Source of the DNA: an uncultured virus (IMG/VR IMGVR_UViG_3300024500_000031)
Taxonomy: Duplodnaviria; Heunggongvirae; Uroviricota; Caudoviricetes
Length of the DNA stretch: 64,000 bases
IMG/VR virus record: IMGVR_UViG_3300024500_000031
Direction: 5' to 3' (one strand)
Part shown: piece after piece, positions 1 through 64,000 of the stretch
Layout of the letters: each line of letters starts with the position of its first letter
Position numbering within the stretch: position 1 is the first letter of the stretch
Program-made: the position numbers and the translations under genes
Notes under the pieces: generated by a model
Told to the model about the DNA's origin: nothing
What the model saw: only the letters and a program-made list of their open reading frames with translations
Database searches by the model: none

Positions 1-21
1 ATCGTTCAGCTGTATTTTGTC

Positions 22-204
22 TTAAGGTAAACCATTCCTTTGCTGTTTCCGCAGCTGCTTTACCTGCTTCAGTGTTCTTTTCTGGTGTATCCACGCCAAA
101 GAGACGACAGTGCTGATCCACAAGCCAAATACCAAAACCGAGATCAATATCACAAACGAACGTATCTCCATCGATAAGTCGTTTAAAACGAATGCTATAT
201 TCAT
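22..204 (-). CDS. small membrane protein (one TM helix, basic C-terminus)
   Basis: Hydrophobic stretch FVILISVLVFGLWISTVVSLAW followed by K/R-rich tail; tightly packed with the upstream gene. Confidence 0.6.
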   Translation of the reverse strand: MNIAFVLNDLSMEIRSFVILISVLVFGLWISTVVSLAWIHQKRTLKQVKQLRKQQRNGLP

Positions 205-207
205 ACA

Positions 208-594
208 TTAGCGGTGTCTCGCTGCTTTCTGTGCTATTGTTCTAGGCTGTGCTACAAACTGTTTGCCAGCGCGATTACCAGCTGCTTTAGCTCGGTTTGT
301 GGCTGCTATCTCACCTTTAGATAATGAACCCCATGCCTTATCTGGTAAATAGCGTTTCTTACCTTCACTAGGAGTTCCGTCACTTGTACGCCATTTTTGA
401 TCAGTCCATTTAGACAGACTGTTATCACTAGTCTTAGGGCCGACGTATCCACCACCGGACTTTTTGTATTGCTGTGTAGCAAGCTGCGCCTTACGTGCTG
501 ACCATTCGCCGGGATCACCACCTTTTGTCCCTGCCTTCACACTAGCGACGATGCGTTTCCATTTAGCTGGATCTCGTTTAATTGCTGTAGCCAT
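208..594 (-). CDS. DUF5872-like basic phage protein
   Basis: GG.PG.WSARKAQ...YKK.GGGY and SL.KWT.Q.WRT motifs recalled for this family. Confidence 0.7.
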   Translation of the reverse strand: MATAIKRDPAKWKRIVASVKAGTKGGDPGEWSARKAQLATQQYKKSGGGYVGPKTSDNSLSKWTDQKWRTSDGTPSEGKKRYLPDKAWGSLSKGEIAATNRAKAAGNRAGKQFVAQPRTIAQKAARHR

Positions 595-1029
595 TTATTT
601 TTTTACTTTCAGTAATTTTGACATTTTGCTCTGTCCTAAATACGCACCATTGCGTCCTCCTAAGGCAGTTTTCCCATACGTATTTTTATCGTCTTTTACC
701 CCTAATACTCTTCGCATCCAACCGGGATCATTCTTTTCATCTTGTATTTCTATTTGTTTTTGTTCTTCTCTCCATGCCTGATAACTAGCGTTTTTATTAC
801 CTTTGATGCCTCTGTCAATTGGCTCTTGTATAGATTTTGTTACGCCTTTAGCAACATCGTCAATAGCTCCGCCGATAAATGGAATGGACTTTAGTTTTTT
901 ACTTACACTAGGTGGTAGATCTGGTCTGATGCTTTCTAGAAACTTATTCTTGCTCTCAGCATCGGATTGAATATTCTTCAGTCGCTTACGTGATAATCCA
1001 GTGAACTGCTTATTAAAATCTTGTGGCAT
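595..1029 (-). CDS. hypothetical protein, basic and Cys-free, starts MPQ
   Basis: AGGAG RBS upstream; abuts next gene; first gene after a candidate promoter. Confidence 0.8.
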   Translation of the reverse strand: MPQDFNKQFTGLSRKRLKNIQSDAESKNKFLESIRPDLPPSVSKKLKSIPFIGGAIDDVAKGVTKSIQEPIDRGIKGNKNASYQAWREEQKQIEIQDEKNDPGWMRRVLGVKDDKNTYGKTALGGRNGAYLGQSKMSKLLKVKK

Positions 1030-1044
1030 AACGATTCTCCTGCT

Positions 1045-1055
1045 CTATTATAACC
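1045..1055 (-). promoter_or_regulatory. candidate -10 promoter element GGTTATAATAG
   Basis: Perfect TATAAT directly after a terminator and before an RBS; near-identical GGTTACAATAG at 33592-33602. Confidence 0.5.
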
Positions 1056-1086
1056 AAAAAAGCCAGCACTGGCGGATGCTGGCTTT
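1056..1086 (-). terminator. intrinsic terminator
   Basis: Stem AGCCAGCA/TGCTGGCT followed on the minus strand by a U-tract (A6 at 1056-1061). Confidence 0.75.
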
Positions 1087-1173
1087 CTGTATGCAGAGTA
1101 TGGAGACTCGGACTTATGAATGTGAGTTTCTGGAGACTTTCATTCATATACTCACCCTTCGGTGGCACAAATA

Positions 1174-1220
1174 TAATACCACCACTTAGTAGAAAGAGTA
1201 AGATCTAAGTGGTGGCATTA
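1174..1220 (-). repeat. 16-bp inverted repeat in the tRNA 3' trailer
   Basis: TAATACCACCACTTAG (1174-1189) / CTAAGTGGTGGCATTA (1205-1220); the single mismatch is a G-U pair on the minus strand. Confidence 0.8.
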
Positions 1221-1248
1221 TCCCCAGTGCGTTTACATACATGGGGGA

Positions 1249-1320
1249 CTCCTACTGCTGGGATCGAACCAGCGACCATTCGGTTAACAGCCGAACGCTC
1301 TACCGCTGAGCTAAGTAGGA
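1249..1320 (-). tRNA. tRNA-Asn (anticodon GTT), CCA not encoded
   Basis: Reverse complement TCCTACTTAGCTCAGCGGTAGAGCGTTCGGCTGTTAACCGAATGGTCGCTGGTTCGATCCCAGCAGTAGGAG: 7-bp acceptor stem, D-loop, anticodon loop CTGTTAA, TTCGA T-loop. Confidence 0.96.
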
Positions 1321-1327
1321 TAACAAA

Positions 1328-1771
1328 CTATTCTATTGCTCCTTTGAGCCACTGGCTAACTCTATCTGTGAAAGGTACGTCAGGTAATGCGTTATCGCAC
1401 TTCTCACGAACCAGCTCTGATTCCGTTTGCTTACCTTCGACTGTATAGCTGTCAACATTTCCGGTGTCATTCGCAGAACGAACATGCACGGATAGTTGAC
1501 GTCTCGTTGCTTTCTTGTTTTCATCATCATCCCCTTGCGCCAACTTTTGACTTAAACGCATTACATCTATGACGTTGACAGCGCAGTCTGTATCTCTACT
1601 TACAGCATACGCAAGGAACCACATTGCTTTAAGGACATCATCCTCGTATGCAGCCCCTTCCTTCTTACCTGCCCTAGCAAGATATGCAACAGCAGTAAAC
1701 AGATACCTATCAAGGTTCCACGCATCAGCTGCGTGTACAGGCTGTAATTCACTTTCATTGTAATACGCCAT
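1328..1771 (-). CDS. DUF3310-like protein with non-conserved C-terminal extension
   Basis: Y..RAGKK....ED..KA.W.L motif typical of DUF3310; adjacent to dUTPase. Confidence 0.65.
   Translation of the reverse strand: MAYYNESELQPVHAADAWNLDRYLFTAVAYLARAGKKEGAAYEDDVLKAMWFLAYAVSRDTDCAVNVIDVMRLSQKLAQGDDDENKKATRRQLSVHVRSANDTGNVDSYTVEGKQTESELVREKCDNALPDVPFTDRVSQWLKGAIE
1333..1530 (-). CDS. ribbon-helix-helix DNA-binding protein nested in an alternative frame of the DUF3310-like ORF
   Basis: FVLRMTPEMLTAI...NQSWFVRSAITHYL fits the RHH pattern; AAGGGG RBS before ATG ATG ATG. Confidence 0.65.
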   Translation of the reverse strand: MMMKTRKQRDVNYPCMFVLRMTPEMLTAIQSKVSKRNQSWFVRSAITHYLTYLSQIELASGSKEQ

Positions 1772-2230
1772 CTATACCCCCGTAGATCCAAAGCCACCAG
1801 CACCACGTTCGGTCTCGTCAAACAACGAACCTTCTTTTAAAACCACTGGTTTACAAAGTGATACAGGAGCTATAACAAGCTGTGCAATACGCATACCGGG
1901 CACAAACGTAAACGTCTCATCACTCATATTTTTGATGATGACCTTTACCTCACCTGTGTAATCAGCATCCACTGTACCGGGGCTGTTAAGCACAACGATC
2001 CCGTGTTTGTAAGCCATACCGCTGCGAGTACGAACCTGAGCCTCATAACCATCCTCCAACTTGATCTTCATACCAGTTGGAATCAACATGATCTGCCCCG
2101 GTCTAATAGTGACATTACGCTCAGCTATATACTGCAGGTCTATTCCTGACGCTTTTTCTGTAGCGCGTTGTGGATTAAATAGATACTCGCAAGACCGAGC
2201 ACCGCAATAAATAATTTCAAGGCTATCCAC
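1772..2230 (-). CDS. dut: trimeric dUTPase
   Basis: All five motifs present: ASGIDL, RSG, NSPGTVDADYTGE, RIAQLV, RGAGGFGSTG. Confidence 0.97.
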   Translation of the reverse strand: MDSLEIIYCGARSCEYLFNPQRATEKASGIDLQYIAERNVTIRPGQIMLIPTGMKIKLEDGYEAQVRTRSGMAYKHGIVVLNSPGTVDADYTGEVKVIIKNMSDETFTFVPGMRIAQLVIAPVSLCKPVVLKEGSLFDETERGAGGFGSTGV

Positions 2231-2490
2231 TACTCCGCTGCCTCAGAATCAAACGTAGTCACAATGCTGTCCAGTGCCATCATCAAGAAGTCAATCACAA
2301 AACGAGCTGGAATTTTGACTCCGTCGTTACGCAAATTAGCACAGTACTGCGCAGCTTCCACCAGCGACAGCCCAGTCTGGTACTCAGGCACGTTGCCGTC
2401 ATTCTTGCGTTTCACAGTAACTGAATACCCGTGCTTAGCACTCTGCTGTACCGTTACCTCACTGTCATTACCCTGCGTCAATAAAAACAT
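2230..2490 (-). CDS. hypothetical protein (start revised to ATG 2490)
   Basis: GAGGTG RBS upstream of MFLLTQG; stop overlaps the dut start. Confidence 0.7.
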   Translation of the reverse strand: MFLLTQGNDSEVTVQQSAKHGYSVTVKRKNDGNVPEYQTGLSLVEAAQYCANLRNDGVKIPARFVIDFLMMALDSIVTTFDSEAAE

Positions 2491-2544
2491 AGCACACCTC
2501 AATATATGTATAACATATGGTACCACAATTGTATGGATCCTAAT

Positions 2545-2580
2545 TTCTCCGTGGGGAGAAGATGTTCTCCGATGGGAGAA
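2545..2580. promoter_or_regulatory. two tandem palindromes TTCTCC-N4-GGAGAA (operator-like)
   Basis: 2545-2560 and 2565-2580, 20-bp period, in the divergent intergenic region. Confidence 0.6.
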
Positions 2581-2751
2581 ATAGTAAAGATAGCTGAGAG
2601 AAAATAGGCGTAGGAATCGGTATCTAGTCGAGTGTAGGCGGGGTAGGGGCTTGCCATGCGGGTGGGGGGAGGGTGCCCCGGCTCGGCAGCATCTAGTCGT
2701 TTTTTACCGCTGAGCATATTACGGGTGTAGGCGACGCACCATGCGTTCCCT

Positions 2752-2796
2752 GCGGGCGGGCGATGTTCACGGTAGCATCGCCCGCCCGTTTTTTTT
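2752..2796 (+). terminator. strong GC-rich hairpin followed by T8
   Basis: GCGGGCGGGCGATG / CATCGCCCGCCCGT then TTTTTTT. Confidence 0.8.
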
Positions 2797-2847
2797 ACCG
2801 TATCATCGCCGATTGTTTACTTGAGTTTAGTTTATGGAGGTTCGATT

Positions 2848-3225
2848 ATGTCAGTAGAGTTAGTGCGTTCGCAGTGTATTACGTTGCTTGACGGTCTGAG
2901 TGACCTGTTCGCCGATACGACGGCGGCAGACCGTGTGGAGCAGGCACGTAAGTATGTGCATCAGGACATTAAGACAGGGCGTTCCCGCCTGTCCGCATAC
3001 CTGCCCGCCCGCACGGGTACACCGTGGAAGCCTGAGGTTACGCTTCAGGATATCGTTGGTATCATTCGTCTGGCACACCGTCAGGGCTTGATTGCCGATG
3101 ATGACTACGTAGACTTCAAGCAGTTCCACTTGGACCAGCGAGAGTTGCTCCGTGGTGAGCAGGTGGTGGATGCCATCACCATGCTCCAGAGAAGTCTGGA
3201 TGCCTACGCCCGTCGCACACGCTGA
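2848..3225 (+). CDS. hypothetical protein, first gene of the plus arm
   Basis: GGAGG RBS before ATG 2848; followed by a terminator. Confidence 0.8.
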   Translation: MSVELVRSQCITLLDGLSDLFADTTAADRVEQARKYVHQDIKTGRSRLSAYLPARTGTPWKPEVTLQDIVGIIRLAHRQGLIADDDYVDFKQFHLDQRELLRGEQVVDAITMLQRSLDAYARRTR

Positions 3226-3232
3226 CGGGCAG

Positions 3233-3265
3233 ACCACCCGGTACAAGTTACCGGGTGGTTTTTTT
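3233..3265 (+). terminator. intrinsic terminator
   Basis: Perfect 11-bp stem ACCACCCGGTA/TACCGGGTGGT plus T-run. Confidence 0.85.
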
Positions 3266-3286
3266 ATGACTTATGGAGTTAAAAAA

Positions 3287-3601
3287 ATGAGAGAGTTTAA
3301 AGCAGAGATTCAACTAAACAACGGGTTCAGTGGGTGTATCTCTATCGTTCGTAATCGCATGACGATTGGTAACCGACAAGGACTATTCGAGATTGCATAC
3401 ATTACGCCTGAGGGGTGTATTGTTGATGCAACCATCATGGGTGCGTTGACTGCATCGGAAGTAATCAATTGGGTCAAGCGGTACAAGAATGACCGCGACC
3501 TTCTCCTGCGGTTGGTTGCCATTGATTTGGCTGAAGCCAATCGTGCTCGTCGGTTCATGTTTGCTTTGGACGCCCAGTTGGGCAAGGAGGTGTGTAAATG
3601 A
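3287..3601 (+). CDS. hypothetical protein (start revised to ATG 3287)
   Basis: GGAG RBS; ATGA overlap with the next gene. Confidence 0.75.
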   Translation: MREFKAEIQLNNGFSGCISIVRNRMTIGNRQGLFEIAYITPEGCIVDATIMGALTASEVINWVKRYKNDRDLLLRLVAIDLAEANRARRFMFALDAQLGKEVCK

Positions 3602-3981
3602 TTGTAGTTGTTACTCGGCATCTTGGGGCAGTTGAGTGGCTGATTCGCCACGAGATCATCCCTAATGACGCTAATGAGGTAAGCGTGATTGACCACGCCA
3701 CTCCTGAAGATGTAACTGGGCAAGTCGTGTACGGCGTATTGCCGTTGCACCTTGCCGCTCTGGCAAAGGAAGTCCACAGTATCGACATCCCCAACTTACC
3801 CGCTGACAAGCGTGGTAAGGAATTGACTGCTGACGATATGGACACGCTCAATGCGTCCATCGTCAGTTACAAAGTCCTCCCAATGGAAGATTGGGTGGCT
3901 ATTCGGGAAGAGATCAAGGCTCTGGATGACAACCTTGCGTGGGTCCAGCAGAAACTGGAGGAGGAGAAAGAATGGGACTAA
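3598..3981 (+). CDS. csx16: Csx16-like protein, putative cyclic oligoadenylate ring nuclease
   Basis: N-terminal VTRH.GAVEWL, central HA....V.G..V.G.LP.HLAA, C-terminal LP...RG.EL.AD match the recalled Csx16 (VVA1548-type) consensus; GGAGG RBS. Confidence 0.8.
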   Translation: MIVVVTRHLGAVEWLIRHEIIPNDANEVSVIDHATPEDVTGQVVYGVLPLHLAALAKEVHSIDIPNLPADKRGKELTADDMDTLNASIVSYKVLPMEDWVAIREEIKALDDNLAWVQQKLEEEKEWD

Positions 3982-4193
3982 AACACCGTTCTCGTTGGTA
4001 TAGTGACTGGCGTTCAGACGTCAGTCGGCTGGATGACGACCAGCAACTCATCGATGACACCATTGACACGGTGCAAGCCATGACAGGCTGTGCTGTGTCG
4101 ATGTCGGCGAATACGGCGCTGGATGATGCGCGTGGCGTTTGGGTTCGCTCAAACGACGACGCTATCCTGCGTCGGTTCCGCCGAACACGCTAA
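3972..4193 (+). CDS. hypothetical protein
   Basis: GAGGAG RBS before ATG 3972; followed by a terminator. Confidence 0.6.
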   Translation: MGLKHRSRWYSDWRSDVSRLDDDQQLIDDTIDTVQAMTGCAVSMSANTALDDARGVWVRSNDDAILRRFRRTR

Positions 4194-4214
4194 CACGCTG
4201 AGGAAATGAGGCGT

Positions 4215-4252
4215 GTGCCCTGCCCAGTCAATCTGGGCGGGGCGCTTTTTTT
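4215..4252 (+). terminator. intrinsic terminator
   Basis: GTGCCCTGCCCAG/CTGGGCGGGGCGC stem with two G-U pairs on the plus strand, then T7. Confidence 0.85.
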
Positions 4253-4265
4253 GTAGGAGTTTATT

Positions 4266-4466
4266 GTGAAGAAGTTAATTAAGTTCATCAAGTCTATTGA
4301 CTGGTCAATGCACTACATGGCATTGATGCTTATTGCACTCGCCGTGGCTGGCTGCTTGGTCGTTGAAATGAGTAAGCGACACGAAGCAGAGTTAGACAGA
4401 CAACGTGCTGTCGAAATGCTCGAAATCGAGCGTGACCGTCGTTACAACGACAGTCTCATCAATTAA
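4266..4466 (+). CDS. small membrane protein
   Basis: AGGAG RBS, GTG start, TM segment MALMLIALAVAGCLVV. Confidence 0.75.
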   Translation: MKKLIKFIKSIDWSMHYMALMLIALAVAGCLVVEMSKRHEAELDRQRAVEMLEIERDRRYNDSLIN

Positions 4467-4476
4467 GGAGTTTATT

Positions 4477-4749
4477 GTGAAAAAGTTGGATGCAAAGATT
4501 TTGGAGGCTACGCCTAGTAGCCTTCTCGCTAACCTAGACGCACTGAAGTCGATTCAAGTGCGTAACCGTCGCACACCAAGCGACATCGTCACCTCTTGTG
4601 TTGCATTGTGTGCTCAGGCACGACGCACTCACCCGCAGCTTGAAAAACTGATTTACAATCTCGAAGATCAAATGTGGATGGTAAACGAGTGTTATGACGC
4701 ACTCTGGGTGCTGTCCATTAACGCACGATGGATTCCAGTAAAAATATGA
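4477..4749 (+). CDS. hypothetical protein (start revised to GTG 4477)
   Basis: Same AGGAGTTTATTGTGAA initiation context as the gene at 4266. Confidence 0.75.
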   Translation: MKKLDAKILEATPSSLLANLDALKSIQVRNRRTPSDIVTSCVALCAQARRTHPQLEKLIYNLEDQMWMVNECYDALWVLSINARWIPVKI

Positions 4750-4845
4750 AGCAACTAATCGCACGGGTCTCGCCAGAGGCCCGTTTCTACATCGTTTTCT
4801 GGACAGTAATGTTCACACTCGCAGGAATGGGGGCAAAACACAAAG

Positions 4846-5232
4846 TTGACAACGCAAAACATCATGGCACTACGCAACGCACTGGTAAAATCGGACAGCC
4901 AAATGGCTGGCATGTCAATACGATGCGTGGAAGTCACCGCTGATCGTAAATACAGGGAACGAACCGTCACGTTCGATGATTTCCGAGCCGAAATCATCTG
5001 GGCGTTGAAGACGTTCAAAGACCCGTCATGGGCTGGCTACGTCACAGAACCCACGAACTGTGACAACCCACATTGCCCACTGTACACCGGGCCTGAGTAC
5101 ACACTCACAATTAAAACTCACGGACGAGGCGACCGCACCATGTGGTCGTGGATCGACAGCGAGCTGGATCGCAAGGCATATGAAACATACTGCTACGACC
5201 ACAGCTGGCTAGAACATCTGGAGGTCAAATGA
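4846..5232 (+). CDS. hypothetical protein
   Basis: Open frame coupled (ATGA) to the next gene; start uncertain. Confidence 0.65.
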   Translation: MTTQNIMALRNALVKSDSQMAGMSIRCVEVTADRKYRERTVTFDDFRAEIIWALKTFKDPSWAGYVTEPTNCDNPHCPLYTGPEYTLTIKTHGRGDRTMWSWIDSELDRKAYETYCYDHSWLEHLEVK

Positions 5233-5465
5233 TAATCAAGTCACCGCATCTGGCGTACAAAGTTATGTCAGATGTGGCAAACATGATGAACGCACGAATG
5301 TTCACACTAAGCAATCACCAACACGTAACTTACATCGCACTCACTAACAATGATGGCAATGTAGGTTACTGGTCACACGATGATGATGACTGTGAAATTG
5401 TTATCAACAATAAAAATCACAACGTCAAACAATACTTGCATAACGTACGCAAACGTCGTAAGTGA
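5229..5465 (+). CDS. hypothetical protein
   Basis: GGAGG RBS, ATGA overlap. Confidence 0.7.
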   Translation: MIIKSPHLAYKVMSDVANMMNARMFTLSNHQHVTYIALTNNDGNVGYWSHDDDDCEIVINNKNHNVKQYLHNVRKRRK

Positions 5466-5476
5466 CACGTCGTCAC

Positions 5477-5541
5477 GGAGGGGTCAAAAATTATACCCCT
5501 CCAATTTTTACAGGGGGGAGGGGTCGGATATTACCCCCCTC
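5477..5541. repeat. two tandem inverted repeats GGAGGGGT...ACCCC
   Basis: GGAGGGGT-N10-ACCCCTCC (5477-5502) and GGAGGGGT-N8-ACCCCCCTC (5517-5541). Confidence 0.7.
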
Positions 5542-5547
5542 ATTATA

Positions 5548-5577
5548 TTGAATAACAATCAATGTAATACTTATAAT
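5548..5577 (+). promoter_or_regulatory. candidate sigma70-type promoter
   Basis: TTGAAT-18 nt-TATAAT in an AT-rich intergenic gap upstream of the HTH gene. Confidence 0.55.
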
Positions 5578-5600
5578 GTATCCGACAGAAAGAGTTCACC

Positions 5601-5942
5601 ATGAATACGACACAATCAGTCCCCGTACATTTGCTCTCCAAGAAAGAGCAAACACGACTCATAAAAGCTGGCATCATCCAGCCAATCCATGACCCGATGA
5701 GGGAGGTAAAAGAGAGATGGTTCAACTTGTGTAGGTATAGCCAATGGGTTACAACCACACGAATGGCTAATCTATGTGGTGTTACACGCACCACATTCAC
5801 TACGTACATGTCCAACGACGAGACGCGTCAACGTCTCATTGATAAATTTTGGGATGCAACACGTCCGTCACAACGTGACGTCACGTTCATCTTCAATACG
5901 TTCCGTAACGTTGCACGAAAGGGTGAAATCGATAATGGGTAA
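5601..5942 (+). CDS. putative helix-turn-helix DNA-binding protein
   Basis: TTTRMANLCGVTRTTFTTYM fits the HTH pattern (A..LGV..T). Confidence 0.6.
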   Translation: MNTTQSVPVHLLSKKEQTRLIKAGIIQPIHDPMREVKERWFNLCRYSQWVTTTRMANLCGVTRTTFTTYMSNDETRQRLIDKFWDATRPSQRDVTFIFNTFRNVARKGEIDNG

Positions 5943-6231
5943 ATGGAATATCGGCGATCGCGTACAGTCTATACGCCGTCCCGGATTCTATGGAACTGTG
6001 GTTAGCGTGGAGGGAAACCTCCACGTTAACCCAGACCACAACAGGATTATGGTCAAGTGGGACAAAGTAAAAAAGAACTCACGAGGCCAGTGGATATCAG
6101 GCACACTTGACGAGTTGCCCATCGACTTGCGCTCAAGCAAGGACCGCAGCTTGTTACCCGCTGCGGGTAAAAAGTTGACCGGATCTGAATACGGTCGCAT
6201 TCTTGGTAATAAAAGGTTGAAAGAACTATGA
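5935..6231 (+). CDS. hypothetical protein with SH3/KOW-like N-terminus (start revised to 5935)
   Basis: WNIGDRV...GTVV...VKWD beta-barrel pattern. Confidence 0.6.
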   Translation: MGKWNIGDRVQSIRRPGFYGTVVSVEGNLHVNPDHNRIMVKWDKVKKNSRGQWISGTLDELPIDLRSSKDRSLLPAAGKKLTGSEYGRILGNKRLKEL

Positions 6232-6338
6232 CGCTATTCTTGTTCTCCATCGGCGTAGTTATCCTGTCAGTTTTGTACTTGGCAGGTTATTTTTTCAGCA
6301 CCATCAGTGAGTATCAAAAGAGGATTGATAATGAGTAA
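6228..6338 (+). CDS. 36-aa membrane peptide (not in ORF track)
   Basis: MTLFLFSIGVVILSVLYLAGYFFSTISEYQKRIDNE; ATGA overlap upstream, overlaps the next start. Confidence 0.6.
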   Translation: MTLFLFSIGVVILSVLYLAGYFFSTISEYQKRIDNE

Positions 6339-6693
6339 ATTCATGTCACCTAGTGAGTTTGTCAAGAACTTGGCAACCTCATTGCAAGGTGTATACAACA
6401 ATAAATTTGATGAAATCAATGTTTCTCGTTCGACTATCAATAACCAATACATTGATGGTCGCAAACGCTTTCATGCCACGGTTCAAGTTCACTGTCAGAA
6501 AGACAAACCATATCAGGTGGCTCGTGCCACAGTGGATCTCATTGTTCGACAGGACAAAGAAGTGACGGTGTTTGTCTCGTCACCGTCATTCAACGAAGAA
6601 ATAGTATGGCAGTCAGATCCTGACTCAGCCAACTATTGGTTGACAGATGTAGAGACATTACTTTTACAGGAGTACAACAATGACAATAGATGA
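6331..6693 (+). CDS. hypothetical protein
   Basis: GAGGA RBS before ATG 6331. Confidence 0.75.
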   Translation: MSKFMSPSEFVKNLATSLQGVYNNKFDEINVSRSTINNQYIDGRKRFHATVQVHCQKDKPYQVARATVDLIVRQDKEVTVFVSSPSFNEEIVWQSDPDSANYWLTDVETLLLQEYNNDNR

Positions 6694-6889
6694 AAAGAAA
6701 ATCGCCTACTGGAAGTGGGTGAATAACATGATATTGATGGCAGAGATGACCAACATGTGTCTGCCTAAAAACCTACGGAAAGACTTTCAGACTGAACTTC
6801 CACAGACAGACGATGTCGAAGTTCAGTACCAATTCATGCTGAACTACAACAAGAATAAAGCACGAGAGTTGCGGGAGTTAATGAGTTAA
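6680..6889 (+). CDS. hypothetical protein
   Basis: AGGAG RBS, coupled to neighbours. Confidence 0.75.
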   Translation: MTIDEKKIAYWKWVNNMILMAEMTNMCLPKNLRKDFQTELPQTDDVEVQYQFMLNYNKNKARELRELMS

Positions 6890-7233
6890 TGAGAATAGAA
6901 CACTATCTAATCATGTTAGCCAAGTATACTTGGCTACATATTCATCCCGGTGATGGAATGCGTAGACTTATTCAAGCACGAGGGAATGAGGAACTAGATG
7001 CGTGTGACTCATATCTTGATTCACACGCTAAAGAGTACAAACACAAGCTCAAAGATTTCTGCGAGACACATCTTCCACACATTGATAGCCGTGCTCGGTT
7101 CAATGACTGGTGTGCAGATGAGCCAACTGATGACGAAAAACAGAAATACCATAACTACATGGCATACATAGTAGTGTATGGTGCTGATGGATTTGAGCAC
7201 ACGCCAAAAGGATGGACTGTAATCGAAGTCTGA
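6889..7233 (+). CDS. hypothetical protein
   Basis: TAATG overlap, GGGAG RBS. Confidence 0.75.
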   Translation: MRIEHYLIMLAKYTWLHIHPGDGMRRLIQARGNEELDACDSYLDSHAKEYKHKLKDFCETHLPHIDSRARFNDWCADEPTDDEKQKYHNYMAYIVVYGADGFEHTPKGWTVIEV

Positions 7234-7238
7234 TTAAT

Positions 7239-7274
7239 GTGAGGGGTGCGTCTCACTAAAAACGCACAGAAAGA
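7239..7274 (+). ncRNA. repeated cis element, predicted H-type pseudoknot (copy 1)
   Basis: GTGAG-GG-GTGCGT-CTCAC-TAAAA-ACGCAC-AGAAAGA. Confidence 0.7.
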
Positions 7275-7280
7275 TTACCG

Positions 7281-7622
7281 ATGATTAACACAACTAAGTA
7301 TAAATGTGCAACACTTACAGATTTAAGATATGCCATTGCAGATGCAAATCCTACAATGTTCAAAGATCTTACTACAAAAGAACTGCGTTACATTGTTCGT
7401 CGCATAATGCCACTAAAAATTGATAAAGAACCAATCCAACGTATTATGCCAGCATCTGTTCTCATCAAAGCTTTGTACGAAGATGTAACACAATCAGATA
7501 TTCCAAGCACAATGAATATTTGGCTTGATACTTGGAACGAAACATTGAGTTCTTTTTATCAAAAATATGTTCTTGAAGAAACATCTGTTTACTTCATCAT
7601 CGACGATTCCAAACATCATTAA
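7281..7622 (+). CDS. hypothetical protein
   Basis: ORF exactly fills the space between pseudoknot copies 1 and 2. Confidence 0.75.
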   Translation: MINTTKYKCATLTDLRYAIADANPTMFKDLTTKELRYIVRRIMPLKIDKEPIQRIMPASVLIKALYEDVTQSDIPSTMNIWLDTWNETLSSFYQKYVLEETSVYFIIDDSKHH

Positions 7623-7627
7623 TCAAT

Positions 7628-7664
7628 GTGAGGGGTGCGTCTCACTGACAACGCACAGAAAGAG
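7628..7664 (+). ncRNA. repeated cis element, predicted H-type pseudoknot (copy 2)
   Basis: GTGAG-GG-GTGCGT-CTCAC-TGACA-ACGCAC-AGAAAGAG. Confidence 0.7.
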
Positions 7665-7673
7665 TTAACAATC

Positions 7674-8165
7674 ATGTCCGTAAATATTTACACCAACTAT
7701 TTCGTTGATCGTTTGACCGCTAACCATGCTCGCCTTCAAGAAGGCACGCTTGGTAAGTATGAATACTATGAGTCATACTCACATGAGTCACAGATGAACA
7801 TCAACGATCATCGATTTAGGTTGGTGTACAAACTCCGCATTGAAATAGCCGACAAAGAAGGTAATGCCTTGCCAGTACCTAACGTCATCATGGGCGTAAC
7901 CTTTGAAGCCTATGAAGATGAAAGTGTTACAGTTCTTTCGCCATCTGCAAGTAAGAGTGTTGATTATAATGTCAAACTTACAAAGACTGAGTTCCTTGAA
8001 CAAGTGGCAGAAGCCATCGAGAAGTTTAAATCATTCATTGAGGACTTCCCAATTCCTCAACTTGAGTTTGACTTCTGGCCACAGACTGCCAAACTCATGA
8101 AGCAGTTTGATCGCCAAACATCATCAACTGCACGTGACAACTCAGACTTCCTGTCACTAAAGTAG
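7674..8165 (+). CDS. hypothetical protein (start revised to ATG 7674)
   Basis: The track's GTG start lies inside the repeat; ORF fills the space between copies 2 and 3. Confidence 0.75.
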   Translation: MSVNIYTNYFVDRLTANHARLQEGTLGKYEYYESYSHESQMNINDHRFRLVYKLRIEIADKEGNALPVPNVIMGVTFEAYEDESVTVLSPSASKSVDYNVKLTKTEFLEQVAEAIEKFKSFIEDFPIPQLEFDFWPQTAKLMKQFDRQTSSTARDNSDFLSLK

Positions 8166-8171
8166 TTATAT

Positions 8172-8208
8172 GTGAGGGGTGCGTCTCACTGACAACGCAC
8201 AGAAAGAG
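8172..8208 (+). ncRNA. repeated cis element, predicted H-type pseudoknot (copy 3)
   Basis: Identical to copy 2 over 37 nt. Confidence 0.7.
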
Positions 8209-8214
8209 TTTAAT

Positions 8215-8454
8215 ATGACCAAGCGAGATAAAGCACATATGACCGCAGTACTAAAACACTGCAATCTTGACGTGTTTACATACAGCCCCGGAGATGGTGT
8301 TACACGCTACAAGTTTGCACCCAAAGGCATGTACGGCGATTACTTTGTAGCCGACCGTGGAGCACAAGCCTGTGGATTTAGCGAAGCAATGACATGGCTG
8401 TATGGCTATCAACAAGCACTTCTTGATCATCACATGAATGGAGAAAAAATCTAA
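8215..8454 (+). CDS. hypothetical protein (start revised to ATG 8215)
   Basis: Follows repeat copy 3; TAATG coupling to the next gene; TYSPGDG.TRY.F motif. Confidence 0.75.
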   Translation: MTKRDKAHMTAVLKHCNLDVFTYSPGDGVTRYKFAPKGMYGDYFVADRGAQACGFSEAMTWLYGYQQALLDHHMNGEKI

Positions 8455-8930
8455 TGCCACTTACATACGACACAAGCAACTGTCATCCGATTGTTCGCGA
8501 AGAACTTGCTGGAATCACAGAACGCATCATTTTTATAACCATGAATACTCGTCATGGATGGGAGTTGAACAAGAAGACAATGCCCGTGTTCATTCGCAGG
8601 TTCAACCTGTTAAATAAAACATGGAGGTATTTATGTATGGCTGATACGACGCACATGCGACAAACACATGACCGTATATGGCTTGACAAGTTTGGACTGC
8701 AATGGATCGGCGATGAGTATCCTCACCTTGTTCTAACTGAAGACTCAGTGCAGACGTATTGGTTCGGACTCAAAACTAATTGTGGTCAAGACACAGATGC
8801 AAAATGGAACAAGAATTTCTTGGAGAACCAGTATCGTGAATCTTTTGATCAGAGTCCGTTTTATCTGCGATACAGAACGATTGAACAAGTAAAGGATATA
8901 TACAATGAGCTTTGTATTCAGGCCGATTAA
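8454..8930 (+). CDS. hypothetical protein
   Basis: GGAG RBS, coupled start. Confidence 0.75.
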   Translation: MPLTYDTSNCHPIVREELAGITERIIFITMNTRHGWELNKKTMPVFIRRFNLLNKTWRYLCMADTTHMRQTHDRIWLDKFGLQWIGDEYPHLVLTEDSVQTYWFGLKTNCGQDTDAKWNKNFLENQYRESFDQSPFYLRYRTIEQVKDIYNELCIQAD

Positions 8931-9222
8931 GTACACGTTTTGGAGCACGTTCGGGGATAACACCCCGAACGACTTCATCGCTTGCTACATCGAACCACGT
9001 TTTGGTAATGCTGATGGTGTAGCAATACGACGACGACTCGCTCGTGAGATTGGATGCACTGGGTTGAGAACTGGCATCGAGTGGCTTTGCCATGACACAC
9101 AGTACAGCATGTACTCTGAACGCCATTCCATGATAGGTTTTGCTGAGGTACTAGAACCTATCACCGTTGAATCGAAAGCACAGGCTAGATCTATCTGTGC
9201 ATTTATGGAGTTAAAACAATAA
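8905..9222 (+). CDS. hypothetical protein
   Basis: AAGGA RBS, contiguous operon. Confidence 0.65.
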   Translation: MSFVFRPIKYTFWSTFGDNTPNDFIACYIEPRFGNADGVAIRRRLAREIGCTGLRTGIEWLCHDTQYSMYSERHSMIGFAEVLEPITVESKAQARSICAFMELKQ

Positions 9223-9434
9223 TGATTAAAGCAAACTGCAAGTATACGTTCCAACCTGTAGGTATGGATTTATTCTATCCACATGACATCAATGCTGGAG
9301 AAGAGGTAACCGTACTACCAACACCTCAAGGTTGTCCTAACCCAAGACCAATGAAGATGGTGTACGTACGTTCCACTAATCAACCATGTGTGTTGGTACT
9401 TATGAATAGCCTACAACCAAGGAGTAAAAAATGA
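9222..9434 (+). CDS. hypothetical protein
   Basis: GGAG RBS, coupled at both ends. Confidence 0.7.
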   Translation: MIKANCKYTFQPVGMDLFYPHDINAGEEVTVLPTPQGCPNPRPMKMVYVRSTNQPCVLVLMNSLQPRSKK

Positions 9435-9814
9435 GTGAATGGTTCAGCTTGGAAGACAGAAACTATCAAAACGACCACCGTGTACGCGGTGGTCGTGATC
9501 GTTGGTGGATTGCAATTGATGAACGCAAGATGCTAGTGAGGCACAAGTATGACAGTAAGACCAATAAACAAGTTTGGTACAAATTCAAATATGAAGCCTG
9601 CGATACATGTGATGGTAAAGGCCATCACGTTAATCCTTCTGTTGATTGCGATGGTCTAACAGCTGAAGATATGTATTACGGTGGTTACGAAGAGGACTAC
9701 TTTGAGGGCGTGTACGACGTGGCTTGTTACAAATGCCATGGTGAACGAGTCATGCCAGTAAAGTACGGAAAAGCAATATACAAAAAATCAAATGAGGAGG
9801 ATCGTTATGAGTGA
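9431..9814 (+). CDS. zinc-finger protein (two CxxCxG motifs)
   Basis: CDTCDGKG and CYKCHG; AGGAG RBS. Confidence 0.75.
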   Translation: MSEWFSLEDRNYQNDHRVRGGRDRWWIAIDERKMLVRHKYDSKTNKQVWYKFKYEACDTCDGKGHHVNPSVDCDGLTAEDMYYGGYEEDYFEGVYDVACYKCHGERVMPVKYGKAIYKKSNEEDRYE

Positions 9815-10208
9815 TGACAACATATTCCTGCAAGCATGGAATGAAATTATAGAGGACCGCGAGGTAGCACAAGAGTGCTACCTTTCTATTTATCAAGTCG
9901 AATCTTATTACGGTGGACCAGAGGAAGGAGGATGGTGGGGTTATCTACACATACTAAAAGAGTATTGCAAATGCTCGTCTCGTGAGGCAGCAGAAATGCT
10001 AATGAAAAAACTACAGGAGCGTTGTGAGCAATTAAATAACGAAGCAAAAATTGCTGATGGCGAAGATTGTCTGCGCCACATGGAACGTGCTGATCGGCGT
10101 GGTGAAGACGTTAGTGATGACGGATATGACGGACCATCGACATACTACATGACGATTGAATCGGTGCCGGGTGAGAATCAAGTAACAACAAAGAGTCATT
10201 ATGAATAA
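9807..10208 (+). CDS. hypothetical acidic protein with YGGPEEGGWW motif
   Basis: GAGGAGG RBS before ATG 9807. Confidence 0.75.
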   Translation: MSDDNIFLQAWNEIIEDREVAQECYLSIYQVESYYGGPEEGGWWGYLHILKEYCKCSSREAAEMLMKKLQERCEQLNNEAKIADGEDCLRHMERADRRGEDVSDDGYDGPSTYYMTIESVPGENQVTTKSHYE

Positions 10209-10581
10209 GCGATACAAAGAAGAGTATTACCATGCAGCTGCAGAATTTATTATGCAAACTGCTGCAACCATATGGGAGTTGCAATGGCATAACAGTGAAT
10301 GGAAACACTGTCCAAACAATGCACATCGTACATACAGCATTGACGTGCTTGATGAGGTCGATCCACACTACACGTGGACATTCCGCATTGAGTGTGGTTT
10401 TGCACTTGACTGCGTAGGCAAAAAATGTAAAGGCGAATGCGATGACCTTAGTACAGTCGGTGTAAACATTGGCTGGGATGGTATCAGCGAAGAGGAGGCG
10501 CATTATATATGTGACATTATCGATAAAGACGACAACAAATATAGTAAATATTGGTTTTGGAATGACGGAGTAACAAAATGA
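10201..10581 (+). CDS. hypothetical protein
   Basis: Overlap-coupled on both sides. Confidence 0.7.
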   Translation: MNKRYKEEYYHAAAEFIMQTAATIWELQWHNSEWKHCPNNAHRTYSIDVLDEVDPHYTWTFRIECGFALDCVGKKCKGECDDLSTVGVNIGWDGISEEEAHYICDIIDKDDNKYSKYWFWNDGVTK

Positions 10582-11471
10582 CAGCTAAAGAATATCTCAA
10601 CAAGTTTGGGCTGGATGCAGATCCAGCCCTTTTTACTAACGTAACTAATAACAAGCACATGAAACCCAAGTACAATTCGTACTGCTTTTATAACGGCGTG
10701 TCACAACTTGATCGGCGTTCGCCTATCATTGCAGTTATGTCCAACTGTCAATACAACCCAGAGGATTACAACATCAAGACTGGTGATATGTTACAGACAT
10801 ACATCATCATGCGTGATGTCCACCCTCAACATGCCATTGACTTTATGATTGACGACTGCATCTGTGGCAAATGTGTACACAAAAAAGGTTGGAAGAAACA
10901 CATTGTCAATGGCAAGGTCAAGCTTGTGCGTACGTGTTACGTTAACATTGGCAAGGGTGTTACTGCAATCTGGGAGTCATTCCAGCGAGGCAATGTACCT
11001 ATTGTGTCTAGCACTGTTGCTGCAACAATACAAGTTGTTGCTGGCAAGCAGACTCGCATGGGTTCGTATGGCGATCCTGTAGCCGTTCCGTTTCCTGTAT
11101 GGGGCGACCTGTTACGCTACAGTCTTGGTCATCGTGGCTACACACACCAATGGCGTATGAAGTTAGCTCAGCCATTCAAGGGCATACTACAAGCGTCATG
11201 TGATAACTATACTGACCAGTATGAGGCAGAGCAAGCTGGCTGGGGTACATTTACTGTCCTGCCTGAGCATGACTACGTCAATCGTAGGCACGTAGCCTAC
11301 AGCAAGGGTATGAAGCAATGCCCCAGCGACCCATTTATCAATGAGATGCGAGCGTATCGCAATATGCTACCAATGCACACAACGTGTGTTGGTTGCCCTG
11401 CGTCTCTCCAATGTGATGGCGACAGCCATGTTGTCATCCGCGCCCACGGCCCTGCAGCTAAGTGGGTTTAA
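10578..11471 (+). CDS. DUF7227-like Cys-rich phage protein (possible Fe-S / radical-SAM-like fold)
   Basis: N.KTGDM.QTYI, ICG.C, CYV, R.G.YGDP.AVP, GYTHQW, AS.D, CP...CxxC...C motifs. Confidence 0.6.
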   Translation: MTAKEYLNKFGLDADPALFTNVTNNKHMKPKYNSYCFYNGVSQLDRRSPIIAVMSNCQYNPEDYNIKTGDMLQTYIIMRDVHPQHAIDFMIDDCICGKCVHKKGWKKHIVNGKVKLVRTCYVNIGKGVTAIWESFQRGNVPIVSSTVAATIQVVAGKQTRMGSYGDPVAVPFPVWGDLLRYSLGHRGYTHQWRMKLAQPFKGILQASCDNYTDQYEAEQAGWGTFTVLPEHDYVNRRHVAYSKGMKQCPSDPFINEMRAYRNMLPMHTTCVGCPASLQCDGDSHVVIRAHGPAAKWV

Positions 11472-11504
11472 TTAAACAAACAAATAAACACGAGGTAACA
11501 CAAT

Positions 11505-11927
11505 ATGTTTTATTCAGTATGTGAGTACGAAGAATGGTCAACTGATCACTACGATTATGCACGTGACCAGCACTACACAGAAGACGGGGAGTTTCTCTCC
11601 CCGTGCGTTGGTGTAGAATTGATGTCGCGTGTAGGCAAGATGATATTTACAGACGTAAGTGTTGTGTACGAAGATAGACGTGTCATCGAATTCATTGATG
11701 AGGCTGTCAAACAGATGAAAATTGATAGGCCAAACAGTTGGGATATAGAAAAGTTTTGTGCTCTTGTTGCATCTACATATCACGAAAGAAACATTGACGA
11801 GTTTAATGATGCAATGTTTGAGTTTATCTATGACTGCACATACAGCGAGTGGACAGACATGTACAGTGGTCAAGATCTGTACGATGATTGCTCACTACTA
11901 CAACCAAATGGATGGGGAGAAGACTAA
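11505..11927 (+). CDS. highly acidic hypothetical protein
   Basis: GAGGT RBS; 32 D/E vs 10 K/R in 140 aa (hand count). Confidence 0.8.
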   Translation: MFYSVCEYEEWSTDHYDYARDQHYTEDGEFLSPCVGVELMSRVGKMIFTDVSVVYEDRRVIEFIDEAVKQMKIDRPNSWDIEKFCALVASTYHERNIDEFNDAMFEFIYDCTYSEWTDMYSGQDLYDDCSLLQPNGWGED

Positions 11928-12223
11928 TGACAGAAGAAGAATGGAATGAAAAAGACTTAGCTTTTGAAAAAGAGCTGCGCAAACTCCGGGAGAAATACCC
12001 GGAGTTTTATATTGAAGTATGGGGGCCATATGACTTTGTTTGTGGAGTGAATAGAGAAGAGTTTCAATCACATGACTTAATCATGGCTGAAATCATTGAA
12101 CGAGAAGATGAATGGCCAGAAGTTGTAACAGAATTACACGAAGGATTTGATGCCAACTATGGCACAAACTGGGACAGGATCGACATAACAGTAAAGGAAG
12201 TACGACGTAATGCAAGCAAGTGA
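11927..12223 (+). CDS. acidic hypothetical protein (start revised to 11927)
   Basis: GGGGAG RBS, TAATG coupling. Confidence 0.75.
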   Translation: MTEEEWNEKDLAFEKELRKLREKYPEFYIEVWGPYDFVCGVNREEFQSHDLIMAEIIEREDEWPEVVTELHEGFDANYGTNWDRIDITVKEVRRNASK

Positions 12224-12545
12224 CACACATGTCAAGTGGGTAATAGGTGATATTGATCGAGAGTTTTGGTACGACCAGATTACAGAAGGTATACGTCATT
12301 GTGAATGGGTAGTTGAATGGAATGCTGGCTGGATTGGTTATGATAATCAAAAGACATTGTTTCATATAGATATTCACGATGAAGAAGAGGAGGTGCATAC
12401 AATATCTTCTCTCGACGTGCTTACTTGGTTACAAAAAGCATGGTCACTTGGAGATCGTACGTTTGAGGAAGAACAGCAAGTCGATCAAGATGTTATTGAC
12501 ACAATGTTACAAGAGTTATGTTTTGGTGAATTAATTTACGGATAA
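12210..12545 (+). CDS. acidic hypothetical protein ending CFGELIYG
   Basis: AAGGA RBS; 25 D/E vs 6 K/R (hand count). Confidence 0.75.
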   Translation: MQASDTHVKWVIGDIDREFWYDQITEGIRHCEWVVEWNAGWIGYDNQKTLFHIDIHDEEEEVHTISSLDVLTWLQKAWSLGDRTFEEEQQVDQDVIDTMLQELCFGELIYG

Positions 12546-12556
12546 GGAATAAAGCA

Positions 12557-13054
12557 ATGCCTAATTGGTGTATGAACGAGTTAACAATCACTGGCCCAGC
12601 AGACAAAGTGTCTGCTTGGGCTGAGTTACACACTACAAAGTATGAGACAAGCACATCAGTACTAGACTTCAACAAGTCTGTGCCAGAGCCATTGGATGAG
12701 AATGGTTGTGGTGATGTCAACTGGCAATACAATAACTGGGGCACTAAGTGGGGAGCTTGCGACACAGGCTACTTAGACTTCAAAGAAGGTCATATTGTTA
12801 TTGGTTTTGATACAGCATGGGGTCCAGCTGACACATGGTTACACACTATGTCTGACATGTTCCCTGATCTTGAGTTCCACTGTAGATATGCTGAACCCGG
12901 CATGATGTTTGCTGGTGATATCTACGCAGGACCAAAAGGATACAGTCACGAACAGCGTTCAGATGATGACCTAACAGATGATGACCTACATCTAATGGGT
13001 GCTGAAACGTGTGTTCAATGTGAGAACTGGGAGCACAAATGCACCTGTGAGTAG
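12557..13054 (+). CDS. DUF1281/YubB (Api92-like ferredoxin-fold) family protein
   Basis: MPNWC.N.L.I.G, W..NNWGTKW, FDTAW.P, Y.EPG..FAG motifs. Confidence 0.85.
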   Translation: MPNWCMNELTITGPADKVSAWAELHTTKYETSTSVLDFNKSVPEPLDENGCGDVNWQYNNWGTKWGACDTGYLDFKEGHIVIGFDTAWGPADTWLHTMSDMFPDLEFHCRYAEPGMMFAGDIYAGPKGYSHEQRSDDDLTDDDLHLMGAETCVQCENWEHKCTCE

Positions 13055-13093
13055 GATATACTCATGTATTACTTTAATAATTGAAAGGTTTTT

Positions 13094-13492
13094 ATGTTAC
13101 AGGATTTAATTAATTTGCTTGATGCAATGAAGAAGAATAGTGATTACAAAGACGGGTGGGACAAACTAGAACCACTCATTGGATTAAATGGTGTAGTGTC
13201 CCTATCGTGGCCACAATGGCGTCTCAAAATTGTTACGTTCAGGATGCCGAAAGAATGGGATGGCAGCACAGAACAAGCAGAAGAAATACGTACCATTGAC
13301 AATTTGTATTGGCACAATGATCAAATCATATGGATTACAGACAAGAACAAAAATCAATATGATGAATCTTCTCTTGTGCGTGTAACTATAGCGGAGATCA
13401 TTGATGAGTTCCTGTCTGGTAAGTGGACACCACCATGGAAATGTGGGTACTGCGTGAGTAGACATAAGGGTTCATTGCATCCAAAGTTCTAA
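13094..13492 (+). CDS. hypothetical protein with C-terminal CxxC
   Basis: GAAAGG RBS; coupled to the next gene. Confidence 0.7.
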   Translation: MLQDLINLLDAMKKNSDYKDGWDKLEPLIGLNGVVSLSWPQWRLKIVTFRMPKEWDGSTEQAEEIRTIDNLYWHNDQIIWITDKNKNQYDESSLVRVTIAEIIDEFLSGKWTPPWKCGYCVSRHKGSLHPKF

Positions 13493-14046
13493 TGCCAACA
13501 CGTAGACGTAATGCTTACCATGCTGTCTGCTATATTGTGTCAAGTAATAAACGCAATGTAGCAGTCAGCAATCAATTTGTTGCCAAGATTATTTATCAAC
13601 ACTGGATAAGTATTTGTCAACAACAAGCTATTGATAATGTCATCACTGTACATGCATTGATGTCACCCAATAGCTGGTCTACTTGGAGCCGTAAACATAT
13701 AGTGCGCTTGTTAAACAACGCATGGAAGTGGAGGCTGTTATGTAAAACAGAAATTAAAAACAAAGAAACAAAAGAAACACTATCAAATACACAAATGAAA
13801 GTAACAGGAGATGATTATGAATACAACGCTGAATACACATACAGCTTGCTGCCGAAATCAGTTTTACACGCGCTCGATAATGCGCTCAATGACGCAAACA
13901 TACTTCAATTGTTACTACGTGCACCTACAGCATTGGCTGCACACGTTGCAATAAAAACAGAAGGTTACGTTAAATGGGCGGATGGCACAAGAATAGACCA
14001 TATCAAACAGGTATGGGAGTTCTTGAATTATGAGATCAAAAGGTGA
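13492..14046 (+). CDS. hypothetical protein
   Basis: TAATG coupling; 184-aa open frame. Confidence 0.7.
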   Translation: MPTRRRNAYHAVCYIVSSNKRNVAVSNQFVAKIIYQHWISICQQQAIDNVITVHALMSPNSWSTWSRKHIVRLLNNAWKWRLLCKTEIKNKETKETLSNTQMKVTGDDYEYNAEYTYSLLPKSVLHALDNALNDANILQLLLRAPTALAAHVAIKTEGYVKWADGTRIDHIKQVWEFLNYEIKR

Positions 14047-14134
14047 CGATCCAAGAGTTGGATGCATCACAACATTTATTATGGTGTTACTCGTTGCAAT
14101 AGCATTGTACATTGATGTAATACGTAATAGATGA
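14030..14134 (+). CDS. 34-aa membrane peptide (not in ORF track)
   Basis: MRSKGDDPRVGCITTFIMVLLVAIALYIDVIRNR; GGGAG RBS; ATGA overlap with VRR-NUC gene. Confidence 0.55.
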   Translation: MRSKGDDPRVGCITTFIMVLLVAIALYIDVIRNR

Positions 14135-14514
14135 GACGTAATAGAGCAGAAGCAACACTGCAACAACAAGTTGTACACCTATTAACAACGTGTGGTTATA
14201 CAGTTATGGAGATTGGCAAATCACGTGGCAAAACAAGATGTGTCAAGTGTGGGAACTGGAGTTACTCAACTGGCTGGCAAGGCAATACAGTTGGAGCACC
14301 TGACCTCTATATCCATCACAAGCAGTGGAACTTCTGCTCTATTGGCATTGAGTTGAAGACAGAGAAAGGAGCTGTGCGAAAAGAGCAACAACAATTTTCA
14401 GAACAACAATTAATCGTAATATGCAGATCAATAGAAGATGTAATACAGCAAGTGTTAGCTATTGACAAAATGTTTGGTAATGAAACTAAATTGGAGAAAT
14501 TAACGTGGATTTAA
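14131..14514 (+). CDS. VRR-NUC family PD-(D/E)xK endonuclease with CxxC insert
   Basis: E..LQ, GAPDL, IELKT..G....Q motifs. Confidence 0.85.
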   Translation: MRRNRAEATLQQQVVHLLTTCGYTVMEIGKSRGKTRCVKCGNWSYSTGWQGNTVGAPDLYIHHKQWNFCSIGIELKTEKGAVRKEQQQFSEQQLIVICRSIEDVIQQVLAIDKMFGNETKLEKLTWI

Positions 14515-15167
14515 ATAAAGTGTGGCCTTTCACAATGGATGACCATGATACATGGTTAGATATTGACCCATTTACAATGGTGTATATTGCTCGACATCAA
14601 ATGAGAGACAGTTCTCTATCATGCTTGACATCAGGAATATGGACATTTTTAAACATATGGACAACACGAGACAAAGTAGTTGAAACAATGAATAAACTTG
14701 GCCACGGTCCAGACGATTACGAAATACAAGTAGTGCCATTTGCTGAGATTTGCAGTATCTATCGGGCCATTACTCTTGACGGCGTACCGAAATTACTTAT
14801 TGGTATTACAAGCGCCATGATAATGTCATCTACCTATATACCAAGTAATCAATTAGTTACGTGTCCGTCAACCATTTGGATGTATGCAGTTGATAAAAAT
14901 AATAACGACGTTGTAACTAAAGATGGTGCTTTAATAGTCAGTCTTACAACGCACGGATTATTAGTTGAGTTGAACGATCATGTTCCTGACTTTGATGATG
15001 ACTATGCGAAAGGACTATATGAAATCAAAACAATACCACTCATAGGTTTAGTGTCAAAAACAAAATTAGTTTTCACTGATCGTGAAACGTATGACGTTAA
15101 AAAGGCATTAGCCTTAAGTAAATCACATCGTAGAGCATTAACAGAAACGGAGAATAGTAATGTTTAA
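14505..15167 (+). CDS. hypothetical protein
   Basis: GGAG RBS, GTG start, 220-aa frame. Confidence 0.7.
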   Translation: MDLNKVWPFTMDDHDTWLDIDPFTMVYIARHQMRDSSLSCLTSGIWTFLNIWTTRDKVVETMNKLGHGPDDYEIQVVPFAEICSIYRAITLDGVPKLLIGITSAMIMSSTYIPSNQLVTCPSTIWMYAVDKNNNDVVTKDGALIVSLTTHGLLVELNDHVPDFDDDYAKGLYEIKTIPLIGLVSKTKLVFTDRETYDVKKALALSKSHRRALTETENSNV

Positions 15168-15750
15168 CCCACGAGATCATTTCCTTAACCTGAAAGGCAA
15201 ACAGTATTTGCCTGTAGCTCCACGTATTGCATGGTTCCGTGAGGATCATGCAGACTGGACAATCAATACATATCCAGTTGCAGAACTATCAGGGCCTGAC
15301 TATGTTACGTTTGCAGCAGAGATACTCGACGGTGAAGGAAGACTGATTGCCAAAGCACACAAAACAGAACACGAGAAACATTTCTCTGACTATCGAGAGA
15401 AAGCAGAGACTGGTGCAATCGGTCGTGCGCTTGCATTATGCGGATACGGCACACTATTTGCTCAGGAACTAGAAGAACCTATTACGCCAGCTGGTGATAT
15501 GCGCATTGTCGATGCGCCACAACAGGCCAAGGCTTCTACACTAACTCCGGGAAAGCAGTTTGCTTTTGAGTGCAAACGCATATGGGGTGCAGATATCACG
15601 CCATCAGATATGAAGCGTGTATTCGCACGTCTTGCTGGGCATACTAATACAACAGATGAAAACCTACGACTTGTCATTGAAGTACTACAGGGATTCAACA
15701 CACCAGAAGAAGCAGAAGCAGTATTTTTATCAGAGGAAGAGAATAACTAA
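15160..15750 (+). CDS. ssDNA-annealing recombinase (Rad52/ERF-like)
   Basis: KGK.YL.VA.RI.WFR and EKAET.AIGRALA..GYG motifs; next to Gam-like gene. Confidence 0.7.
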   Translation: MFNPRDHFLNLKGKQYLPVAPRIAWFREDHADWTINTYPVAELSGPDYVTFAAEILDGEGRLIAKAHKTEHEKHFSDYREKAETGAIGRALALCGYGTLFAQELEEPITPAGDMRIVDAPQQAKASTLTPGKQFAFECKRIWGADITPSDMKRVFARLAGHTNTTDENLRLVIEVLQGFNTPEEAEAVFLSEEENN

Positions 15751-16313
15751 TGGACACAAATAAGTTTGACATTATCGGTGATAGTTACTGGGACAAAGAA
15801 ACTGGCGAATACGCTGGTCCTATTGATGGTTGGTTAGGCGACGAACTTAAAACAGAAGATGACGTTCTTTTAGCAATGCAGCGTTTACTAAAATATGAGA
15901 CAGAATTAAAAGCTGAACAACTTGCCATGCAGTCTGTCGTTGATCGTTGCAAACAAATGGTCAAGGACAGAGAACGCAAAGTACAGTGGCTGCAAGCACG
16001 GTATGGAGCACAGATTGCTGACTTTGCTAAAAAACAACTTGTTGGTAAAGCTAAGACATGGAAGTGCCCATGGGGTCAAGTTGCATTTCGCAACACACAA
16101 CCAACGTTTACAATTCATGATGAAGAAAAAGCAGCATTGGTCATTCCTATATCGACTGACGCTGTCCAGCTTCAATACAAAGTCTACAAAAGTAAGATAC
16201 CAAAAGAAGTGCAACTTACACTTGTAGAACAATACCCAGATATTTTCTCTGTGACAGAAGCCACAGAAAATGTATCGATTAAAGCATTGACAGCAACAGA
16301 CACAGAGGAGTAA
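15750..16313 (+). CDS. Mu Gam-like host-nuclease inhibitor
   Basis: Coiled coil followed by KT.K.P.G.V.FR motif. Confidence 0.7.
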   Translation: MDTNKFDIIGDSYWDKETGEYAGPIDGWLGDELKTEDDVLLAMQRLLKYETELKAEQLAMQSVVDRCKQMVKDRERKVQWLQARYGAQIADFAKKQLVGKAKTWKCPWGQVAFRNTQPTFTIHDEEKAALVIPISTDAVQLQYKVYKSKIPKEVQLTLVEQYPDIFSVTEATENVSIKALTATDTEE

Positions 16314-16367
16314 GATTGCATTGCCCCTGAAACTATATCAACACAGGGGAAAACAACTACCAAATGG

Positions 16368-16398
16368 AGGACCACGGCATCAACACCGTGGTCCTTTT
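16368..16398 (+). terminator. hairpin / intrinsic terminator
   Basis: Perfect 10-bp stem AGGACCACGG/CCGTGGTCCT with short T-run. Confidence 0.65.
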
Positions 16399-16418
16399 GT
16401 CCCACAGAAAGAAAGAGA

Positions 16419-17036
16419 ATGAGTGACGAATTAGTTTACATAGGCAGTATCCCAGATGCAGTAAGTGTTACCGACGTAGGCTTACAGTTTAATCACGACA
16501 TTGAATATGATCAGTGGTTACGACTAATGGCTACACTACAACAATTAACTACAGCGTTTCAGTTTGCAATTGGAGACGCACTTAACTATGGACAAAAACG
16601 CTATGGTGAAAAGTATGCACAGGCTATGGATGCTACTGGTTGCGCTTATCAAAGCCTTGCTAACTGGAGCTGGGTTTCTAATCATGTTCCTATTAGTAAC
16701 CGCGTTGCAGGTCTTAGCTGGACTCACCATCGCTTGGTCGCAAATATGGGCACGGAACAACAGAAACAAATCCTAGAATCTGCAAAAGCTCGTGGGATAT
16801 CTGTAACAGAGTTTGAACGTGAGTTGAAAGGCGAGAAAGAAGAAGAAAAGAAACCACTTAAAACAATAGAAATACCATCAGGCTGGTCAGTTGATGATGT
16901 CAATAAGGCACTGTCATTGATTAGTACTACACCAATACCTTTACAAGAAATATACGACGCAGGTCTTACTAAGTTATCTGAAGATGATGACGTTCAACGA
17001 GTAAGGTACTGCGATCAATGCCCATATAACCAATAA
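16419..17036 (+). CDS. LmbU-like transcriptional regulator
   Basis: GL......W..., IGD.L.YG..RY...Y..A...T...YQ.L.N..WV, R...LSW.HH..VA match the recalled LmbU family pattern. Confidence 0.75.
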   Translation: MSDELVYIGSIPDAVSVTDVGLQFNHDIEYDQWLRLMATLQQLTTAFQFAIGDALNYGQKRYGEKYAQAMDATGCAYQSLANWSWVSNHVPISNRVAGLSWTHHRLVANMGTEQQKQILESAKARGISVTEFERELKGEKEEEKKPLKTIEIPSGWSVDDVNKALSLISTTPIPLQEIYDAGLTKLSEDDDVQRVRYCDQCPYNQ

Positions 17037-17045
17037 GGAATAACT

Positions 17046-17753
17046 ATGATTACCGTATTTAACGGCAAGTCTTTTGGCTTGTCCGGTGCATCGTCGTCTG
17101 GCTTTGTACAAATTGACAGACTTCTTGTCAATCACATTGCAAGCTTTACACCATCCGGATTCATCACGTTCATGGCTTTAGTTATGCACGTTGACAATGA
17201 GGGATACTGTTGGCCTAGTATCAAACGTTTATGTGAATGCACAGGATTATCGGAAACAACAGTGAAAACTGCACTGCATCACCTGTCATCAATGAAAATC
17301 AATGACTGTCGCTTGCTGGAAATCAATGGCAGAACTTCTCCCAACGGGAGAACAACAAGCAATGGTTACAAACTGTTCCCAGATTCTGTACAGCATTCTG
17401 ACAACGTAAAGGTACAAGCGGTGAAGCACGCACAAAAGGAGGTGGCTAAAGAAGATGACCCTGCGTTCCCCCTAATGCAAGCATTTATGATTGAACGGTG
17501 GGGTCAATTCTCAAGTGAAAACATAAGCGACAAGGATTGGAAAAACAATAGGTTAATCATCTGGCAAATGCACAAGGCTGGAGTGAAACCAAGTGATGTC
17601 ATAGAGAAAGTCAAGACACTCAAAAACAAATGGCACTTAGAGATGATTACAGTCAGATCACTATGGAAGCATTGGGACACATATGCTTCATCGACGTACG
17701 GCAAAGTTACAAAAACTGCAAAGATAGAGGATTGGTTCAATGACAACGACTGA
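17046..17753 (+). CDS. phage replication initiator (N-terminal winged HTH)
   Basis: G.CWPSI..L...TGLS..TV..AL..L motif; directly upstream of loader and DnaB. Confidence 0.8.
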   Translation: MITVFNGKSFGLSGASSSGFVQIDRLLVNHIASFTPSGFITFMALVMHVDNEGYCWPSIKRLCECTGLSETTVKTALHHLSSMKINDCRLLEINGRTSPNGRTTSNGYKLFPDSVQHSDNVKVQAVKHAQKEVAKEDDPAFPLMQAFMIERWGQFSSENISDKDWKNNRLIIWQMHKAGVKPSDVIEKVKTLKNKWHLEMITVRSLWKHWDTYASSTYGKVTKTAKIEDWFNDND

Positions 17754-18168
17754 TAAATTGCTGGCGATTCTTTCACAACTACCTAGCTCGATACCATGGA
17801 CAGAGACAAGCGACACCGTATACAGGGTTGCAGTCAAAGGTTTGCCAGATGAAGATATTAAGCTTGGTATGCAACGCATTCTTACGCGCACAAAGTTTCG
17901 CCCTACACCATCTGAGGTATTGCTAAACGTAGCAATAGCAAAGTACGGCGATGCGCAACCACACATGGTTACTCAAGATATATCGGAAGCGATACGGCTT
18001 GGGCTTGATCCAAACAAGTTACATCCCACTGTTGTTCTAGTGTTGCGCAAGACTGGTGGTTTACGTGCGTGGCGAGTAGAGCCACCACTCAAAGGGCAAC
18101 AACTTGCCGATGTTATTAGTGAAGTGTTATTGGTCAGATTAACGGATTATATTAATGAGCAACAGTAA
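17740..18168 (+). CDS. putative helicase loader/inhibitor
   Basis: KF.PTP.E motif; located between initiator and DnaB. Confidence 0.6.
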   Translation: MTTTDKLLAILSQLPSSIPWTETSDTVYRVAVKGLPDEDIKLGMQRILTRTKFRPTPSEVLLNVAIAKYGDAQPHMVTQDISEAIRLGLDPNKLHPTVVLVLRKTGGLRAWRVEPPLKGQQLADVISEVLLVRLTDYINEQQ

Positions 18169-19531
18169 GAGTCTTGGTTTCAACATAGAGATTCCATACG
18201 ATGTTATGAGTGAGCAATCACTCATAGCATCAATTCTTCTCGGTGGTAATAAACTATTCAAGTCAATGCAACGGATTGACAAGTCTATGTTTTATCGTGT
18301 TGCCCACAGTTTAATATGGGAAGCATATAAAGCTGTAGATGATGCTAACAAAGAGATAGACATTGTCACGATCAATGAGGAGTTAGTAAAACGTAATGCA
18401 CTAGAGGCATGTGGTGGGCTTGCATATCTTATGCAGTGTGCAGAACTACTACCAACTACAGGTCACTGTAATAGTTACGCTGACCTTGTGTGGGAATACC
18501 ACAAGAGGCGTGAGATTATATTTGCATCCGAACATGCAAGTAAGCGAGCATCTACTGGTGATGATTCTACTGAAAATATAATCGCCGATTTAAATAAATC
18601 TGTTACATTCATTCAATCCGGAAAGGCTGTAGATGATTTATCTGTATTAATTTCTGACATTACAACAGAAGCTATTCACCGTACTGAAGACGCCATAGAC
18701 TACAGTGTCTCTAGCGGATTTATAGAAGTTGACAGTATTACTGGTGGATGGCGTGACGGCGAGTTAATCGTCGTTGGTGGTCGTCCATCAATGGGTAAAT
18801 CAAGCCTTGGTCTACAGTATGCATGGAATGCAGCTCTTGCATTACGAAAAGAAGAGAAGCGTACCGGGGTTCTAATAGTTAGCGCAGAAATGTCTAAAGC
18901 TATGGTTACTGCTAGGATGCTTAGCATATACAGTGGAGTAGACAGCCAATCGATACAGTCAAAGAAGCTATCTAGCTACGATAAAGACAGTCTTTCAGTT
19001 ATTGCTCGAACAGCCAAGAGCCTAACAATACAAGTGGTTGCTGATCAAACAGTTACACTGCAATCTATTAGGGAAGCAGCCAATAGCATGAAAAAGACTG
19101 CTGAGGTTGGGTTGATTGTAGTTGATTACCTACAGATGATAACGATGCCAGCAAATGTCAAGTCAGAGAATAGGACTAGGGATATTGGTGTGATTAGTCG
19201 TGGACTAAAAGACATTGCTCGTGAGTTCAACTGCCCTGTAATAGCACTATCATCATTGTCTCGTGCAGTGGAGCAACGGCAAGACAAGCGACCAATGATG
19301 TCAGACTTACGTGAGTCTGGTGATATTGAATCAGATGCAGACGTGATTCAGTTTATCTACAGGGCTGGATACTACGAAAAGAAACAGGCAGATGATCACA
19401 TAGATGATATTGATAAAGCAGAAATCATAACGGCTAAGAACCGTAATGGCAGGACGGGCGTATCACTACTCAACTTTGAGAGTAAGTACGCCCGGTTCAC
19501 TGACTTTACATCAGACGACTTGTTTCTTTAA
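18155..19531 (+). CDS. dnaB: replicative DNA helicase
   Basis: GRPSMGKS Walker A, SAEM, VVDYLQ, SR.VEQR.DKRP.MSDLRESG.IE.DAD, KNRNG.TG. Confidence 0.98.
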   Translation: MSNSKSLGFNIEIPYDVMSEQSLIASILLGGNKLFKSMQRIDKSMFYRVAHSLIWEAYKAVDDANKEIDIVTINEELVKRNALEACGGLAYLMQCAELLPTTGHCNSYADLVWEYHKRREIIFASEHASKRASTGDDSTENIIADLNKSVTFIQSGKAVDDLSVLISDITTEAIHRTEDAIDYSVSSGFIEVDSITGGWRDGELIVVGGRPSMGKSSLGLQYAWNAALALRKEEKRTGVLIVSAEMSKAMVTARMLSIYSGVDSQSIQSKKLSSYDKDSLSVIARTAKSLTIQVVADQTVTLQSIREAANSMKKTAEVGLIVVDYLQMITMPANVKSENRTRDIGVISRGLKDIAREFNCPVIALSSLSRAVEQRQDKRPMMSDLRESGDIESDADVIQFIYRAGYYEKKQADDHIDDIDKAEIITAKNRNGRTGVSLLNFESKYARFTDFTSDDLFL

Positions 19532-20293
19532 GTAGACTTTCTTGTGGTCATTATTGACGACGCAATCAAAATCAAGACTACGGGCAATATCTCTGACAGG
19601 TGCATACGATTTGCCATCTCGTAGAATACATTGAACGGCCAGTGCTTCACCGTTGAGGACTGGCCCATCTTCCCAAGCCAATAAAGAATCATCCCCAACG
19701 ACAAGCCGAACAAAATCCCTGACAGGCGCGTAGGTTCTACCGTTTTGCACAAACGCAATAATGTGTTTGTCACCATATACAATCTTCCAATCTTGTCCAC
19801 TTTGTAACAATGACCACGGTCGAACAAAATACAGTGCATCTTTACTTCTGTTTCTGTATAGAGGTCGATGAGCTACCTCATATCCGTTACGGCTTCCGTC
19901 GTTATTACTGTTCCCTTCAATGGAATACCAAATCCCATTTTCATCTTGACCTTCAACAATACCAATATGAAACGCATCTTGCCTTCCATTTCTCGAGGTC
20001 TTCACAAGCAATACAAGGTCTCCTGCCATTGGCGCTCGATGAAGAACGCCATGCTTTTTAGCAACAGCTAACCAGACATCGCAGTCTGCACTAAAGCATA
20101 ACGGCCAATCAAGTCCACTCTTACTTTCCCATTCAGAAGCAACTCCACTAACAAACGATGCGCACCAATAACTTGCAATGGGTGCATTTACTAATGTGTT
20201 CCAACGATCAATTAAAGGGCCACAGTTACTGCCTATTGGCTGCTCGGTCACACCAATATACTTTTGTGCAATTTTAATAAACTGCTCTACCAT
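19511..20293 (-). CDS. endolysin: CHAP domain plus C-terminal copper-amine-oxidase-N-like (stalk) repeats
   Basis: WCASFVS, HIGIV, IEGNSN catalytic motifs; two G..YAPVRD repeats. Confidence 0.85.
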   Translation of the reverse strand: MVEQFIKIAQKYIGVTEQPIGSNCGPLIDRWNTLVNAPIASYWCASFVSGVASEWESKSGLDWPLCFSADCDVWLAVAKKHGVLHRAPMAGDLVLLVKTSRNGRQDAFHIGIVEGQDENGIWYSIEGNSNNDGSRNGYEVAHRPLYRNRSKDALYFVRPWSLLQSGQDWKIVYGDKHIIAFVQNGRTYAPVRDFVRLVVGDDSLLAWEDGPVLNGEALAVQCILRDGKSYAPVRDIARSLDFDCVVNNDHKKVYLKKQVV

Positions 20294-20295
20294 GA

Positions 20296-23200
20296 TTATC
20301 TAGAACCTCTCTCAGATGCTCGCTGTAACTGTTCCCAACTAACCGCTGGTAAAGTCTGTCTTGCTTGTTGCTCTATAACTTCGCTCTTCAATCTATCTGG
20401 ACGACGAGTTGATGACTCAATAAGTTTTTGTGTTGGCATCAACGGATATGGCACAGGTTGTTTTCTTTCAAAGCCCTTACCACTTATATCTCCAGTTCCC
20501 GGTATTCCACTCCACAATGCACCTAACCCAAATTCACTAATGGTTTGAAATATTCCCGGATAATCATATTCAAACTGTTTTTGAAGACGAGTTATATCGC
20601 CATATCTAATTCCACCTTTTGACATATTTGGAATTTTGACATCTAAATCGTAGTTGTAATACTCATTTTCCAATCCAATGAAACGCATCCAGTTAGCCAA
20701 CGAATGATTATAATCAGCGTTATCAACATATTGCATACGCTCAAGATCATTCATCATTTTTTGAATTGGCACCATTTGACCATTCATTGCTGCACGACTC
20801 ATTCCATTTGGATATGCAAGTTTGAGTAACGCCAGTTGATAACCGAATGGTCCAGATTGCGCAATAAGCTCATCATAATGCGCAAGAAAATATCTCCATC
20901 CGGGATGCTCTTGATATGTTGCAGAGTTAAATATGTTGGTTTTACCTGTAAGTTGATCTTTCATTGCAACGTACATTGGGTTAACACGAGATGTAAATTC
21001 TGTGCTAAACATAGCCTCTGCTGCAGCAGCTGGTAATGATTCACCAGCCTTCATGTTGCGTTGCATTTGCAAATATGGCTGTAGTAAAAACCTATTCCAT
21101 CCCATAATAATAGGTGGAGCCTGCACCTCCATATTTCCTAATGTCACAACCTTTGCTGTACCAGCTGGTGGTTGGGTAACTCCTAGTTTCTGTTCATCCA
21201 TTAAATGTTTAATTTTTGCTATCTGATACCAGTGTGTCTGCTTTCCTTGAGCTGCTAGTAAAGCACGGCTTTGTGCGATGTTTTGCATAAACAAAGCAGC
21301 ACCAAAAAGTAAAGCCGTATTAATAGCGGTTCCTGTAAAACGAGTCAAATAATAACTAAATGGTGTGTTAATAATATTTCCATCAGCCGTTTTTACTTGA
21401 CCAATAGCCGATAAGAAATTATGGTATGCACCTAGATTAACTGTGTTGTAACCAACACCTTTAAAGAACTTACGCCATACTGGCCTAAACGCCATATTCA
21501 CTAAATAACCAGCTGTCAACTCTGGCACCATAGGTAATAGAGTAAACATCTTAAGTGACTTACCCCAGTTAGGTGCGGTAAATATGGCTTGGGCTTTGTA
21601 TTGAACCTCCCGTGCGACTGGATGTAATAACACGTCATCACCAACTGGTGAGCCAGAAATAGTGTTAATAATACGAGCAAAATTTCGCTTAAGTTTATTT
21701 TGCTCCATAGTAACTAACGAATCGCTTCTTCCTAAACTTTCAAAAACTTTGCGATCGACAATTCTAGCTAATTCTAAAAACTGTTTTATTCGCAATAAGT
21801 CAGTTGACAGTAACCCACCACGCTCAGTCATACCAACAAATGGAATTAGTCGTTGACCTAATACTCCTCCTCCTAAATTTTCAGCACCAGTTAACTGAAT
21901 AGGGACATCTTTCAATTCAATTAACGGGTTAGCCGCTTTAATAGCAGCTGCTGTCGCATACCATTCTCCATATGATGTCGATAAACCAAACTCGTTTAAA
22001 TCTTCAATGGTATAACTGCGACTACGGCCAAGTTCTTTGTCGTATATTCCGGGTACTGTTGCTTTTTTTGTAAATGGTATTGCGCCAATACTAAACTGAC
22101 TTCCAATGCGACCATATTTACGGAAAATGCCATCAATAATTCTGTGATACATGATGTCGCCGTAAGCAGTATCTTTCTGATGAGCAAATAGTTTTTGGAA
22201 TAGTGTCCCTTTACCATTACTTCCATGTGGGAACCAAATGTTAGGAGCCATGCCTAATAAGCCATACATCTGCATAGCCATATCTTTTGGTCGCATAGAA
22301 ACTAATGCATAATTCTGAATAAACGGACGAGCAAAGTCACGGCTAAGTCGTTTTACAACTTCCCATCCGGAACCTTCTGTCCAAACATCTGCAATAGCAC
22401 GCCATACAGGATAGTCAGGTGGCAAACTATTAGTCGGTAAAGTTGCACCTTGTCCGTTAGGTAAATTTTTTAGTTGGTCAATTTCAGCTGGACTAGAACT
22501 AAACATGGCTGAGATAACATCATCGTATTGATTCTCAGGGATAGTAAAGTACACGTCATCGCCATCAACTGACACGCCAACTTGGTCAACATCATTATGC
22601 TTTTGAATGATGATGTTTTCTGGTTGCCTATTAACACTGATGCGCTTTTCAATGTCTTCAAGACGTTGCAATTGCCACTCTCTTTTGACATCTTCATTGC
22701 CAACTGCCTCTACTGGTAATTCCCCAAGGCCACGAACTAAACTCATTTCCAATTCGCTAAATGGTTTAGAATGTTCACTTGGCATGTCACCACTAGACAT
22801 CCATGTTCCTTCACGCCTATTATTTACAATGGCTGACTGAAGCATTGAGTAAGATTGATCGCCACTTCCAATGGTTACATTGTTGACCTTAAATTGCTTA
22901 GACATATCTTTGCGCCATGCAGAACTTACAGTCTCAGGATTTGTTCTTTGAGCGCGAGCAATTAACATCTTCGCAATAAACACTTCAGGACGAATGATAG
23001 AAGTCTTTCGTATACGTTCTAAAGACTCATAGTTTTCTGGGTTGGCTGTATCAAAATATTGATTCATTGCCACACCCATTAAAAACGCAGGGCTTTGAGT
23101 AAGGATGCGCTGGTTGTTAACCTCAGTAAGAGTTCCGTCATCACCATGTACATGGTAGAAACCCTTGTATGGATTATTTACTTGGTAAACCTTGTAACGT

Positions 23201-26200
23201 AGGCCAGTCTCAAGGAAATCTTTGTTTGTGTTTTTACTGAGGCGGTAGAGGTGTATACCTACATCACTACTAGTAGAACTGTAATCACGCTCGCGCAAAA
23301 TAACGATACCTTTAGGATCAATGGCTAATTGCTCGGCCTCCATCTTACTTAAAGAATTTAAAATGGTTTCTGCAACGCGAACATCTAGCGGATCACCTAC
23401 ACTTGCATAACGCACTGGAGCTTCAGGGTTATACAAAGGATATCTGTTACTGTGAATATCAGCCTTAATTACTTTTCCAGAACGCAGATAGTCTGGAGCA
23501 ATATTTACTACCTCGTTCGTACGTAAGTTGACTTGCAGCATCCGTCCAGAATCATCAACAATCCTGACCTTTCCATTGTCAACAAATGCACCTGTTGGAA
23601 GACTATACTTCTGCCAGTTATATCTAGCATTAGCGATAACGCGTTCTTGTAAATCAAGGATACTTGCTGTACTAGTTACAAGCCTTATTGCTTTAGCGCG
23701 TTCATTTTCATTTAAACTTGTTAAACGATCAAGGAACTCAGTCTTTCCTACAAAGTTATCTCTTCCAAAAATAACATCCATTGTCCTGTTGAGAACATAA
23801 CCAGCACCGTTTACATGATGTGGGCGTCCTTCTAGTTCGATAGGCTGGTTAGTGGCAAGAGCCGTTAGTAAATCATTGATGATACGTATTCCAGAAAATG
23901 CATCAGATCCACCTATCTGGCTGGAATTAAGTACGTATTCAAAAATAGGTAACACACTACCAGCTGTTGTCCCATCAATGTAGTTTAACGATAACTGTTG
24001 TTCTTCTGGAAGCCCCTCATTGAATGCATCTATAACATCCTGCACTCTATCTTCGACCGGACGCCGCCCTTCTTTTACAGCAGCTCTATTGACTGGGCGT
24101 ACAAACATTGCTGAGTACAACTGATTAAAGAATTCATTTTGCCCATCAACAATAAACGTATCTAGCTCCGAAAATGGAACACCTGCTGCCAGCGCTTTTT
24201 GTCGCAAACTGCCTTCAAGGGATTTAGAGAAGTTAGATAACGCGTTGTATTCCGCACTGCCATAGTCAATTGTGAATACATTATTGTTGTATACACCATG
24301 ACGAGAATCTTTTAGTGCATGCCGGAATATGCCTTCGCGTTGCATAAATTGAGCTAGTGGTGTAACTCCAAACGTATTTAAACGTTCAAGAAAAGCATAA
24401 CCTTCTTCTGTATATCCACCTTCCGGATTCATTAAACCCCGGCTACGCATTATCTCTAGTACATTGGCTTCAAATGTATTACGACCAGCAACAATTGGTG
24501 CATACATGTCAACACCAGCAGCTCGCACATCTTTACCTTGGTCTCCATGATAAGCAGCAATCCGTTGGGCTGGCGTAAACATATCACGAGTGTTAGTTCG
24601 GAAATCATTTGCAGTGCCAGTAAACAATTTCTTCTCAAGGGTAAGTTGATCTTGATAGGAATGATAGTCGGATATAGACCTAGTGATCGTATCTAACTTA
24701 CTATTTAGGTCATACAGCGTAGCTGAAAATTTAGGATTAAAATCTCCAGAATAACCTAATAACTGGGGATTGTAGGTTGAATCCATCAAATCACGAGATG
24801 AAACTAGATATCTAGCAGTGCCCTCAAAGCGCCTGCTTGAACCGCGTTTATTTTTGTCACGTATTGCAACAGTAACTGGAGCTTCAATTACAAAATAAGA
24901 ATCAGTATTTGGAACAGTTGTATACCGTGGATCTTTTGGTCCGGCATCAGCAGCATCGTCAGTTACAGCAAAACGAGTGCTGAAAAATCCATCAGGCAGT
25001 ACGCCATCGTTGTCCCTAAGACTAACAAAATCAAATTGCTTTCCGCCGATAGTGTAAGCAAAAACTGTTTGACGTTGATAATCTCCCTTGTTACGGAGAA
25101 CTACTTTGTCAACAATGCGACCATTGTACGGTTGCGACCAGTTTTGACTTTCCGTTAGATCTGTAAGCTTGTCGCTTCCGGCTGGTATTACAAAAAAGTC
25201 TACATCGCCACCTGCATTAACTAACTGATGTATATATGCCAAAGCATTCTTGTTATCAAATGGCACATTAACCTGACGATTAATAGGCTCGCCGTTTGGA
25301 CCCGCTATTGTATATTGAACCTTAAAACCAAACTTGTGATGCACAGAGTCTGTTTGACCAGTTGACATCCACATCTTTAATAGGTCAGATACATTAAAGA
25401 TGTTATGTGCATCAGTATCTAGACGGCCTTTATTAGGCACATACAACCGTACGTAATCACCTTGACGAACGGCTGGATATTCAATAACACGTTTGTTGCC
25501 AGTCATGTATTGAGCTGTAGGAATTGGTGCAGACCATGCTTTATGTGGCTTTCCATTTTCCAAAATCATATCTGCAGGACTACTCCTAGCAAGCAGTGTC
25601 CACATACTCCTAATAGGAGCAGCTACCTGTTGGAAAATTGCTGCAGCATCTGTGTCCACCGCACGTGATGGATTGTCAGAAATTGGTTCGCCAAAATCAG
25701 CAATAAAATTTTGTAAAGCCACTGCAAACATTTCATGTGCAGATCCAAACCAATCGCGTTGCATCATCTTGATGCGATCTTCACTCATGCCTTGTTCTTG
25801 CCAGAACTGCACTACCTCATCACTGCGCCACTTTGTAGATAATGGTTCATTTACAGATTCCGGATATGCCTTATTAAATATCTCTATGGCTCGCATCTGT
25901 AATATTGCTGGAAACAGAGGATTGTCTTTCAGTTTAGGATCCGAAATATCTTCTATAGATGGTAATAACGAACTTAAAAAGTTAACCTGAGTCATGTCGT
26001 CCAATGCTGTGAACAAAGCATGAGTCATTTCGTGATAGAGAGTATCCGCAGTACGTGGCCCATTAGCCTCGGATGCAATCATCATTAATCTCTGAGCAGC
26101 CAAAAACGCACCATGTATTTGGCGACCATCTTTCGCGGTCACCATTTGTGCACTAGTAGAACGCATCAACTCAGAAGATGTCATTAACATCTTGCCACTA

Positions 26201-29200
26201 TGCATGTAGTAATTCATGCGATATTTAGCAATAAGATAGGTTTGCAATGCATTCTTTTGCTCATCAGTCAATAATTGACGACGAACATCAGACCGAATAA
26301 CACCCATATTTTCCGCTAGTGCATCTAAGATTGCTGCAAATGATCCAGCACTACCTTTAAATACATCGACAATCTCTGGAGATACACCTACTTTCCGCAT
26401 TGCATCTACAATTTCAGCACGGTGTTCTGGTCTGTCAGATGTTAATAGCATTGCGTACTGTTTTTGTGCATAACCAAAAGCAAAATTGTCATACAGCTTA
26501 GCTAAGCCTATAGATAAGTCTTTAGCAGTACGCATAAAACCAAGGTCAACCTGCATGTCAACAGTGGCTGATGAATTTGTCATCCGCTCTTCGTACAAGC
26601 GTTTTGTTTTTATAATTTCATCTCTATCTGCTTGTGAATAAACAGACATGTCCAACTTGTCATACAAGCTGACTAAGTATTCTGCTGTTGCAGGTGTTAT
26701 GGAGTTGATATCAGCTGGTTGTGAATAAATGGTTGGTAATACATCTCTGTGTAAATAAGAGACGTCATCGCCTTCCAATGCACCAATCGCTGTGGCAATC
26801 TCATATGGTGTGTCAACATAACCTGCTCTGTGACTGTAATAAGCACCCGAATAATCTGGCTGAGAAAATAATCTCAACATCCCATTAACAGAAAATGCAG
26901 CAGATAATTCCGTGAATACATCATCTGGAAGGTTAACATTTTTTAGTTGACCCTTCAGGTATATACTCGCTTCGGTTACAAACGTCTCTACGGTTTGATC
27001 CGCTACTTGCATCTCTGGGTTAAATAAAACATCAAGTGAATCTATTACACGTTGAAGTCTAAACCGTTCATTCCGCTCAATGTTTCTGAGTTGTTTTTTA
27101 AGTACATCAGCTACGCGTACTTTCCAATTATTCTGCGCTGCTCTTGCAATATCTGGATTGTCAAAGTTTTGTTCTGATAATTTACCGATACGTTCTGGTG
27201 CAGCAGCACCTGCACGGGCAATGCGTCGCTGTGAGTTTTCGGCATCACCCATTGCTGATAAATGATCTAATGTTGTCCTAAAATCAAATTGTTTTAACAG
27301 TAACCCTTCAAGCATCGCTTGCATACCAGAATAGTTACGAGCATGTAATGCATATAATCTAATCTTTTCAGTTGGTGTTTCCGATGTAGCCATTCCATCA
27401 AAGGCTTCTTCGTTAACTGTAGTCCCAACTAATTCAGTAATTTCTACAAGGGCATCACTACTTAGAAAATCAACTAAATCCTCATCAGCATCATCTCTAG
27501 ATAACATTAAATCCTGTTCCGTAATTACGACAGAATTATCTGGTGCATCTGGATTCATTGAGTCAATGCGCGTACTGCGTGGCGATACGGGTCTCCTACC
27601 AGCAATAACAGACTGAGTTAATCCAGCTATAGTTATCTCACCAGTTACTGGATTTTCGATCACCTCTATAGGAGCACTAGCACGTCTCATGGCTGCTAGG
27701 TCCTCGTTAATCCCACGTGTGCGATCGTACTGACGAGCAATACTTGTAGTTGTTTTGTGTGTCACTGCTGGTAAGAAGTTATTGCTTAATAGGTTATCTT
27801 TAGTAAGCAATGTCATTAACTCACCAGACATTGTCATTAGTAACGCAACTTTATCCGCCATATTTTCGCCATTGTCTATTGCTAGAAATGCCGGTAACTG
27901 CTCGGAGGTATACGTATTGAATGCGTTTAAGGCTTTAATAAAATCATCTTTACCATCTTCATTAGATTCAGTTTTCTGCGCTTGCGAATCCATGAATTCT
28001 TTGCGTATCGTGTCATACTTGTATCTAATGTCAGCAATAAATTCTGGTGATTCGTTATCAGCCTGAGCTTTTGCTAGTTCAGCTTGCTCTTCACGTGCAA
28101 CATTAGCAAGATAAATATCCTTGGTTTTCTGATCATCTAACGATGAACGTACAGTACTAGTTGTATCTGCTGTCTCGGAATCACCTGATGTATCAGCAAT
28201 AAGTCGATTGCCATATGCCTGACTACTAGCAGCAACATCACCAGTGCTAATCAGTACTTCATTTGCTGAGTTTTCACTTGTATAAAATGAACGCATATAT
28301 TCATATGCATTACCTAATTCATCTACAAGAGATGTAAATGTGTCATCAAGTAAATCGGAATACAAAGCATCAATTTGTTTTGCTACTTCCAATACTTTGT
28401 CAAAGCTTTTAAATGCTTTGTTAAATGCATTTACGCGAGCCGTCTCCAATGCCATCTTAGTCGCTTGAATTAAATCCGAATCTTTTGCTTCGACAGCACG
28501 ATCGTATGCTCGTTTTAAACCTGTTACATCAAATTGATCTTCAAATACTTTTAAAATCCGATTGAGAGAAGAGATATCTTTAACATCAAAATGTGCAAGT
28601 GCCATGGCAAAAGCAACAGCATGAGTGTTGTTCTTTAGTTGCTCATAAACACTTCTACGTGCAACAGCTAACACATCGGCTTGCTGTCGTCCCTGATCAT
28701 CCTTACCTTCTTCGATAATTGTCTTAGCTTCGGTTTCCGATAAGGCCTGATCTAATATCACTTGCACTGCACGATCAAGTGACTGTTGTGAATCTATGTA
28801 TGCTAAATTTGTAGCAGTTCCATCACTTGTTAATGAAAACTCTCGGTTGCCACTAATGGGTGAAGGCGTATATGACCCAATCCTAGCTAAAGTTGCAGGA
28901 TCCATGTCATTAATTTGATTGCGTAAATCGGACAATATAGTCAATAGACTAGTTTTAGAATTCTCGTCAAGTGCAGGAGATGTTGCTACACGATTAGCAA
29001 TCTCAGTACCAAGCAGTGCTAGAGTCTGAATAAATGAAACTCGATTTGTTTGATGAGCGGACGTCTCGTCAGTCCACCCCATAAAATCACCGTTAACGAT
29101 GTCGTTTTCAATTGATTTTAAAATGATGGTAGGTATAGCTTGGTTAGCGATATACGCATTCATTTCTTGTTGGTATCGACGATACGAGTTGGCATCCATA

Positions 29201-32200
29201 AGTTGGTCTGCCAAATTTTTTATCTTTGGAGTAGCCGATGCATAATATAAAAATTCTAACCCAACGGAACTCAATAGTTCTCGTACAGTTTCACCGCCAC
29301 TGCTATCATTCTTAACCATTTCATTGACTAATCTGATGGCAGTCGCATAACTTCGTTCTGACTTCCAGAATCTAATTAAAGCAGAAGCTTGTGCTGGAGT
29401 AAAATCTTGTCTGGTTAACTGATCAGCGAAATCCGGGCTACTAACAGCAGCTATAGCGCGACCAAGGAACACTTGGGTTTGAGCATTTGTCCCAGATAGT
29501 GCTCGCATTTGCCAAATATTGTCAATGTGAAATGCAGCATGAGATGCTATACCGCGCATTAATTTTGCGTAGGAAATAGCATCAGCTCTTGTCTGCTTGT
29601 TATCTTCAACCCCTAATGAATTAATGGCTTGTCGGTATAGTTGATCTGGTGAAAGATTACGTTGACTACGATACGCAAGTATATTCATCCTACGAGCCAC
29701 ACTCTGAGCTGTGGCTTTAGACCGTATTGATGTTGCACTCAATAACGCACCAGTCTTAATACTAGTGTTTAATGAATCAACATAATATAACTGGTCAAAG
29801 AAACTAGAGTCCGAATAAAGATTTGCTACACGAGTCAAGTAGTTGTAAATAGTAACGCCGGGTTTTACTGCATCGTCAAATGCTGCAACTATAGCATCTA
29901 TAACAGCTTCTGTATTTTGTGTACTAGCTGCCCATGACAATAATCCTAGTTTTAAATCACCCGGTAAAATTTCTCCTTTTTTCAAGAGATCAATTAATAC
30001 CGTTGGCAATTCCTCGGTAGACGTATTTAATAAGCGTTGTCGTTGCTTGCCAGACTTCTGTATCGTCATAGCAGTGTTAAACTCTTCTTCGTCTAACACT
30101 GTTCGTTGATAAGGCCTATGTAATGGTCGTTCTTCGGTTGGAACAAAATTGTCAGCTGCAGTAGATAATGCGTCAAAATCCTGTTGTACATCTACAACAA
30201 CTTGATCTACAGGAACAGTGTACGCATCACCAGTAGGATCAGATAAAAGACGGACGGTTACAAGATTAGAATCAGATTTAACTACAACAGCAGCTTGCAA
30301 GTCGGACTCATTTGTAAATGATCCACGAACTAAATCCCCTGCCCTAACAATTACATCGTTTACATAGTCATCAGCCTCGTCGGAATAACGCAATCCACGA
30401 CGATCACCACTAGTAGAAATAGCTACGTCTTCAGCGACAATCCCACGAATAGTTTCTGCTTTGTCTGCAAGACTGTCTTCTGTATTAATGACTTCTTCTA
30501 TCTGCGCTAATGCATCTGCAGATACAGGAACACGTGAAAGGATTCCACTATTGTGTATATCCATGCGCATGTAACCACTACGAGACTCCACTGCTGCTTT
30601 TGCATCTCGTATAGTAATACTGTTTAAGATGTCTGGTGATCTTTCAATTTGGCCTGTATCCATCACTGGTCTTGTAGGTGTTTGAGCTTGCTCACCAGTC
30701 ATTGGTTGAATTAATACAGTGCCGTTAGGCAACTGATAAATACCTACAGGTGTAGGACCACCACTAGTAGCTACCTTACGACCATTAACGTAACGAATAT
30801 TGCCGTCATCAGACGTATAAGGAATACGATCTGGAAAGTCAGTGCTTTCCGTATAGTCTAATAACTCTGCGGTCTCGTCAACAGCATTAGTGTTTAGTGT
30901 TTTTAAAATTGGGCCTAATATATCGTATAGACGTGCATTAAATTTAGACAACGATTTAAGCAGGTCGATACTTCCCATTCGGTCTATAGAAACTTTGCCG
31001 TCGGACGTAATGCTTTTAACTAGCACTGTTCCGTCTGGATTAAATCCAGCGATAGTACGCGTCCGGCCACCTTCAGTCCATTTGTTCTTCTGGTAATACG
31101 GATTAAATATATCAATGCGTGACTGTAATGCTTGGAGGATACTAGCGCCCGTGAAAAATGCGTTTTTACGAGTTACTGTAGGCTGATCAAGCATAATCAA
31201 ATCAGACACATCTTGATCGCCACGCACTAGTTCGACAGCTCTAAATGTATGACCATTTGGTCCACGGTGTGTATTAAATGCTAAATATTGCGGTATTCCA
31301 TCAGGCGTGTCTGCTATACGTATACCAAAAAATTGCTGCCCACTTTGACGAACAGGTGTAGTTTTTGTAGGTTCTTGTGATTGTTCACTACCCTGTTTTG
31401 TCGCTGGCGTTTCAGACTGCTCTGCCATTGCCTTTAACAAGATCTGTTCAAACTGTGGGACTAATTCTGCAACAGCACGATTTCTTGCAGCGGGATCAGT
31501 AATGTAAATATTTGTATTTATTTTTTGCCCAGCTAGTGGGTTGTCATCTGATAAAGGTGCATTGTCACCTTTCACACGCATGTTTGCAATTATGCGATTA
31601 AATTCTCGTTGCGTCGTAGGATCATCAAGTCTTCCAGAAACTAACTTTTGGAAAAATATTTCACCAGCACTACTTGGTAGTACCTCGCCACTAATAACAG
31701 CTTGACGGGCGCGTTCACCAATCAATTCGTAAGCCTTACTTACTGCTCTTTTAACATCATCAGGATTCGCTTCTGGGCGACCCGTAATAGATTGGAAACG
31801 GCGGTTAATAGCCTGACCTCGCCACTCACCGCTATCAACCCAATCACGTGCCATAAACATGGCTTGCGTTTTTATATCCGAACCTTCAGCTAGTAACTTA
31901 CCCCGCAGGGCTGGTGTCATAAACGCACCAAGCTTTCCATGCGGTCTAACTGCCGTAAATGTTAATAATGCAGCACGACCTAAGTCAGACATAGTAGGTG
32001 GCTGATATTTTGGCTGACCAGTTTCATCTACAGATTTATCAGTTGCAGCTCGATATGCCTGTGCAATAGGAGTAAACATGTTGTTCATTCCAAATGCAGC
32101 ATCAGGCCCAACAGATGCCATTAATTCAGAACGCTCTCTTAGTAACCTATCGCCAGCATTTAAAAAACGACCTTTATGTTGCGTTGCATTTGCTTTTGCA

Positions 32201-33588
32201 AGTAGGCGATTAACCTTAAACAACTGTTTTGCGTCACTGTAAAAACTAGCAGCACCAGATCCAAACATTCCCACCATTGCAGCAGTTTCAGATATGCCTT
32301 GTGGGTCAACTTCAGCCTGACGCATTGCTGCCATCTTGTTCGCGTCAATTTGACCACCCGCTTGTGTATCATATACAGATGGAATAGCTTCTATAGTGCT
32401 ACGAATAGGAGCACCAGCAAACTCTGTAGCTCTGTTAGCAAATTCCGCTTGCTCTTGCGTTCCACCAAATGCTTTTGTAACTTGACCGGGAACACCAGCT
32501 TGACCAACGGCGCCAATTGCCATTGGCGTCATACTGCCTACAGTACGTGCAACTTGTGACTGCAACATTGTTTTAACGAGAGGACGTGTTGCTGCTGCAA
32601 ATGCTGTACCAGCTAAACGCATCGTTACAAGCTCTGGACCCATGCCGGGAATAGAACCAGCTAAAACCTGACCAGATAAAAATGCAGCTTGCCTTACAAG
32701 ATTATCTGGGTCACCAACCTTCTGAGCATACCAATCACCAATACCTAAGTTAGCATACGCTTGATCCTGCTGATCTTTTGTCATACCCATCATGGAACCA
32801 AATCCACGACCAATGAAAGATCTACGACCAAGCTCTCCACCTACAGTAAATGGAGATAACAGAGTTGTTTCTGTACCAGCAGCGCTACCATACATGCCTT
32901 CTAAGAACATGTTAGTGTCAGCACCATCAGCAACACTCTTTAAATATTTTTGTTCACTTGCTTCACCAGACTCGTACAGATCATCAAGAGTTTGAGACCC
33001 GGTAGCAAATCGCCCTACATTTAGCAGTGCGCGACCTGTACCTAAACCAAGACCAGCAATAGCACCAGCACCAGCACTTACTGTTGCCATGCCTTCTCGT
33101 ATTGCAGTTGGCAACTTGCCTTGTTCTCGTGCTAATGCACTTTTATAAATCTTATACCGTTCTGCTTTTGCGTCTGATGCTTTACTTGGATCAGGATAAA
33201 AATTACGCCCAGATACTAATTCATTACCTTTTTTAGGCGTTCCATAGATATTAAATACAGAACGCCGTGCTTCGAGAAGACGTTCTGACGCAAGTTGATG
33301 ATATTCACGTCTTTCATTAGCAGTAATAAGACCGTTACGGTACGCCTCATCAATAGTGAACTCATCATTGCTATTAATGCCAGTATTACGCCATGCATTG
33401 GATTTAAGGTTTTTTAAAGCTGGATTATAAAAGTTTGTTTTAAACTGCTGGATAGCAGCTTGACGTTCTTTATATGCTTTCGTTTGTTCTGTCGGTTTAC
33501 CGTAATCCTCCAAGTCGTTCACTACGGCTTGTTCAGCATATGTTAAACGGCGTGGCTTTTTGATTTGAGTGACGGGTGGTTTACGCAT
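20296..33588 (-). CDS. giant (4430 aa) internal virion / ejection polyvalent protein with zincin metallopeptidase motif
   Basis: Last and largest gene after the nozzle and two Gly/Gln-rich genes; YHEMTH plus downstream HEMFA; Gly/Ala-rich hydrophobic N-terminal region. Confidence 0.8.
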   Translation of the reverse strand: MRKPPVTQIKKPRRLTYAEQAVVNDLEDYGKPTEQTKAYKERQAAIQQFKTNFYNPALKNLKSNAWRNTGINSNDEFTIDEAYRNGLITANERREYHQLASERLLEARRSVFNIYGTPKKGNELVSGRNFYPDPSKASDAKAERYKIYKSALAREQGKLPTAIREGMATVSAGAGAIAGLGLGTGRALLNVGRFATGSQTLDDLYESGEASEQKYLKSVADGADTNMFLEGMYGSAAGTETTLLSPFTVGGELGRRSFIGRGFGSMMGMTKDQQDQAYANLGIGDWYAQKVGDPDNLVRQAAFLSGQVLAGSIPGMGPELVTMRLAGTAFAAATRPLVKTMLQSQVARTVGSMTPMAIGAVGQAGVPGQVTKAFGGTQEQAEFANRATEFAGAPIRSTIEAIPSVYDTQAGGQIDANKMAAMRQAEVDPQGISETAAMVGMFGSGAASFYSDAKQLFKVNRLLAKANATQHKGRFLNAGDRLLRERSELMASVGPDAAFGMNNMFTPIAQAYRAATDKSVDETGQPKYQPPTMSDLGRAALLTFTAVRPHGKLGAFMTPALRGKLLAEGSDIKTQAMFMARDWVDSGEWRGQAINRRFQSITGRPEANPDDVKRAVSKAYELIGERARQAVISGEVLPSSAGEIFFQKLVSGRLDDPTTQREFNRIIANMRVKGDNAPLSDDNPLAGQKINTNIYITDPAARNRAVAELVPQFEQILLKAMAEQSETPATKQGSEQSQEPTKTTPVRQSGQQFFGIRIADTPDGIPQYLAFNTHRGPNGHTFRAVELVRGDQDVSDLIMLDQPTVTRKNAFFTGASILQALQSRIDIFNPYYQKNKWTEGGRTRTIAGFNPDGTVLVKSITSDGKVSIDRMGSIDLLKSLSKFNARLYDILGPILKTLNTNAVDETAELLDYTESTDFPDRIPYTSDDGNIRYVNGRKVATSGGPTPVGIYQLPNGTVLIQPMTGEQAQTPTRPVMDTGQIERSPDILNSITIRDAKAAVESRSGYMRMDIHNSGILSRVPVSADALAQIEEVINTEDSLADKAETIRGIVAEDVAISTSGDRRGLRYSDEADDYVNDVIVRAGDLVRGSFTNESDLQAAVVVKSDSNLVTVRLLSDPTGDAYTVPVDQVVVDVQQDFDALSTAADNFVPTEERPLHRPYQRTVLDEEEFNTAMTIQKSGKQRQRLLNTSTEELPTVLIDLLKKGEILPGDLKLGLLSWAASTQNTEAVIDAIVAAFDDAVKPGVTIYNYLTRVANLYSDSSFFDQLYYVDSLNTSIKTGALLSATSIRSKATAQSVARRMNILAYRSQRNLSPDQLYRQAINSLGVEDNKQTRADAISYAKLMRGIASHAAFHIDNIWQMRALSGTNAQTQVFLGRAIAAVSSPDFADQLTRQDFTPAQASALIRFWKSERSYATAIRLVNEMVKNDSSGGETVRELLSSVGLEFLYYASATPKIKNLADQLMDANSYRRYQQEMNAYIANQAIPTIILKSIENDIVNGDFMGWTDETSAHQTNRVSFIQTLALLGTEIANRVATSPALDENSKTSLLTILSDLRNQINDMDPATLARIGSYTPSPISGNREFSLTSDGTATNLAYIDSQQSLDRAVQVILDQALSETEAKTIIEEGKDDQGRQQADVLAVARRSVYEQLKNNTHAVAFAMALAHFDVKDISSLNRILKVFEDQFDVTGLKRAYDRAVEAKDSDLIQATKMALETARVNAFNKAFKSFDKVLEVAKQIDALYSDLLDDTFTSLVDELGNAYEYMRSFYTSENSANEVLISTGDVAASSQAYGNRLIADTSGDSETADTTSTVRSSLDDQKTKDIYLANVAREEQAELAKAQADNESPEFIADIRYKYDTIRKEFMDSQAQKTESNEDGKDDFIKALNAFNTYTSEQLPAFLAIDNGENMADKVALLMTMSGELMTLLTKDNLLSNNFLPAVTHKTTTSIARQYDRTRGINEDLAAMRRASAPIEVIENPVTGEITIAGLTQSVIAGRRPVSPRSTRIDSMNPDAPDNSVVITEQDLMLSRDDADEDLVDFLSSDALVEITELVGTTVNEEAFDGMATSETPTEKIRLYALHARNYSGMQAMLEGLLLKQFDFRTTLDHLSAMGDAENSQRRIARAGAAAPERIGKLSEQNFDNPDIARAAQNNWKVRVADVLKKQLRNIERNERFRLQRVIDSLDVLFNPEMQVADQTVETFVTEASIYLKGQLKNVNLPDDVFTELSAAFSVNGMLRLFSQPDYSGAYYSHRAGYVDTPYEIATAIGALEGDDVSYLHRDVLPTIYSQPADINSITPATAEYLVSLYDKLDMSVYSQADRDEIIKTKRLYEERMTNSSATVDMQVDLGFMRTAKDLSIGLAKLYDNFAFGYAQKQYAMLLTSDRPEHRAEIVDAMRKVGVSPEIVDVFKGSAGSFAAILDALAENMGVIRSDVRRQLLTDEQKNALQTYLIAKYRMNYYMHSGKMLMTSSELMRSTSAQMVTAKDGRQIHGAFLAAQRLMMIASEANGPRTADTLYHEMTHALFTALDDMTQVNFLSSLLPSIEDISDPKLKDNPLFPAILQMRAIEIFNKAYPESVNEPLSTKWRSDEVVQFWQEQGMSEDRIKMMQRDWFGSAHEMFAVALQNFIADFGEPISDNPSRAVDTDAAAIFQQVAAPIRSMWTLLARSSPADMILENGKPHKAWSAPIPTAQYMTGNKRVIEYPAVRQGDYVRLYVPNKGRLDTDAHNIFNVSDLLKMWMSTGQTDSVHHKFGFKVQYTIAGPNGEPINRQVNVPFDNKNALAYIHQLVNAGGDVDFFVIPAGSDKLTDLTESQNWSQPYNGRIVDKVVLRNKGDYQRQTVFAYTIGGKQFDFVSLRDNDGVLPDGFFSTRFAVTDDAADAGPKDPRYTTVPNTDSYFVIEAPVTVAIRDKNKRGSSRRFEGTARYLVSSRDLMDSTYNPQLLGYSGDFNPKFSATLYDLNSKLDTITRSISDYHSYQDQLTLEKKLFTGTANDFRTNTRDMFTPAQRIAAYHGDQGKDVRAAGVDMYAPIVAGRNTFEANVLEIMRSRGLMNPEGGYTEEGYAFLERLNTFGVTPLAQFMQREGIFRHALKDSRHGVYNNNVFTIDYGSAEYNALSNFSKSLEGSLRQKALAAGVPFSELDTFIVDGQNEFFNQLYSAMFVRPVNRAAVKEGRRPVEDRVQDVIDAFNEGLPEEQQLSLNYIDGTTAGSVLPIFEYVLNSSQIGGSDAFSGIRIINDLLTALATNQPIELEGRPHHVNGAGYVLNRTMDVIFGRDNFVGKTEFLDRLTSLNENERAKAIRLVTSTASILDLQERVIANARYNWQKYSLPTGAFVDNGKVRIVDDSGRMLQVNLRTNEVVNIAPDYLRSGKVIKADIHSNRYPLYNPEAPVRYASVGDPLDVRVAETILNSLSKMEAEQLAIDPKGIVILRERDYSSTSSDVGIHLYRLSKNTNKDFLETGLRYKVYQVNNPYKGFYHVHGDDGTLTEVNNQRILTQSPAFLMGVAMNQYFDTANPENYESLERIRKTSIIRPEVFIAKMLIARAQRTNPETVSSAWRKDMSKQFKVNNVTIGSGDQSYSMLQSAIVNNRREGTWMSSGDMPSEHSKPFSELEMSLVRGLGELPVEAVGNEDVKREWQLQRLEDIEKRISVNRQPENIIIQKHNDVDQVGVSVDGDDVYFTIPENQYDDVISAMFSSSPAEIDQLKNLPNGQGATLPTNSLPPDYPVWRAIADVWTEGSGWEVVKRLSRDFARPFIQNYALVSMRPKDMAMQMYGLLGMAPNIWFPHGSNGKGTLFQKLFAHQKDTAYGDIMYHRIIDGIFRKYGRIGSQFSIGAIPFTKKATVPGIYDKELGRSRSYTIEDLNEFGLSTSYGEWYATAAAIKAANPLIELKDVPIQLTGAENLGGGVLGQRLIPFVGMTERGGLLSTDLLRIKQFLELARIVDRKVFESLGRSDSLVTMEQNKLKRNFARIINTISGSPVGDDVLLHPVAREVQYKAQAIFTAPNWGKSLKMFTLLPMVPELTAGYLVNMAFRPVWRKFFKGVGYNTVNLGAYHNFLSAIGQVKTADGNIINTPFSYYLTRFTGTAINTALLFGAALFMQNIAQSRALLAAQGKQTHWYQIAKIKHLMDEQKLGVTQPPAGTAKVVTLGNMEVQAPPIIMGWNRFLLQPYLQMQRNMKAGESLPAAAAEAMFSTEFTSRVNPMYVAMKDQLTGKTNIFNSATYQEHPGWRYFLAHYDELIAQSGPFGYQLALLKLAYPNGMSRAAMNGQMVPIQKMMNDLERMQYVDNADYNHSLANWMRFIGLENEYYNYDLDVKIPNMSKGGIRYGDITRLQKQFEYDYPGIFQTISEFGLGALWSGIPGTGDISGKGFERKQPVPYPLMPTQKLIESSTRRPDRLKSEVIEQQARQTLPAVSWEQLQRASERGSR

Positions 33589-33591
33589 ATT

Positions 33592-33602
33592 CTATTGTAA
33601 CC
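33592..33602 (-). promoter_or_regulatory. candidate -10 element GGTTACAATAG, 5 nt between TACAAT and the ATG
   Basis: Matches 1045-1055 at 10 of 11 positions. Confidence 0.45.
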
Positions 33603-33611
33603 TTATTGTAT

Positions 33612-35444
33612 TCACTCTGGCACTGGCAACCCAGCTCGTAAAGCAACCCATTTAATATCCCTATCAATCTGCGCTTTCACTTCTGGGAGAACAGCTGTTG
33701 CGCGTTCGTTTTGTTTTTGTGTAATAAGTTTTGTAGCTGCCACTCTTAATGCTTCACTGGGTACATTGTTATATCTTCCAGCAATAGCAGCAGCATTGTC
33801 TGGATTAAAGTTTTTATTTGTTTTGATTATATTAGTCAATAACTTCTCTCCTTCCGTAGCAGCTGTAGCAAACAATCTTGTAACAGTTGACAGATCAATA
33901 CCAGTTAATGTTGTGGCTGGGATGTTAAGTAAACTAGCCATAGTGTCTGGTTGTTTTACATCAGCGACACTAAGTGTTTTAAAATTATCTAAATTATCTT
34001 TTGCGTCATCGTATGCCGATTTAACCGTGGCACTAGCCATGCCTAATTGATATGTAACCACTGGATCTGTTGGCACTCTTTGGTTAGCACCACGCGCTTT
34101 TACAAGTTCCTTCTGTAATTGAGCATCAAAGAGTCGATCAGAATTTGCCCACCGCCGCTTTCGTAATTCTTTTTCGTTTTCAATTTCAGATTCAATACCC
34201 TTAATGGCTAACTCACGTGCTTGGCCAACTTCAGCAACAGTGTCTTTTGTTGGAGCAATAAATTTAGATAATCGTCCTACAACACGTTGCTTCTTATCGT
34301 CTGACAAACTACCAAACCAATTTGTTCTTGGAACATACTGACCACCTTTTTCCTCTACAGGCCATAAACTTTCATCCTTGCCAAAATAATGTGTTAGTAC
34401 TGTACGCTCTGGTATATATTGACCAGCACCAGCACCTAACACATCAAGTACGGCCTCACCAATAACTTGCTCATTATTTTTAACAAATTTATTAAGATCG
34501 GCTCCAAACCTTGTTGGATTTCTAATATACAAAGCTGGACCAAAATTAACCAAATTACCGTTTTCCAATGTTCGGACGCCCTTTATAGGCATATCGTAGT
34601 AATCAGGACTTAACAAAGCACCTAAATTAGTTCCACCAAACTTCTCGTCTAACAGTTTCATCTCTTCAACCGTTAAAGGAATACTACTTGGATCTGGTAA
34701 GTCGGTAGACAACAAACCTGTGCCGGGTTTTTTAACTGGCACACTGGTAGGTGTAGTACCTGTCTGTCCACCCATACCACCCTGTTGGCCAGTCATGCCA
34801 CCCTGTTGGCCACCCATACCACCCTGCTGCTGAGTGCCAGTTATATTTTGTTGCATTGGTCCGCCTAGAGCCATTTGTGATATAGCACCACCAATACCAA
34901 GCCCAGACATTACACCTCCAGCCATACCTGCAGCAAAGCGATCTGCAGGTCCAATTGGAGGTTCCCATGGAAATCTAGTTAAACCTACGCGACCCGAAAT
35001 GTTGGATTTTAAATTTGCTAGGCTTTGATCTGCGGATGTTTGCAATCTTGTAGCTTCATCTAGCAAAAGCCTAGCTTTGTTGGGGTCACGAGTTGTTGCT
35101 GCTTCTAGACGCAATTTAGCAGCATTGGACAATGCTGTTGCATGTGTGGCTGTTCCTGTATTCCAGTCAGCAAATGCTTGTTGATTAGGAGCATCTAGGG
35201 TCTGTTGTCTTACAAGTGCCTCGCCGGGAGCATTTAATTTATCTTTCTCTTGTTGTCGTCTTGCTGCTTCTGCTTGTAAATCAGCTGCTGTTTTTTGCAA
35301 CTGAAACGATTTGTCGGCCTCAGCTAACTGAATATCACTAGCCAGTTTTTGTTCTCGCTGTTGATTGCGTTGTGCATTGCCTTGCTGCAACGACTGCAGA
35401 AACCCTAATAAAGCCGATGCGCCAGTTTGAGATTGCTTTAACAT
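33612..35444 (-). CDS. putative ejection (internal virion) protein
   Basis: Gln-rich helical N-terminus, Gly-rich hydrophobic segment, position after the nozzle. Confidence 0.7.
   Translation of the reverse strand: MLKQSQTGASALLGFLQSLQQGNAQRNQQREQKLASDIQLAEADKSFQLQKTAADLQAEAARRQQEKDKLNAPGEALVRQQTLDAPNQQAFADWNTGTATHATALSNAAKLRLEAATTRDPNKARLLLDEATRLQTSADQSLANLKSNISGRVGLTRFPWEPPIGPADRFAAGMAGGVMSGLGIGGAISQMALGGPMQQNITGTQQQGGMGGQQGGMTGQQGGMGGQTGTTPTSVPVKKPGTGLLSTDLPDPSSIPLTVEEMKLLDEKFGGTNLGALLSPDYYDMPIKGVRTLENGNLVNFGPALYIRNPTRFGADLNKFVKNNEQVIGEAVLDVLGAGAGQYIPERTVLTHYFGKDESLWPVEEKGGQYVPRTNWFGSLSDDKKQRVVGRLSKFIAPTKDTVAEVGQARELAIKGIESEIENEKELRKRRWANSDRLFDAQLQKELVKARGANQRVPTDPVVTYQLGMASATVKSAYDDAKDNLDNFKTLSVADVKQPDTMASLLNIPATTLTGIDLSTVTRLFATAATEGEKLLTNIIKTNKNFNPDNAAAIAGRYNNVPSEALRVAATKLITQKQNERATAVLPEVKAQIDRDIKWVALRAGLPVPE
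34768..34830 (-). repeat. 21-nt tandem repeat x3 encoding QQGGM(G/T)G
   Basis: CCACCCATACCACCCTGTTGG-like units. Confidence 0.85.
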
Positions 35445-35445
35445 G

Positions 35446-36186
35446 TTAGGCTATTCCATATTTTTTCTTGAATTCAGCTTGACGTAAACCAAAGTCACGA
35501 TCAGAGTTCATCTGATTAATGTATTGACCACCAAGTGCGCCGAACTGACTTGCAATTTGATTGCGTTGATTTTGCGTCTGAGCATCAAGTTCCATCTGTT
35601 GTTTAGCCTCGCCCATGTACTGGTTATACATATTGTTTGCCATGTTAGATGCTGTTCCAAACGCAGTGTTTGCACCACCCTGATATGTACCAAATGCTTG
35701 CCCAGCCATACCAAGAGCTTGCTGCCTACGCGCATCAGCACCCATTGCGTATTGCACGGCTCCCTGAGACATGGCTTGTGCAATTGGATTGTTGTAAAAA
35801 TTATCTTGCATTTGATAGTTAGTCATACCGCCACCTAAATTTAATGCATTTGGCATTTGGTTATAACGGGCTTGCGCTTGTGCAGCGTTGCTAGTAATAG
35901 CACCCATCTGAGCACCAGCTTGTCTTAACATTGCATTTGTAGCATCTGGATTATTTAAGCGTTCCATCTCATTAGTAATGCCGCGACTATACATATTTGA
36001 AAACTGGTTTGCTTTAGTCTGGTTTTGTTGCCCTAATTGATATTGTTGATTCTGTATATTTTGATTGAACATACGTTGCTGCGATAGTTGATCTTGATAT
36101 GGATTTTTCTGCTTACCAAAAAGTGAGCCAGCAGCGTTACCTAATAACGTGCTCCCTAATCCTATTGCATATGCTGGTATCGGCAT
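35446..36186 (-). CDS. putative ejection/pilot protein
   Basis: N-terminal Gly-zipper IGLGSTLLGNAAGSLFG; Q/N/A/G-rich; GAGGA RBS. Confidence 0.7.
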   Translation of the reverse strand: MPIPAYAIGLGSTLLGNAAGSLFGKQKNPYQDQLSQQRMFNQNIQNQQYQLGQQNQTKANQFSNMYSRGITNEMERLNNPDATNAMLRQAGAQMGAITSNAAQAQARYNQMPNALNLGGGMTNYQMQDNFYNNPIAQAMSQGAVQYAMGADARRQQALGMAGQAFGTYQGGANTAFGTASNMANNMYNQYMGEAKQQMELDAQTQNQRNQIASQFGALGGQYINQMNSDRDFGLRQAEFKKKYGIA

Positions 36187-36196
36187 TTATTTCCTC

Positions 36197-36640
36197 CTAT
36201 TGTAAAACGTACCATATTCCTGCGCCCGCAGAATCTACTTGAGCCACTAATGTTACAGTTTCATATTGTGCAGCTGGCCACGCTTTTGCAGTGGCCTTGC
36301 CCAAAGTATCGCCAGTTTGCACAGCAGCACTGACTTGATTTGTAGTGCTATCTGTTTTGATTATATGTACAAATTGACCATTAGCATAATACGCTCTGGG
36401 TAATGTAACTACTACAGCAGCAGATGTTGCGTTAACACTTACAATGAGTTGCCCTGTATCAACTGTAGTACTTGCACTTATTGCTATAGATGTAAAATTT
36501 GCAGGCGGATATGCAGGTGCAAATGCACCTCGCTTCTGATCATTTGTCTGCTGTACAACAACACTTTTACCCGGACCTATTATTCCACCAGCAGGAGGAG
36601 AAGCTGTGTCCGGACTAGACAACCCACCAATTATAGGCAT
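36197..36640 (-). CDS. small tail-associated beta protein
   Basis: V.AT.....VTLP.A....G.....IK.D motif seen in phage tail proteins. Confidence 0.6.
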   Translation of the reverse strand: MPIIGGLSSPDTASPPAGGIIGPGKSVVVQQTNDQKRGAFAPAYPPANFTSIAISASTTVDTGQLIVSVNATSAAVVVTLPRAYYANGQFVHIIKTDSTTNQVSAAVQTGDTLGKATAKAWPAAQYETVTLVAQVDSAGAGIWYVLQ

Positions 36641-39600
36641 TAACTCCTCCTAACTGAACTTTCTGTCGTTTGAACTGATAAAGCGTGTATCTCTATTCTA
36701 GATGTAGCATTAGTCCCATACACTTCTAATTCCAGCCATGTGCCACGTAGCTCGTTTGATACTTGTCTAAAACCTATTGCCTTGTCCTGATTTGCTAGTG
36801 TTGTGTATTGACCAGTTGTACTCACGTTTTTGTTGTTAGTCAACTTCCATGTAAACGTTGTTATTGATGGCGTGTAGTAATGAACATTTACTTGATGTGG
36901 TCTATTTATACCGTAGTATGCCACTCCTTCAGCGTACGTTTGACCGTAACGCCTAGTGGTAATCTTCCAATCAATACCTTGCGTCGCACCAGAATATGTA
37001 GGCCTGTCACTAAAACCTTCTAACCTATATATCTGTCCGTTAGACGCTCCTATGTACATATCAGCAACATCGTTAGTAGATGTACATGACACAGCGCTCG
37101 TAGCATACATTTGCACAGTGCTAAAGACTGGTAGTTTCCATTTAACCCAACCCGTGGTTCTAGTATCAAACACATATATAACACTATTAGAGTTACCTGT
37201 TGTCGCACCAGCGACTGGCGCTATTGCATATAAACGCCTTTCGTGTGGCAATAATATAATGTCACTGTAGGCTGCTGCTGAAATATAGTTAGCAGAACCC
37301 GTTGGTCCGTAATCCATTGACCGTGGATTAAGTACACCTTCCAGTGGAAGACTTATAGGTTCAATGCTTGTGCCATTCATCACGCTTATCCCAAAGCTTG
37401 ATACGTGCATTGCTTTACCAACTAAACTAGCAATACCTTTACTTGCAAGTAGACCAGCACCGGGTTCTCGTACAAACTGTTGGGCTTGAAATGACGTTGG
37501 ATCAAATCCCATAATTGGGACAATACTATTCTCTCTGTACGCAATCAATACGGCAGAAGTGTCACCACCCGCAGCTACCATGCCGTCAGCTACATACGAC
37601 AGCAGATTGACTATCTTCTCATTATCATCCTGTGACCCTATGGTCATGAATGAACCTTTGATTGCCATAAATGGGTCTTGGACATTTGGGATATTAGTGG
37701 TGTACACACCATATTCATTATCTTTGTTCAGAGGCCATGTAGCATATAAACCATTGTCTTTTGAAACAAACAATCGTTGTTTATGATTTGCAATAGTGCT
37801 TAAACCAGTCGGTAACTGATCTCTACCAGAGTGATGAAACATGCCCGGTCTACCAACATTGGTCGAAAACAGTATGTCTGTATCTCGTACGTCGTCATAT
37901 ATTGTGTATGTTGCTGTATTAGTTGACCAACTGACATCAAATGTCACGCCATCACTGTTGACCAGAGCACCAGTAGTATAGTCAAATACCTTTGCAGTTT
38001 GATTTGTATACGATGTACCTGTACCTAAGTTTGTAGGTATCATGGCTATTAATCTAGGCATACCGTCAGTGAATAACGTATCGCACCGTCGATATAACAA
38101 AATATAATCGTACACATAATCGGTTGTAGATGTTCTTAAACCAGAATCTGTAAATGTGATTCGGCCACGACTATACGCCACAGAAGATTCGATCTCAGGA
38201 CTAAATTCAGACGGTGGAGTTTCTACACCTTCTCCGGGTGGTGCAACTATGTTATATGCTGATGTTGCTCGCCACGCAGCTGGAGCTGATTTCCATCGAG
38301 TATATAAATACTTGTACCTATTATCTGGAGATAATCCACCCTGACGTACAACATCACCCAGCCCTATAAGGACAGCGTCATTGGGGACATCGGCTATATC
38401 TTCGTCAAACCTTAGATATATCGCTGTGACCGCATCTCTGTTGGCGCCGGGAATAGGAAATAACTGAAACTCTAGGAACCGTGTTTGGGCATTATAAGCA
38501 GCCTGTCCAGTCCACACAATTGATCCGGCTTCTTGTATACCCAAGCTAATAGGTATTTCTGAGGTTCTAATATTTGGATGTAACTCACACCGTATGCCTA
38601 TGCCTTTATCATTGGACATATCTGGTGTGCCACTAATAGCTAACTTGATTAGCCTATTTTGTACATAACCACCATATAAACCTCGTACATTTGTGTTGAT
38701 CTGTGCTGCTTTAAACCCAGCTAAACCAAGATCCGTAGTAGTAGCATTGTCATTTGGTGAACATAAAACGCTATATAAATAAACTCCATCAATTAATACG
38801 CCGGGGTCGTTATCACGTGACCAACCACTGTTACTAATCTGCAAACGCAGTGCCTGTAATGTGCCTTCGTATTCACGGAAATCAATAATGTATTCAAATT
38901 GAATCCAGTCAGCAGTCGTTTGTTTTGGTGCAGCATCTGCTACAGCAGCAAAATATGCGCCCGGAATTACATTACCGGCAGCTACTGTTGTACTACTATG
39001 CCCATACACTGTTACGTTTAGATATTGACCATTAAATGGCTTTGCATCATCATAGTTCATTAAGTAAAACGACAACTTAAATAAACCATTGACTTTAGCC
39101 GTACCTCCATTTTGTGAGTATGTTGGAAGACTAGTCACATCTTGAATTATGTAATCCGTTGGTTTATCAATGTGAGCTACATTTCCAGTAGTTCGTCCAT
39201 CTGCTCCAGTTGATACAGTGCCTTTACTACCAGCCCAAGGCAATGCTTTTAAATTAACAAGTTGTCCACTGTTAGTTCCAATCGACGGTGACCCAGCAAC
39301 AACATTCCAGTTACTACAAGTAGTTCCTGTTGCCGTACCAAATATTGGGTTCTGAATACGGTTATCTGATGGAGTACCACTACTAAACGTAGCTTGGGCA
39401 GCACTGTCACCATATGTGCCGGATGTATATGTTTTTACAGCCTTTACAATACCGACGGCATTTGGCTTAGTAGATGTTGGACCAGATACACTTGGCAAAG
39501 ATGCAGCAATAGTTCCATTAGTACGAAATAAAGAAAACGTGGATCCACTACCACCAACACCATAGATGTATCTCCCATATTGAGTCATGCGCACAAGTTT

Positions 39601-39969
39601 CCCCGACGAGGGGAAACTGAATGATAGACCTGTTGTCTGATCAGTTAATTCAGTTTCAACCGCCGGAGTCGCGGACGGATCAGATGCATATAGCTTTCCA
39701 TTTTTTGCGTAGACTAGCTTACTTACAGTGGCACTACTCTTTAATGCGGTTAACTCGTATACAGGATTAGCAACAAACGTGTTCATGATGCCACGGAAAC
39801 CATTACGTAGAACTGGTGAGTTACCATCTATCATCATGTTCTCTATGTTTTGGGCGTAACCATCTTTTAATTTATTTGGTTGTATACGCGTATCCATGCC
39901 AATCCAAGTTACGTCGCCAAGCACGTAAGATTGTTGATTATTCATTGCCCTAATAGCCATTACATGCAC
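36640..39969 (-). CDS. tail nozzle / stabilisation protein (tubular B-like beta-propeller with inserted domains); true start probably a few codons downstream
   Basis: G.DT...P..L..G.A....NM......LR.G N-terminus; YVFD.RT..W; size and position. Confidence 0.75.
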   Translation of the reverse strand: MHVMAIRAMNNQQSYVLGDVTWIGMDTRIQPNKLKDGYAQNIENMMIDGNSPVLRNGFRGIMNTFVANPVYELTALKSSATVSKLVYAKNGKLYASDPSATPAVETELTDQTTGLSFSFPSSGKLVRMTQYGRYIYGVGGSGSTFSLFRTNGTIAASLPSVSGPTSTKPNAVGIVKAVKTYTSGTYGDSAAQATFSSGTPSDNRIQNPIFGTATGTTCSNWNVVAGSPSIGTNSGQLVNLKALPWAGSKGTVSTGADGRTTGNVAHIDKPTDYIIQDVTSLPTYSQNGGTAKVNGLFKLSFYLMNYDDAKPFNGQYLNVTVYGHSSTTVAAGNVIPGAYFAAVADAAPKQTTADWIQFEYIIDFREYEGTLQALRLQISNSGWSRDNDPGVLIDGVYLYSVLCSPNDNATTTDLGLAGFKAAQINTNVRGLYGGYVQNRLIKLAISGTPDMSNDKGIGIRCELHPNIRTSEIPISLGIQEAGSIVWTGQAAYNAQTRFLEFQLFPIPGANRDAVTAIYLRFDEDIADVPNDAVLIGLGDVVRQGGLSPDNRYKYLYTRWKSAPAAWRATSAYNIVAPPGEGVETPPSEFSPEIESSVAYSRGRITFTDSGLRTSTTDYVYDYILLYRRCDTLFTDGMPRLIAMIPTNLGTGTSYTNQTAKVFDYTTGALVNSDGVTFDVSWSTNTATYTIYDDVRDTDILFSTNVGRPGMFHHSGRDQLPTGLSTIANHKQRLFVSKDNGLYATWPLNKDNEYGVYTTNIPNVQDPFMAIKGSFMTIGSQDDNEKIVNLLSYVADGMVAAGGDTSAVLIAYRENSIVPIMGFDPTSFQAQQFVREPGAGLLASKGIASLVGKAMHVSSFGISVMNGTSIEPISLPLEGVLNPRSMDYGPTGSANYISAAAYSDIILLPHERRLYAIAPVAGATTGNSNSVIYVFDTRTTGWVKWKLPVFSTVQMYATSAVSCTSTNDVADMYIGASNGQIYRLEGFSDRPTYSGATQGIDWKITTRRYGQTYAEGVAYYGINRPHQVNVHYYTPSITTFTWKLTNNKNVSTTGQYTTLANQDKAIGFRQVSNELRGTWLELEVYGTNATSRIEIHALSVQTTESSVRRS

Positions 39970-42152
39970 CCCACTCGTTTAAAACGTCGCGGTAACGTTT
40001 CCGTATATATAGCCGTTGCCGCAATTGTTTGTTCTCTCTCAAATTGTCCATTCGTTATATCTACAACATCATACTCTGCATTACCTACTAGTTCGCGAGA
40101 CATAATGTGCCACCTAAATACAGGCAACGTATACGGCAGATCGTATGAGTCGTTAGATTCTGGGCAATACGGAGATATTTCAATGCCATTAATAAGTGGC
40201 ATTACATTTTCATAAAGTATCTCGTTACATGTGTCTGGTGTGTATATACCAGTCACAGTTGCAGGTACCTCATACACATCCATGCAGGTTGGAGGTTTTT
40301 CGTAAACACCGTTAGTGATGTCTATTACCTCAAATGCTATGCCTGTCGTGTATGACGGTATGATTTCCCATGCACAAGTCAAATTAAAAACGTTATTGTA
40401 ATCTGGGCACAAACATTCCGGCGGTACTACATAATCAGCAAAAAGTGTAGCAATACAAGAAAGTGATGCAGTCCTACTAATTCCGGGAACTGCAGGGTTA
40501 ATATTTATAGATGAAAGAGTGGCTATACCGCGAATATTTACAACGCAAGCATATGCTACGCTGGCAACTATAATTGCACAACCACTTATATTACATAGTA
40601 AATATGTCGGATCTGTAATAGTCTGCACAGAGACTAATTGAGCAGATGCTTGTATTGACGATGTGCGCGTAAACGCAGTAATTAATCCATTTAGATTTGC
40701 CGTACCACGTATGGTTACTAGAGGAAATATAGTGAATTGGATATACCAAGTTAGAACGCTTAAGTTAGCTGTTCCTTGAATGCCTGTACTAAAACCATCA
40801 TATGTAACATTAACTGCAGTAGTAGCAAATCCACTAATGTCCGCTGTGCGTATATATTCAATAATGTTGGTTGCGTTTAAATTAGCTGACCCATTAATTG
40901 AAGCAGTAACTAAAGTGTCCGACGCAACAGTACCAGTAGCGTCTAATGTAGCTTTACCAGTAATCTGCGCAATACAACTGTAGGTCGGATCACTAGTAAG
41001 TCTTGCGTAACCAGATATTTGCGCATTAATTCCAAATGCTGGTGAAGAATCAACACGTCCTACTCCACGCAATGAACACGTAGCATTAAATGTAATGCTT
41101 GCGTTTAATGTTGCCTTGCCATCAACGAAAACATCTAAACGATATGCAGGTGTAGCATCTAAACGTGCAAAACCAGATAAAGAAGTAGACCCAACTCTAG
41201 AATACGTTGACGTTAAAAGTGCTTTTCCAGTAAGTTGCGCAGATTCATTTACAGTTGAAGTTGCACTAGCATCTAATCTGGCAATGGCAGAAATATCTGC
41301 ACTGGCTACACGCGTAAGTGATGCATCTAATGTAGCTTGCCCATTTATTCCACTGGATATGGATATTGATGGTTGTGCATCTAGACGTGCCAAACCATAT
41401 AAAGAACTAACACCAACACGGGTAATAGTTGCGGATAGATTTGCTGTGCCAGTAATCTGTGAACTGGCGTTGTCTATTGATGACCCGGCTGCAGTTAAAT
41501 TAGCCCTACCAGTAATGTCGGCAGTTACACCAATACTAATTGAACTTGATAAATTTGCTTTACCAATAACATCACTAGTAATAGCAAATGTTGGCGTTGC
41601 CTCAAGACGCGCAAAACCACTAATATTGGATACGCCCGCACGTGTTTGCGTGGCATCTGCTCGTGCGTATCCAGTTATAGATGCCGATGCACTAAACGTC
41701 GGTGTTGCATCTAAAAGTGCATAACCAGATATAGAACTAGATCCAGTTCTAAATACTGATGACTCTAAACGGGCATAACCAGATATAGATGCAGACGCAT
41801 TAAAGGCTAGTGTTGCCTCAAGACGTGCGTAACCGGATACGGATGTTGTTGTAGAACGTGTGCTATTTACATTGACATTGGCTCGGCCATTAACATCTGC
41901 TGTTACGCCAATGACTGCGTTAGCTGTTAATGTTGCTCTACCGCGAACATCAGATGATACAGAGTATTGTGGTGTACCACTTAGTGTTGCTTTACCACTT
42001 ATATCCGAGGCACATGAAAAACTGATATCGGCTGTTAGTCTACCGATACCATTAAGGCTTGCTGTCCGACTGAAGTTTCCTATATTCGGAGCAGCAAGCC
42101 TTGAGGCAATAAAGGCTATTGTTATATAGCCAGCACTATTTGGTATAGCCAC
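39960..42152 (-). CDS. fibrous virion protein with ~18-aa repeats and Cys-rich C-terminus
   Basis: Repeated [ST]-I-[ST]-G-x-A-x-L-x-A units at 18-residue spacing. Confidence 0.75.
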   Translation of the reverse strand: MAIPNSAGYITIAFIASRLAAPNIGNFSRTASLNGIGRLTADISFSCASDISGKATLSGTPQYSVSSDVRGRATLTANAVIGVTADVNGRANVNVNSTRSTTTSVSGYARLEATLAFNASASISGYARLESSVFRTGSSSISGYALLDATPTFSASASITGYARADATQTRAGVSNISGFARLEATPTFAITSDVIGKANLSSSISIGVTADITGRANLTAAGSSIDNASSQITGTANLSATITRVGVSSLYGLARLDAQPSISISSGINGQATLDASLTRVASADISAIARLDASATSTVNESAQLTGKALLTSTYSRVGSTSLSGFARLDATPAYRLDVFVDGKATLNASITFNATCSLRGVGRVDSSPAFGINAQISGYARLTSDPTYSCIAQITGKATLDATGTVASDTLVTASINGSANLNATNIIEYIRTADISGFATTAVNVTYDGFSTGIQGTANLSVLTWYIQFTIFPLVTIRGTANLNGLITAFTRTSSIQASAQLVSVQTITDPTYLLCNISGCAIIVASVAYACVVNIRGIATLSSININPAVPGISRTASLSCIATLFADYVVPPECLCPDYNNVFNLTCAWEIIPSYTTGIAFEVIDITNGVYEKPPTCMDVYEVPATVTGIYTPDTCNEILYENVMPLINGIEISPYCPESNDSYDLPYTLPVFRWHIMSRELVGNAEYDVVDITNGQFEREQTIAATAIYTETLPRRFKRVGCM

Positions 42153-42156
42153 GGTA

Positions 42157-42621
42157 TTAGTCTAACGTTACAGTAATTGCTCCTGCAGCAAACGTAATTG
42201 ACTGACCGTTGTTTAACGTGACAGAGCCACCATTCAAATCACCGTAATACAACATCGATGTGTCTGATGAAATCGTTGCACTCAGCGTAGCACTTGTACA
42301 AATTGCAATACCTACAATTCCAGATATCGTCCCAGTGGCACTAAATGAAATAGAGTTGATATTTGATAACGATGGTGTTGTTGCGTCTGCATCACCAGTA
42401 GATCCCGTTTTTTGAAAGCACTGTGATGTCGTTGCCGTAAATGCAATTCTTGAGGTGTAACCAGCACCAGAAGTTACTTCTGCTACCGACGTATCGTTAG
42501 TAGAGTTTGTCAACAATGCTAGATATAACGTTGCTCCACCAGTCGCTGTAAATGCAACACCACGCAGAGTTGAGTTTAATACTTTTGCCTCTAAATGGTT
42601 TGCAAATGCTGTATTTGCCAT
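42157..42621 (-). CDS. conserved small tail-fibre-associated protein
   Basis: LE..VL...LRG, LYLAL.T, EV....Y.R, N...I.F, LYYG.L, G..ITF.AG.ITV.LD. Confidence 0.75.
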   Translation of the reverse strand: MANTAFANHLEAKVLNSTLRGVAFTATGGATLYLALLTNSTNDTSVAEVTSGAGYTSRIAFTATTSQCFQKTGSTGDADATTPSLSNINSISFSATGTISGIVGIAICTSATLSATISSDTSMLYYGDLNGGSVTLNNGQSITFAAGAITVTLD

Positions 42622-42622
42622 A

Positions 42623-43462
42623 TTAACCTACCTTTACTATCGGATCCGCTGATGCACTGGTTGTGATATTTGCTGACCAGATTACAGTGGTGTCAGATTC
42701 ATTATATACATCAACCGTCGCGCCTGTTGATGCATCAACTTTATTTCGTAATATGCGCAACGCATTCCTGACAGTTCTATCGGATGACGTTGTTGATGTT
42801 TCGTTTCCAGAACTGTCTAACTTTCGCTTGAGTATCCCATCAGCAATTTCCTCTATCGCTGTTGTTGCTAGTTCGTCACTACCAATAGCATCGGTGGCTA
42901 TGACTGTACTTGTAATTGCACCTGATGCAAATGACGTAGAGGATATTCCACTTGTTCCAATAGAGCCAACACTGCCAGACACAGACGTAATCTGCTGTGA
43001 CGTTGATATCGTTGTTCCTGATAAATTTAATGTGGTTGTTGGACTCCCAACATTTGCTAAATCAATACCAGCTTCGCCAGTTGTGCTTACATCTAACTTC
43101 CTGCCAGCAGTAGTTGGATACAGACAAGCTTGATCGCGTAATGTGAATCTGCCTATACATGATCCAACAACACTGACGCCGTCAACAGTACCTGTAGTAA
43201 TCACACATTCAAAAGTAGACCCGTCTGCATAAAACGTACCATCAGACGATGTTGTAATACGTACGTGATTTAAACCAGTCACACTATCGAAACTAGCAGT
43301 TAACGTAATGCCAGCAGTGCTTTGTGTAGTACTGTTGTCTTTATAGACGGATACGGCAGGAGTTCCACCTAGCGTAAATGGCGCACCTGTAGATGGACGA
43401 TATGTTGTAAACATAAAATCTATAGTGTCACCAGCTGCAAAATCGCCAAGATATTTACTCAT
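42623..43462 (-). CDS. tail appendage protein (stalk type 2)
   Basis: Ser/Thr/Gly-rich; C-terminal domain homologous to that of 44786-46210. Confidence 0.7.
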   Translation of the reverse strand: MSKYLGDFAAGDTIDFMFTTYRPSTGAPFTLGGTPAVSVYKDNSTTQSTAGITLTASFDSVTGLNHVRITTSSDGTFYADGSTFECVITTGTVDGVSVVGSCIGRFTLRDQACLYPTTAGRKLDVSTTGEAGIDLANVGSPTTTLNLSGTTISTSQQITSVSGSVGSIGTSGISSTSFASGAITSTVIATDAIGSDELATTAIEEIADGILKRKLDSSGNETSTTSSDRTVRNALRILRNKVDASTGATVDVYNESDTTVIWSANITTSASADPIVKVG

Positions 43463-44568
43463 CCTATATACCCCGCTATTGGATTAGCAGCTAAACCAGC
43501 ATTTATTGGATTGTCTTCCGCAGTACCAACTGCAGGAGGTGATGGTCTTGTGTATCCATACATATCTGTAGCTGGCGCCCCTGTTGCTGTACCATCACCA
43601 CTTACTACGTTGGCTACATATGGCATCCAAAATGGTCTATTTGGCGTATCAAATAAAGTACAGGCGCCTAAATCTAAACATACGTTTACGTTTTGTAACG
43701 TATTTGCACCAGCATTTACGTTTGATCGAGGACCTGTATATCCAGCTAAACGACAATAGTTCTCATCTATCTGGCCTAACGTATTAGCCACAAAAGCCGT
43801 AGATGCAAATATTACATAGGTGTTTCTGATTGTAAGCGACGCAGTTGTAGATCTATATGCCGACGTGTTTATTTGTACAGCGTTAGTTCCACCAAACAAT
43901 GTGCAGTTAGTAATTCTGACCCCACTAAGTGTCCCAGTCGTACCAGCTGAGTTTAAAAACACACATCTATTTGTTTGTGCTTGCATGTAACAGTTCTCAA
44001 TAGATATATCTAAATCCTGATCACCTGTTGTTGGTGCAGTAGCAGAAATAACCAGCGCATCTGATCGTCCAACACATATGCTATTTTTTATAACATGGGC
44101 GCCAGAGTTGTTTTGAGGTGCTTCAACACGTAAACAGTTTGCACCAGTAGAAACAAATACGCAGTTATCGATGACGTTAAAACGAGCTGTAACTATGCGC
44201 AACGCAAAGCCAGTACCACCCTCAAATCGTATTCCATAAAAATTAAGGTAGTTGCGCGAGGCTGTATTAAGTGTGTCAGATGCTGATGGTGCTGCGTCAT
44301 CACCAGAAGTAAATCCAGTTATCCGAACTTCACCTGCAGTGCCAAAAATAGCACCATCAAAATCACCTTTAATATATGTTGCAGCTGTAGGGTTAGTAAT
44401 GGCAACTGTAATAGTTTCTCTGTATACACCTGCAGCTATCCATAAAGTGTCACCACTAGCAAATCCAGATGTTGCACCTAATGCATAAGCAACAGTTAAC
44501 CACGGTGCAGTTGTAGATGTTCCTGCATTTGCGTTAGATCCTGTTGTACTTACGTAATATGTAGCCAC
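43459..44568 (-). CDS. right-handed parallel beta-helix protein (tailspike/depolymerase candidate)
   Basis: TYYVS..GSN.N.G.....PW.T, GDT..I..G.Y.E, repeated I.NC motifs, D..G..R.....GA.E. Confidence 0.8.
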   Translation of the reverse strand: MATYYVSTTGSNANAGTSTTAPWLTVAYALGATSGFASGDTLWIAAGVYRETITVAITNPTAATYIKGDFDGAIFGTAGEVRITGFTSGDDAAPSASDTLNTASRNYLNFYGIRFEGGTGFALRIVTARFNVIDNCVFVSTGANCLRVEAPQNNSGAHVIKNSICVGRSDALVISATAPTTGDQDLDISIENCYMQAQTNRCVFLNSAGTTGTLSGVRITNCTLFGGTNAVQINTSAYRSTTASLTIRNTYVIFASTAFVANTLGQIDENYCRLAGYTGPRSNVNAGANTLQNVNVCLDLGACTLFDTPNRPFWMPYVANVVSGDGTATGAPATDMYGYTRPSPPAVGTAEDNPINAGLAANPIAGYIG

Positions 44569-44786
44569 TAGTCATTACCTATAAGTTGCTGCCCAATAAT
44601 AGCTGAAAATAGCAATACATACTCTCGTTGAAATTCTTCTGGCTGACTATTCCACCATGTGTTAATTGATAAACCGTCAGGCCCAAAATCATACAAAACG
44701 TTACCACTGTTATCTTGTATCGTGCCTTTAATTAACCAATCTGGCACAGGTGTCAATACACGATCAAACGTGATCATCATATTCAT
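44568..44786 (-). CDS. small hypothetical protein (possible chaperone)
   Basis: Coupled on both sides within the tail module. Confidence 0.7.
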   Translation of the reverse strand: MNMMITFDRVLTPVPDWLIKGTIQDNSGNVLYDFGPDGLSINTWWNSQPEEFQREYVLLFSAIIGQQLIGND

Positions 44787-46210
44787 TATGAACCACCTGT
44801 AGGATTGACGGTTACATTAGCCGTGTTACTCAACGTACCAGACCATGCCGTAGTAGCGTCATCTTCTTTATAAACTGTCAATCCACCACTATTGACAACG
44901 ACTTTATTACGCATAGCTCGCAAAGCAGAGCGTACCGTACGTTCATCGACAGTATCCGTACCGTTACCAGAACTATCTAAATACCTGCTCAATAAATTAT
45001 CAGCAATGCCATTTTTTGTATGCACGTGTTGTGCAAGAATAACAAAGTCAATAGCTGATGCAGGAGCTTGTGGCAATGCCTCATCAAGTGTAATGATAGA
45101 CCCACCTGTGTTGTTACCGCTGATAATTCCAGATGTCCCAGCTATTGCACCCCCAATAAATAATATTGTTTGATTATCAAATGCATTAGCTATATAGCCA
45201 GTAAGGTTTGTATTTATTGATGTTGTTGTACTAGATGCAGTAGTCGTACCTTCAATTACGTAATTTGCTTTACGTAAAGTATCCATTAACTTACCAAAAG
45301 ATCCAGCTGTTGTATGAGTATTGTATGCCTCATCCCATACAGCATCTGCAATTGCTGCAGCAGTAGGTGCAGGCGTAGCGCTACCACTGGAATTTAACGC
45401 TGCACCAGTAGTACCGGCAGTTAAATGGCCAGACAAAACCTCGTCCCATACAGCATCAGCAATAACTGCTGCAGTAGGCGGAGCTGTTGCTAAAGAGTAA
45501 CCTGTTTTATCGTTATTTGTTGTTACTGTCACACCTGTAGAAACAGAGTTGACAGAACCCGTTACAGACCCTACTGATCCAGTAGTACTAAATGTTTGAG
45601 AGGTACTTAGTGTGTAGTTAGACTTATCGTTATTGGTGCCAACAGACACAAGCCCAGTTGTAGGAGTTATTGCTAATGCACTAAAGTTTGCTGGGAATGC
45701 TTGGGATAGTGAATATCCAGTTTTATCGTTATTTGTTGCCACAGTAACTTGCCCAGACGCGTTACCTGTAGGGAGTCCACCCAATGCTCCTGCGTTTGCA
45801 TTAGGTAAAGCTGTTAATCCGAGTCGCACGGCATCATCTGGGTTAAACGCTACAATTTGATACTCAAGTACAACAGGAGCCATGTTGGTTGCACCTTTAA
45901 GCATGACTACTACTTTTGATGTACCAGCAACAGAGAACAGTGCATTTGGAACATCAAAACGGTACAACCCCGGCATATTAGTTCCGTCTACTGCTACGAA
46001 ACCACCAGATGCATATGCTGCAGTTGCGCTTGCCAATGTAACTAATGTAATGGCTGTAGCAGCTCCTCGCTCTACTGCGTAATAAGCATTAAGACCAGCA
46101 GAGTTAAACACAAGTCCAGTCAATCCTGCACCAGTAGTACTAGTAGAGTTTTGAATAAATACATATTCAGTATGCGACGTACTGTTTGCTTGTATAAATA
46201 GTTTAGCCAC
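44786..46210 (-). CDS. tail appendage protein (stalk type 1)
   Basis: TNNDK..Y.L x3, PTAA.IADAVWDE x2; shared C-terminal domain. Confidence 0.75.
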   Translation of the reverse strand: MAKLFIQANSTSHTEYVFIQNSTSTTGAGLTGLVFNSAGLNAYYAVERGAATAITLVTLASATAAYASGGFVAVDGTNMPGLYRFDVPNALFSVAGTSKVVVMLKGATNMAPVVLEYQIVAFNPDDAVRLGLTALPNANAGALGGLPTGNASGQVTVATNNDKTGYSLSQAFPANFSALAITPTTGLVSVGTNNDKSNYTLSTSQTFSTTGSVGSVTGSVNSVSTGVTVTTNNDKTGYSLATAPPTAAVIADAVWDEVLSGHLTAGTTGAALNSSGSATPAPTAAAIADAVWDEAYNTHTTAGSFGKLMDTLRKANYVIEGTTTASSTTTSINTNLTGYIANAFDNQTILFIGGAIAGTSGIISGNNTGGSIITLDEALPQAPASAIDFVILAQHVHTKNGIADNLLSRYLDSSGNGTDTVDERTVRSALRAMRNKVVVNSGGLTVYKEDDATTAWSGTLSNTANVTVNPTGGS

Positions 46211-47339
46211 GTATGCCTCCAGACATTCCCGGATGCACTAACATTCCACCAGATGCAGTACCTTGATCCAACCCTACAATAATTGCCTGCATAGTTAACA
46301 TGCGGTTAGTGTTTTCTGTCCACGCACCATCATTAGTACGTGTGGTGTATTGAATGTCGGCTGCTGTACCTAGTACAGCTAATTTGTCGGAATCCTGCCT
46401 AAATGTAAAGTATTGAACAGGACCCATATTACTAATTGTAGTTGGACGTACAACTAATCTGTAATACGAACCTGCATTTAATGTCGGTAGCGTTGTACCA
46501 GTAAACATACAATCAAATGCACCTTGCGCTGTTTGGTTTTGCAGAGAGCTGTCATATGACATCGATGCTAAAACGGTAGTACCATCAGTTCCATATAATC
46601 GAACGTCAAAATCAGCAGCAGGTAAACACCCTAAACGTAATCCGGCTACTTCATACGTTTGGCAACTACCAGTAGGCATTCTAAAATAAATACCAAACTC
46701 ATCAGGTGTACTGCCGTTATTTACATTAAGACTAGTTACTGTTTCGTATGGATATCCATAAGTTTTTGTACTACTTCTGTAAAGGAAAGAAGGAATGTTT
46801 ACGTCATTATCAATGTACGACCCAGCTGGACGGCCAACGGAATATGGCCTACGCATGAAAGGATATGTATTATTCCAACCAGTTCGTACAGTTAATGAAT
46901 CATTACCAGTAGCCCATGTTCCTGCAACGGCATCAAGAGCTATACCAAATGCTGTGCCTCTAGTAATGGTAACAGATGTAGTCAAAGTCGCTATCAGCAT
47001 CTGTCCAGTTGTAACTAGATCAGCATTGAAATCTTGATAAGCTGTACCTGCCGTCCCGCTAAATGTTGCATTTGCCCATACAGGAGGGTTAGCTGGGAAA
47101 CCATTAGTTGCATCAACATAACACACGCCAAGCCGTAAAGAACCTGCTTGATCTCCGGGCCTACCAGTTTTTCCACTTATGTAACAGCCAACCTGCGTAA
47201 TAGTCATATCTTCAGCAGCTTGACAAATCCAACCTTGTACATCACCAGTGCTGTCAAATTCGACAGTTGCTTGTGTTACAAGCCCGTTATTAGGCATTAT
47301 GACTTTTGGATATAAAAAGTCAATTTCGGTCATTGGCAT
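46203..47339 (-). CDS. putative receptor-binding / virion beta-sandwich protein
   Basis: Beta-rich with two similar halves; short C-terminal motif HPGMSGGIRG. Confidence 0.65.
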   Translation of the reverse strand: MPMTEIDFLYPKVIMPNNGLVTQATVEFDSTGDVQGWICQAAEDMTITQVGCYISGKTGRPGDQAGSLRLGVCYVDATNGFPANPPVWANATFSGTAGTAYQDFNADLVTTGQMLIATLTTSVTITRGTAFGIALDAVAGTWATGNDSLTVRTGWNNTYPFMRRPYSVGRPAGSYIDNDVNIPSFLYRSSTKTYGYPYETVTSLNVNNGSTPDEFGIYFRMPTGSCQTYEVAGLRLGCLPAADFDVRLYGTDGTTVLASMSYDSSLQNQTAQGAFDCMFTGTTLPTLNAGSYYRLVVRPTTISNMGPVQYFTFRQDSDKLAVLGTAADIQYTTRTNDGAWTENTNRMLTMQAIIVGLDQGTASGGMLVHPGMSGGIRG

Positions 47340-47642
47340 TTAAATACGCCACCTTCGTTTATGCCAGAAAAAAGCCCACGAGAACATATTGGCGACACCA
47401 ATATTTGTTATAATCTCACTCCATCGTGGATTACTTAATGCCATTGCACTGTACAAACTACCTGCTGCAATAAAACCTAGTGAGCAACGTATCCACGTTT
47501 TAATTACAAATGGCATGTGCTCTATCGGAGATTTAGGATGACGCAATAAAGCAATAAAACCAGATACCGACAATGCAATAAAACAATTAGATACGCAGTT
47601 AATTATTAACTTCGGGTCCATTAGTTTTATCCTTGCCACCAT
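47340..47642 (-). CDS. holin-like membrane protein (3 TM); start possibly at MDPK
   Basis: Three hydrophobic segments, basic C-terminus HKRRWRI. Confidence 0.6.
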   Translation of the reverse strand: MVARIKLMDPKLIINCVSNCFIALSVSGFIALLRHPKSPIEHMPFVIKTWIRCSLGFIAAGSLYSAMALSNPRWSEIITNIGVANMFSWAFFWHKRRWRI

Positions 47643-47934
47643 GAAGATTTAGTTTTGCCGTAACAATTTCAACGCCACGTAAACCTAACGTCCCCATCAA
47701 AAACGATAAACCTAACATGTATTTTGGATCTTTGATATGCAAAGGAGCAGCTATAACTGGAGTCAAATATGTTGCACTAGCAGTTCCACTTATAACTGAA
47801 AGAACAAGTGCTCCAAAATTTAGGTGGGATTGTTTGCTTACGCCAACAATACTTCCAAAAAAACCAGCCACAATTTGTTGAATATCATCCACGGACAGAC
47901 CTACTTTATTCATTGACATCCCTCGTTGCTTCAC
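47599..47934 (-). CDS. holin-like membrane protein
   Basis: AGFFG..V, G..SA.YLTP, FL.G..GLRGVE pattern. Confidence 0.65.
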   Translation of the reverse strand: MKQRGMSMNKVGLSVDDIQQIVAGFFGSIVGVSKQSHLNFGALVLSVISGTASATYLTPVIAAPLHIKDPKYMLGLSFLMGTLGLRGVEIVTAKLNLHGGKDKTNGPEVNN

Positions 47935-48205
47935 TGACTTTTGCTACTTCTGGTAGTTTCATAGAAAAAACTGGAAGTGTACTATCCTGTCGCATAAAAA
48001 AAGCAATGAGCGCGGTAGTCATTGCCGGAACACCTGCGCGTATACCTTCTATGCTTGCCATCAATAGTGCGCGAGTAACAGTGCCAAACGAGGCATTGTC
48101 CGCAATGTGCTGCGCTTTCCACGCAGCATCAAATTCTGGAGCAGCGCTGGCAGTAAAAGCTCCTAATACAATTAGAATTAATCTACCCCACGCTATTTTC
48201 ATCAT
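47906..48205 (-). CDS. membrane protein (lysis-associated candidate)
   Basis: Two hydrophobic segments; adjacent to holin candidates. Confidence 0.6.
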   Translation of the reverse strand: MMKIAWGRLILIVLGAFTASAAPEFDAAWKAQHIADNASFGTVTRALLMASIEGIRAGVPAMTTALIAFFMRQDSTLPVFSMKLPEVAKVSEATRDVNE

Positions 48206-48900
48206 TTACCACCAGCACTCATTACGGGTGGAACACTAAATATTCCATTAGGAGCTTTGTATGACGCATCGAGTCGCATCCACAACTGCATGCGCACTTG
48301 ATCATACCAATCACCCCAGAATGCACGGCCGACAATTGATGGGTCATCATAATTCTTGAGTGCTATTTTACGCGCTGCATATGCTGGTAATGCTTGCATC
48401 AATAAATCATCACTAATAAAACTGAACGTACCGGATCCTTCAGTTATTGCCGTAGGTAGTCCAGCTCCTCTAGCAATAAATGTAGTGTTTGTTGATGGCA
48501 CAGGATAAAAGCCAATGTTGTTATAGCCAGCCTCGTACCAATGCGTGGGCGTACCAGCTGTTGCTGTGTACCCTAAATCATATGACCGTAGTTCATTTTC
48601 ACCACAATGTAATATTGGAGTTGATCCACCGTTTACGTGCACTGTTAGCGGAAATGCTAATGCGGATGCTCCAAAATCGTAAGTACGACCAGTATGGGTA
48701 GAGACACTTAATGTAGTAGGTAAATATACGCACGTGCGACATAAGTCAAACGCAGCATCGTTTAAATATTGAAGAATACCAGCGTTATTTGTAGCAGTAA
48801 CTCCACCGACACCATCTGGGATTTCAGCTACAACAGTATCGGCTGTCTCGTTTAATAATCGTATAACTTCGTTTTTTAAATCAGTAAAGCCTTTAGCCAT
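48202..48900 (-). CDS. head-tail adaptor (tubular A-like), paralog 2
   Basis: F..L...V..LL.E, YLNDA..DLC..., G.P..WY, I.FYPVP motifs. Confidence 0.7.
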   Translation of the reverse strand: MAKGFTDLKNEVIRLLNETADTVVAEIPDGVGGVTATNNAGILQYLNDAAFDLCRTCVYLPTTLSVSTHTGRTYDFGASALAFPLTVHVNGGSTPILHCGENELRSYDLGYTATAGTPTHWYEAGYNNIGFYPVPSTNTTFIARGAGLPTAITEGSGTFSFISDDLLMQALPAYAARKIALKNYDDPSIVGRAFWGDWYDQVRMQLWMRLDASYKAPNGIFSVPPVMSAGGK

Positions 48901-49547
48901 TATTTTGCTCTCCGGCCATATGTACTGGCATAATTGTCAACCATAGAAAGCCTATCTATGTATTCATTTTTAAAAATCTGATAGCCATTCATATCGCCCA
49001 TTTGCATAGAACGAGCTTGCAATACTGCATATACTAGGCAGTCATGCGCAACTTCGGGCAATGGACATTCTGTTGCGTCCGTATTTGGTAAAGCATTACC
49101 AGCACTGTCATAAGCCCAGTTATCACCGGGTTGCGCATAACCCTCCAGAAGCAAGCCATTGTTAATAGTTGCATTGGTTGCTGGGTAAACAGAGATATTA
49201 TTCATTCCGCGCAACACAACTATCTCTGGTCTTTGATCATCTGGCTGATTGCGCCAATAATCTATGTATTGATCTTGATAATCAAACACGCGCACTTTTT
49301 GATATTCATTATTTGTGTCCAAAATTTTAATTACCTTAATTCGATAAATATCTGGAGCACAATAATCTTTTACGCTGACCGTTAAGTCTAAAAACCGACG
49401 ACCAACCAGACAGTCGGTTTGCCGAGCTATCTGATTGGCCTGTTCAATAATTAAATAATCTAGGCCAAATGGATCACGATCTGCGTCCGTGCCAAAGTAA
49501 TTTCTACCGAGCATTCGCACATTACGTTTAATTTGACCTAGATTCAT
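48900..49547 (-). CDS. head-tail adaptor (tubular A-like), paralog 1
   Basis: MNL..I...VR, I.VYP, LPE..HD.LVY motifs; follows capsid genes. Confidence 0.7.
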   Translation of the reverse strand: MNLGQIKRNVRMLGRNYFGTDADRDPFGLDYLIIEQANQIARQTDCLVGRRFLDLTVSVKDYCAPDIYRIKVIKILDTNNEYQKVRVFDYQDQYIDYWRNQPDDQRPEIVVLRGMNNISVYPATNATINNGLLLEGYAQPGDNWAYDSAGNALPNTDATECPLPEVAHDCLVYAVLQARSMQMGDMNGYQIFKNEYIDRLSMVDNYASTYGRRAK

Positions 49548-49549
49548 AA

Positions 49550-50101
49550 TTAGAGGTTACCCTCACGTCCATTCTGGATGTGCATCTGGGTTACGTTGAC
49601 CTGTGCTGGGTTGCGTCCTTGCGAGCTAATAAATCTTAACCTCAAGAACTTTGCATATGACTGCAATGGCAACACCAACTGATCAGCACCAGTTGCTGCA
49701 GCTGCCGTATACACAGCAGATGACAACAGCGTCGAAGCAGCTGGGGTAAACCCACTAGTATCAGAACCGTGCAACTCAACAGTCACTGTGTCAGCAGCAG
49801 TTACACCTGTATGGTTAAATGCAACCTTGACATACAGCGGGTTAATAATCTGACCACGGACATAATCAGCCGCAGTAACTGATCCGTCTTGGTTGGCATC
49901 CATAACCGCGCCAGATACGCCATTTGTTACAAGCCCACCATAGTTAAGTTCTACGGATGTGGCTGCAACGTTAGCGCCACTAGTTGTTGCGTTCATAATT
50001 AACGAAACAACACCATTAACTGACCCCGGTGAGTTTACAAGATAGGCAGATGCTGTAGCACTCTGTGCTGCAATGCTAAATGTAAGTTTTGCGTCTCTCA
50101 C
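49550..50101 (-). CDS. capsid decoration/cement protein (Bbp16-like); start revised to GTG 50101
   Basis: AAGGAG RBS; MRDAKL.FS start; S..SGF and KFLRL motifs; directly after the capsid gene. Confidence 0.65.
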   Translation of the reverse strand: MRDAKLTFSIAAQSATASAYLVNSPGSVNGVVSLIMNATTSGANVAATSVELNYGGLVTNGVSGAVMDANQDGSVTAADYVRGQIINPLYVKVAFNHTGVTAADTVTVELHGSDTSGFTPAASTLLSSAVYTAAAATGADQLVLPLQSYAKFLRLRFISSQGRNPAQVNVTQMHIQNGREGNL

Positions 50102-50112
50102 GTTAATTCTCC

Positions 50113-51126
50113 TTAGTTGGTCGCAATGCGTAAACGAGCAATTGACCGTGTATTTGGCATCCAAAGACCCATGCCCCAGTCAAACAGTACGTTATGCATA
50201 ATGCCGTTTTCCTTAGACTTTCCTAAGTACTCTGGCTTAAATGGACCAGACTGCCAACCCTGAACATAGCCAGTGCCATAGCGTACAGCATAGATGTCTG
50301 CAAAGTTAGATGGAGCAGATATAACAGGTGTAGTACCGTCTAACTTACGTCCAACTGTGCGAATCTTGGCACCCTTATAGCTGTCTACTGATCGATCAAA
50401 TGCATCGTTATCGGTGTTAAAACCAGTACCAGCGCCTAGTAAACGAATGACAGATTCAAAGCGACGCTTTGTGTCTTCATTCATATATAGGACAATGCCG
50501 TTGCCATCTGGTGCATTTAAGTTGTCAAACAACTCCTGCATTGCAGATAAAGCACCGTTAGCCTCAACAGCTAAGAAGGTACTAGACGTGTCCAGTGATG
50601 CCGATGTCGATGCAGGTGCAATCAAACAGTCGGATGGAATGTCATAATCTGCACGGTTTTCTAAACGGAATTTAAGACCGGGGAAACAATCCGGACTGTT
50701 ACCAGCAGCAGAAGACGTTGGGTCGTTATTAATGAACTTATCATTAAAGTCGTATGCAAAACCCTCCATGAAGATCTTGATCTGAGCTTCTACAGGATCA
50801 ATGATATTGTTTGGCTGGTCAAGCAAACGGCAGTCAACCGTAATCTTATTGCGGATTAAATACATCTGCTCTTCGTACGACTTTGGTTTACCTTTAACTG
50901 CGTTTGGCTCACCATTGATAGATGACCAAGTTGGAGTTGGGATAGTACCAGCCTCGTTCGTATAGCGTACACCAACCTGTCGTAAAGAAGGCGATGTGTA
51001 GAATGGAATGTCCTTGATAGCGTTCCATGTCTGGTGCAACGACATAGTGATTTCTTTTACAAGAGGATCATTAGAAAGGACAGCTTGATCTGCGAGTGTA
51101 AGTGCACCGTTAAAATCGATAGCCAT
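50113..51126 (-). CDS. major capsid protein (HK97 fold, BPP-1/Bbp17-like)
   Basis: LTL.D start, P...W..IN, VD..L, F.GL..R, IYAV..G, W..GL......ARL; AGGAG RBS; follows scaffold. Confidence 0.85.
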   Translation of the reverse strand: MAIDFNGALTLADQAVLSNDPLVKEITMSLHQTWNAIKDIPFYTSPSLRQVGVRYTNEAGTIPTPTWSSINGEPNAVKGKPKSYEEQMYLIRNKITVDCRLLDQPNNIIDPVEAQIKIFMEGFAYDFNDKFINNDPTSSAAGNSPDCFPGLKFRLENRADYDIPSDCLIAPASTSASLDTSSTFLAVEANGALSAMQELFDNLNAPDGNGIVLYMNEDTKRRFESVIRLLGAGTGFNTDNDAFDRSVDSYKGAKIRTVGRKLDGTTPVISAPSNFADIYAVRYGTGYVQGWQSGPFKPEYLGKSKENGIMHNVLFDWGMGLWMPNTRSIARLRIATN

Positions 51127-51135
51127 TGGTTACTC

Positions 51136-51996
51136 CTACCGAATGCCTAGTAATCTACTAAGACCTGACATACGGTTTTGCGTTGATGTTGATTGCGGTG
51201 GAACCATTGCTTGCGCAGAGTCACCACCACCAATAGGTGTCGGCGTTGTCTGTTGATTTGTCACCATATCCACTAATTGCGGTACGAGTGATTCAACTAA
51301 ACCCGTCACTTGACGATGTACGGCTGCTGCTGCATCCATTGGATTCATGCCTTGTTGTATAAGGCTATCCATCACGTCTTGTGCGCGACTTGCATATGGA
51401 AATTGCTGCAACGCCTGTTCACGTTGTTGGGCCACCATATAGGAGTTCATTTGACCTACAACTTGGTCATATCTAAACTTCTGTATTTCAGCCTCGGCTT
51501 GTACGCGAGCAAGTTCCGGATCCATGTAGTTGCTTGCAACTTCATGTTGCCACCGCTCGCGTATTTGATCTTCTTGGCTTTGCATCTGCTGTTGTTCATA
51601 AGCTTTTTGAACATCAGCTGCTGATTGAAAACCAGATTCCTCAAACTGCCGAATCACATCAGCCCACTTTGAGTACGCTTCCTGCGCAGCTCGGAGCTGT
51701 TTGGCTTCATCGTTAACTTCTTTGAAGCGCTCATATGGCACATTCCCCGGTTGTTTATCCGGTAATGCACTGTCCAGTAAATGTTTCTTTACTCGTTCTT
51801 GTATAGAACTCTGATCAAAAACACCATCTGTTTGCACTTGTGATGCGGTATTGCTATCAGTGGAGTTATTTAACGCCATGTCTCCACTTTCGCTAGGTCC
51901 GGCGGACTCCCTAACGAAATCAATTAACGCACCACCAACATTGCCCGTTGCCGCTGCTGGCGAATCAGCGGTTCGTGTCACCATCTCTTCGGACAT
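51136..51996 (-). CDS. capsid scaffolding protein
   Basis: VPYERFKEVN motif, coiled coil, between portal and capsid gene. Confidence 0.8.
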   Translation of the reverse strand: MSEEMVTRTADSPAAATGNVGGALIDFVRESAGPSESGDMALNNSTDSNTASQVQTDGVFDQSSIQERVKKHLLDSALPDKQPGNVPYERFKEVNDEAKQLRAAQEAYSKWADVIRQFEESGFQSAADVQKAYEQQQMQSQEDQIRERWQHEVASNYMDPELARVQAEAEIQKFRYDQVVGQMNSYMVAQQREQALQQFPYASRAQDVMDSLIQQGMNPMDAAAAVHRQVTGLVESLVPQLVDMVTNQQTTPTPIGGGDSAQAMVPPQSTSTQNRMSGLSRLLGIR

Positions 51997-52017
51997 CTAT
52001 ATCATACCTTTACTTTT

Positions 52018-54297
52018 TTAAAACATGCCACCCATTTGAGGTGGTTGTTGCACACCCGATTGTGGCAACATTTGCTGGGGCTGCGATTGTGCCTGTTGTG
52101 GCATTGACGGCATTGCTCCCAAATCGTTTGACGGCAGTAACTGTTCTTTACCTATTTCCGTCATTGCGTAATCTTCATTTTGTTGTGCGTCTATTCCAGC
52201 CTTAGCAGCAGCCAATGAAATATCTGCCTCTAATTTTGCCTGAATAATCGCTTGTTGTTTCTGCACTTCTAACTGCATCTTCATCTGTTCGACTTCAGGA
52301 TTAAATTGCTCCTGTTTAGCCTGAGCCTCAATCATGGCTTGTTGTTGCATCATGGCAGCTTGTTGCTGTTGCATCTGTGCCATCTTTTCTGCCTGTTGAT
52401 CTAAATGTTGATATATGCGAGATGCATGTGGAATATTAGCCAGCTCAATAAATAGGCGGTTAGTTTCCGGATCCATTGGATCACCAAATACGCCCATCTG
52501 TCGTAATGCTGCCAATTTCTGTAACTTTTGATCAGGACTATCTTCCATTGACGAACCCGGAATGTAAACAATCCGGTATTGCCCACCAGCTCGCAATGCA
52601 TCAAATCGCATAACGCCTTGACGTATTTGATCCTGTGGGAGCATCTTCCCCTGAATGTTTCCTACAAAAGGAACAATGGCAAACTGTTCGATTAGTGAGA
52701 CTTCCCACTCTTTAATTTTTGATGCACTAATTTCGATGTCAGCTCGAATAAACGAATGTTGTGTGTTGTCCGAGCGTTGCAACAATCTTACAGATTCTGC
52801 TGGTGTACCAGCACTCGCCTGCCCTTGACTTACGTCATGCAACCCTGCAACATCCATCATGTCTTTTTCTAACATTTGCAACAAAGGAAATAGATCTGAT
52901 CCAATTCCGGGTGCGCGTTGTATTGCGGGTGGATGACTACCGCGTTTGTAATTAATGCGACGATAAACACGGTTTTTATCATCTACGCTATCGCCAGTAT
53001 TGTCGTATGCGTCAGCTCCTACGCCACTTAAATTTTCAACCAAGATGTAGTCTTTTTGATTTTCAAACTGCTCAATAAGACGCGAATACACACGGTTGTA
53101 TGTTAGTTGGAGAGAACATAAATCCCAACCTAAACTATATCCATAAGGCGTACCGCTGCGTGGTTGCCAACGTAATGGAATAAAGGGGAATGAATCCTTC
53201 TTTTTATATGGCCATGGGCCAGCATATAGCAAACAACTATTTGTGCTAACGATATACCTACCAGATGGATACAGCGCTGTTGGTTTTTCCCAATACTCGT
53301 AAACAATCGCAGCTTGCTTTTTTGTGTCAGTGTTACCTAAATTACTTGGAGATGGCGGAACCCAGCCACGACCATTACCATTAGTTCCATCTAAATATGT
53401 CTCTACATATCCAGCATTTGTGCCAGTTTGTCCATCAGGTTTAACCAATTTGCCTTGTTCACCATACTTGTCAATGAACCATGATAGTGGCTTAACCATT
53501 GCGTGGATCATCCACCGCAGATCTGCATCTCGTTTTGCAGTAGGGTCGAAATACACATCAAACGCTGGCAAAATTTGCTCAACAATATCGCCTACACGCA
53601 TTGACGTGTGACCTATGACTTCTGATGCAGTAGCATCCATTTGCGGAACAATCTGCTCTAAGCTTGCGTCCCAAAAGATTTTTAAAAATGACGTACCGCA
53701 GACACATGCCCAGCGAACGCGTTCTTTTGTCTGTGTCTCTCTGTCAAACTTGCGATTGTAGTGATTGACAATATAGTTCGCCTCATCGGAAGCCATTAGA
53801 TCAACTGGGTTGTTACTAATAGGCACAGCGCTTGAATCAGGCGCACATTGCGTTAATTTACCAACTACGCCATCAATCAGCGGTCGCATCTTATTAACAG
53901 TCATATATCTGTTTGGCTCGTCCTCGTTTTGTAAACTTTCTAGATTACGCGCCTGACTATTAATCCTAAACCACTGCCGTCCTTCAAAAAAGGCAGTAGC
54001 CATTACCCACTCTAATTCCATTTCCTGTCGTGCGCGATACGCTAAATCAAACTGTTGTTTGACAAACGTCATAACTCGCTTTGCTTCGTCTGGTTGATCT
54101 TTTGGGACGACTTTCCATTCTTTGGCAGTTAAATCAATATTTAAATTCTCTTTATTATCTTTTGCTCCATTTAGTAACTCAAAGCTACCCGGTGCTCCCA
54201 CGTCACTTGGCTTGGAAAATGCTGACACTTTCGGCTGCTGCCCCATAACACTTTTAGTCAAAGCGCTACGCATTAAGTTACTAATATCAATGGACAT
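52018..54297 (-). CDS. portal protein (P22/podovirus-like); likely start ATG 54297
   Basis: F..G.QW, N..RP, G...K..WD, Y.DP.A, EYW, FPF, Gln-rich coiled-coil C-terminus. Confidence 0.9.
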   Translation of the reverse strand: MSIDISNLMRSALTKSVMGQQPKVSAFSKPSDVGAPGSFELLNGAKDNKENLNIDLTAKEWKVVPKDQPDEAKRVMTFVKQQFDLAYRARQEMELEWVMATAFFEGRQWFRINSQARNLESLQNEDEPNRYMTVNKMRPLIDGVVGKLTQCAPDSSAVPISNNPVDLMASDEANYIVNHYNRKFDRETQTKERVRWACVCGTSFLKIFWDASLEQIVPQMDATASEVIGHTSMRVGDIVEQILPAFDVYFDPTAKRDADLRWMIHAMVKPLSWFIDKYGEQGKLVKPDGQTGTNAGYVETYLDGTNGNGRGWVPPSPSNLGNTDTKKQAAIVYEYWEKPTALYPSGRYIVSTNSCLLYAGPWPYKKKDSFPFIPLRWQPRSGTPYGYSLGWDLCSLQLTYNRVYSRLIEQFENQKDYILVENLSGVGADAYDNTGDSVDDKNRVYRRINYKRGSHPPAIQRAPGIGSDLFPLLQMLEKDMMDVAGLHDVSQGQASAGTPAESVRLLQRSDNTQHSFIRADIEISASKIKEWEVSLIEQFAIVPFVGNIQGKMLPQDQIRQGVMRFDALRAGGQYRIVYIPGSSMEDSPDQKLQKLAALRQMGVFGDPMDPETNRLFIELANIPHASRIYQHLDQQAEKMAQMQQQQAAMMQQQAMIEAQAKQEQFNPEVEQMKMQLEVQKQQAIIQAKLEADISLAAAKAGIDAQQNEDYAMTEIGKEQLLPSNDLGAMPSMPQQAQSQPQQMLPQSGVQQPPQMGGMF

Positions 54298-54299
54298 GT

Positions 54300-54452
54300 C
54301 TAAATCCACCTTTCATTTGAAATAACACGTTGTACAAGCAGGCGCTCTTCTTTAATTTGCCGTAAATGATTGACAAGCCCATACATCAACAATGTTTGCA
54401 ATGCAACACAAATGGTAATGATTACAGCACAAATGCAAAGAAACACACTCAT
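54300..54452 (-). CDS. 50-aa membrane protein between TerL and portal (not in ORF track)
   Basis: MSVFLCICAVIITICVALQTLLMYGLVNHLRQIKEERLLVQRVISNERWI; ATGA overlap with the TerL stop. Confidence 0.65.
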   Translation of the reverse strand: MSVFLCICAVIITICVALQTLLMYGLVNHLRQIKEERLLVQRVISNERWI

Positions 54453-56194
54453 AGCCAACGTTTTTCATCCTTCTTTTTAAGCCAAGACGGAACGTATCTT
54501 TCGTTCATAGGAATTTTATCTTCTAACTCCGGACATTTAACTGGGTATTCTCGCCACATTACACCGTAACGAAAACTATCAATTGCGTGATCATTTTTAG
54601 TGCCACTGTCAATATCTTCTGGATCACGTGGATGAGACATAGTAACAGAGAGTTGCTTAATTAAATTAGGACATGCACCACGAACAATCTGTAATTTTGG
54701 TTTTGGTACACCATTGACTACATCGGTTGCACTAATCCATTCTTTTACTCTTCTCCAACCAGCCTTCCTGTCCTTTACCGCTCGTACAGCGGGAAGACCT
54801 CTTTCCCACCACACTTCAACTGGATACTCACCAATTCTTTCCTCTGTTTTCATTGGAGGAAATGTGTTTGCCCAGTCAAAAGCAATAGCCTCTAACTTTG
54901 TGTTCCATAGCCCGTCGCGGACTTTTGTATTAACAGGAGAAGCCAACTGTCTCTGTTCTAGCAACTCAAGACATTTTTCAGCTTGTTTACTACTTACAAG
55001 TCCGGCCTCGTACATTTCTCCAATGACATATATGTTTTCGCGATCGTCACTGGCATACAGTAAAAAACACGCAGGAGCACCAGTACCAAAGTCGTGACTA
55101 GCCCACATGCGCCACCACGGTTGAACATCGACATGATCAACAACATGCCATGGCTTACCATCTGGGGAATATTCTCTAAACTCAGGAAAAAATAATCCAC
55201 CTACGCCGACCTCGTGTTGACACTCACGTAAGAATGACAGCAATCCATAAGTGTCTATTTCGTGTTGGCAAACTTCCAACGTCTTATGTTGCCAAGTAGG
55301 TTTTCCATTTGTTATACGGTAACCCATGCGTCCATCATCGCGCTCATATGTCGTATATTCAAGATCCTCTATGGCTGGAACTATTGGTGACTGTATTCTG
55401 TCTTGCAACATATCTAAATCACCACTGAGAACTTGCGACATCACTGAATTGGCATGAATGCGGTTTTGGACAAATACGACTGCACAATCTGTACTTTTTG
55501 CTGGAAGAATAGTTTGAGTAATGGTGCGTATTTTTTTATCAACACCATTTACAGAGTCATCGAGTTCATCAATGTCGTCCAAAATTATCATGTCTGGTCT
55601 GAGGTGATCTAATTTAACACCACGAGCACCAGTGTCTAATCCAAATGCTAATACATTAAAGCCATTAGCCGTACGCAACTTGGATGCACTCCAACCCTTT
55701 GAAAACCCGTATTTATTAACAGCACGTTCAATACCGCAACGCTCCATTGCTGTAGCAATATCCTGCACGTGCCTATCTGCCATGTCTTGCGTAGCACATA
55801 CATATACAGCAAAACGTCGCGTAGCCTTAACTGCTAGACGACTAACAATCAATTCCATGGTTGTAGATTTACCACCACCACGGAACCAACACTCAATCAA
55901 CGCTGGGCAAAACTTACCGGGAGTAATATCCTCGGCCCATTGCCATGCTCTGTGGTGATGCTGTGCCAGTGTTGATGAAGCAGCATGAGGAGCATATATG
56001 CGCAACCATTCTTCGTAATTTAATTCATGTCCGGGCAGGGCACTAGCCATACCGCTATCATAATCACCTAGCTCAATAGCCGAGCCTAATTCATCTTGCA
56101 ACGCCTCTAGCAAAGCAACCGTTAAAGGTTTTGTTGGTCGTACAAATTTCTTAAATGCTCGCGGCGTTGAACGTGTCGTTACTTGATTCTTCAT
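54449..56194 (-). CDS. terL: terminase large subunit
   Basis: RGGGKST Walker A, RPD.IILDD Walker B, DFG and DHAIDSFRY nuclease motifs. Confidence 0.95.
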   Translation of the reverse strand: MKNQVTTRSTPRAFKKFVRPTKPLTVALLEALQDELGSAIELGDYDSGMASALPGHELNYEEWLRIYAPHAASSTLAQHHHRAWQWAEDITPGKFCPALIECWFRGGGKSTTMELIVSRLAVKATRRFAVYVCATQDMADRHVQDIATAMERCGIERAVNKYGFSKGWSASKLRTANGFNVLAFGLDTGARGVKLDHLRPDMIILDDIDELDDSVNGVDKKIRTITQTILPAKSTDCAVVFVQNRIHANSVMSQVLSGDLDMLQDRIQSPIVPAIEDLEYTTYERDDGRMGYRITNGKPTWQHKTLEVCQHEIDTYGLLSFLRECQHEVGVGGLFFPEFREYSPDGKPWHVVDHVDVQPWWRMWASHDFGTGAPACFLLYASDDRENIYVIGEMYEAGLVSSKQAEKCLELLEQRQLASPVNTKVRDGLWNTKLEAIAFDWANTFPPMKTEERIGEYPVEVWWERGLPAVRAVKDRKAGWRRVKEWISATDVVNGVPKPKLQIVRGACPNLIKQLSVTMSHPRDPEDIDSGTKNDHAIDSFRYGVMWREYPVKCPELEDKIPMNERYVPSWLKKKDEKRWL

Positions 56195-56903
56195 TTACTA
56201 TTTCTGCGTCCATAATTTCATCTTGTTGATACTGCCTAAGTAATTTTCCAAATCCAACTTTGATTTGCTCTAATTGCCCTGCATCTCTTACGCAATCTTT
56301 TACTACCTTCAAAATCTGCATTGCCAGACTATACGCTTGATCAACCTCTAACGTGTAGGCCTTAGTGTGCAACATTCGCGCTTCGGCCTCGACGATGTCA
56401 GTGCGTTTTTCAATTAGTTGAACAACATCCTGACTGGCACGATATACATCAATGCCTTCAGTGACCATGGACTCTAATTTCTTAAACGACTTTGCAAACT
56501 CATCTGTGCCGATTGATGTTTTACATACATACAGCTGATCTTTTATAGATTCATAGTGTTCGACAGATATGCCATTACTAGCAGCTTCAGCACGTACATC
56601 CATCAATGCCGTTAAATACGCGGCATCATCTTTTAAACTAAATAGGTCTGGGTCTTCTCGTAATTCTTCTATACGCCTTAACAACTTTGGTGCTACTGAG
56701 GCAAAACGTTTACGCTGCTTTGACCATAAGCCTGTTTTAAATGCCGGACTGTCTGGTCCAACTAATGCTTTGCCACCATGATGCTTGCAATAGTCACGTC
56801 CTTTAATGGCTACATTCCTGCACAATTCACCTGATGCGTTTTTAGATGAACATAATTTAACGTGACTGCCGTTAGGCATTTCCCGAATATGTTCTGTCGT
56901 CAC
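56151..56903 (-). CDS. terminase small subunit candidate (HGGxSTG-like zinc ribbon)
   Basis: C......G..C...A......C..HGG, K.G.WS motifs; immediately upstream of terL. Confidence 0.75.
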   Translation of the reverse strand: MTTEHIREMPNGSHVKLCSSKNASGELCRNVAIKGRDYCKHHGGKALVGPDSPAFKTGLWSKQRKRFASVAPKLLRRIEELREDPDLFSLKDDAAYLTALMDVRAEAASNGISVEHYESIKDQLYVCKTSIGTDEFAKSFKKLESMVTEGIDVYRASQDVVQLIEKRTDIVEAEARMLHTKAYTLEVDQAYSLAMQILKVVKDCVRDAGQLEQIKVGFGKLLRQYQQDEIMDAEIVNEESSNDTFNAASI

Positions 56904-57922
56904 TGTACATTCCTTATTGTAGTAGGTGACGGCGCAGCAAAGCCCAATAGCGGTGGTTTATTTGGTCCGGTATATGGCTTTCCAGCGGATGGAGATGGTT
57001 TATTTATTTTAGCTGCCCATTTTGGAACCGCTTTGTCGAGGTTTTGTAAATCATTTAAAATTTCAATAGTTGTTCGAGCCTGTGGAGTTCGTAATACATC
57101 AAGAAACTTTTGCTTATTGACGTCAGCGGTTTCCATTTTACCTGCGTTTCGTTTTTGTAATGGCGTCATTGGTTTACTGCGATCAATACGTAACTTGCCA
57201 CTATTGTCTATTTTTGTAGGTGGTACATTTTTTGGGTCAGCAAGTTTCATTAATTGAAATAAAACTTCATCATCGCCTAAATAATAATCACCTGTTTCTG
57301 ATGGATCTCCTAACGATTTAAGCCCATCTTTAAACAGGTAGCTATCTCCGATTCTAGATTTTGCAGCACTGTTTAGGATTTCCGTTAAATATGGTATTTT
57401 GTCAAACCGTGTTTTACCTTGAGCGTCTGGCTCTAACATGTATTCATTTAGTTTATTTACGCCTGAAGCTAAAAATGGATCTGTAATAGCATTAGCTACA
57501 CCTTCAAATTTTTCTGACGCAACTTGACCGATTAAACTTTTGTTAGCCAATTTTTTTAGAGCAAGTGTCATCAATGCATCTTTAATAGCGTTTCCAGCAA
57601 CTAACGTCATGTTTGACCCAAATACATTGGTTCTTGTCTGTGGATCTACATCTGGCGTCATTGTTCGCCCTATAGATAACACTGGATCGTAATACATTGG
57701 CGCTTCCTGCATTACGCGCCCTAATGTTTTAGACGCACCTCCTCTTGTTGTCAATAAGGTCCCAGCAGCATCAAATGGTAAACGGAATCGCACATCATTG
57801 CTATATAGCGATTGCATGTGCCTACCAACCGATTTTGCTGGATTTCTACTTAAGCGATCTTCTGTTTTAGCTCGTTCTGTTTTTGGGCCAAGCCCTTTTA
57901 ATCCTTCTAGTTCTTGTGGCAT
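56900..57922 (-). CDS. hypothetical Cys-free protein (starts MPQ)
   Basis: AAGGA RBS; coupled to neighbours. Confidence 0.8.
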   Translation of the reverse strand: MPQELEGLKGLGPKTERAKTEDRLSRNPAKSVGRHMQSLYSNDVRFRLPFDAAGTLLTTRGGASKTLGRVMQEAPMYYDPVLSIGRTMTPDVDPQTRTNVFGSNMTLVAGNAIKDALMTLALKKLANKSLIGQVASEKFEGVANAITDPFLASGVNKLNEYMLEPDAQGKTRFDKIPYLTEILNSAAKSRIGDSYLFKDGLKSLGDPSETGDYYLGDDEVLFQLMKLADPKNVPPTKIDNSGKLRIDRSKPMTPLQKRNAGKMETADVNKQKFLDVLRTPQARTTIEILNDLQNLDKAVPKWAAKINKPSPSAGKPYTGPNKPPLLGFAAPSPTTIRNVQ

Positions 57923-60900
57923 TTATCTATTCCTTTCAGACATAGCTCCAGTAGTTACACCAAGACCACCTAATACGCCGAGCGTCTTATTAAATTTAAA
58001 TTTAGATTTAGGTTTATTAGGTTGATACAACCCTGCTAATGGAATTGGAGTTGGATCTTTAGAAACAGTAGTTCGTTCACCTTGAGGTAGTTTGGGTTTA
58101 ATTTTCTCACCACCACTTGCAACACGAGTCCCACGATTTTTATTAGCAATGTCAATTTCTCGTTTATTTGCTGGCTTGACATCTAAACCAGCAATACTGT
58201 TTTCAATATTGGTACCACGAACTGTTCCGCGTGCTTTTGTTCTTTTTTCCAGAGCCATAAATTCTTTTACGAGTTGCTCTGGACCTGTTGCAGTCATCCA
58301 ACCAAGTTCCGGGAAGAATGCTGTATAGAAATATCTTGCTGCAGCTCTACGAGCCTTGCTTTCTTCCGCACTCTTTGCTCTGGCACGCGCTAATATTTCT
58401 TGTGTAGTTGGTTTGTCAGCCTCTTCAATTGGTCTGACAATATTCATTGGTGGTGTTTTAATGTTTTCTCGTACTTGAGTGTCTATTTCTTCCTGTGTTG
58501 GTTGGAAAGACGATATCGTTTTTGATAATTTAGAACTTGCTTGTTGTTGTGCTTTCACATCATCAGACAATACTGCATCAATATAATCTCGCAACCCATC
58601 ACGTATAAGTGCTGTTTCCGTATTATTTGCCCCAACTTCTGGAACTGATGTGATTAGACCTTTCATTATTCTGTCTGCTGCAAATGCTTTTTGCTGATCA
58701 TCCATTAGACCGACGCCAGCATCCATAAATTGATCAGCCATATTCCGAATAGTTTGTTTAGCTGTTGTTGACAATGTGAACATTGTAGTTCGTTTCTGTT
58801 CAAGTACAGTGTTGCCAGCTTCGCGTTCCAATCCGGATAATGCAATCCCTTCAGTACCAGCCGACTGTCCTCGACTGTTACTTGCGTTCATCGTCCAGTT
58901 AACTCGTGGGTTAGGTCTTAACACATCGCTTTGACCATACATATCCAAGAATGTTAATAGGTCGCGTTGCTGTACTTTGTTTGCTGATTGTAGAAATTTC
59001 TCAACATCAGTATTTAAAATACGACCAGTAGTATTTCCTTGACTATCTATCTCTGGGGAAATACCAGTTTTTTCACGCAACCAGTTAATGCGTTCCTGAG
59101 TCTCAGCACCGCCTAAAGACTGTGCGTCTGCATAAATAATTTTTTCAAGGTGGCGTGTAACTTCATGCACCTGCGATCGTATATACCGTGCATCAACCGA
59201 ATCACCACGTCCAGTGTCATTAACGGCTCGTTGCAATAAACCAGCTCTTGCTTGTTCGGCAGATGCTTGTGTTTGCGTAGTGAATCGATTATTACCAAAT
59301 GGGTCTAATGCTCGCTGGTATTTACCATCAACTAATTCAAAAACTGGAACACGTAGATTACCTTTTGAATCTGGCTTAACAGCCACAGGTTGCATGTTTG
59401 GAACAGGACGCCCACGCGTATCCACAGGAACAACTAATACACTACCTATTTTTGTTGTTGTAGATGTACCAGCAGCGCCTTTAAAGTATCTGTTTATATT
59501 TACGCCGGGCGTATTTGTGACAGATGCATATAGCATGTCAACAAACTGACTAACTTTACTTGCTGATCCGGTAGCCCGAATTGGTTCACTATAATCTGGG
59601 CCATCTTCTGTCATTCTAAACAGTAAATGACGACCAGCTCCTGCGCGAACAACATCATCTACATTACCTAAAGCACGTTCACGTACGCCTTCTAACGATT
59701 CTAGTAATGCCTGTGATCCAGCAACTTTCTCCGGTGGGAGACGATCATTGTCAAGATTAAACCGCAATTTACTAATTGCGTCATCAACACTTCGCAGCGT
59801 TTCATCGAACAATGGATCAGCTGATTTTTTATCTGGCCCACTAGTAATACTAGGGCTAAGGTATTTTTCTATATCGCTAATAACAGTTGCAATTTTTTGA
59901 TCATCACCAGCCTCGGCAACGAATCCAATTTGATATTCATTTTGATTATCGCGTGTGGTAAGACCAAGTATTCCTGCATCAGCTTTATATTGACCAGCTA
60001 ATCGTGCAACAAGTGACGGTCCACGCAATTTAAGTGTAGAATTATCAAACTTATCCGCTGCCCTGTTAAATGCACCCCGCTGCGCTAAATAAGCGTCTAT
60101 AGCTTGCCGACGCGAACCACCAGCTCCCGTAATGTCTTCGATATCTAATGGTAATACGTTTCGTGGTTTACCTTGACCATTAATACCTTCTACATTTTTT
60201 GCACCAAATAATGTCCGTAATTGATCTGTGTCTGAAAATGGAGCAAGTAATTCAGCTGCTTTTCTATTATCACCAGCATTTAATGCAGAATTGAGATCAT
60301 TCTGTATTGCATCAAATGCTTCTTCTTTGCCAGCAGTATCAAATGTAAACAACTCGCGTAATGCACGTTTAATACCAAATGGAGCAGAAATAGCATCAAG
60401 CAACGGCTTTCGAGATGGATCGTCTGGTGCTCCGGCAAAATCAATAATCTGACTAAACATGTTTTGTGTATCAGTAACTGACATACTTGCTTGCAACGGT
60501 CGAATAAATGCTCGACCCCATGGTGTTTTTTCCAAAGCTGCAAATCCAGCTACCGACCCGTTCTGGAATCCATCGTAGAAAGGCATAATAAATCTATTCA
60601 TCAACCTAACGGTTGCTTGCCTAGCTGTTCTTGATCCCTCTGCGCCACGAACCATGTCGTTTGAAACACTATCTAAACTGTGTTTTACAACTTCTGCTAA
60701 AGCGCTATTTAAACCTTGTGCTCGCTGATTTGATTTGGCAATAGTACCTTCAGCACCACGCTTAAACATATATCCTAGATCTGGGTCTTCGCTAAGTTGT
60801 GACTCAATACCGTCGCGATACATTTCCATTGTAGGATCACCACTTATAGCCATATTGAAATAACTACGTGCTGTATCCAAATCGTATTCATCTGAACGTC

Positions 60901-62167
60901 CAACGGCTGTTAAATATCCTAATCCAGCTTTTGCTAATCTGTCTGCTGCACCTGAGTTTAATCCTAATTCGTTTTTACTTCGTAATGTCGTATCTAGAAT
61001 TTTGTATCCCGTGCTGGATGTAATAGCAGATGCATCAGACAGGAATTCACTACTCTTTTTTGCCATAACATCTTTAATTATCTTTACATTAGCTGCACTC
61101 AATAACGGCTTGCCGTATGTGCGTTGATATTCCGACAACACTTGATCTAAAGGCTTGTTATAACTGGTTGCTGCAATGCGTTGAAATTCTGGTTGTTTTG
61201 TTGCATCCAAACCAACTGCTGCAATTTCGCCAATTAATCCTTTTTGCAGTCCAATACCACGCTGTCGCAATAATGCAACTTCGCGATCTAATTGACTTTT
61301 TGTTGCTTGCATTAATGTAAACGGATTGTTTGAACCAGAACCTTTACGTATAGTGGTTCGTATTAATTCATCAACACGTCGTGTTGCGCTTACGTTTTTT
61401 GGACCAAGAGATAATGGGTCGTCTTCTACACGTAAACCTTTAATTTGTTGATAACGCGCCTCTGCATCTGACATTGTTGGTGGCGCTTCAGTAGTAAAAC
61501 CCTGCGAAAAATTAGCGCGTGTACTTGCACCCAAATCACGATTTAGATCTGATTGCGTTATTTCGCCAGCTTCATATGCACGCTGTAAATCAGCATCTGC
61601 TCTTGCACCAGCCATTAGATCATCAGCTGATGTTGTTGGTGATAAACCAGTGTTAGTTACTCTGACGTCACGAATACGTGTTTGTGCATTTTCATTGATT
61701 GGCATACCAGCAGCTTCTTGCTCTTGTAATACAAGATCCCTGCCTTTACGCTTTACAATCTTATTTCCTTGCGCATCAAGTGTTGGTTTAAATTCTCTAA
61801 ATCCAGAAACTGGATTTACTTCGTAAGTTCCCTCATATTCTGTATATGCAGGTAATTGACTTCCAGCATCTGATCGCCAGTCGTATTCTGGTAATTGTTT
61901 CTGGGTCGCTGGATTTACTGGTCCACGTCCACCTTTTAGTAACCCAAGTAGCTGTTGTGCTGCTTGCTGGGTACTAGTACCTTGTGTTGGTGGTTGTGCT
62001 CCAGCGCCACCAGCTCCTTGTTGTGCTGGTGTTACTGCAGATTGAGATGCTGGCATCTGCGGTGTAGGTGGTGATGAAGGCGCAGGTGTTCCACTAGGCG
62101 GTCCTGCTGGAGCACCTTTCTTTTTCTTGTCTTCATCCATCATCATATTCATTAACGCAGATGCCAT
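57923..62167 (-). CDS. 1414-aa hypothetical protein with Pro/Gln-rich N-terminus and conserved C-terminal Gly-zipper tail
   Basis: GAGGT RBS; ends NKTLGVLGGLGVTTGAMSERNR. Confidence 0.85.
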   Translation of the reverse strand: MASALMNMMMDEDKKKKGAPAGPPSGTPAPSSPPTPQMPASQSAVTPAQQGAGGAGAQPPTQGTSTQQAAQQLLGLLKGGRGPVNPATQKQLPEYDWRSDAGSQLPAYTEYEGTYEVNPVSGFREFKPTLDAQGNKIVKRKGRDLVLQEQEAAGMPINENAQTRIRDVRVTNTGLSPTTSADDLMAGARADADLQRAYEAGEITQSDLNRDLGASTRANFSQGFTTEAPPTMSDAEARYQQIKGLRVEDDPLSLGPKNVSATRRVDELIRTTIRKGSGSNNPFTLMQATKSQLDREVALLRQRGIGLQKGLIGEIAAVGLDATKQPEFQRIAATSYNKPLDQVLSEYQRTYGKPLLSAANVKIIKDVMAKKSSEFLSDASAITSSTGYKILDTTLRSKNELGLNSGAADRLAKAGLGYLTAVGRSDEYDLDTARSYFNMAISGDPTMEMYRDGIESQLSEDPDLGYMFKRGAEGTIAKSNQRAQGLNSALAEVVKHSLDSVSNDMVRGAEGSRTARQATVRLMNRFIMPFYDGFQNGSVAGFAALEKTPWGRAFIRPLQASMSVTDTQNMFSQIIDFAGAPDDPSRKPLLDAISAPFGIKRALRELFTFDTAGKEEAFDAIQNDLNSALNAGDNRKAAELLAPFSDTDQLRTLFGAKNVEGINGQGKPRNVLPLDIEDITGAGGSRRQAIDAYLAQRGAFNRAADKFDNSTLKLRGPSLVARLAGQYKADAGILGLTTRDNQNEYQIGFVAEAGDDQKIATVISDIEKYLSPSITSGPDKKSADPLFDETLRSVDDAISKLRFNLDNDRLPPEKVAGSQALLESLEGVRERALGNVDDVVRAGAGRHLLFRMTEDGPDYSEPIRATGSASKVSQFVDMLYASVTNTPGVNINRYFKGAAGTSTTTKIGSVLVVPVDTRGRPVPNMQPVAVKPDSKGNLRVPVFELVDGKYQRALDPFGNNRFTTQTQASAEQARAGLLQRAVNDTGRGDSVDARYIRSQVHEVTRHLEKIIYADAQSLGGAETQERINWLREKTGISPEIDSQGNTTGRILNTDVEKFLQSANKVQQRDLLTFLDMYGQSDVLRPNPRVNWTMNASNSRGQSAGTEGIALSGLEREAGNTVLEQKRTTMFTLSTTAKQTIRNMADQFMDAGVGLMDDQQKAFAADRIMKGLITSVPEVGANNTETALIRDGLRDYIDAVLSDDVKAQQQASSKLSKTISSFQPTQEEIDTQVRENIKTPPMNIVRPIEEADKPTTQEILARARAKSAEESKARRAAARYFYTAFFPELGWMTATGPEQLVKEFMALEKRTKARGTVRGTNIENSIAGLDVKPANKREIDIANKNRGTRVASGGEKIKPKLPQGERTTVSKDPTPIPLAGLYQPNKPKSKFKFNKTLGVLGGLGVTTGAMSERNR

Positions 62168-62175
62168 ATCTACCT

Positions 62176-62484
62176 CTACTTATTGCTATTAGAATTGAAC
62201 AACGCTTTTGTCATTTTACCTGCGCTTGCTGGAGCAGCACTCTTCGACTTACCGCTTGGCGTTGGTTTTCCACTACTGTCGTAACGTCGTCCGTCAACCT
62301 TACCTTTTTGATAGGCTTGCATTTCTTTATTACTAGACGCTGTCTTCTTTGCATCTTCACGTGCAAGCATTGCACCAGCAGCAGTACCTGCTCCTATCAA
62401 CATACCTTGTGCACGTCCAACACTTCGACTATTACGTGGCCAGTTCTGTTGAAACCTAGCCGATCTTCCCGGTCCTTGTGGCAT
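62176..62484 (-). CDS. small basic protein (starts MPQ) with internal Gly-zipper motif
   Basis: GRAQGMLIGAGTAAGAMLARE; AAGGA RBS. Confidence 0.75.
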   Translation of the reverse strand: MPQGPGRSARFQQNWPRNSRSVGRAQGMLIGAGTAAGAMLAREDAKKTASSNKEMQAYQKGKVDGRRYDSSGKPTPSGKSKSAAPASAGKMTKALFNSNSNK

Positions 62485-62485
62485 T

Positions 62486-63712
62486 TTATCTATTCCTTCC
62501 TGTCATTACTCCACCAGTTACCCCTGCACCACCCAGTAAGCCAAACCACTTTCTTCTAGCTGGCTTAGTATGCTTCAAATCATCATCCATTAATGCAGCT
62601 TCAGTTTCTGCTAAACGAGCATATCGCCGTTTGTCACGCGCACTTGGCAATGTAGATTTACGTATACTTTGATTTTGTTGTTCTATTTGTTTAACGATTG
62701 GATCATTTTTTGATAGCCTTGGCCTCATTGTATGATCCTCTGTGAATCCGGGCAGTGTTAAACGTGGATCCATTATTATTCCAGCTGCTGTTTCTGGTGC
62801 TAAAAATCTAGCAAGCCAAGGAGTTGACTCTTTTCTAGCAGCCATACGTTCTTTTATCACCGCAGTATTTTGCTGGTTAATAGCGCTACGAGCAAGTGGA
62901 TTACCACCAGCAATGCTAGGATCAATTGTTCCTGCTTGAAAATCTGGCTCAATATTTCCACTTAAAGACTGTAGTATTTTGGTTACTAGGTTATCTGTTG
63001 AAACTTGATCGGTGGCAAGATTTTTAGTTCTAGACTCCTCCCAGTCAACACGTTTTGGCTTAAATGGTTCTCGTGGTGGAGGCGCAGGAGTAATAACGTC
63101 TTTCATTTCAGGCGTTAATTGATTATATAAAGTATGTCTGTAACTCATTATTTTTCTTAGTTGTTCAGGTAGCGCTTCCCATTTCTTTTCAAAGTTAGCG
63201 TCCCTTAAAACTTGTTGTAATTCTGGGTTATCCTCATACCGTCGTCTACGTGACTCTAATAACCCACCATCTAATTCTTCTAACTCTTGCCGTTTACGTT
63301 CAGCACTATCTAAACGCCTGTTAAACATGTCTTGATCTGCTAGTTCATACCACTTTGGGTTAGCTAAGACATCTTCGTCATACTTTGGGTCATAAAACAT
63401 TGCTGGTGGCTGTGTTCTTAATATGTCGTTGTATGTTAGTGCTGTTTTTTCTGTCGTTCGATTTGGCCTAGGAGTTTCGCCGTATAGCGCAATGTCAGGC
63501 CTGCCATACATTTCTTCAACATCCCACGCAGGTTTATTGAAAAAACTCAACGGTAATTGAGTCCGTAACTGATGCACCTCAAATGGCTCAGTTTCTTTAC
63601 CAAAAAATAATTTGTTTAACTTTTTTTGGTCCGAGTAATTTAAATTTTGTCGCATGGCCTGATAAAAATCGAACCACGTTTGGTTAGGCAGGCGTTCTGT
63701 TTCTTGAGCCAT
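62486..63712 (-). CDS. 408-aa hypothetical protein with conserved C-terminal Gly-zipper tail
   Basis: Ends RKWFGLLGGAGVTGGVMTGRNR. Confidence 0.85.
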   Translation of the reverse strand: MAQETERLPNQTWFDFYQAMRQNLNYSDQKKLNKLFFGKETEPFEVHQLRTQLPLSFFNKPAWDVEEMYGRPDIALYGETPRPNRTTEKTALTYNDILRTQPPAMFYDPKYDEDVLANPKWYELADQDMFNRRLDSAERKRQELEELDGGLLESRRRRYEDNPELQQVLRDANFEKKWEALPEQLRKIMSYRHTLYNQLTPEMKDVITPAPPPREPFKPKRVDWEESRTKNLATDQVSTDNLVTKILQSLSGNIEPDFQAGTIDPSIAGGNPLARSAINQQNTAVIKERMAARKESTPWLARFLAPETAAGIIMDPRLTLPGFTEDHTMRPRLSKNDPIVKQIEQQNQSIRKSTLPSARDKRRYARLAETEAALMDDDLKHTKPARRKWFGLLGGAGVTGGVMTGRNR

Positions 63713-63718
63713 AATTGA

Positions 63719-64000
63719 TTACCTGTTCTTATTACTCATCGCACTACCTGCAGTACCTATACCTAGTAACATACCCAATGTTTTTCGCGGGCTTGCACGT
63801 AAAGACACCATGCCTTTAGCTAACGAGCTAGGCCCACGCGCAGCATTATTTCTACCCTCACGCGACAATGGTGGGTTTTCTCGCGGATCAATACGTCCAT
63901 ACGTTTGTTTTTCCTCACCACCGTAGTAACCACGCTTCCTGTTCTCTAACTGGTTAGTTATTCGTAATAAATAACCTTCTTGTGATTCGTTTGGACGAAC
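63719..64000 (-). CDS. 3' end of a gene truncated by the window edge, with conserved C-terminal Gly-zipper tail (not in ORF track)
   Basis: Hand translation: 93 open codons ending RKTLGMLLGIGTAGSAMSNKNR-TAA. Confidence 0.85.
   Translation of the reverse strand, partial: VRPNESQEGYLLRITNQLENRKRGYYGGEEKQTYGRIDPRENPPLSREGRNNAARGPSSLAKGMVSLRASPRKTLGMLLGIGTAGSAMSNKNR

Follow-up and report, generated by a model that had tools for sequence, protein, structure and literature searches.

Can a stand-alone csx16-like gene, carried by an uncultured tailed phage, encode an antagonist of type III CRISPR immunity? A precedent exists in AcrIII-1, a small viral dimeric cA4 ring nuclease whose anti-CRISPR role is established. 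The gene considered here lies in a stretch of 64,000 nucleotides from IMG/VR record IMGVR_UViG_3300024500_000031 (the window, meaning the whole stretch that was analysed), and an earlier note made from these letters had proposed its product as a candidate anti-type III ring nuclease. We reach a similar reading and place it at a probability of about 0.62: the protein, P0001, would be a cA4-degrading anti-type III CRISPR ring nuclease, an activity that we infer.

The window covers most of a tailed-phage genome. According to PHROGs, the minus arm encodes terminase, portal, major capsid, holin and endolysin, and the plus arm encodes a Gam-like protein, an O-like initiator and DnaB, with the divergence of the arms lying at about 2530–2840. 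The longest contig with an identical protein has 66,774 bases, so that about 2.8 kb of the phage genome probably lies outside the window. The plus arm opens with many small genes, and csx16 is the third of them, with the following features:

2752..2799, plus strand: GC-rich hairpin with a T-run, 5' of gene 1 (−33.0 kcal/mol)
2848..3225, plus strand: gene 1, 125 aa, assigned to no family; a homologue stands in the same place in a sister phage
3231..3271, plus strand: hairpin with a T-run, between genes 1 and 2
3287..3601, plus strand: gene 2, encoding a hypothetical viral protein of 104 aa; its stop and the start of csx16 overlap by 4 nt (ATGA)
3584..3590, plus strand: AAGGAGG ribosome-binding site, within the end of gene 2 and just 5' of csx16
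3598..3981, plus strand: csx16-like gene (P0001), ATG start, 127 aa, no internal stops
3598..3876, plus strand: Csx16 core domain, residues 1–93, delimited by the PF09652 match (4–93), conservation and model; it holds T6-R7-H8, H33, G46-x-L48-P49-x-H51 and R72-G73-x-E75-L76
3877..3978, plus strand: lineage-specific C-terminal helix, residues 94–127 (34 aa), from AlphaFold2 and the dimer model
3972..4193, plus strand: gene 4, 73 aa, with a 10-nt overlap with the csx16 end; a homologue follows csx16 in the sister phage
4215..4255, plus strand: terminator-like hairpin with a T-run, closing the gene 2–csx16–gene 4 unit

csx16 lies within the gene 2–csx16–gene 4 unit, which has hairpin-plus-T-run sites at both ends; seven such sites were observed in the region scanned, against 2.7 expected. 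It is virus-encoded and outside any cas locus. In line with the earlier note, other cas genes and an array were looked for in the window and not found: Pfam found no further cas family among 56 window proteins (30 from the plus arm and 26 others, a set covering part of the smaller ORFs), no CRISPR array was detected in the window, and Csx16 is present in a single copy. The label "early region" is drawn from layout, namely the position of csx16 at the small-gene head of the plus arm. Third-position GC in the first four plus-arm genes (2848–4193) is 0.52–0.63, against 0.28–0.41 in six core genes checked; adaptation of this first-entering cassette to a host richer in GC may account for the difference, as may a separate origin.

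Judged by its sequence, P0001 is a member of the Csx16 family, outside the strict set of the TIGR02620 equivalog model. PF09652 (Cas_VVA1548) matched residues 4–93 with 66.3 bits (cut-off 25; E 2.8e-18; profile positions 2–90 of 91), three Csx16 models of PADLOC matched with a best E of 1.5e-18, and TIGR02620 gave 35.2 bits (E 1.1e-8), under the NCBIfam cut-off of 46.35. A profile–profile comparison of P0001 with canonical Csx16 returned 99.7% (E 7.6e-27), and we regard the family match as far past chance at the sequence level. The Csx16 profile search suggested in the earlier note was therefore positive with PF09652 and PADLOC and sub-cut-off with TIGR02620. The motifs first seen in the gene (TRH.GA.EW, G.LP.HLAA and RG.EL.AD) recur as TRHLGAVEW, GVLPLHLAA and RGKELTAD. 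The statement that AcrIII-1 (DUF1874) is a separate sequence family also held, since PF08960 (AcrIII-1/Crn2, DUF1874) gave no match to P0001 and PF09652 was its sole Pfam hit at E ≤ 0.01. PHROGs assigned P0001 to no family. A reading of P0001 as an ankyrin protein was rejected: the PDB sequence search yielded almost solely DARPins through the common word PLHLAA, and the best of these (E 6.4e-4) was a sum over repeats with no significant single stretch.

The residues most conserved in the family are largely kept. Fifteen columns are invariant among 11 canonical-type sequences, and P0001 keeps 13 of them, the exceptions being Q42 in place of D and a Gly lost with a 4-residue segment that is deleted in P0001; its position 47 is V, where T or S is usual in the canonical type. 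Every conserved His, Arg and Glu of canonical Csx16 is retained. The canonical rows are mixed: six adjoin cas genes or an array (L008, L070, L072, L073, L075, L077), L005 and L007 stand on cas-free mobile elements, and the others come without context. Across the viral conservation set of 47 rows (51 minus three duplicates and one cut-off gene), G46, L48, P49, R72 and G73 occur in all 47, R7 and H8 in 44/47, H51 in 40/47 and H33 in 37/47. The literature searched contained no Csx16 mutagenesis, so the catalytic residues named below are putative.

AlphaFold2 modelled P0001 (pLDDT 91.8) as a small α/β fold with five core strands, as expected for Csx16, followed by a helix spanning 96–126. Neither PDB nor BFVD yielded a Foldseek match at E ≤ 0.001. 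Among the 48,161 chains compared by VIA-align, AFV3-109, an AcrIII-1/Crn2 homologue, came out on top (Z 5.0, rmsd 2.6, 72 aligned residues), with a weak score that falls within the range of common arrangements; a Csx1-Crn2 chain scored Z 3.9. For cellular Csx16, a similarly weak structural match is published, to the viral Crn2 homologue 2J6B (Z 4.8; PMC12409355), and Csx16 is noted to resemble DUF1874 in part (PMC8284326).

The model supports a symmetric P0001 homodimer. The dimer modelling that the earlier note had asked for gave a score of 0.71, against 0.00 for the best of three controls, with AMP included but unscored; in a rough calibration, 20 of 30 solved homodimers but only 1 of 23 single chains scored as high. 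The runs agreed in at least 94% of contacts, with pLDDT of at least 88. The modelled interface comprises residues 47–63 and 89–99 and continues down the tail as far as 124 in a heptad-like series, with predicted tail–tail contacts at 99, 102, 105/106, 109/110, 112/113, 116/117, 119/120 and 123/124. From this series, the tail probably extends the dimer interface as a paired helix.

The tail of some 35 residues had been called atypical, which holds for its sequence and not for its presence. This tail is kept in P0002–P0004 and replaced in the sister phage, and no homologue outside its own cluster was found among 150 representatives. Extensions as such are frequent in the virus-type group: among the 150 best relatives, 60 are extended by at least 25 aa at the C-terminus and 47 at the N-terminus, and 28 at neither end. 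Nineteen of the same 150 (including P0005, P0061–P0067, P0073 and P0108) are tandem two-domain forms, which fit the dimer as the working unit. One half of the tandem lacks the TRH motif in P0061, P0064, P0073 and P0108, which suggests an asymmetric single-chain pocket in these forms.

How widespread are such genes outside CRISPR loci? The earlier note had proposed a survey for cas-free phage csx16. An exact-word scan of IMG/VR viral contigs with the Csx16 alignment gave 116 candidate stretches, and virus-type Csx16 loci were found on 51 contigs among them, one identical to the window; a scan with an alignment of the canonical type yielded four loci among 12 candidates, and the ratio of 51 to 4 is indicative only, because the two scans used different words. 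Fifty viral records were searched whole, at least 90% complete in only 13 cases, and contained no Cas10, no AcrIII-1 and one weak RAMP match. Among 150 scanned ORFs neighbouring viral Csx16 (172 picked), Pfam found no cas family and no recognised anti-defence family, and blastp among the 172 neighbours gave scattered pairs only, with no common neighbour module. The nearest ESM Atlas clusters are 83–100% viral, counted over members with a record. The Csx16 profile matched 2,835 clusters (50% identity, E ≤ 0.001), canonical members included and without context. PF09652 was found in 2 of 401 Pseudomonadota genomes searched, a cas-free copy stands on an archaeal plasmid, and three tblastn queries against cultured phages returned only the Methanobacterium viruses Drs3 and PhiF3. 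These data are evidence that the virus-type Csx16 group is large and wider than cultured collections show, and we add here that P0001, by its sequence, belongs to this group.

Several elements carry other forms of the family. Four viral contigs (L078–L081) have canonical-type Csx16 and no RAMP gene in the record, which suggests separate viral acquisitions of this type. In the metagenome loci L005 and L007, on apparently cas-free mobile elements, canonical-type Csx16 bears a C-terminal extension of 85–90 aa, and csx16 follows a PAPS-reductase-like gene and lies near LPD29/LPD30 and DUF3085 genes. In one further Csx16 phage, G016 (L065; 55.9 kb, terminal repeats in the record), a gene with a weak RAMP-family match lies close to one resembling PAPS reductase, an arrangement reminiscent of type IV-B-like modules:

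L065:9915-10904 and 8346-9215, minus strand: pair in RAMP-family / PAPS-reductase-like context

A close comparison is available in the sister phage, G002 (97% complete), whose longest alignments with the window show 66–81% nucleotide identity and in which neither RAMP nor Cas10 was found. The order gene 1, csx16, gene 4 is kept there, without gene 2 and with a different, shorter csx16 tail. Over the csx16 core (93 codons), dN is 0.28 and dS 2.9, giving a dN/dS of about 0.10 that is rough because dS is near saturation; csx16 is under purifying selection and maintained. Gene 2 is missing from the matching position, but the sister phage encodes a distant homologue of it at another place (L011 near 12476); the Atlas clusters of gene 2 are unnamed and fully viral. 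The stretch 2600–5600 was also present in 24 riverine-labelled metatranscriptome runs among the matches listed, 15 of them with at least half of the words. In three of four runs examined, a single contig spans the whole of csx16 (2745–4252, 2649–4148 and 2736–4134); in the fourth, the contig is split inside csx16 and spans the divergent intergenic region. These contigs are a weak hint of expression only, as strand, level and timing cannot be read from them, DNA may be present and depth cannot rank genes.

Where the gene came from is less clear than the earlier note had supposed when it described a Csx16 co-opted by the phage from a CRISPR locus. P0001 shares only 28–37% identity with six CRISPR-locus members and falls within the large virus-type group. 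In an unrooted tree (64 rows, 103 columns, four partial rows left out), 12 canonical-type rows form one side of a branch (100/99), and P0001 falls among viral rows, paired with the sister phage copy (99/91). Joining this pair to the canonical group was not rejected by the AU test (p 0.227). On a recent capture from a CRISPR locus the two results diverge, the free tree placing P0001 apart from the canonical group and the AU test being compatible with such a capture.

What would the protein do? Cellular Csx16 fully degrades cA4 in EDTA and does not degrade cA6 or cA3, and stays cA4-specific even at tenfold protein (Hoikkala 2025, PMC12409355). In the mechanism that we favour, virus-type Csx16 would be expressed early, as part of the opening cassette of the small-gene arm, a timing suggested by gene layout, and P0001 would assemble into a homodimer with two-fold symmetry. 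Its cA4 pocket, with a geometry that is a matter of prediction, would probably be formed by the T-R-H, H33, LP-x-H and R-G-x-E residues. cA4 made by the Cas10 of the host, presumed to use a cA4-signalling type III system, would be cut to linear products without metal; cA4-activated effectors of the Csx1, Can and Cam types would be starved and infection would proceed, which is the tactic of AcrIII-1. The C-terminal helix would be a lineage-specific add-on, probably dimer-stabilising and presumably dispensable for catalysis. Several observations weigh against this mechanism: the TIGR02620 score under its cut-off, the departures from canonical Csx16 (Q42, V47 and the deleted segment), the weakness of the fold match, and neighbouring viral ORFs in which no anti-defence family was recognised. 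Ring-nuclease activity in vitro need not mean protection, since AcrIII-2, a viral SAVED protein, is active in vitro and gave no rescue in a plasmid assay (PMC12751052).

The reading that competes most directly keeps the ring nuclease and changes its substrate: with a shifted or broader specificity (cA3 or other cyclic tri- or dinucleotides), P0001 would act against CBASS-type or several signalling defences, instead of type III systems or besides them. The virus-type group does differ consistently near the dimer interface (H51 in 40/47, where the canonical residue is N or H; V/N47 in place of T/S; the 4-residue deletion), the diversity of the family is great (the whole profile matched 2,835 clusters at E ≤ 0.001, versus 2/401 Pseudomonadota genomes with PF09652), and the several tandem forms with a TRH-less half would have an asymmetric pocket. 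Other ring nucleases show such breadth, as Csx20 cleaves cA3 at high concentration (PMC12409355) and Csx15 is reported to be broad in specificity (bioRxiv 10.64898/2026.10.26.761840). However, the sole Csx16 tested so far kept to cA4 at the tenfold dose, and the symmetric homodimer model of P0001 suits the two-fold symmetry of cA4, so we hold a change of specificity to be unlikely, while giving it some weight.

Two further readings give cleavage of a defence signal little or no part. P0001 might be a passenger or serve a role outside immunity, for instance as a phosphodiesterase with a general action on small RNAs or nucleotides early in infection, as the unconserved hypothetical genes that neighbour csx16 would allow. 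Purifying selection and synteny in the sister phage, a strong ribosome-binding site with coupled gene overlaps, and the cas-free recurrence of the gene in unrelated viruses, on plasmid-like elements and in two cultured viruses of methanogens speak against this, as does cA4 cleavage being the only activity demonstrated in the Csx16 family in the sources accessible, and we consider such a role improbable. Still harder to credit is a P0001 that binds the signal and cuts it slowly or never. Certain Csx15 members apparently sponge cA4 (PMC13148439), and P0001 has lost two canonical invariant positions; yet the conserved His, Arg and Glu are all in place, and sponging is argued in the same source to be ill-suited to the large cOA amounts that type III systems produce.

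A cA4-degrading P0001 would take its place among several proteins already described. Phage Csx16 is already in print, with 2 of 28,114 phage genomes counted as carrying it, versus 36 with AcrIII-1 (PMC12409355), and Drs3 and PhiF3 are probably these two. Viral Crn4 and phage Crn4b have been described (PMC12830947), and viral Csx15, with more than 20 sequences, has been proposed as AcrIII-3 (bioRxiv 10.64898/2026.10.26.761840). The accessible parts of the papers on AcrIII-2, viral Csx15 and Crn4b mention no viral Csx16, the accessible main text of PMC12669027 does not name Csx16, and we found no published test of a viral Csx16 in the literature searched, in which subscription journals are thinly covered.

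P0001 resembles cellular Csx16 in profile family, in the T/S-R-H, H, G-x-LP and RGxEL motifs, in its predicted dimer and in the weak match to AFV3-109; unlike it, P0001 is phage-encoded with no cas genes found, shares 28–37% identity, scores below the TIGR02620 cut-off, and has Q42 for D, the 4-residue deletion and the 34-aa C-terminal helix. The Csx16 of Drs3 and PhiF3, by GenBank annotations, is also a stand-alone gene in a tailed virus, and that of Drs3 likewise lies in a short small-gene run, at the record end; in contrast to P0001 (30–35% identity), both belong to viruses of archaeal hosts, form a separate long branch and have no helical tail. AcrIII-1/Crn2 is the best, though weak, fold match (Z 5.0), but is another family, and its anti-CRISPR role is established where that of P0001 is proposed. 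With AcrIII-2, the proposed AcrIII-3 and Crn4b, P0001 shares the pattern of a cellular ring-nuclease family with viral members proposed as anti-CRISPRs, although these belong to different sequence families.

Were P0001 active, Csx16 would join the few ring nucleases listed for viruses, which would point to a viral use of Csx16 much wider than the two published cultured genomes suggest. Since cA4 destruction against type III CRISPR is already established, the principle would be a familiar one and the gain would lie in an added family member. At 127 aa and probably mesophilic, P0001 would be an easy protein for comparing virus-type and cellular Csx16 in speed and breadth, and its tail offers a testable case of a C-terminal helix tuning dimer stability. 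Taken jointly, the data also allow a more tentative proposal, to which we give somewhat less than even odds: the virus-type branch, marked by the LPLHLAA motif, by extensions in many members and by single-chain tandems, may be a large, old and widespread family of anti-CRISPR ring nucleases in uncultured viruses, so far without a name, overlooked as cultured collections hold two archaeal examples, perhaps broadened past cA4 and perhaps the source of CRISPR-locus Csx16 rather than its derivative.

Host searches named no host. DnaB reached at most 36% identity, to plasmid proteins, and the major capsid protein 23–25%, to cultured phages. An Armatimonadota host, guessed from a weak copper-amine-oxidase-N match on the endolysin, was unconfirmed, as a search of 401 genomes with window positions 1–20000 gave tRNA matches only among the matches listed. 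The endolysin itself (19511–20293, minus strand) combines weak matches to CHAP and copper-amine-oxidase-N-type domains, and a tRNA-Asn(GTT) gene lies at 1249–1320 on the minus strand. At 20296–33588 (minus strand), after the virion genes, stands an ORF of 4,430 aa to which Pfam assigned no family at E ≤ 1e-4; its product may be ejected or belong to the virion. A 41-nt repeat occurs at 7237–7277, 7626–7666 and 8170–8210, upstream of three plus-arm genes, and the sister phage has it as well (L011 near 11864 and 12408); it is probably a phage promoter or regulatory site.
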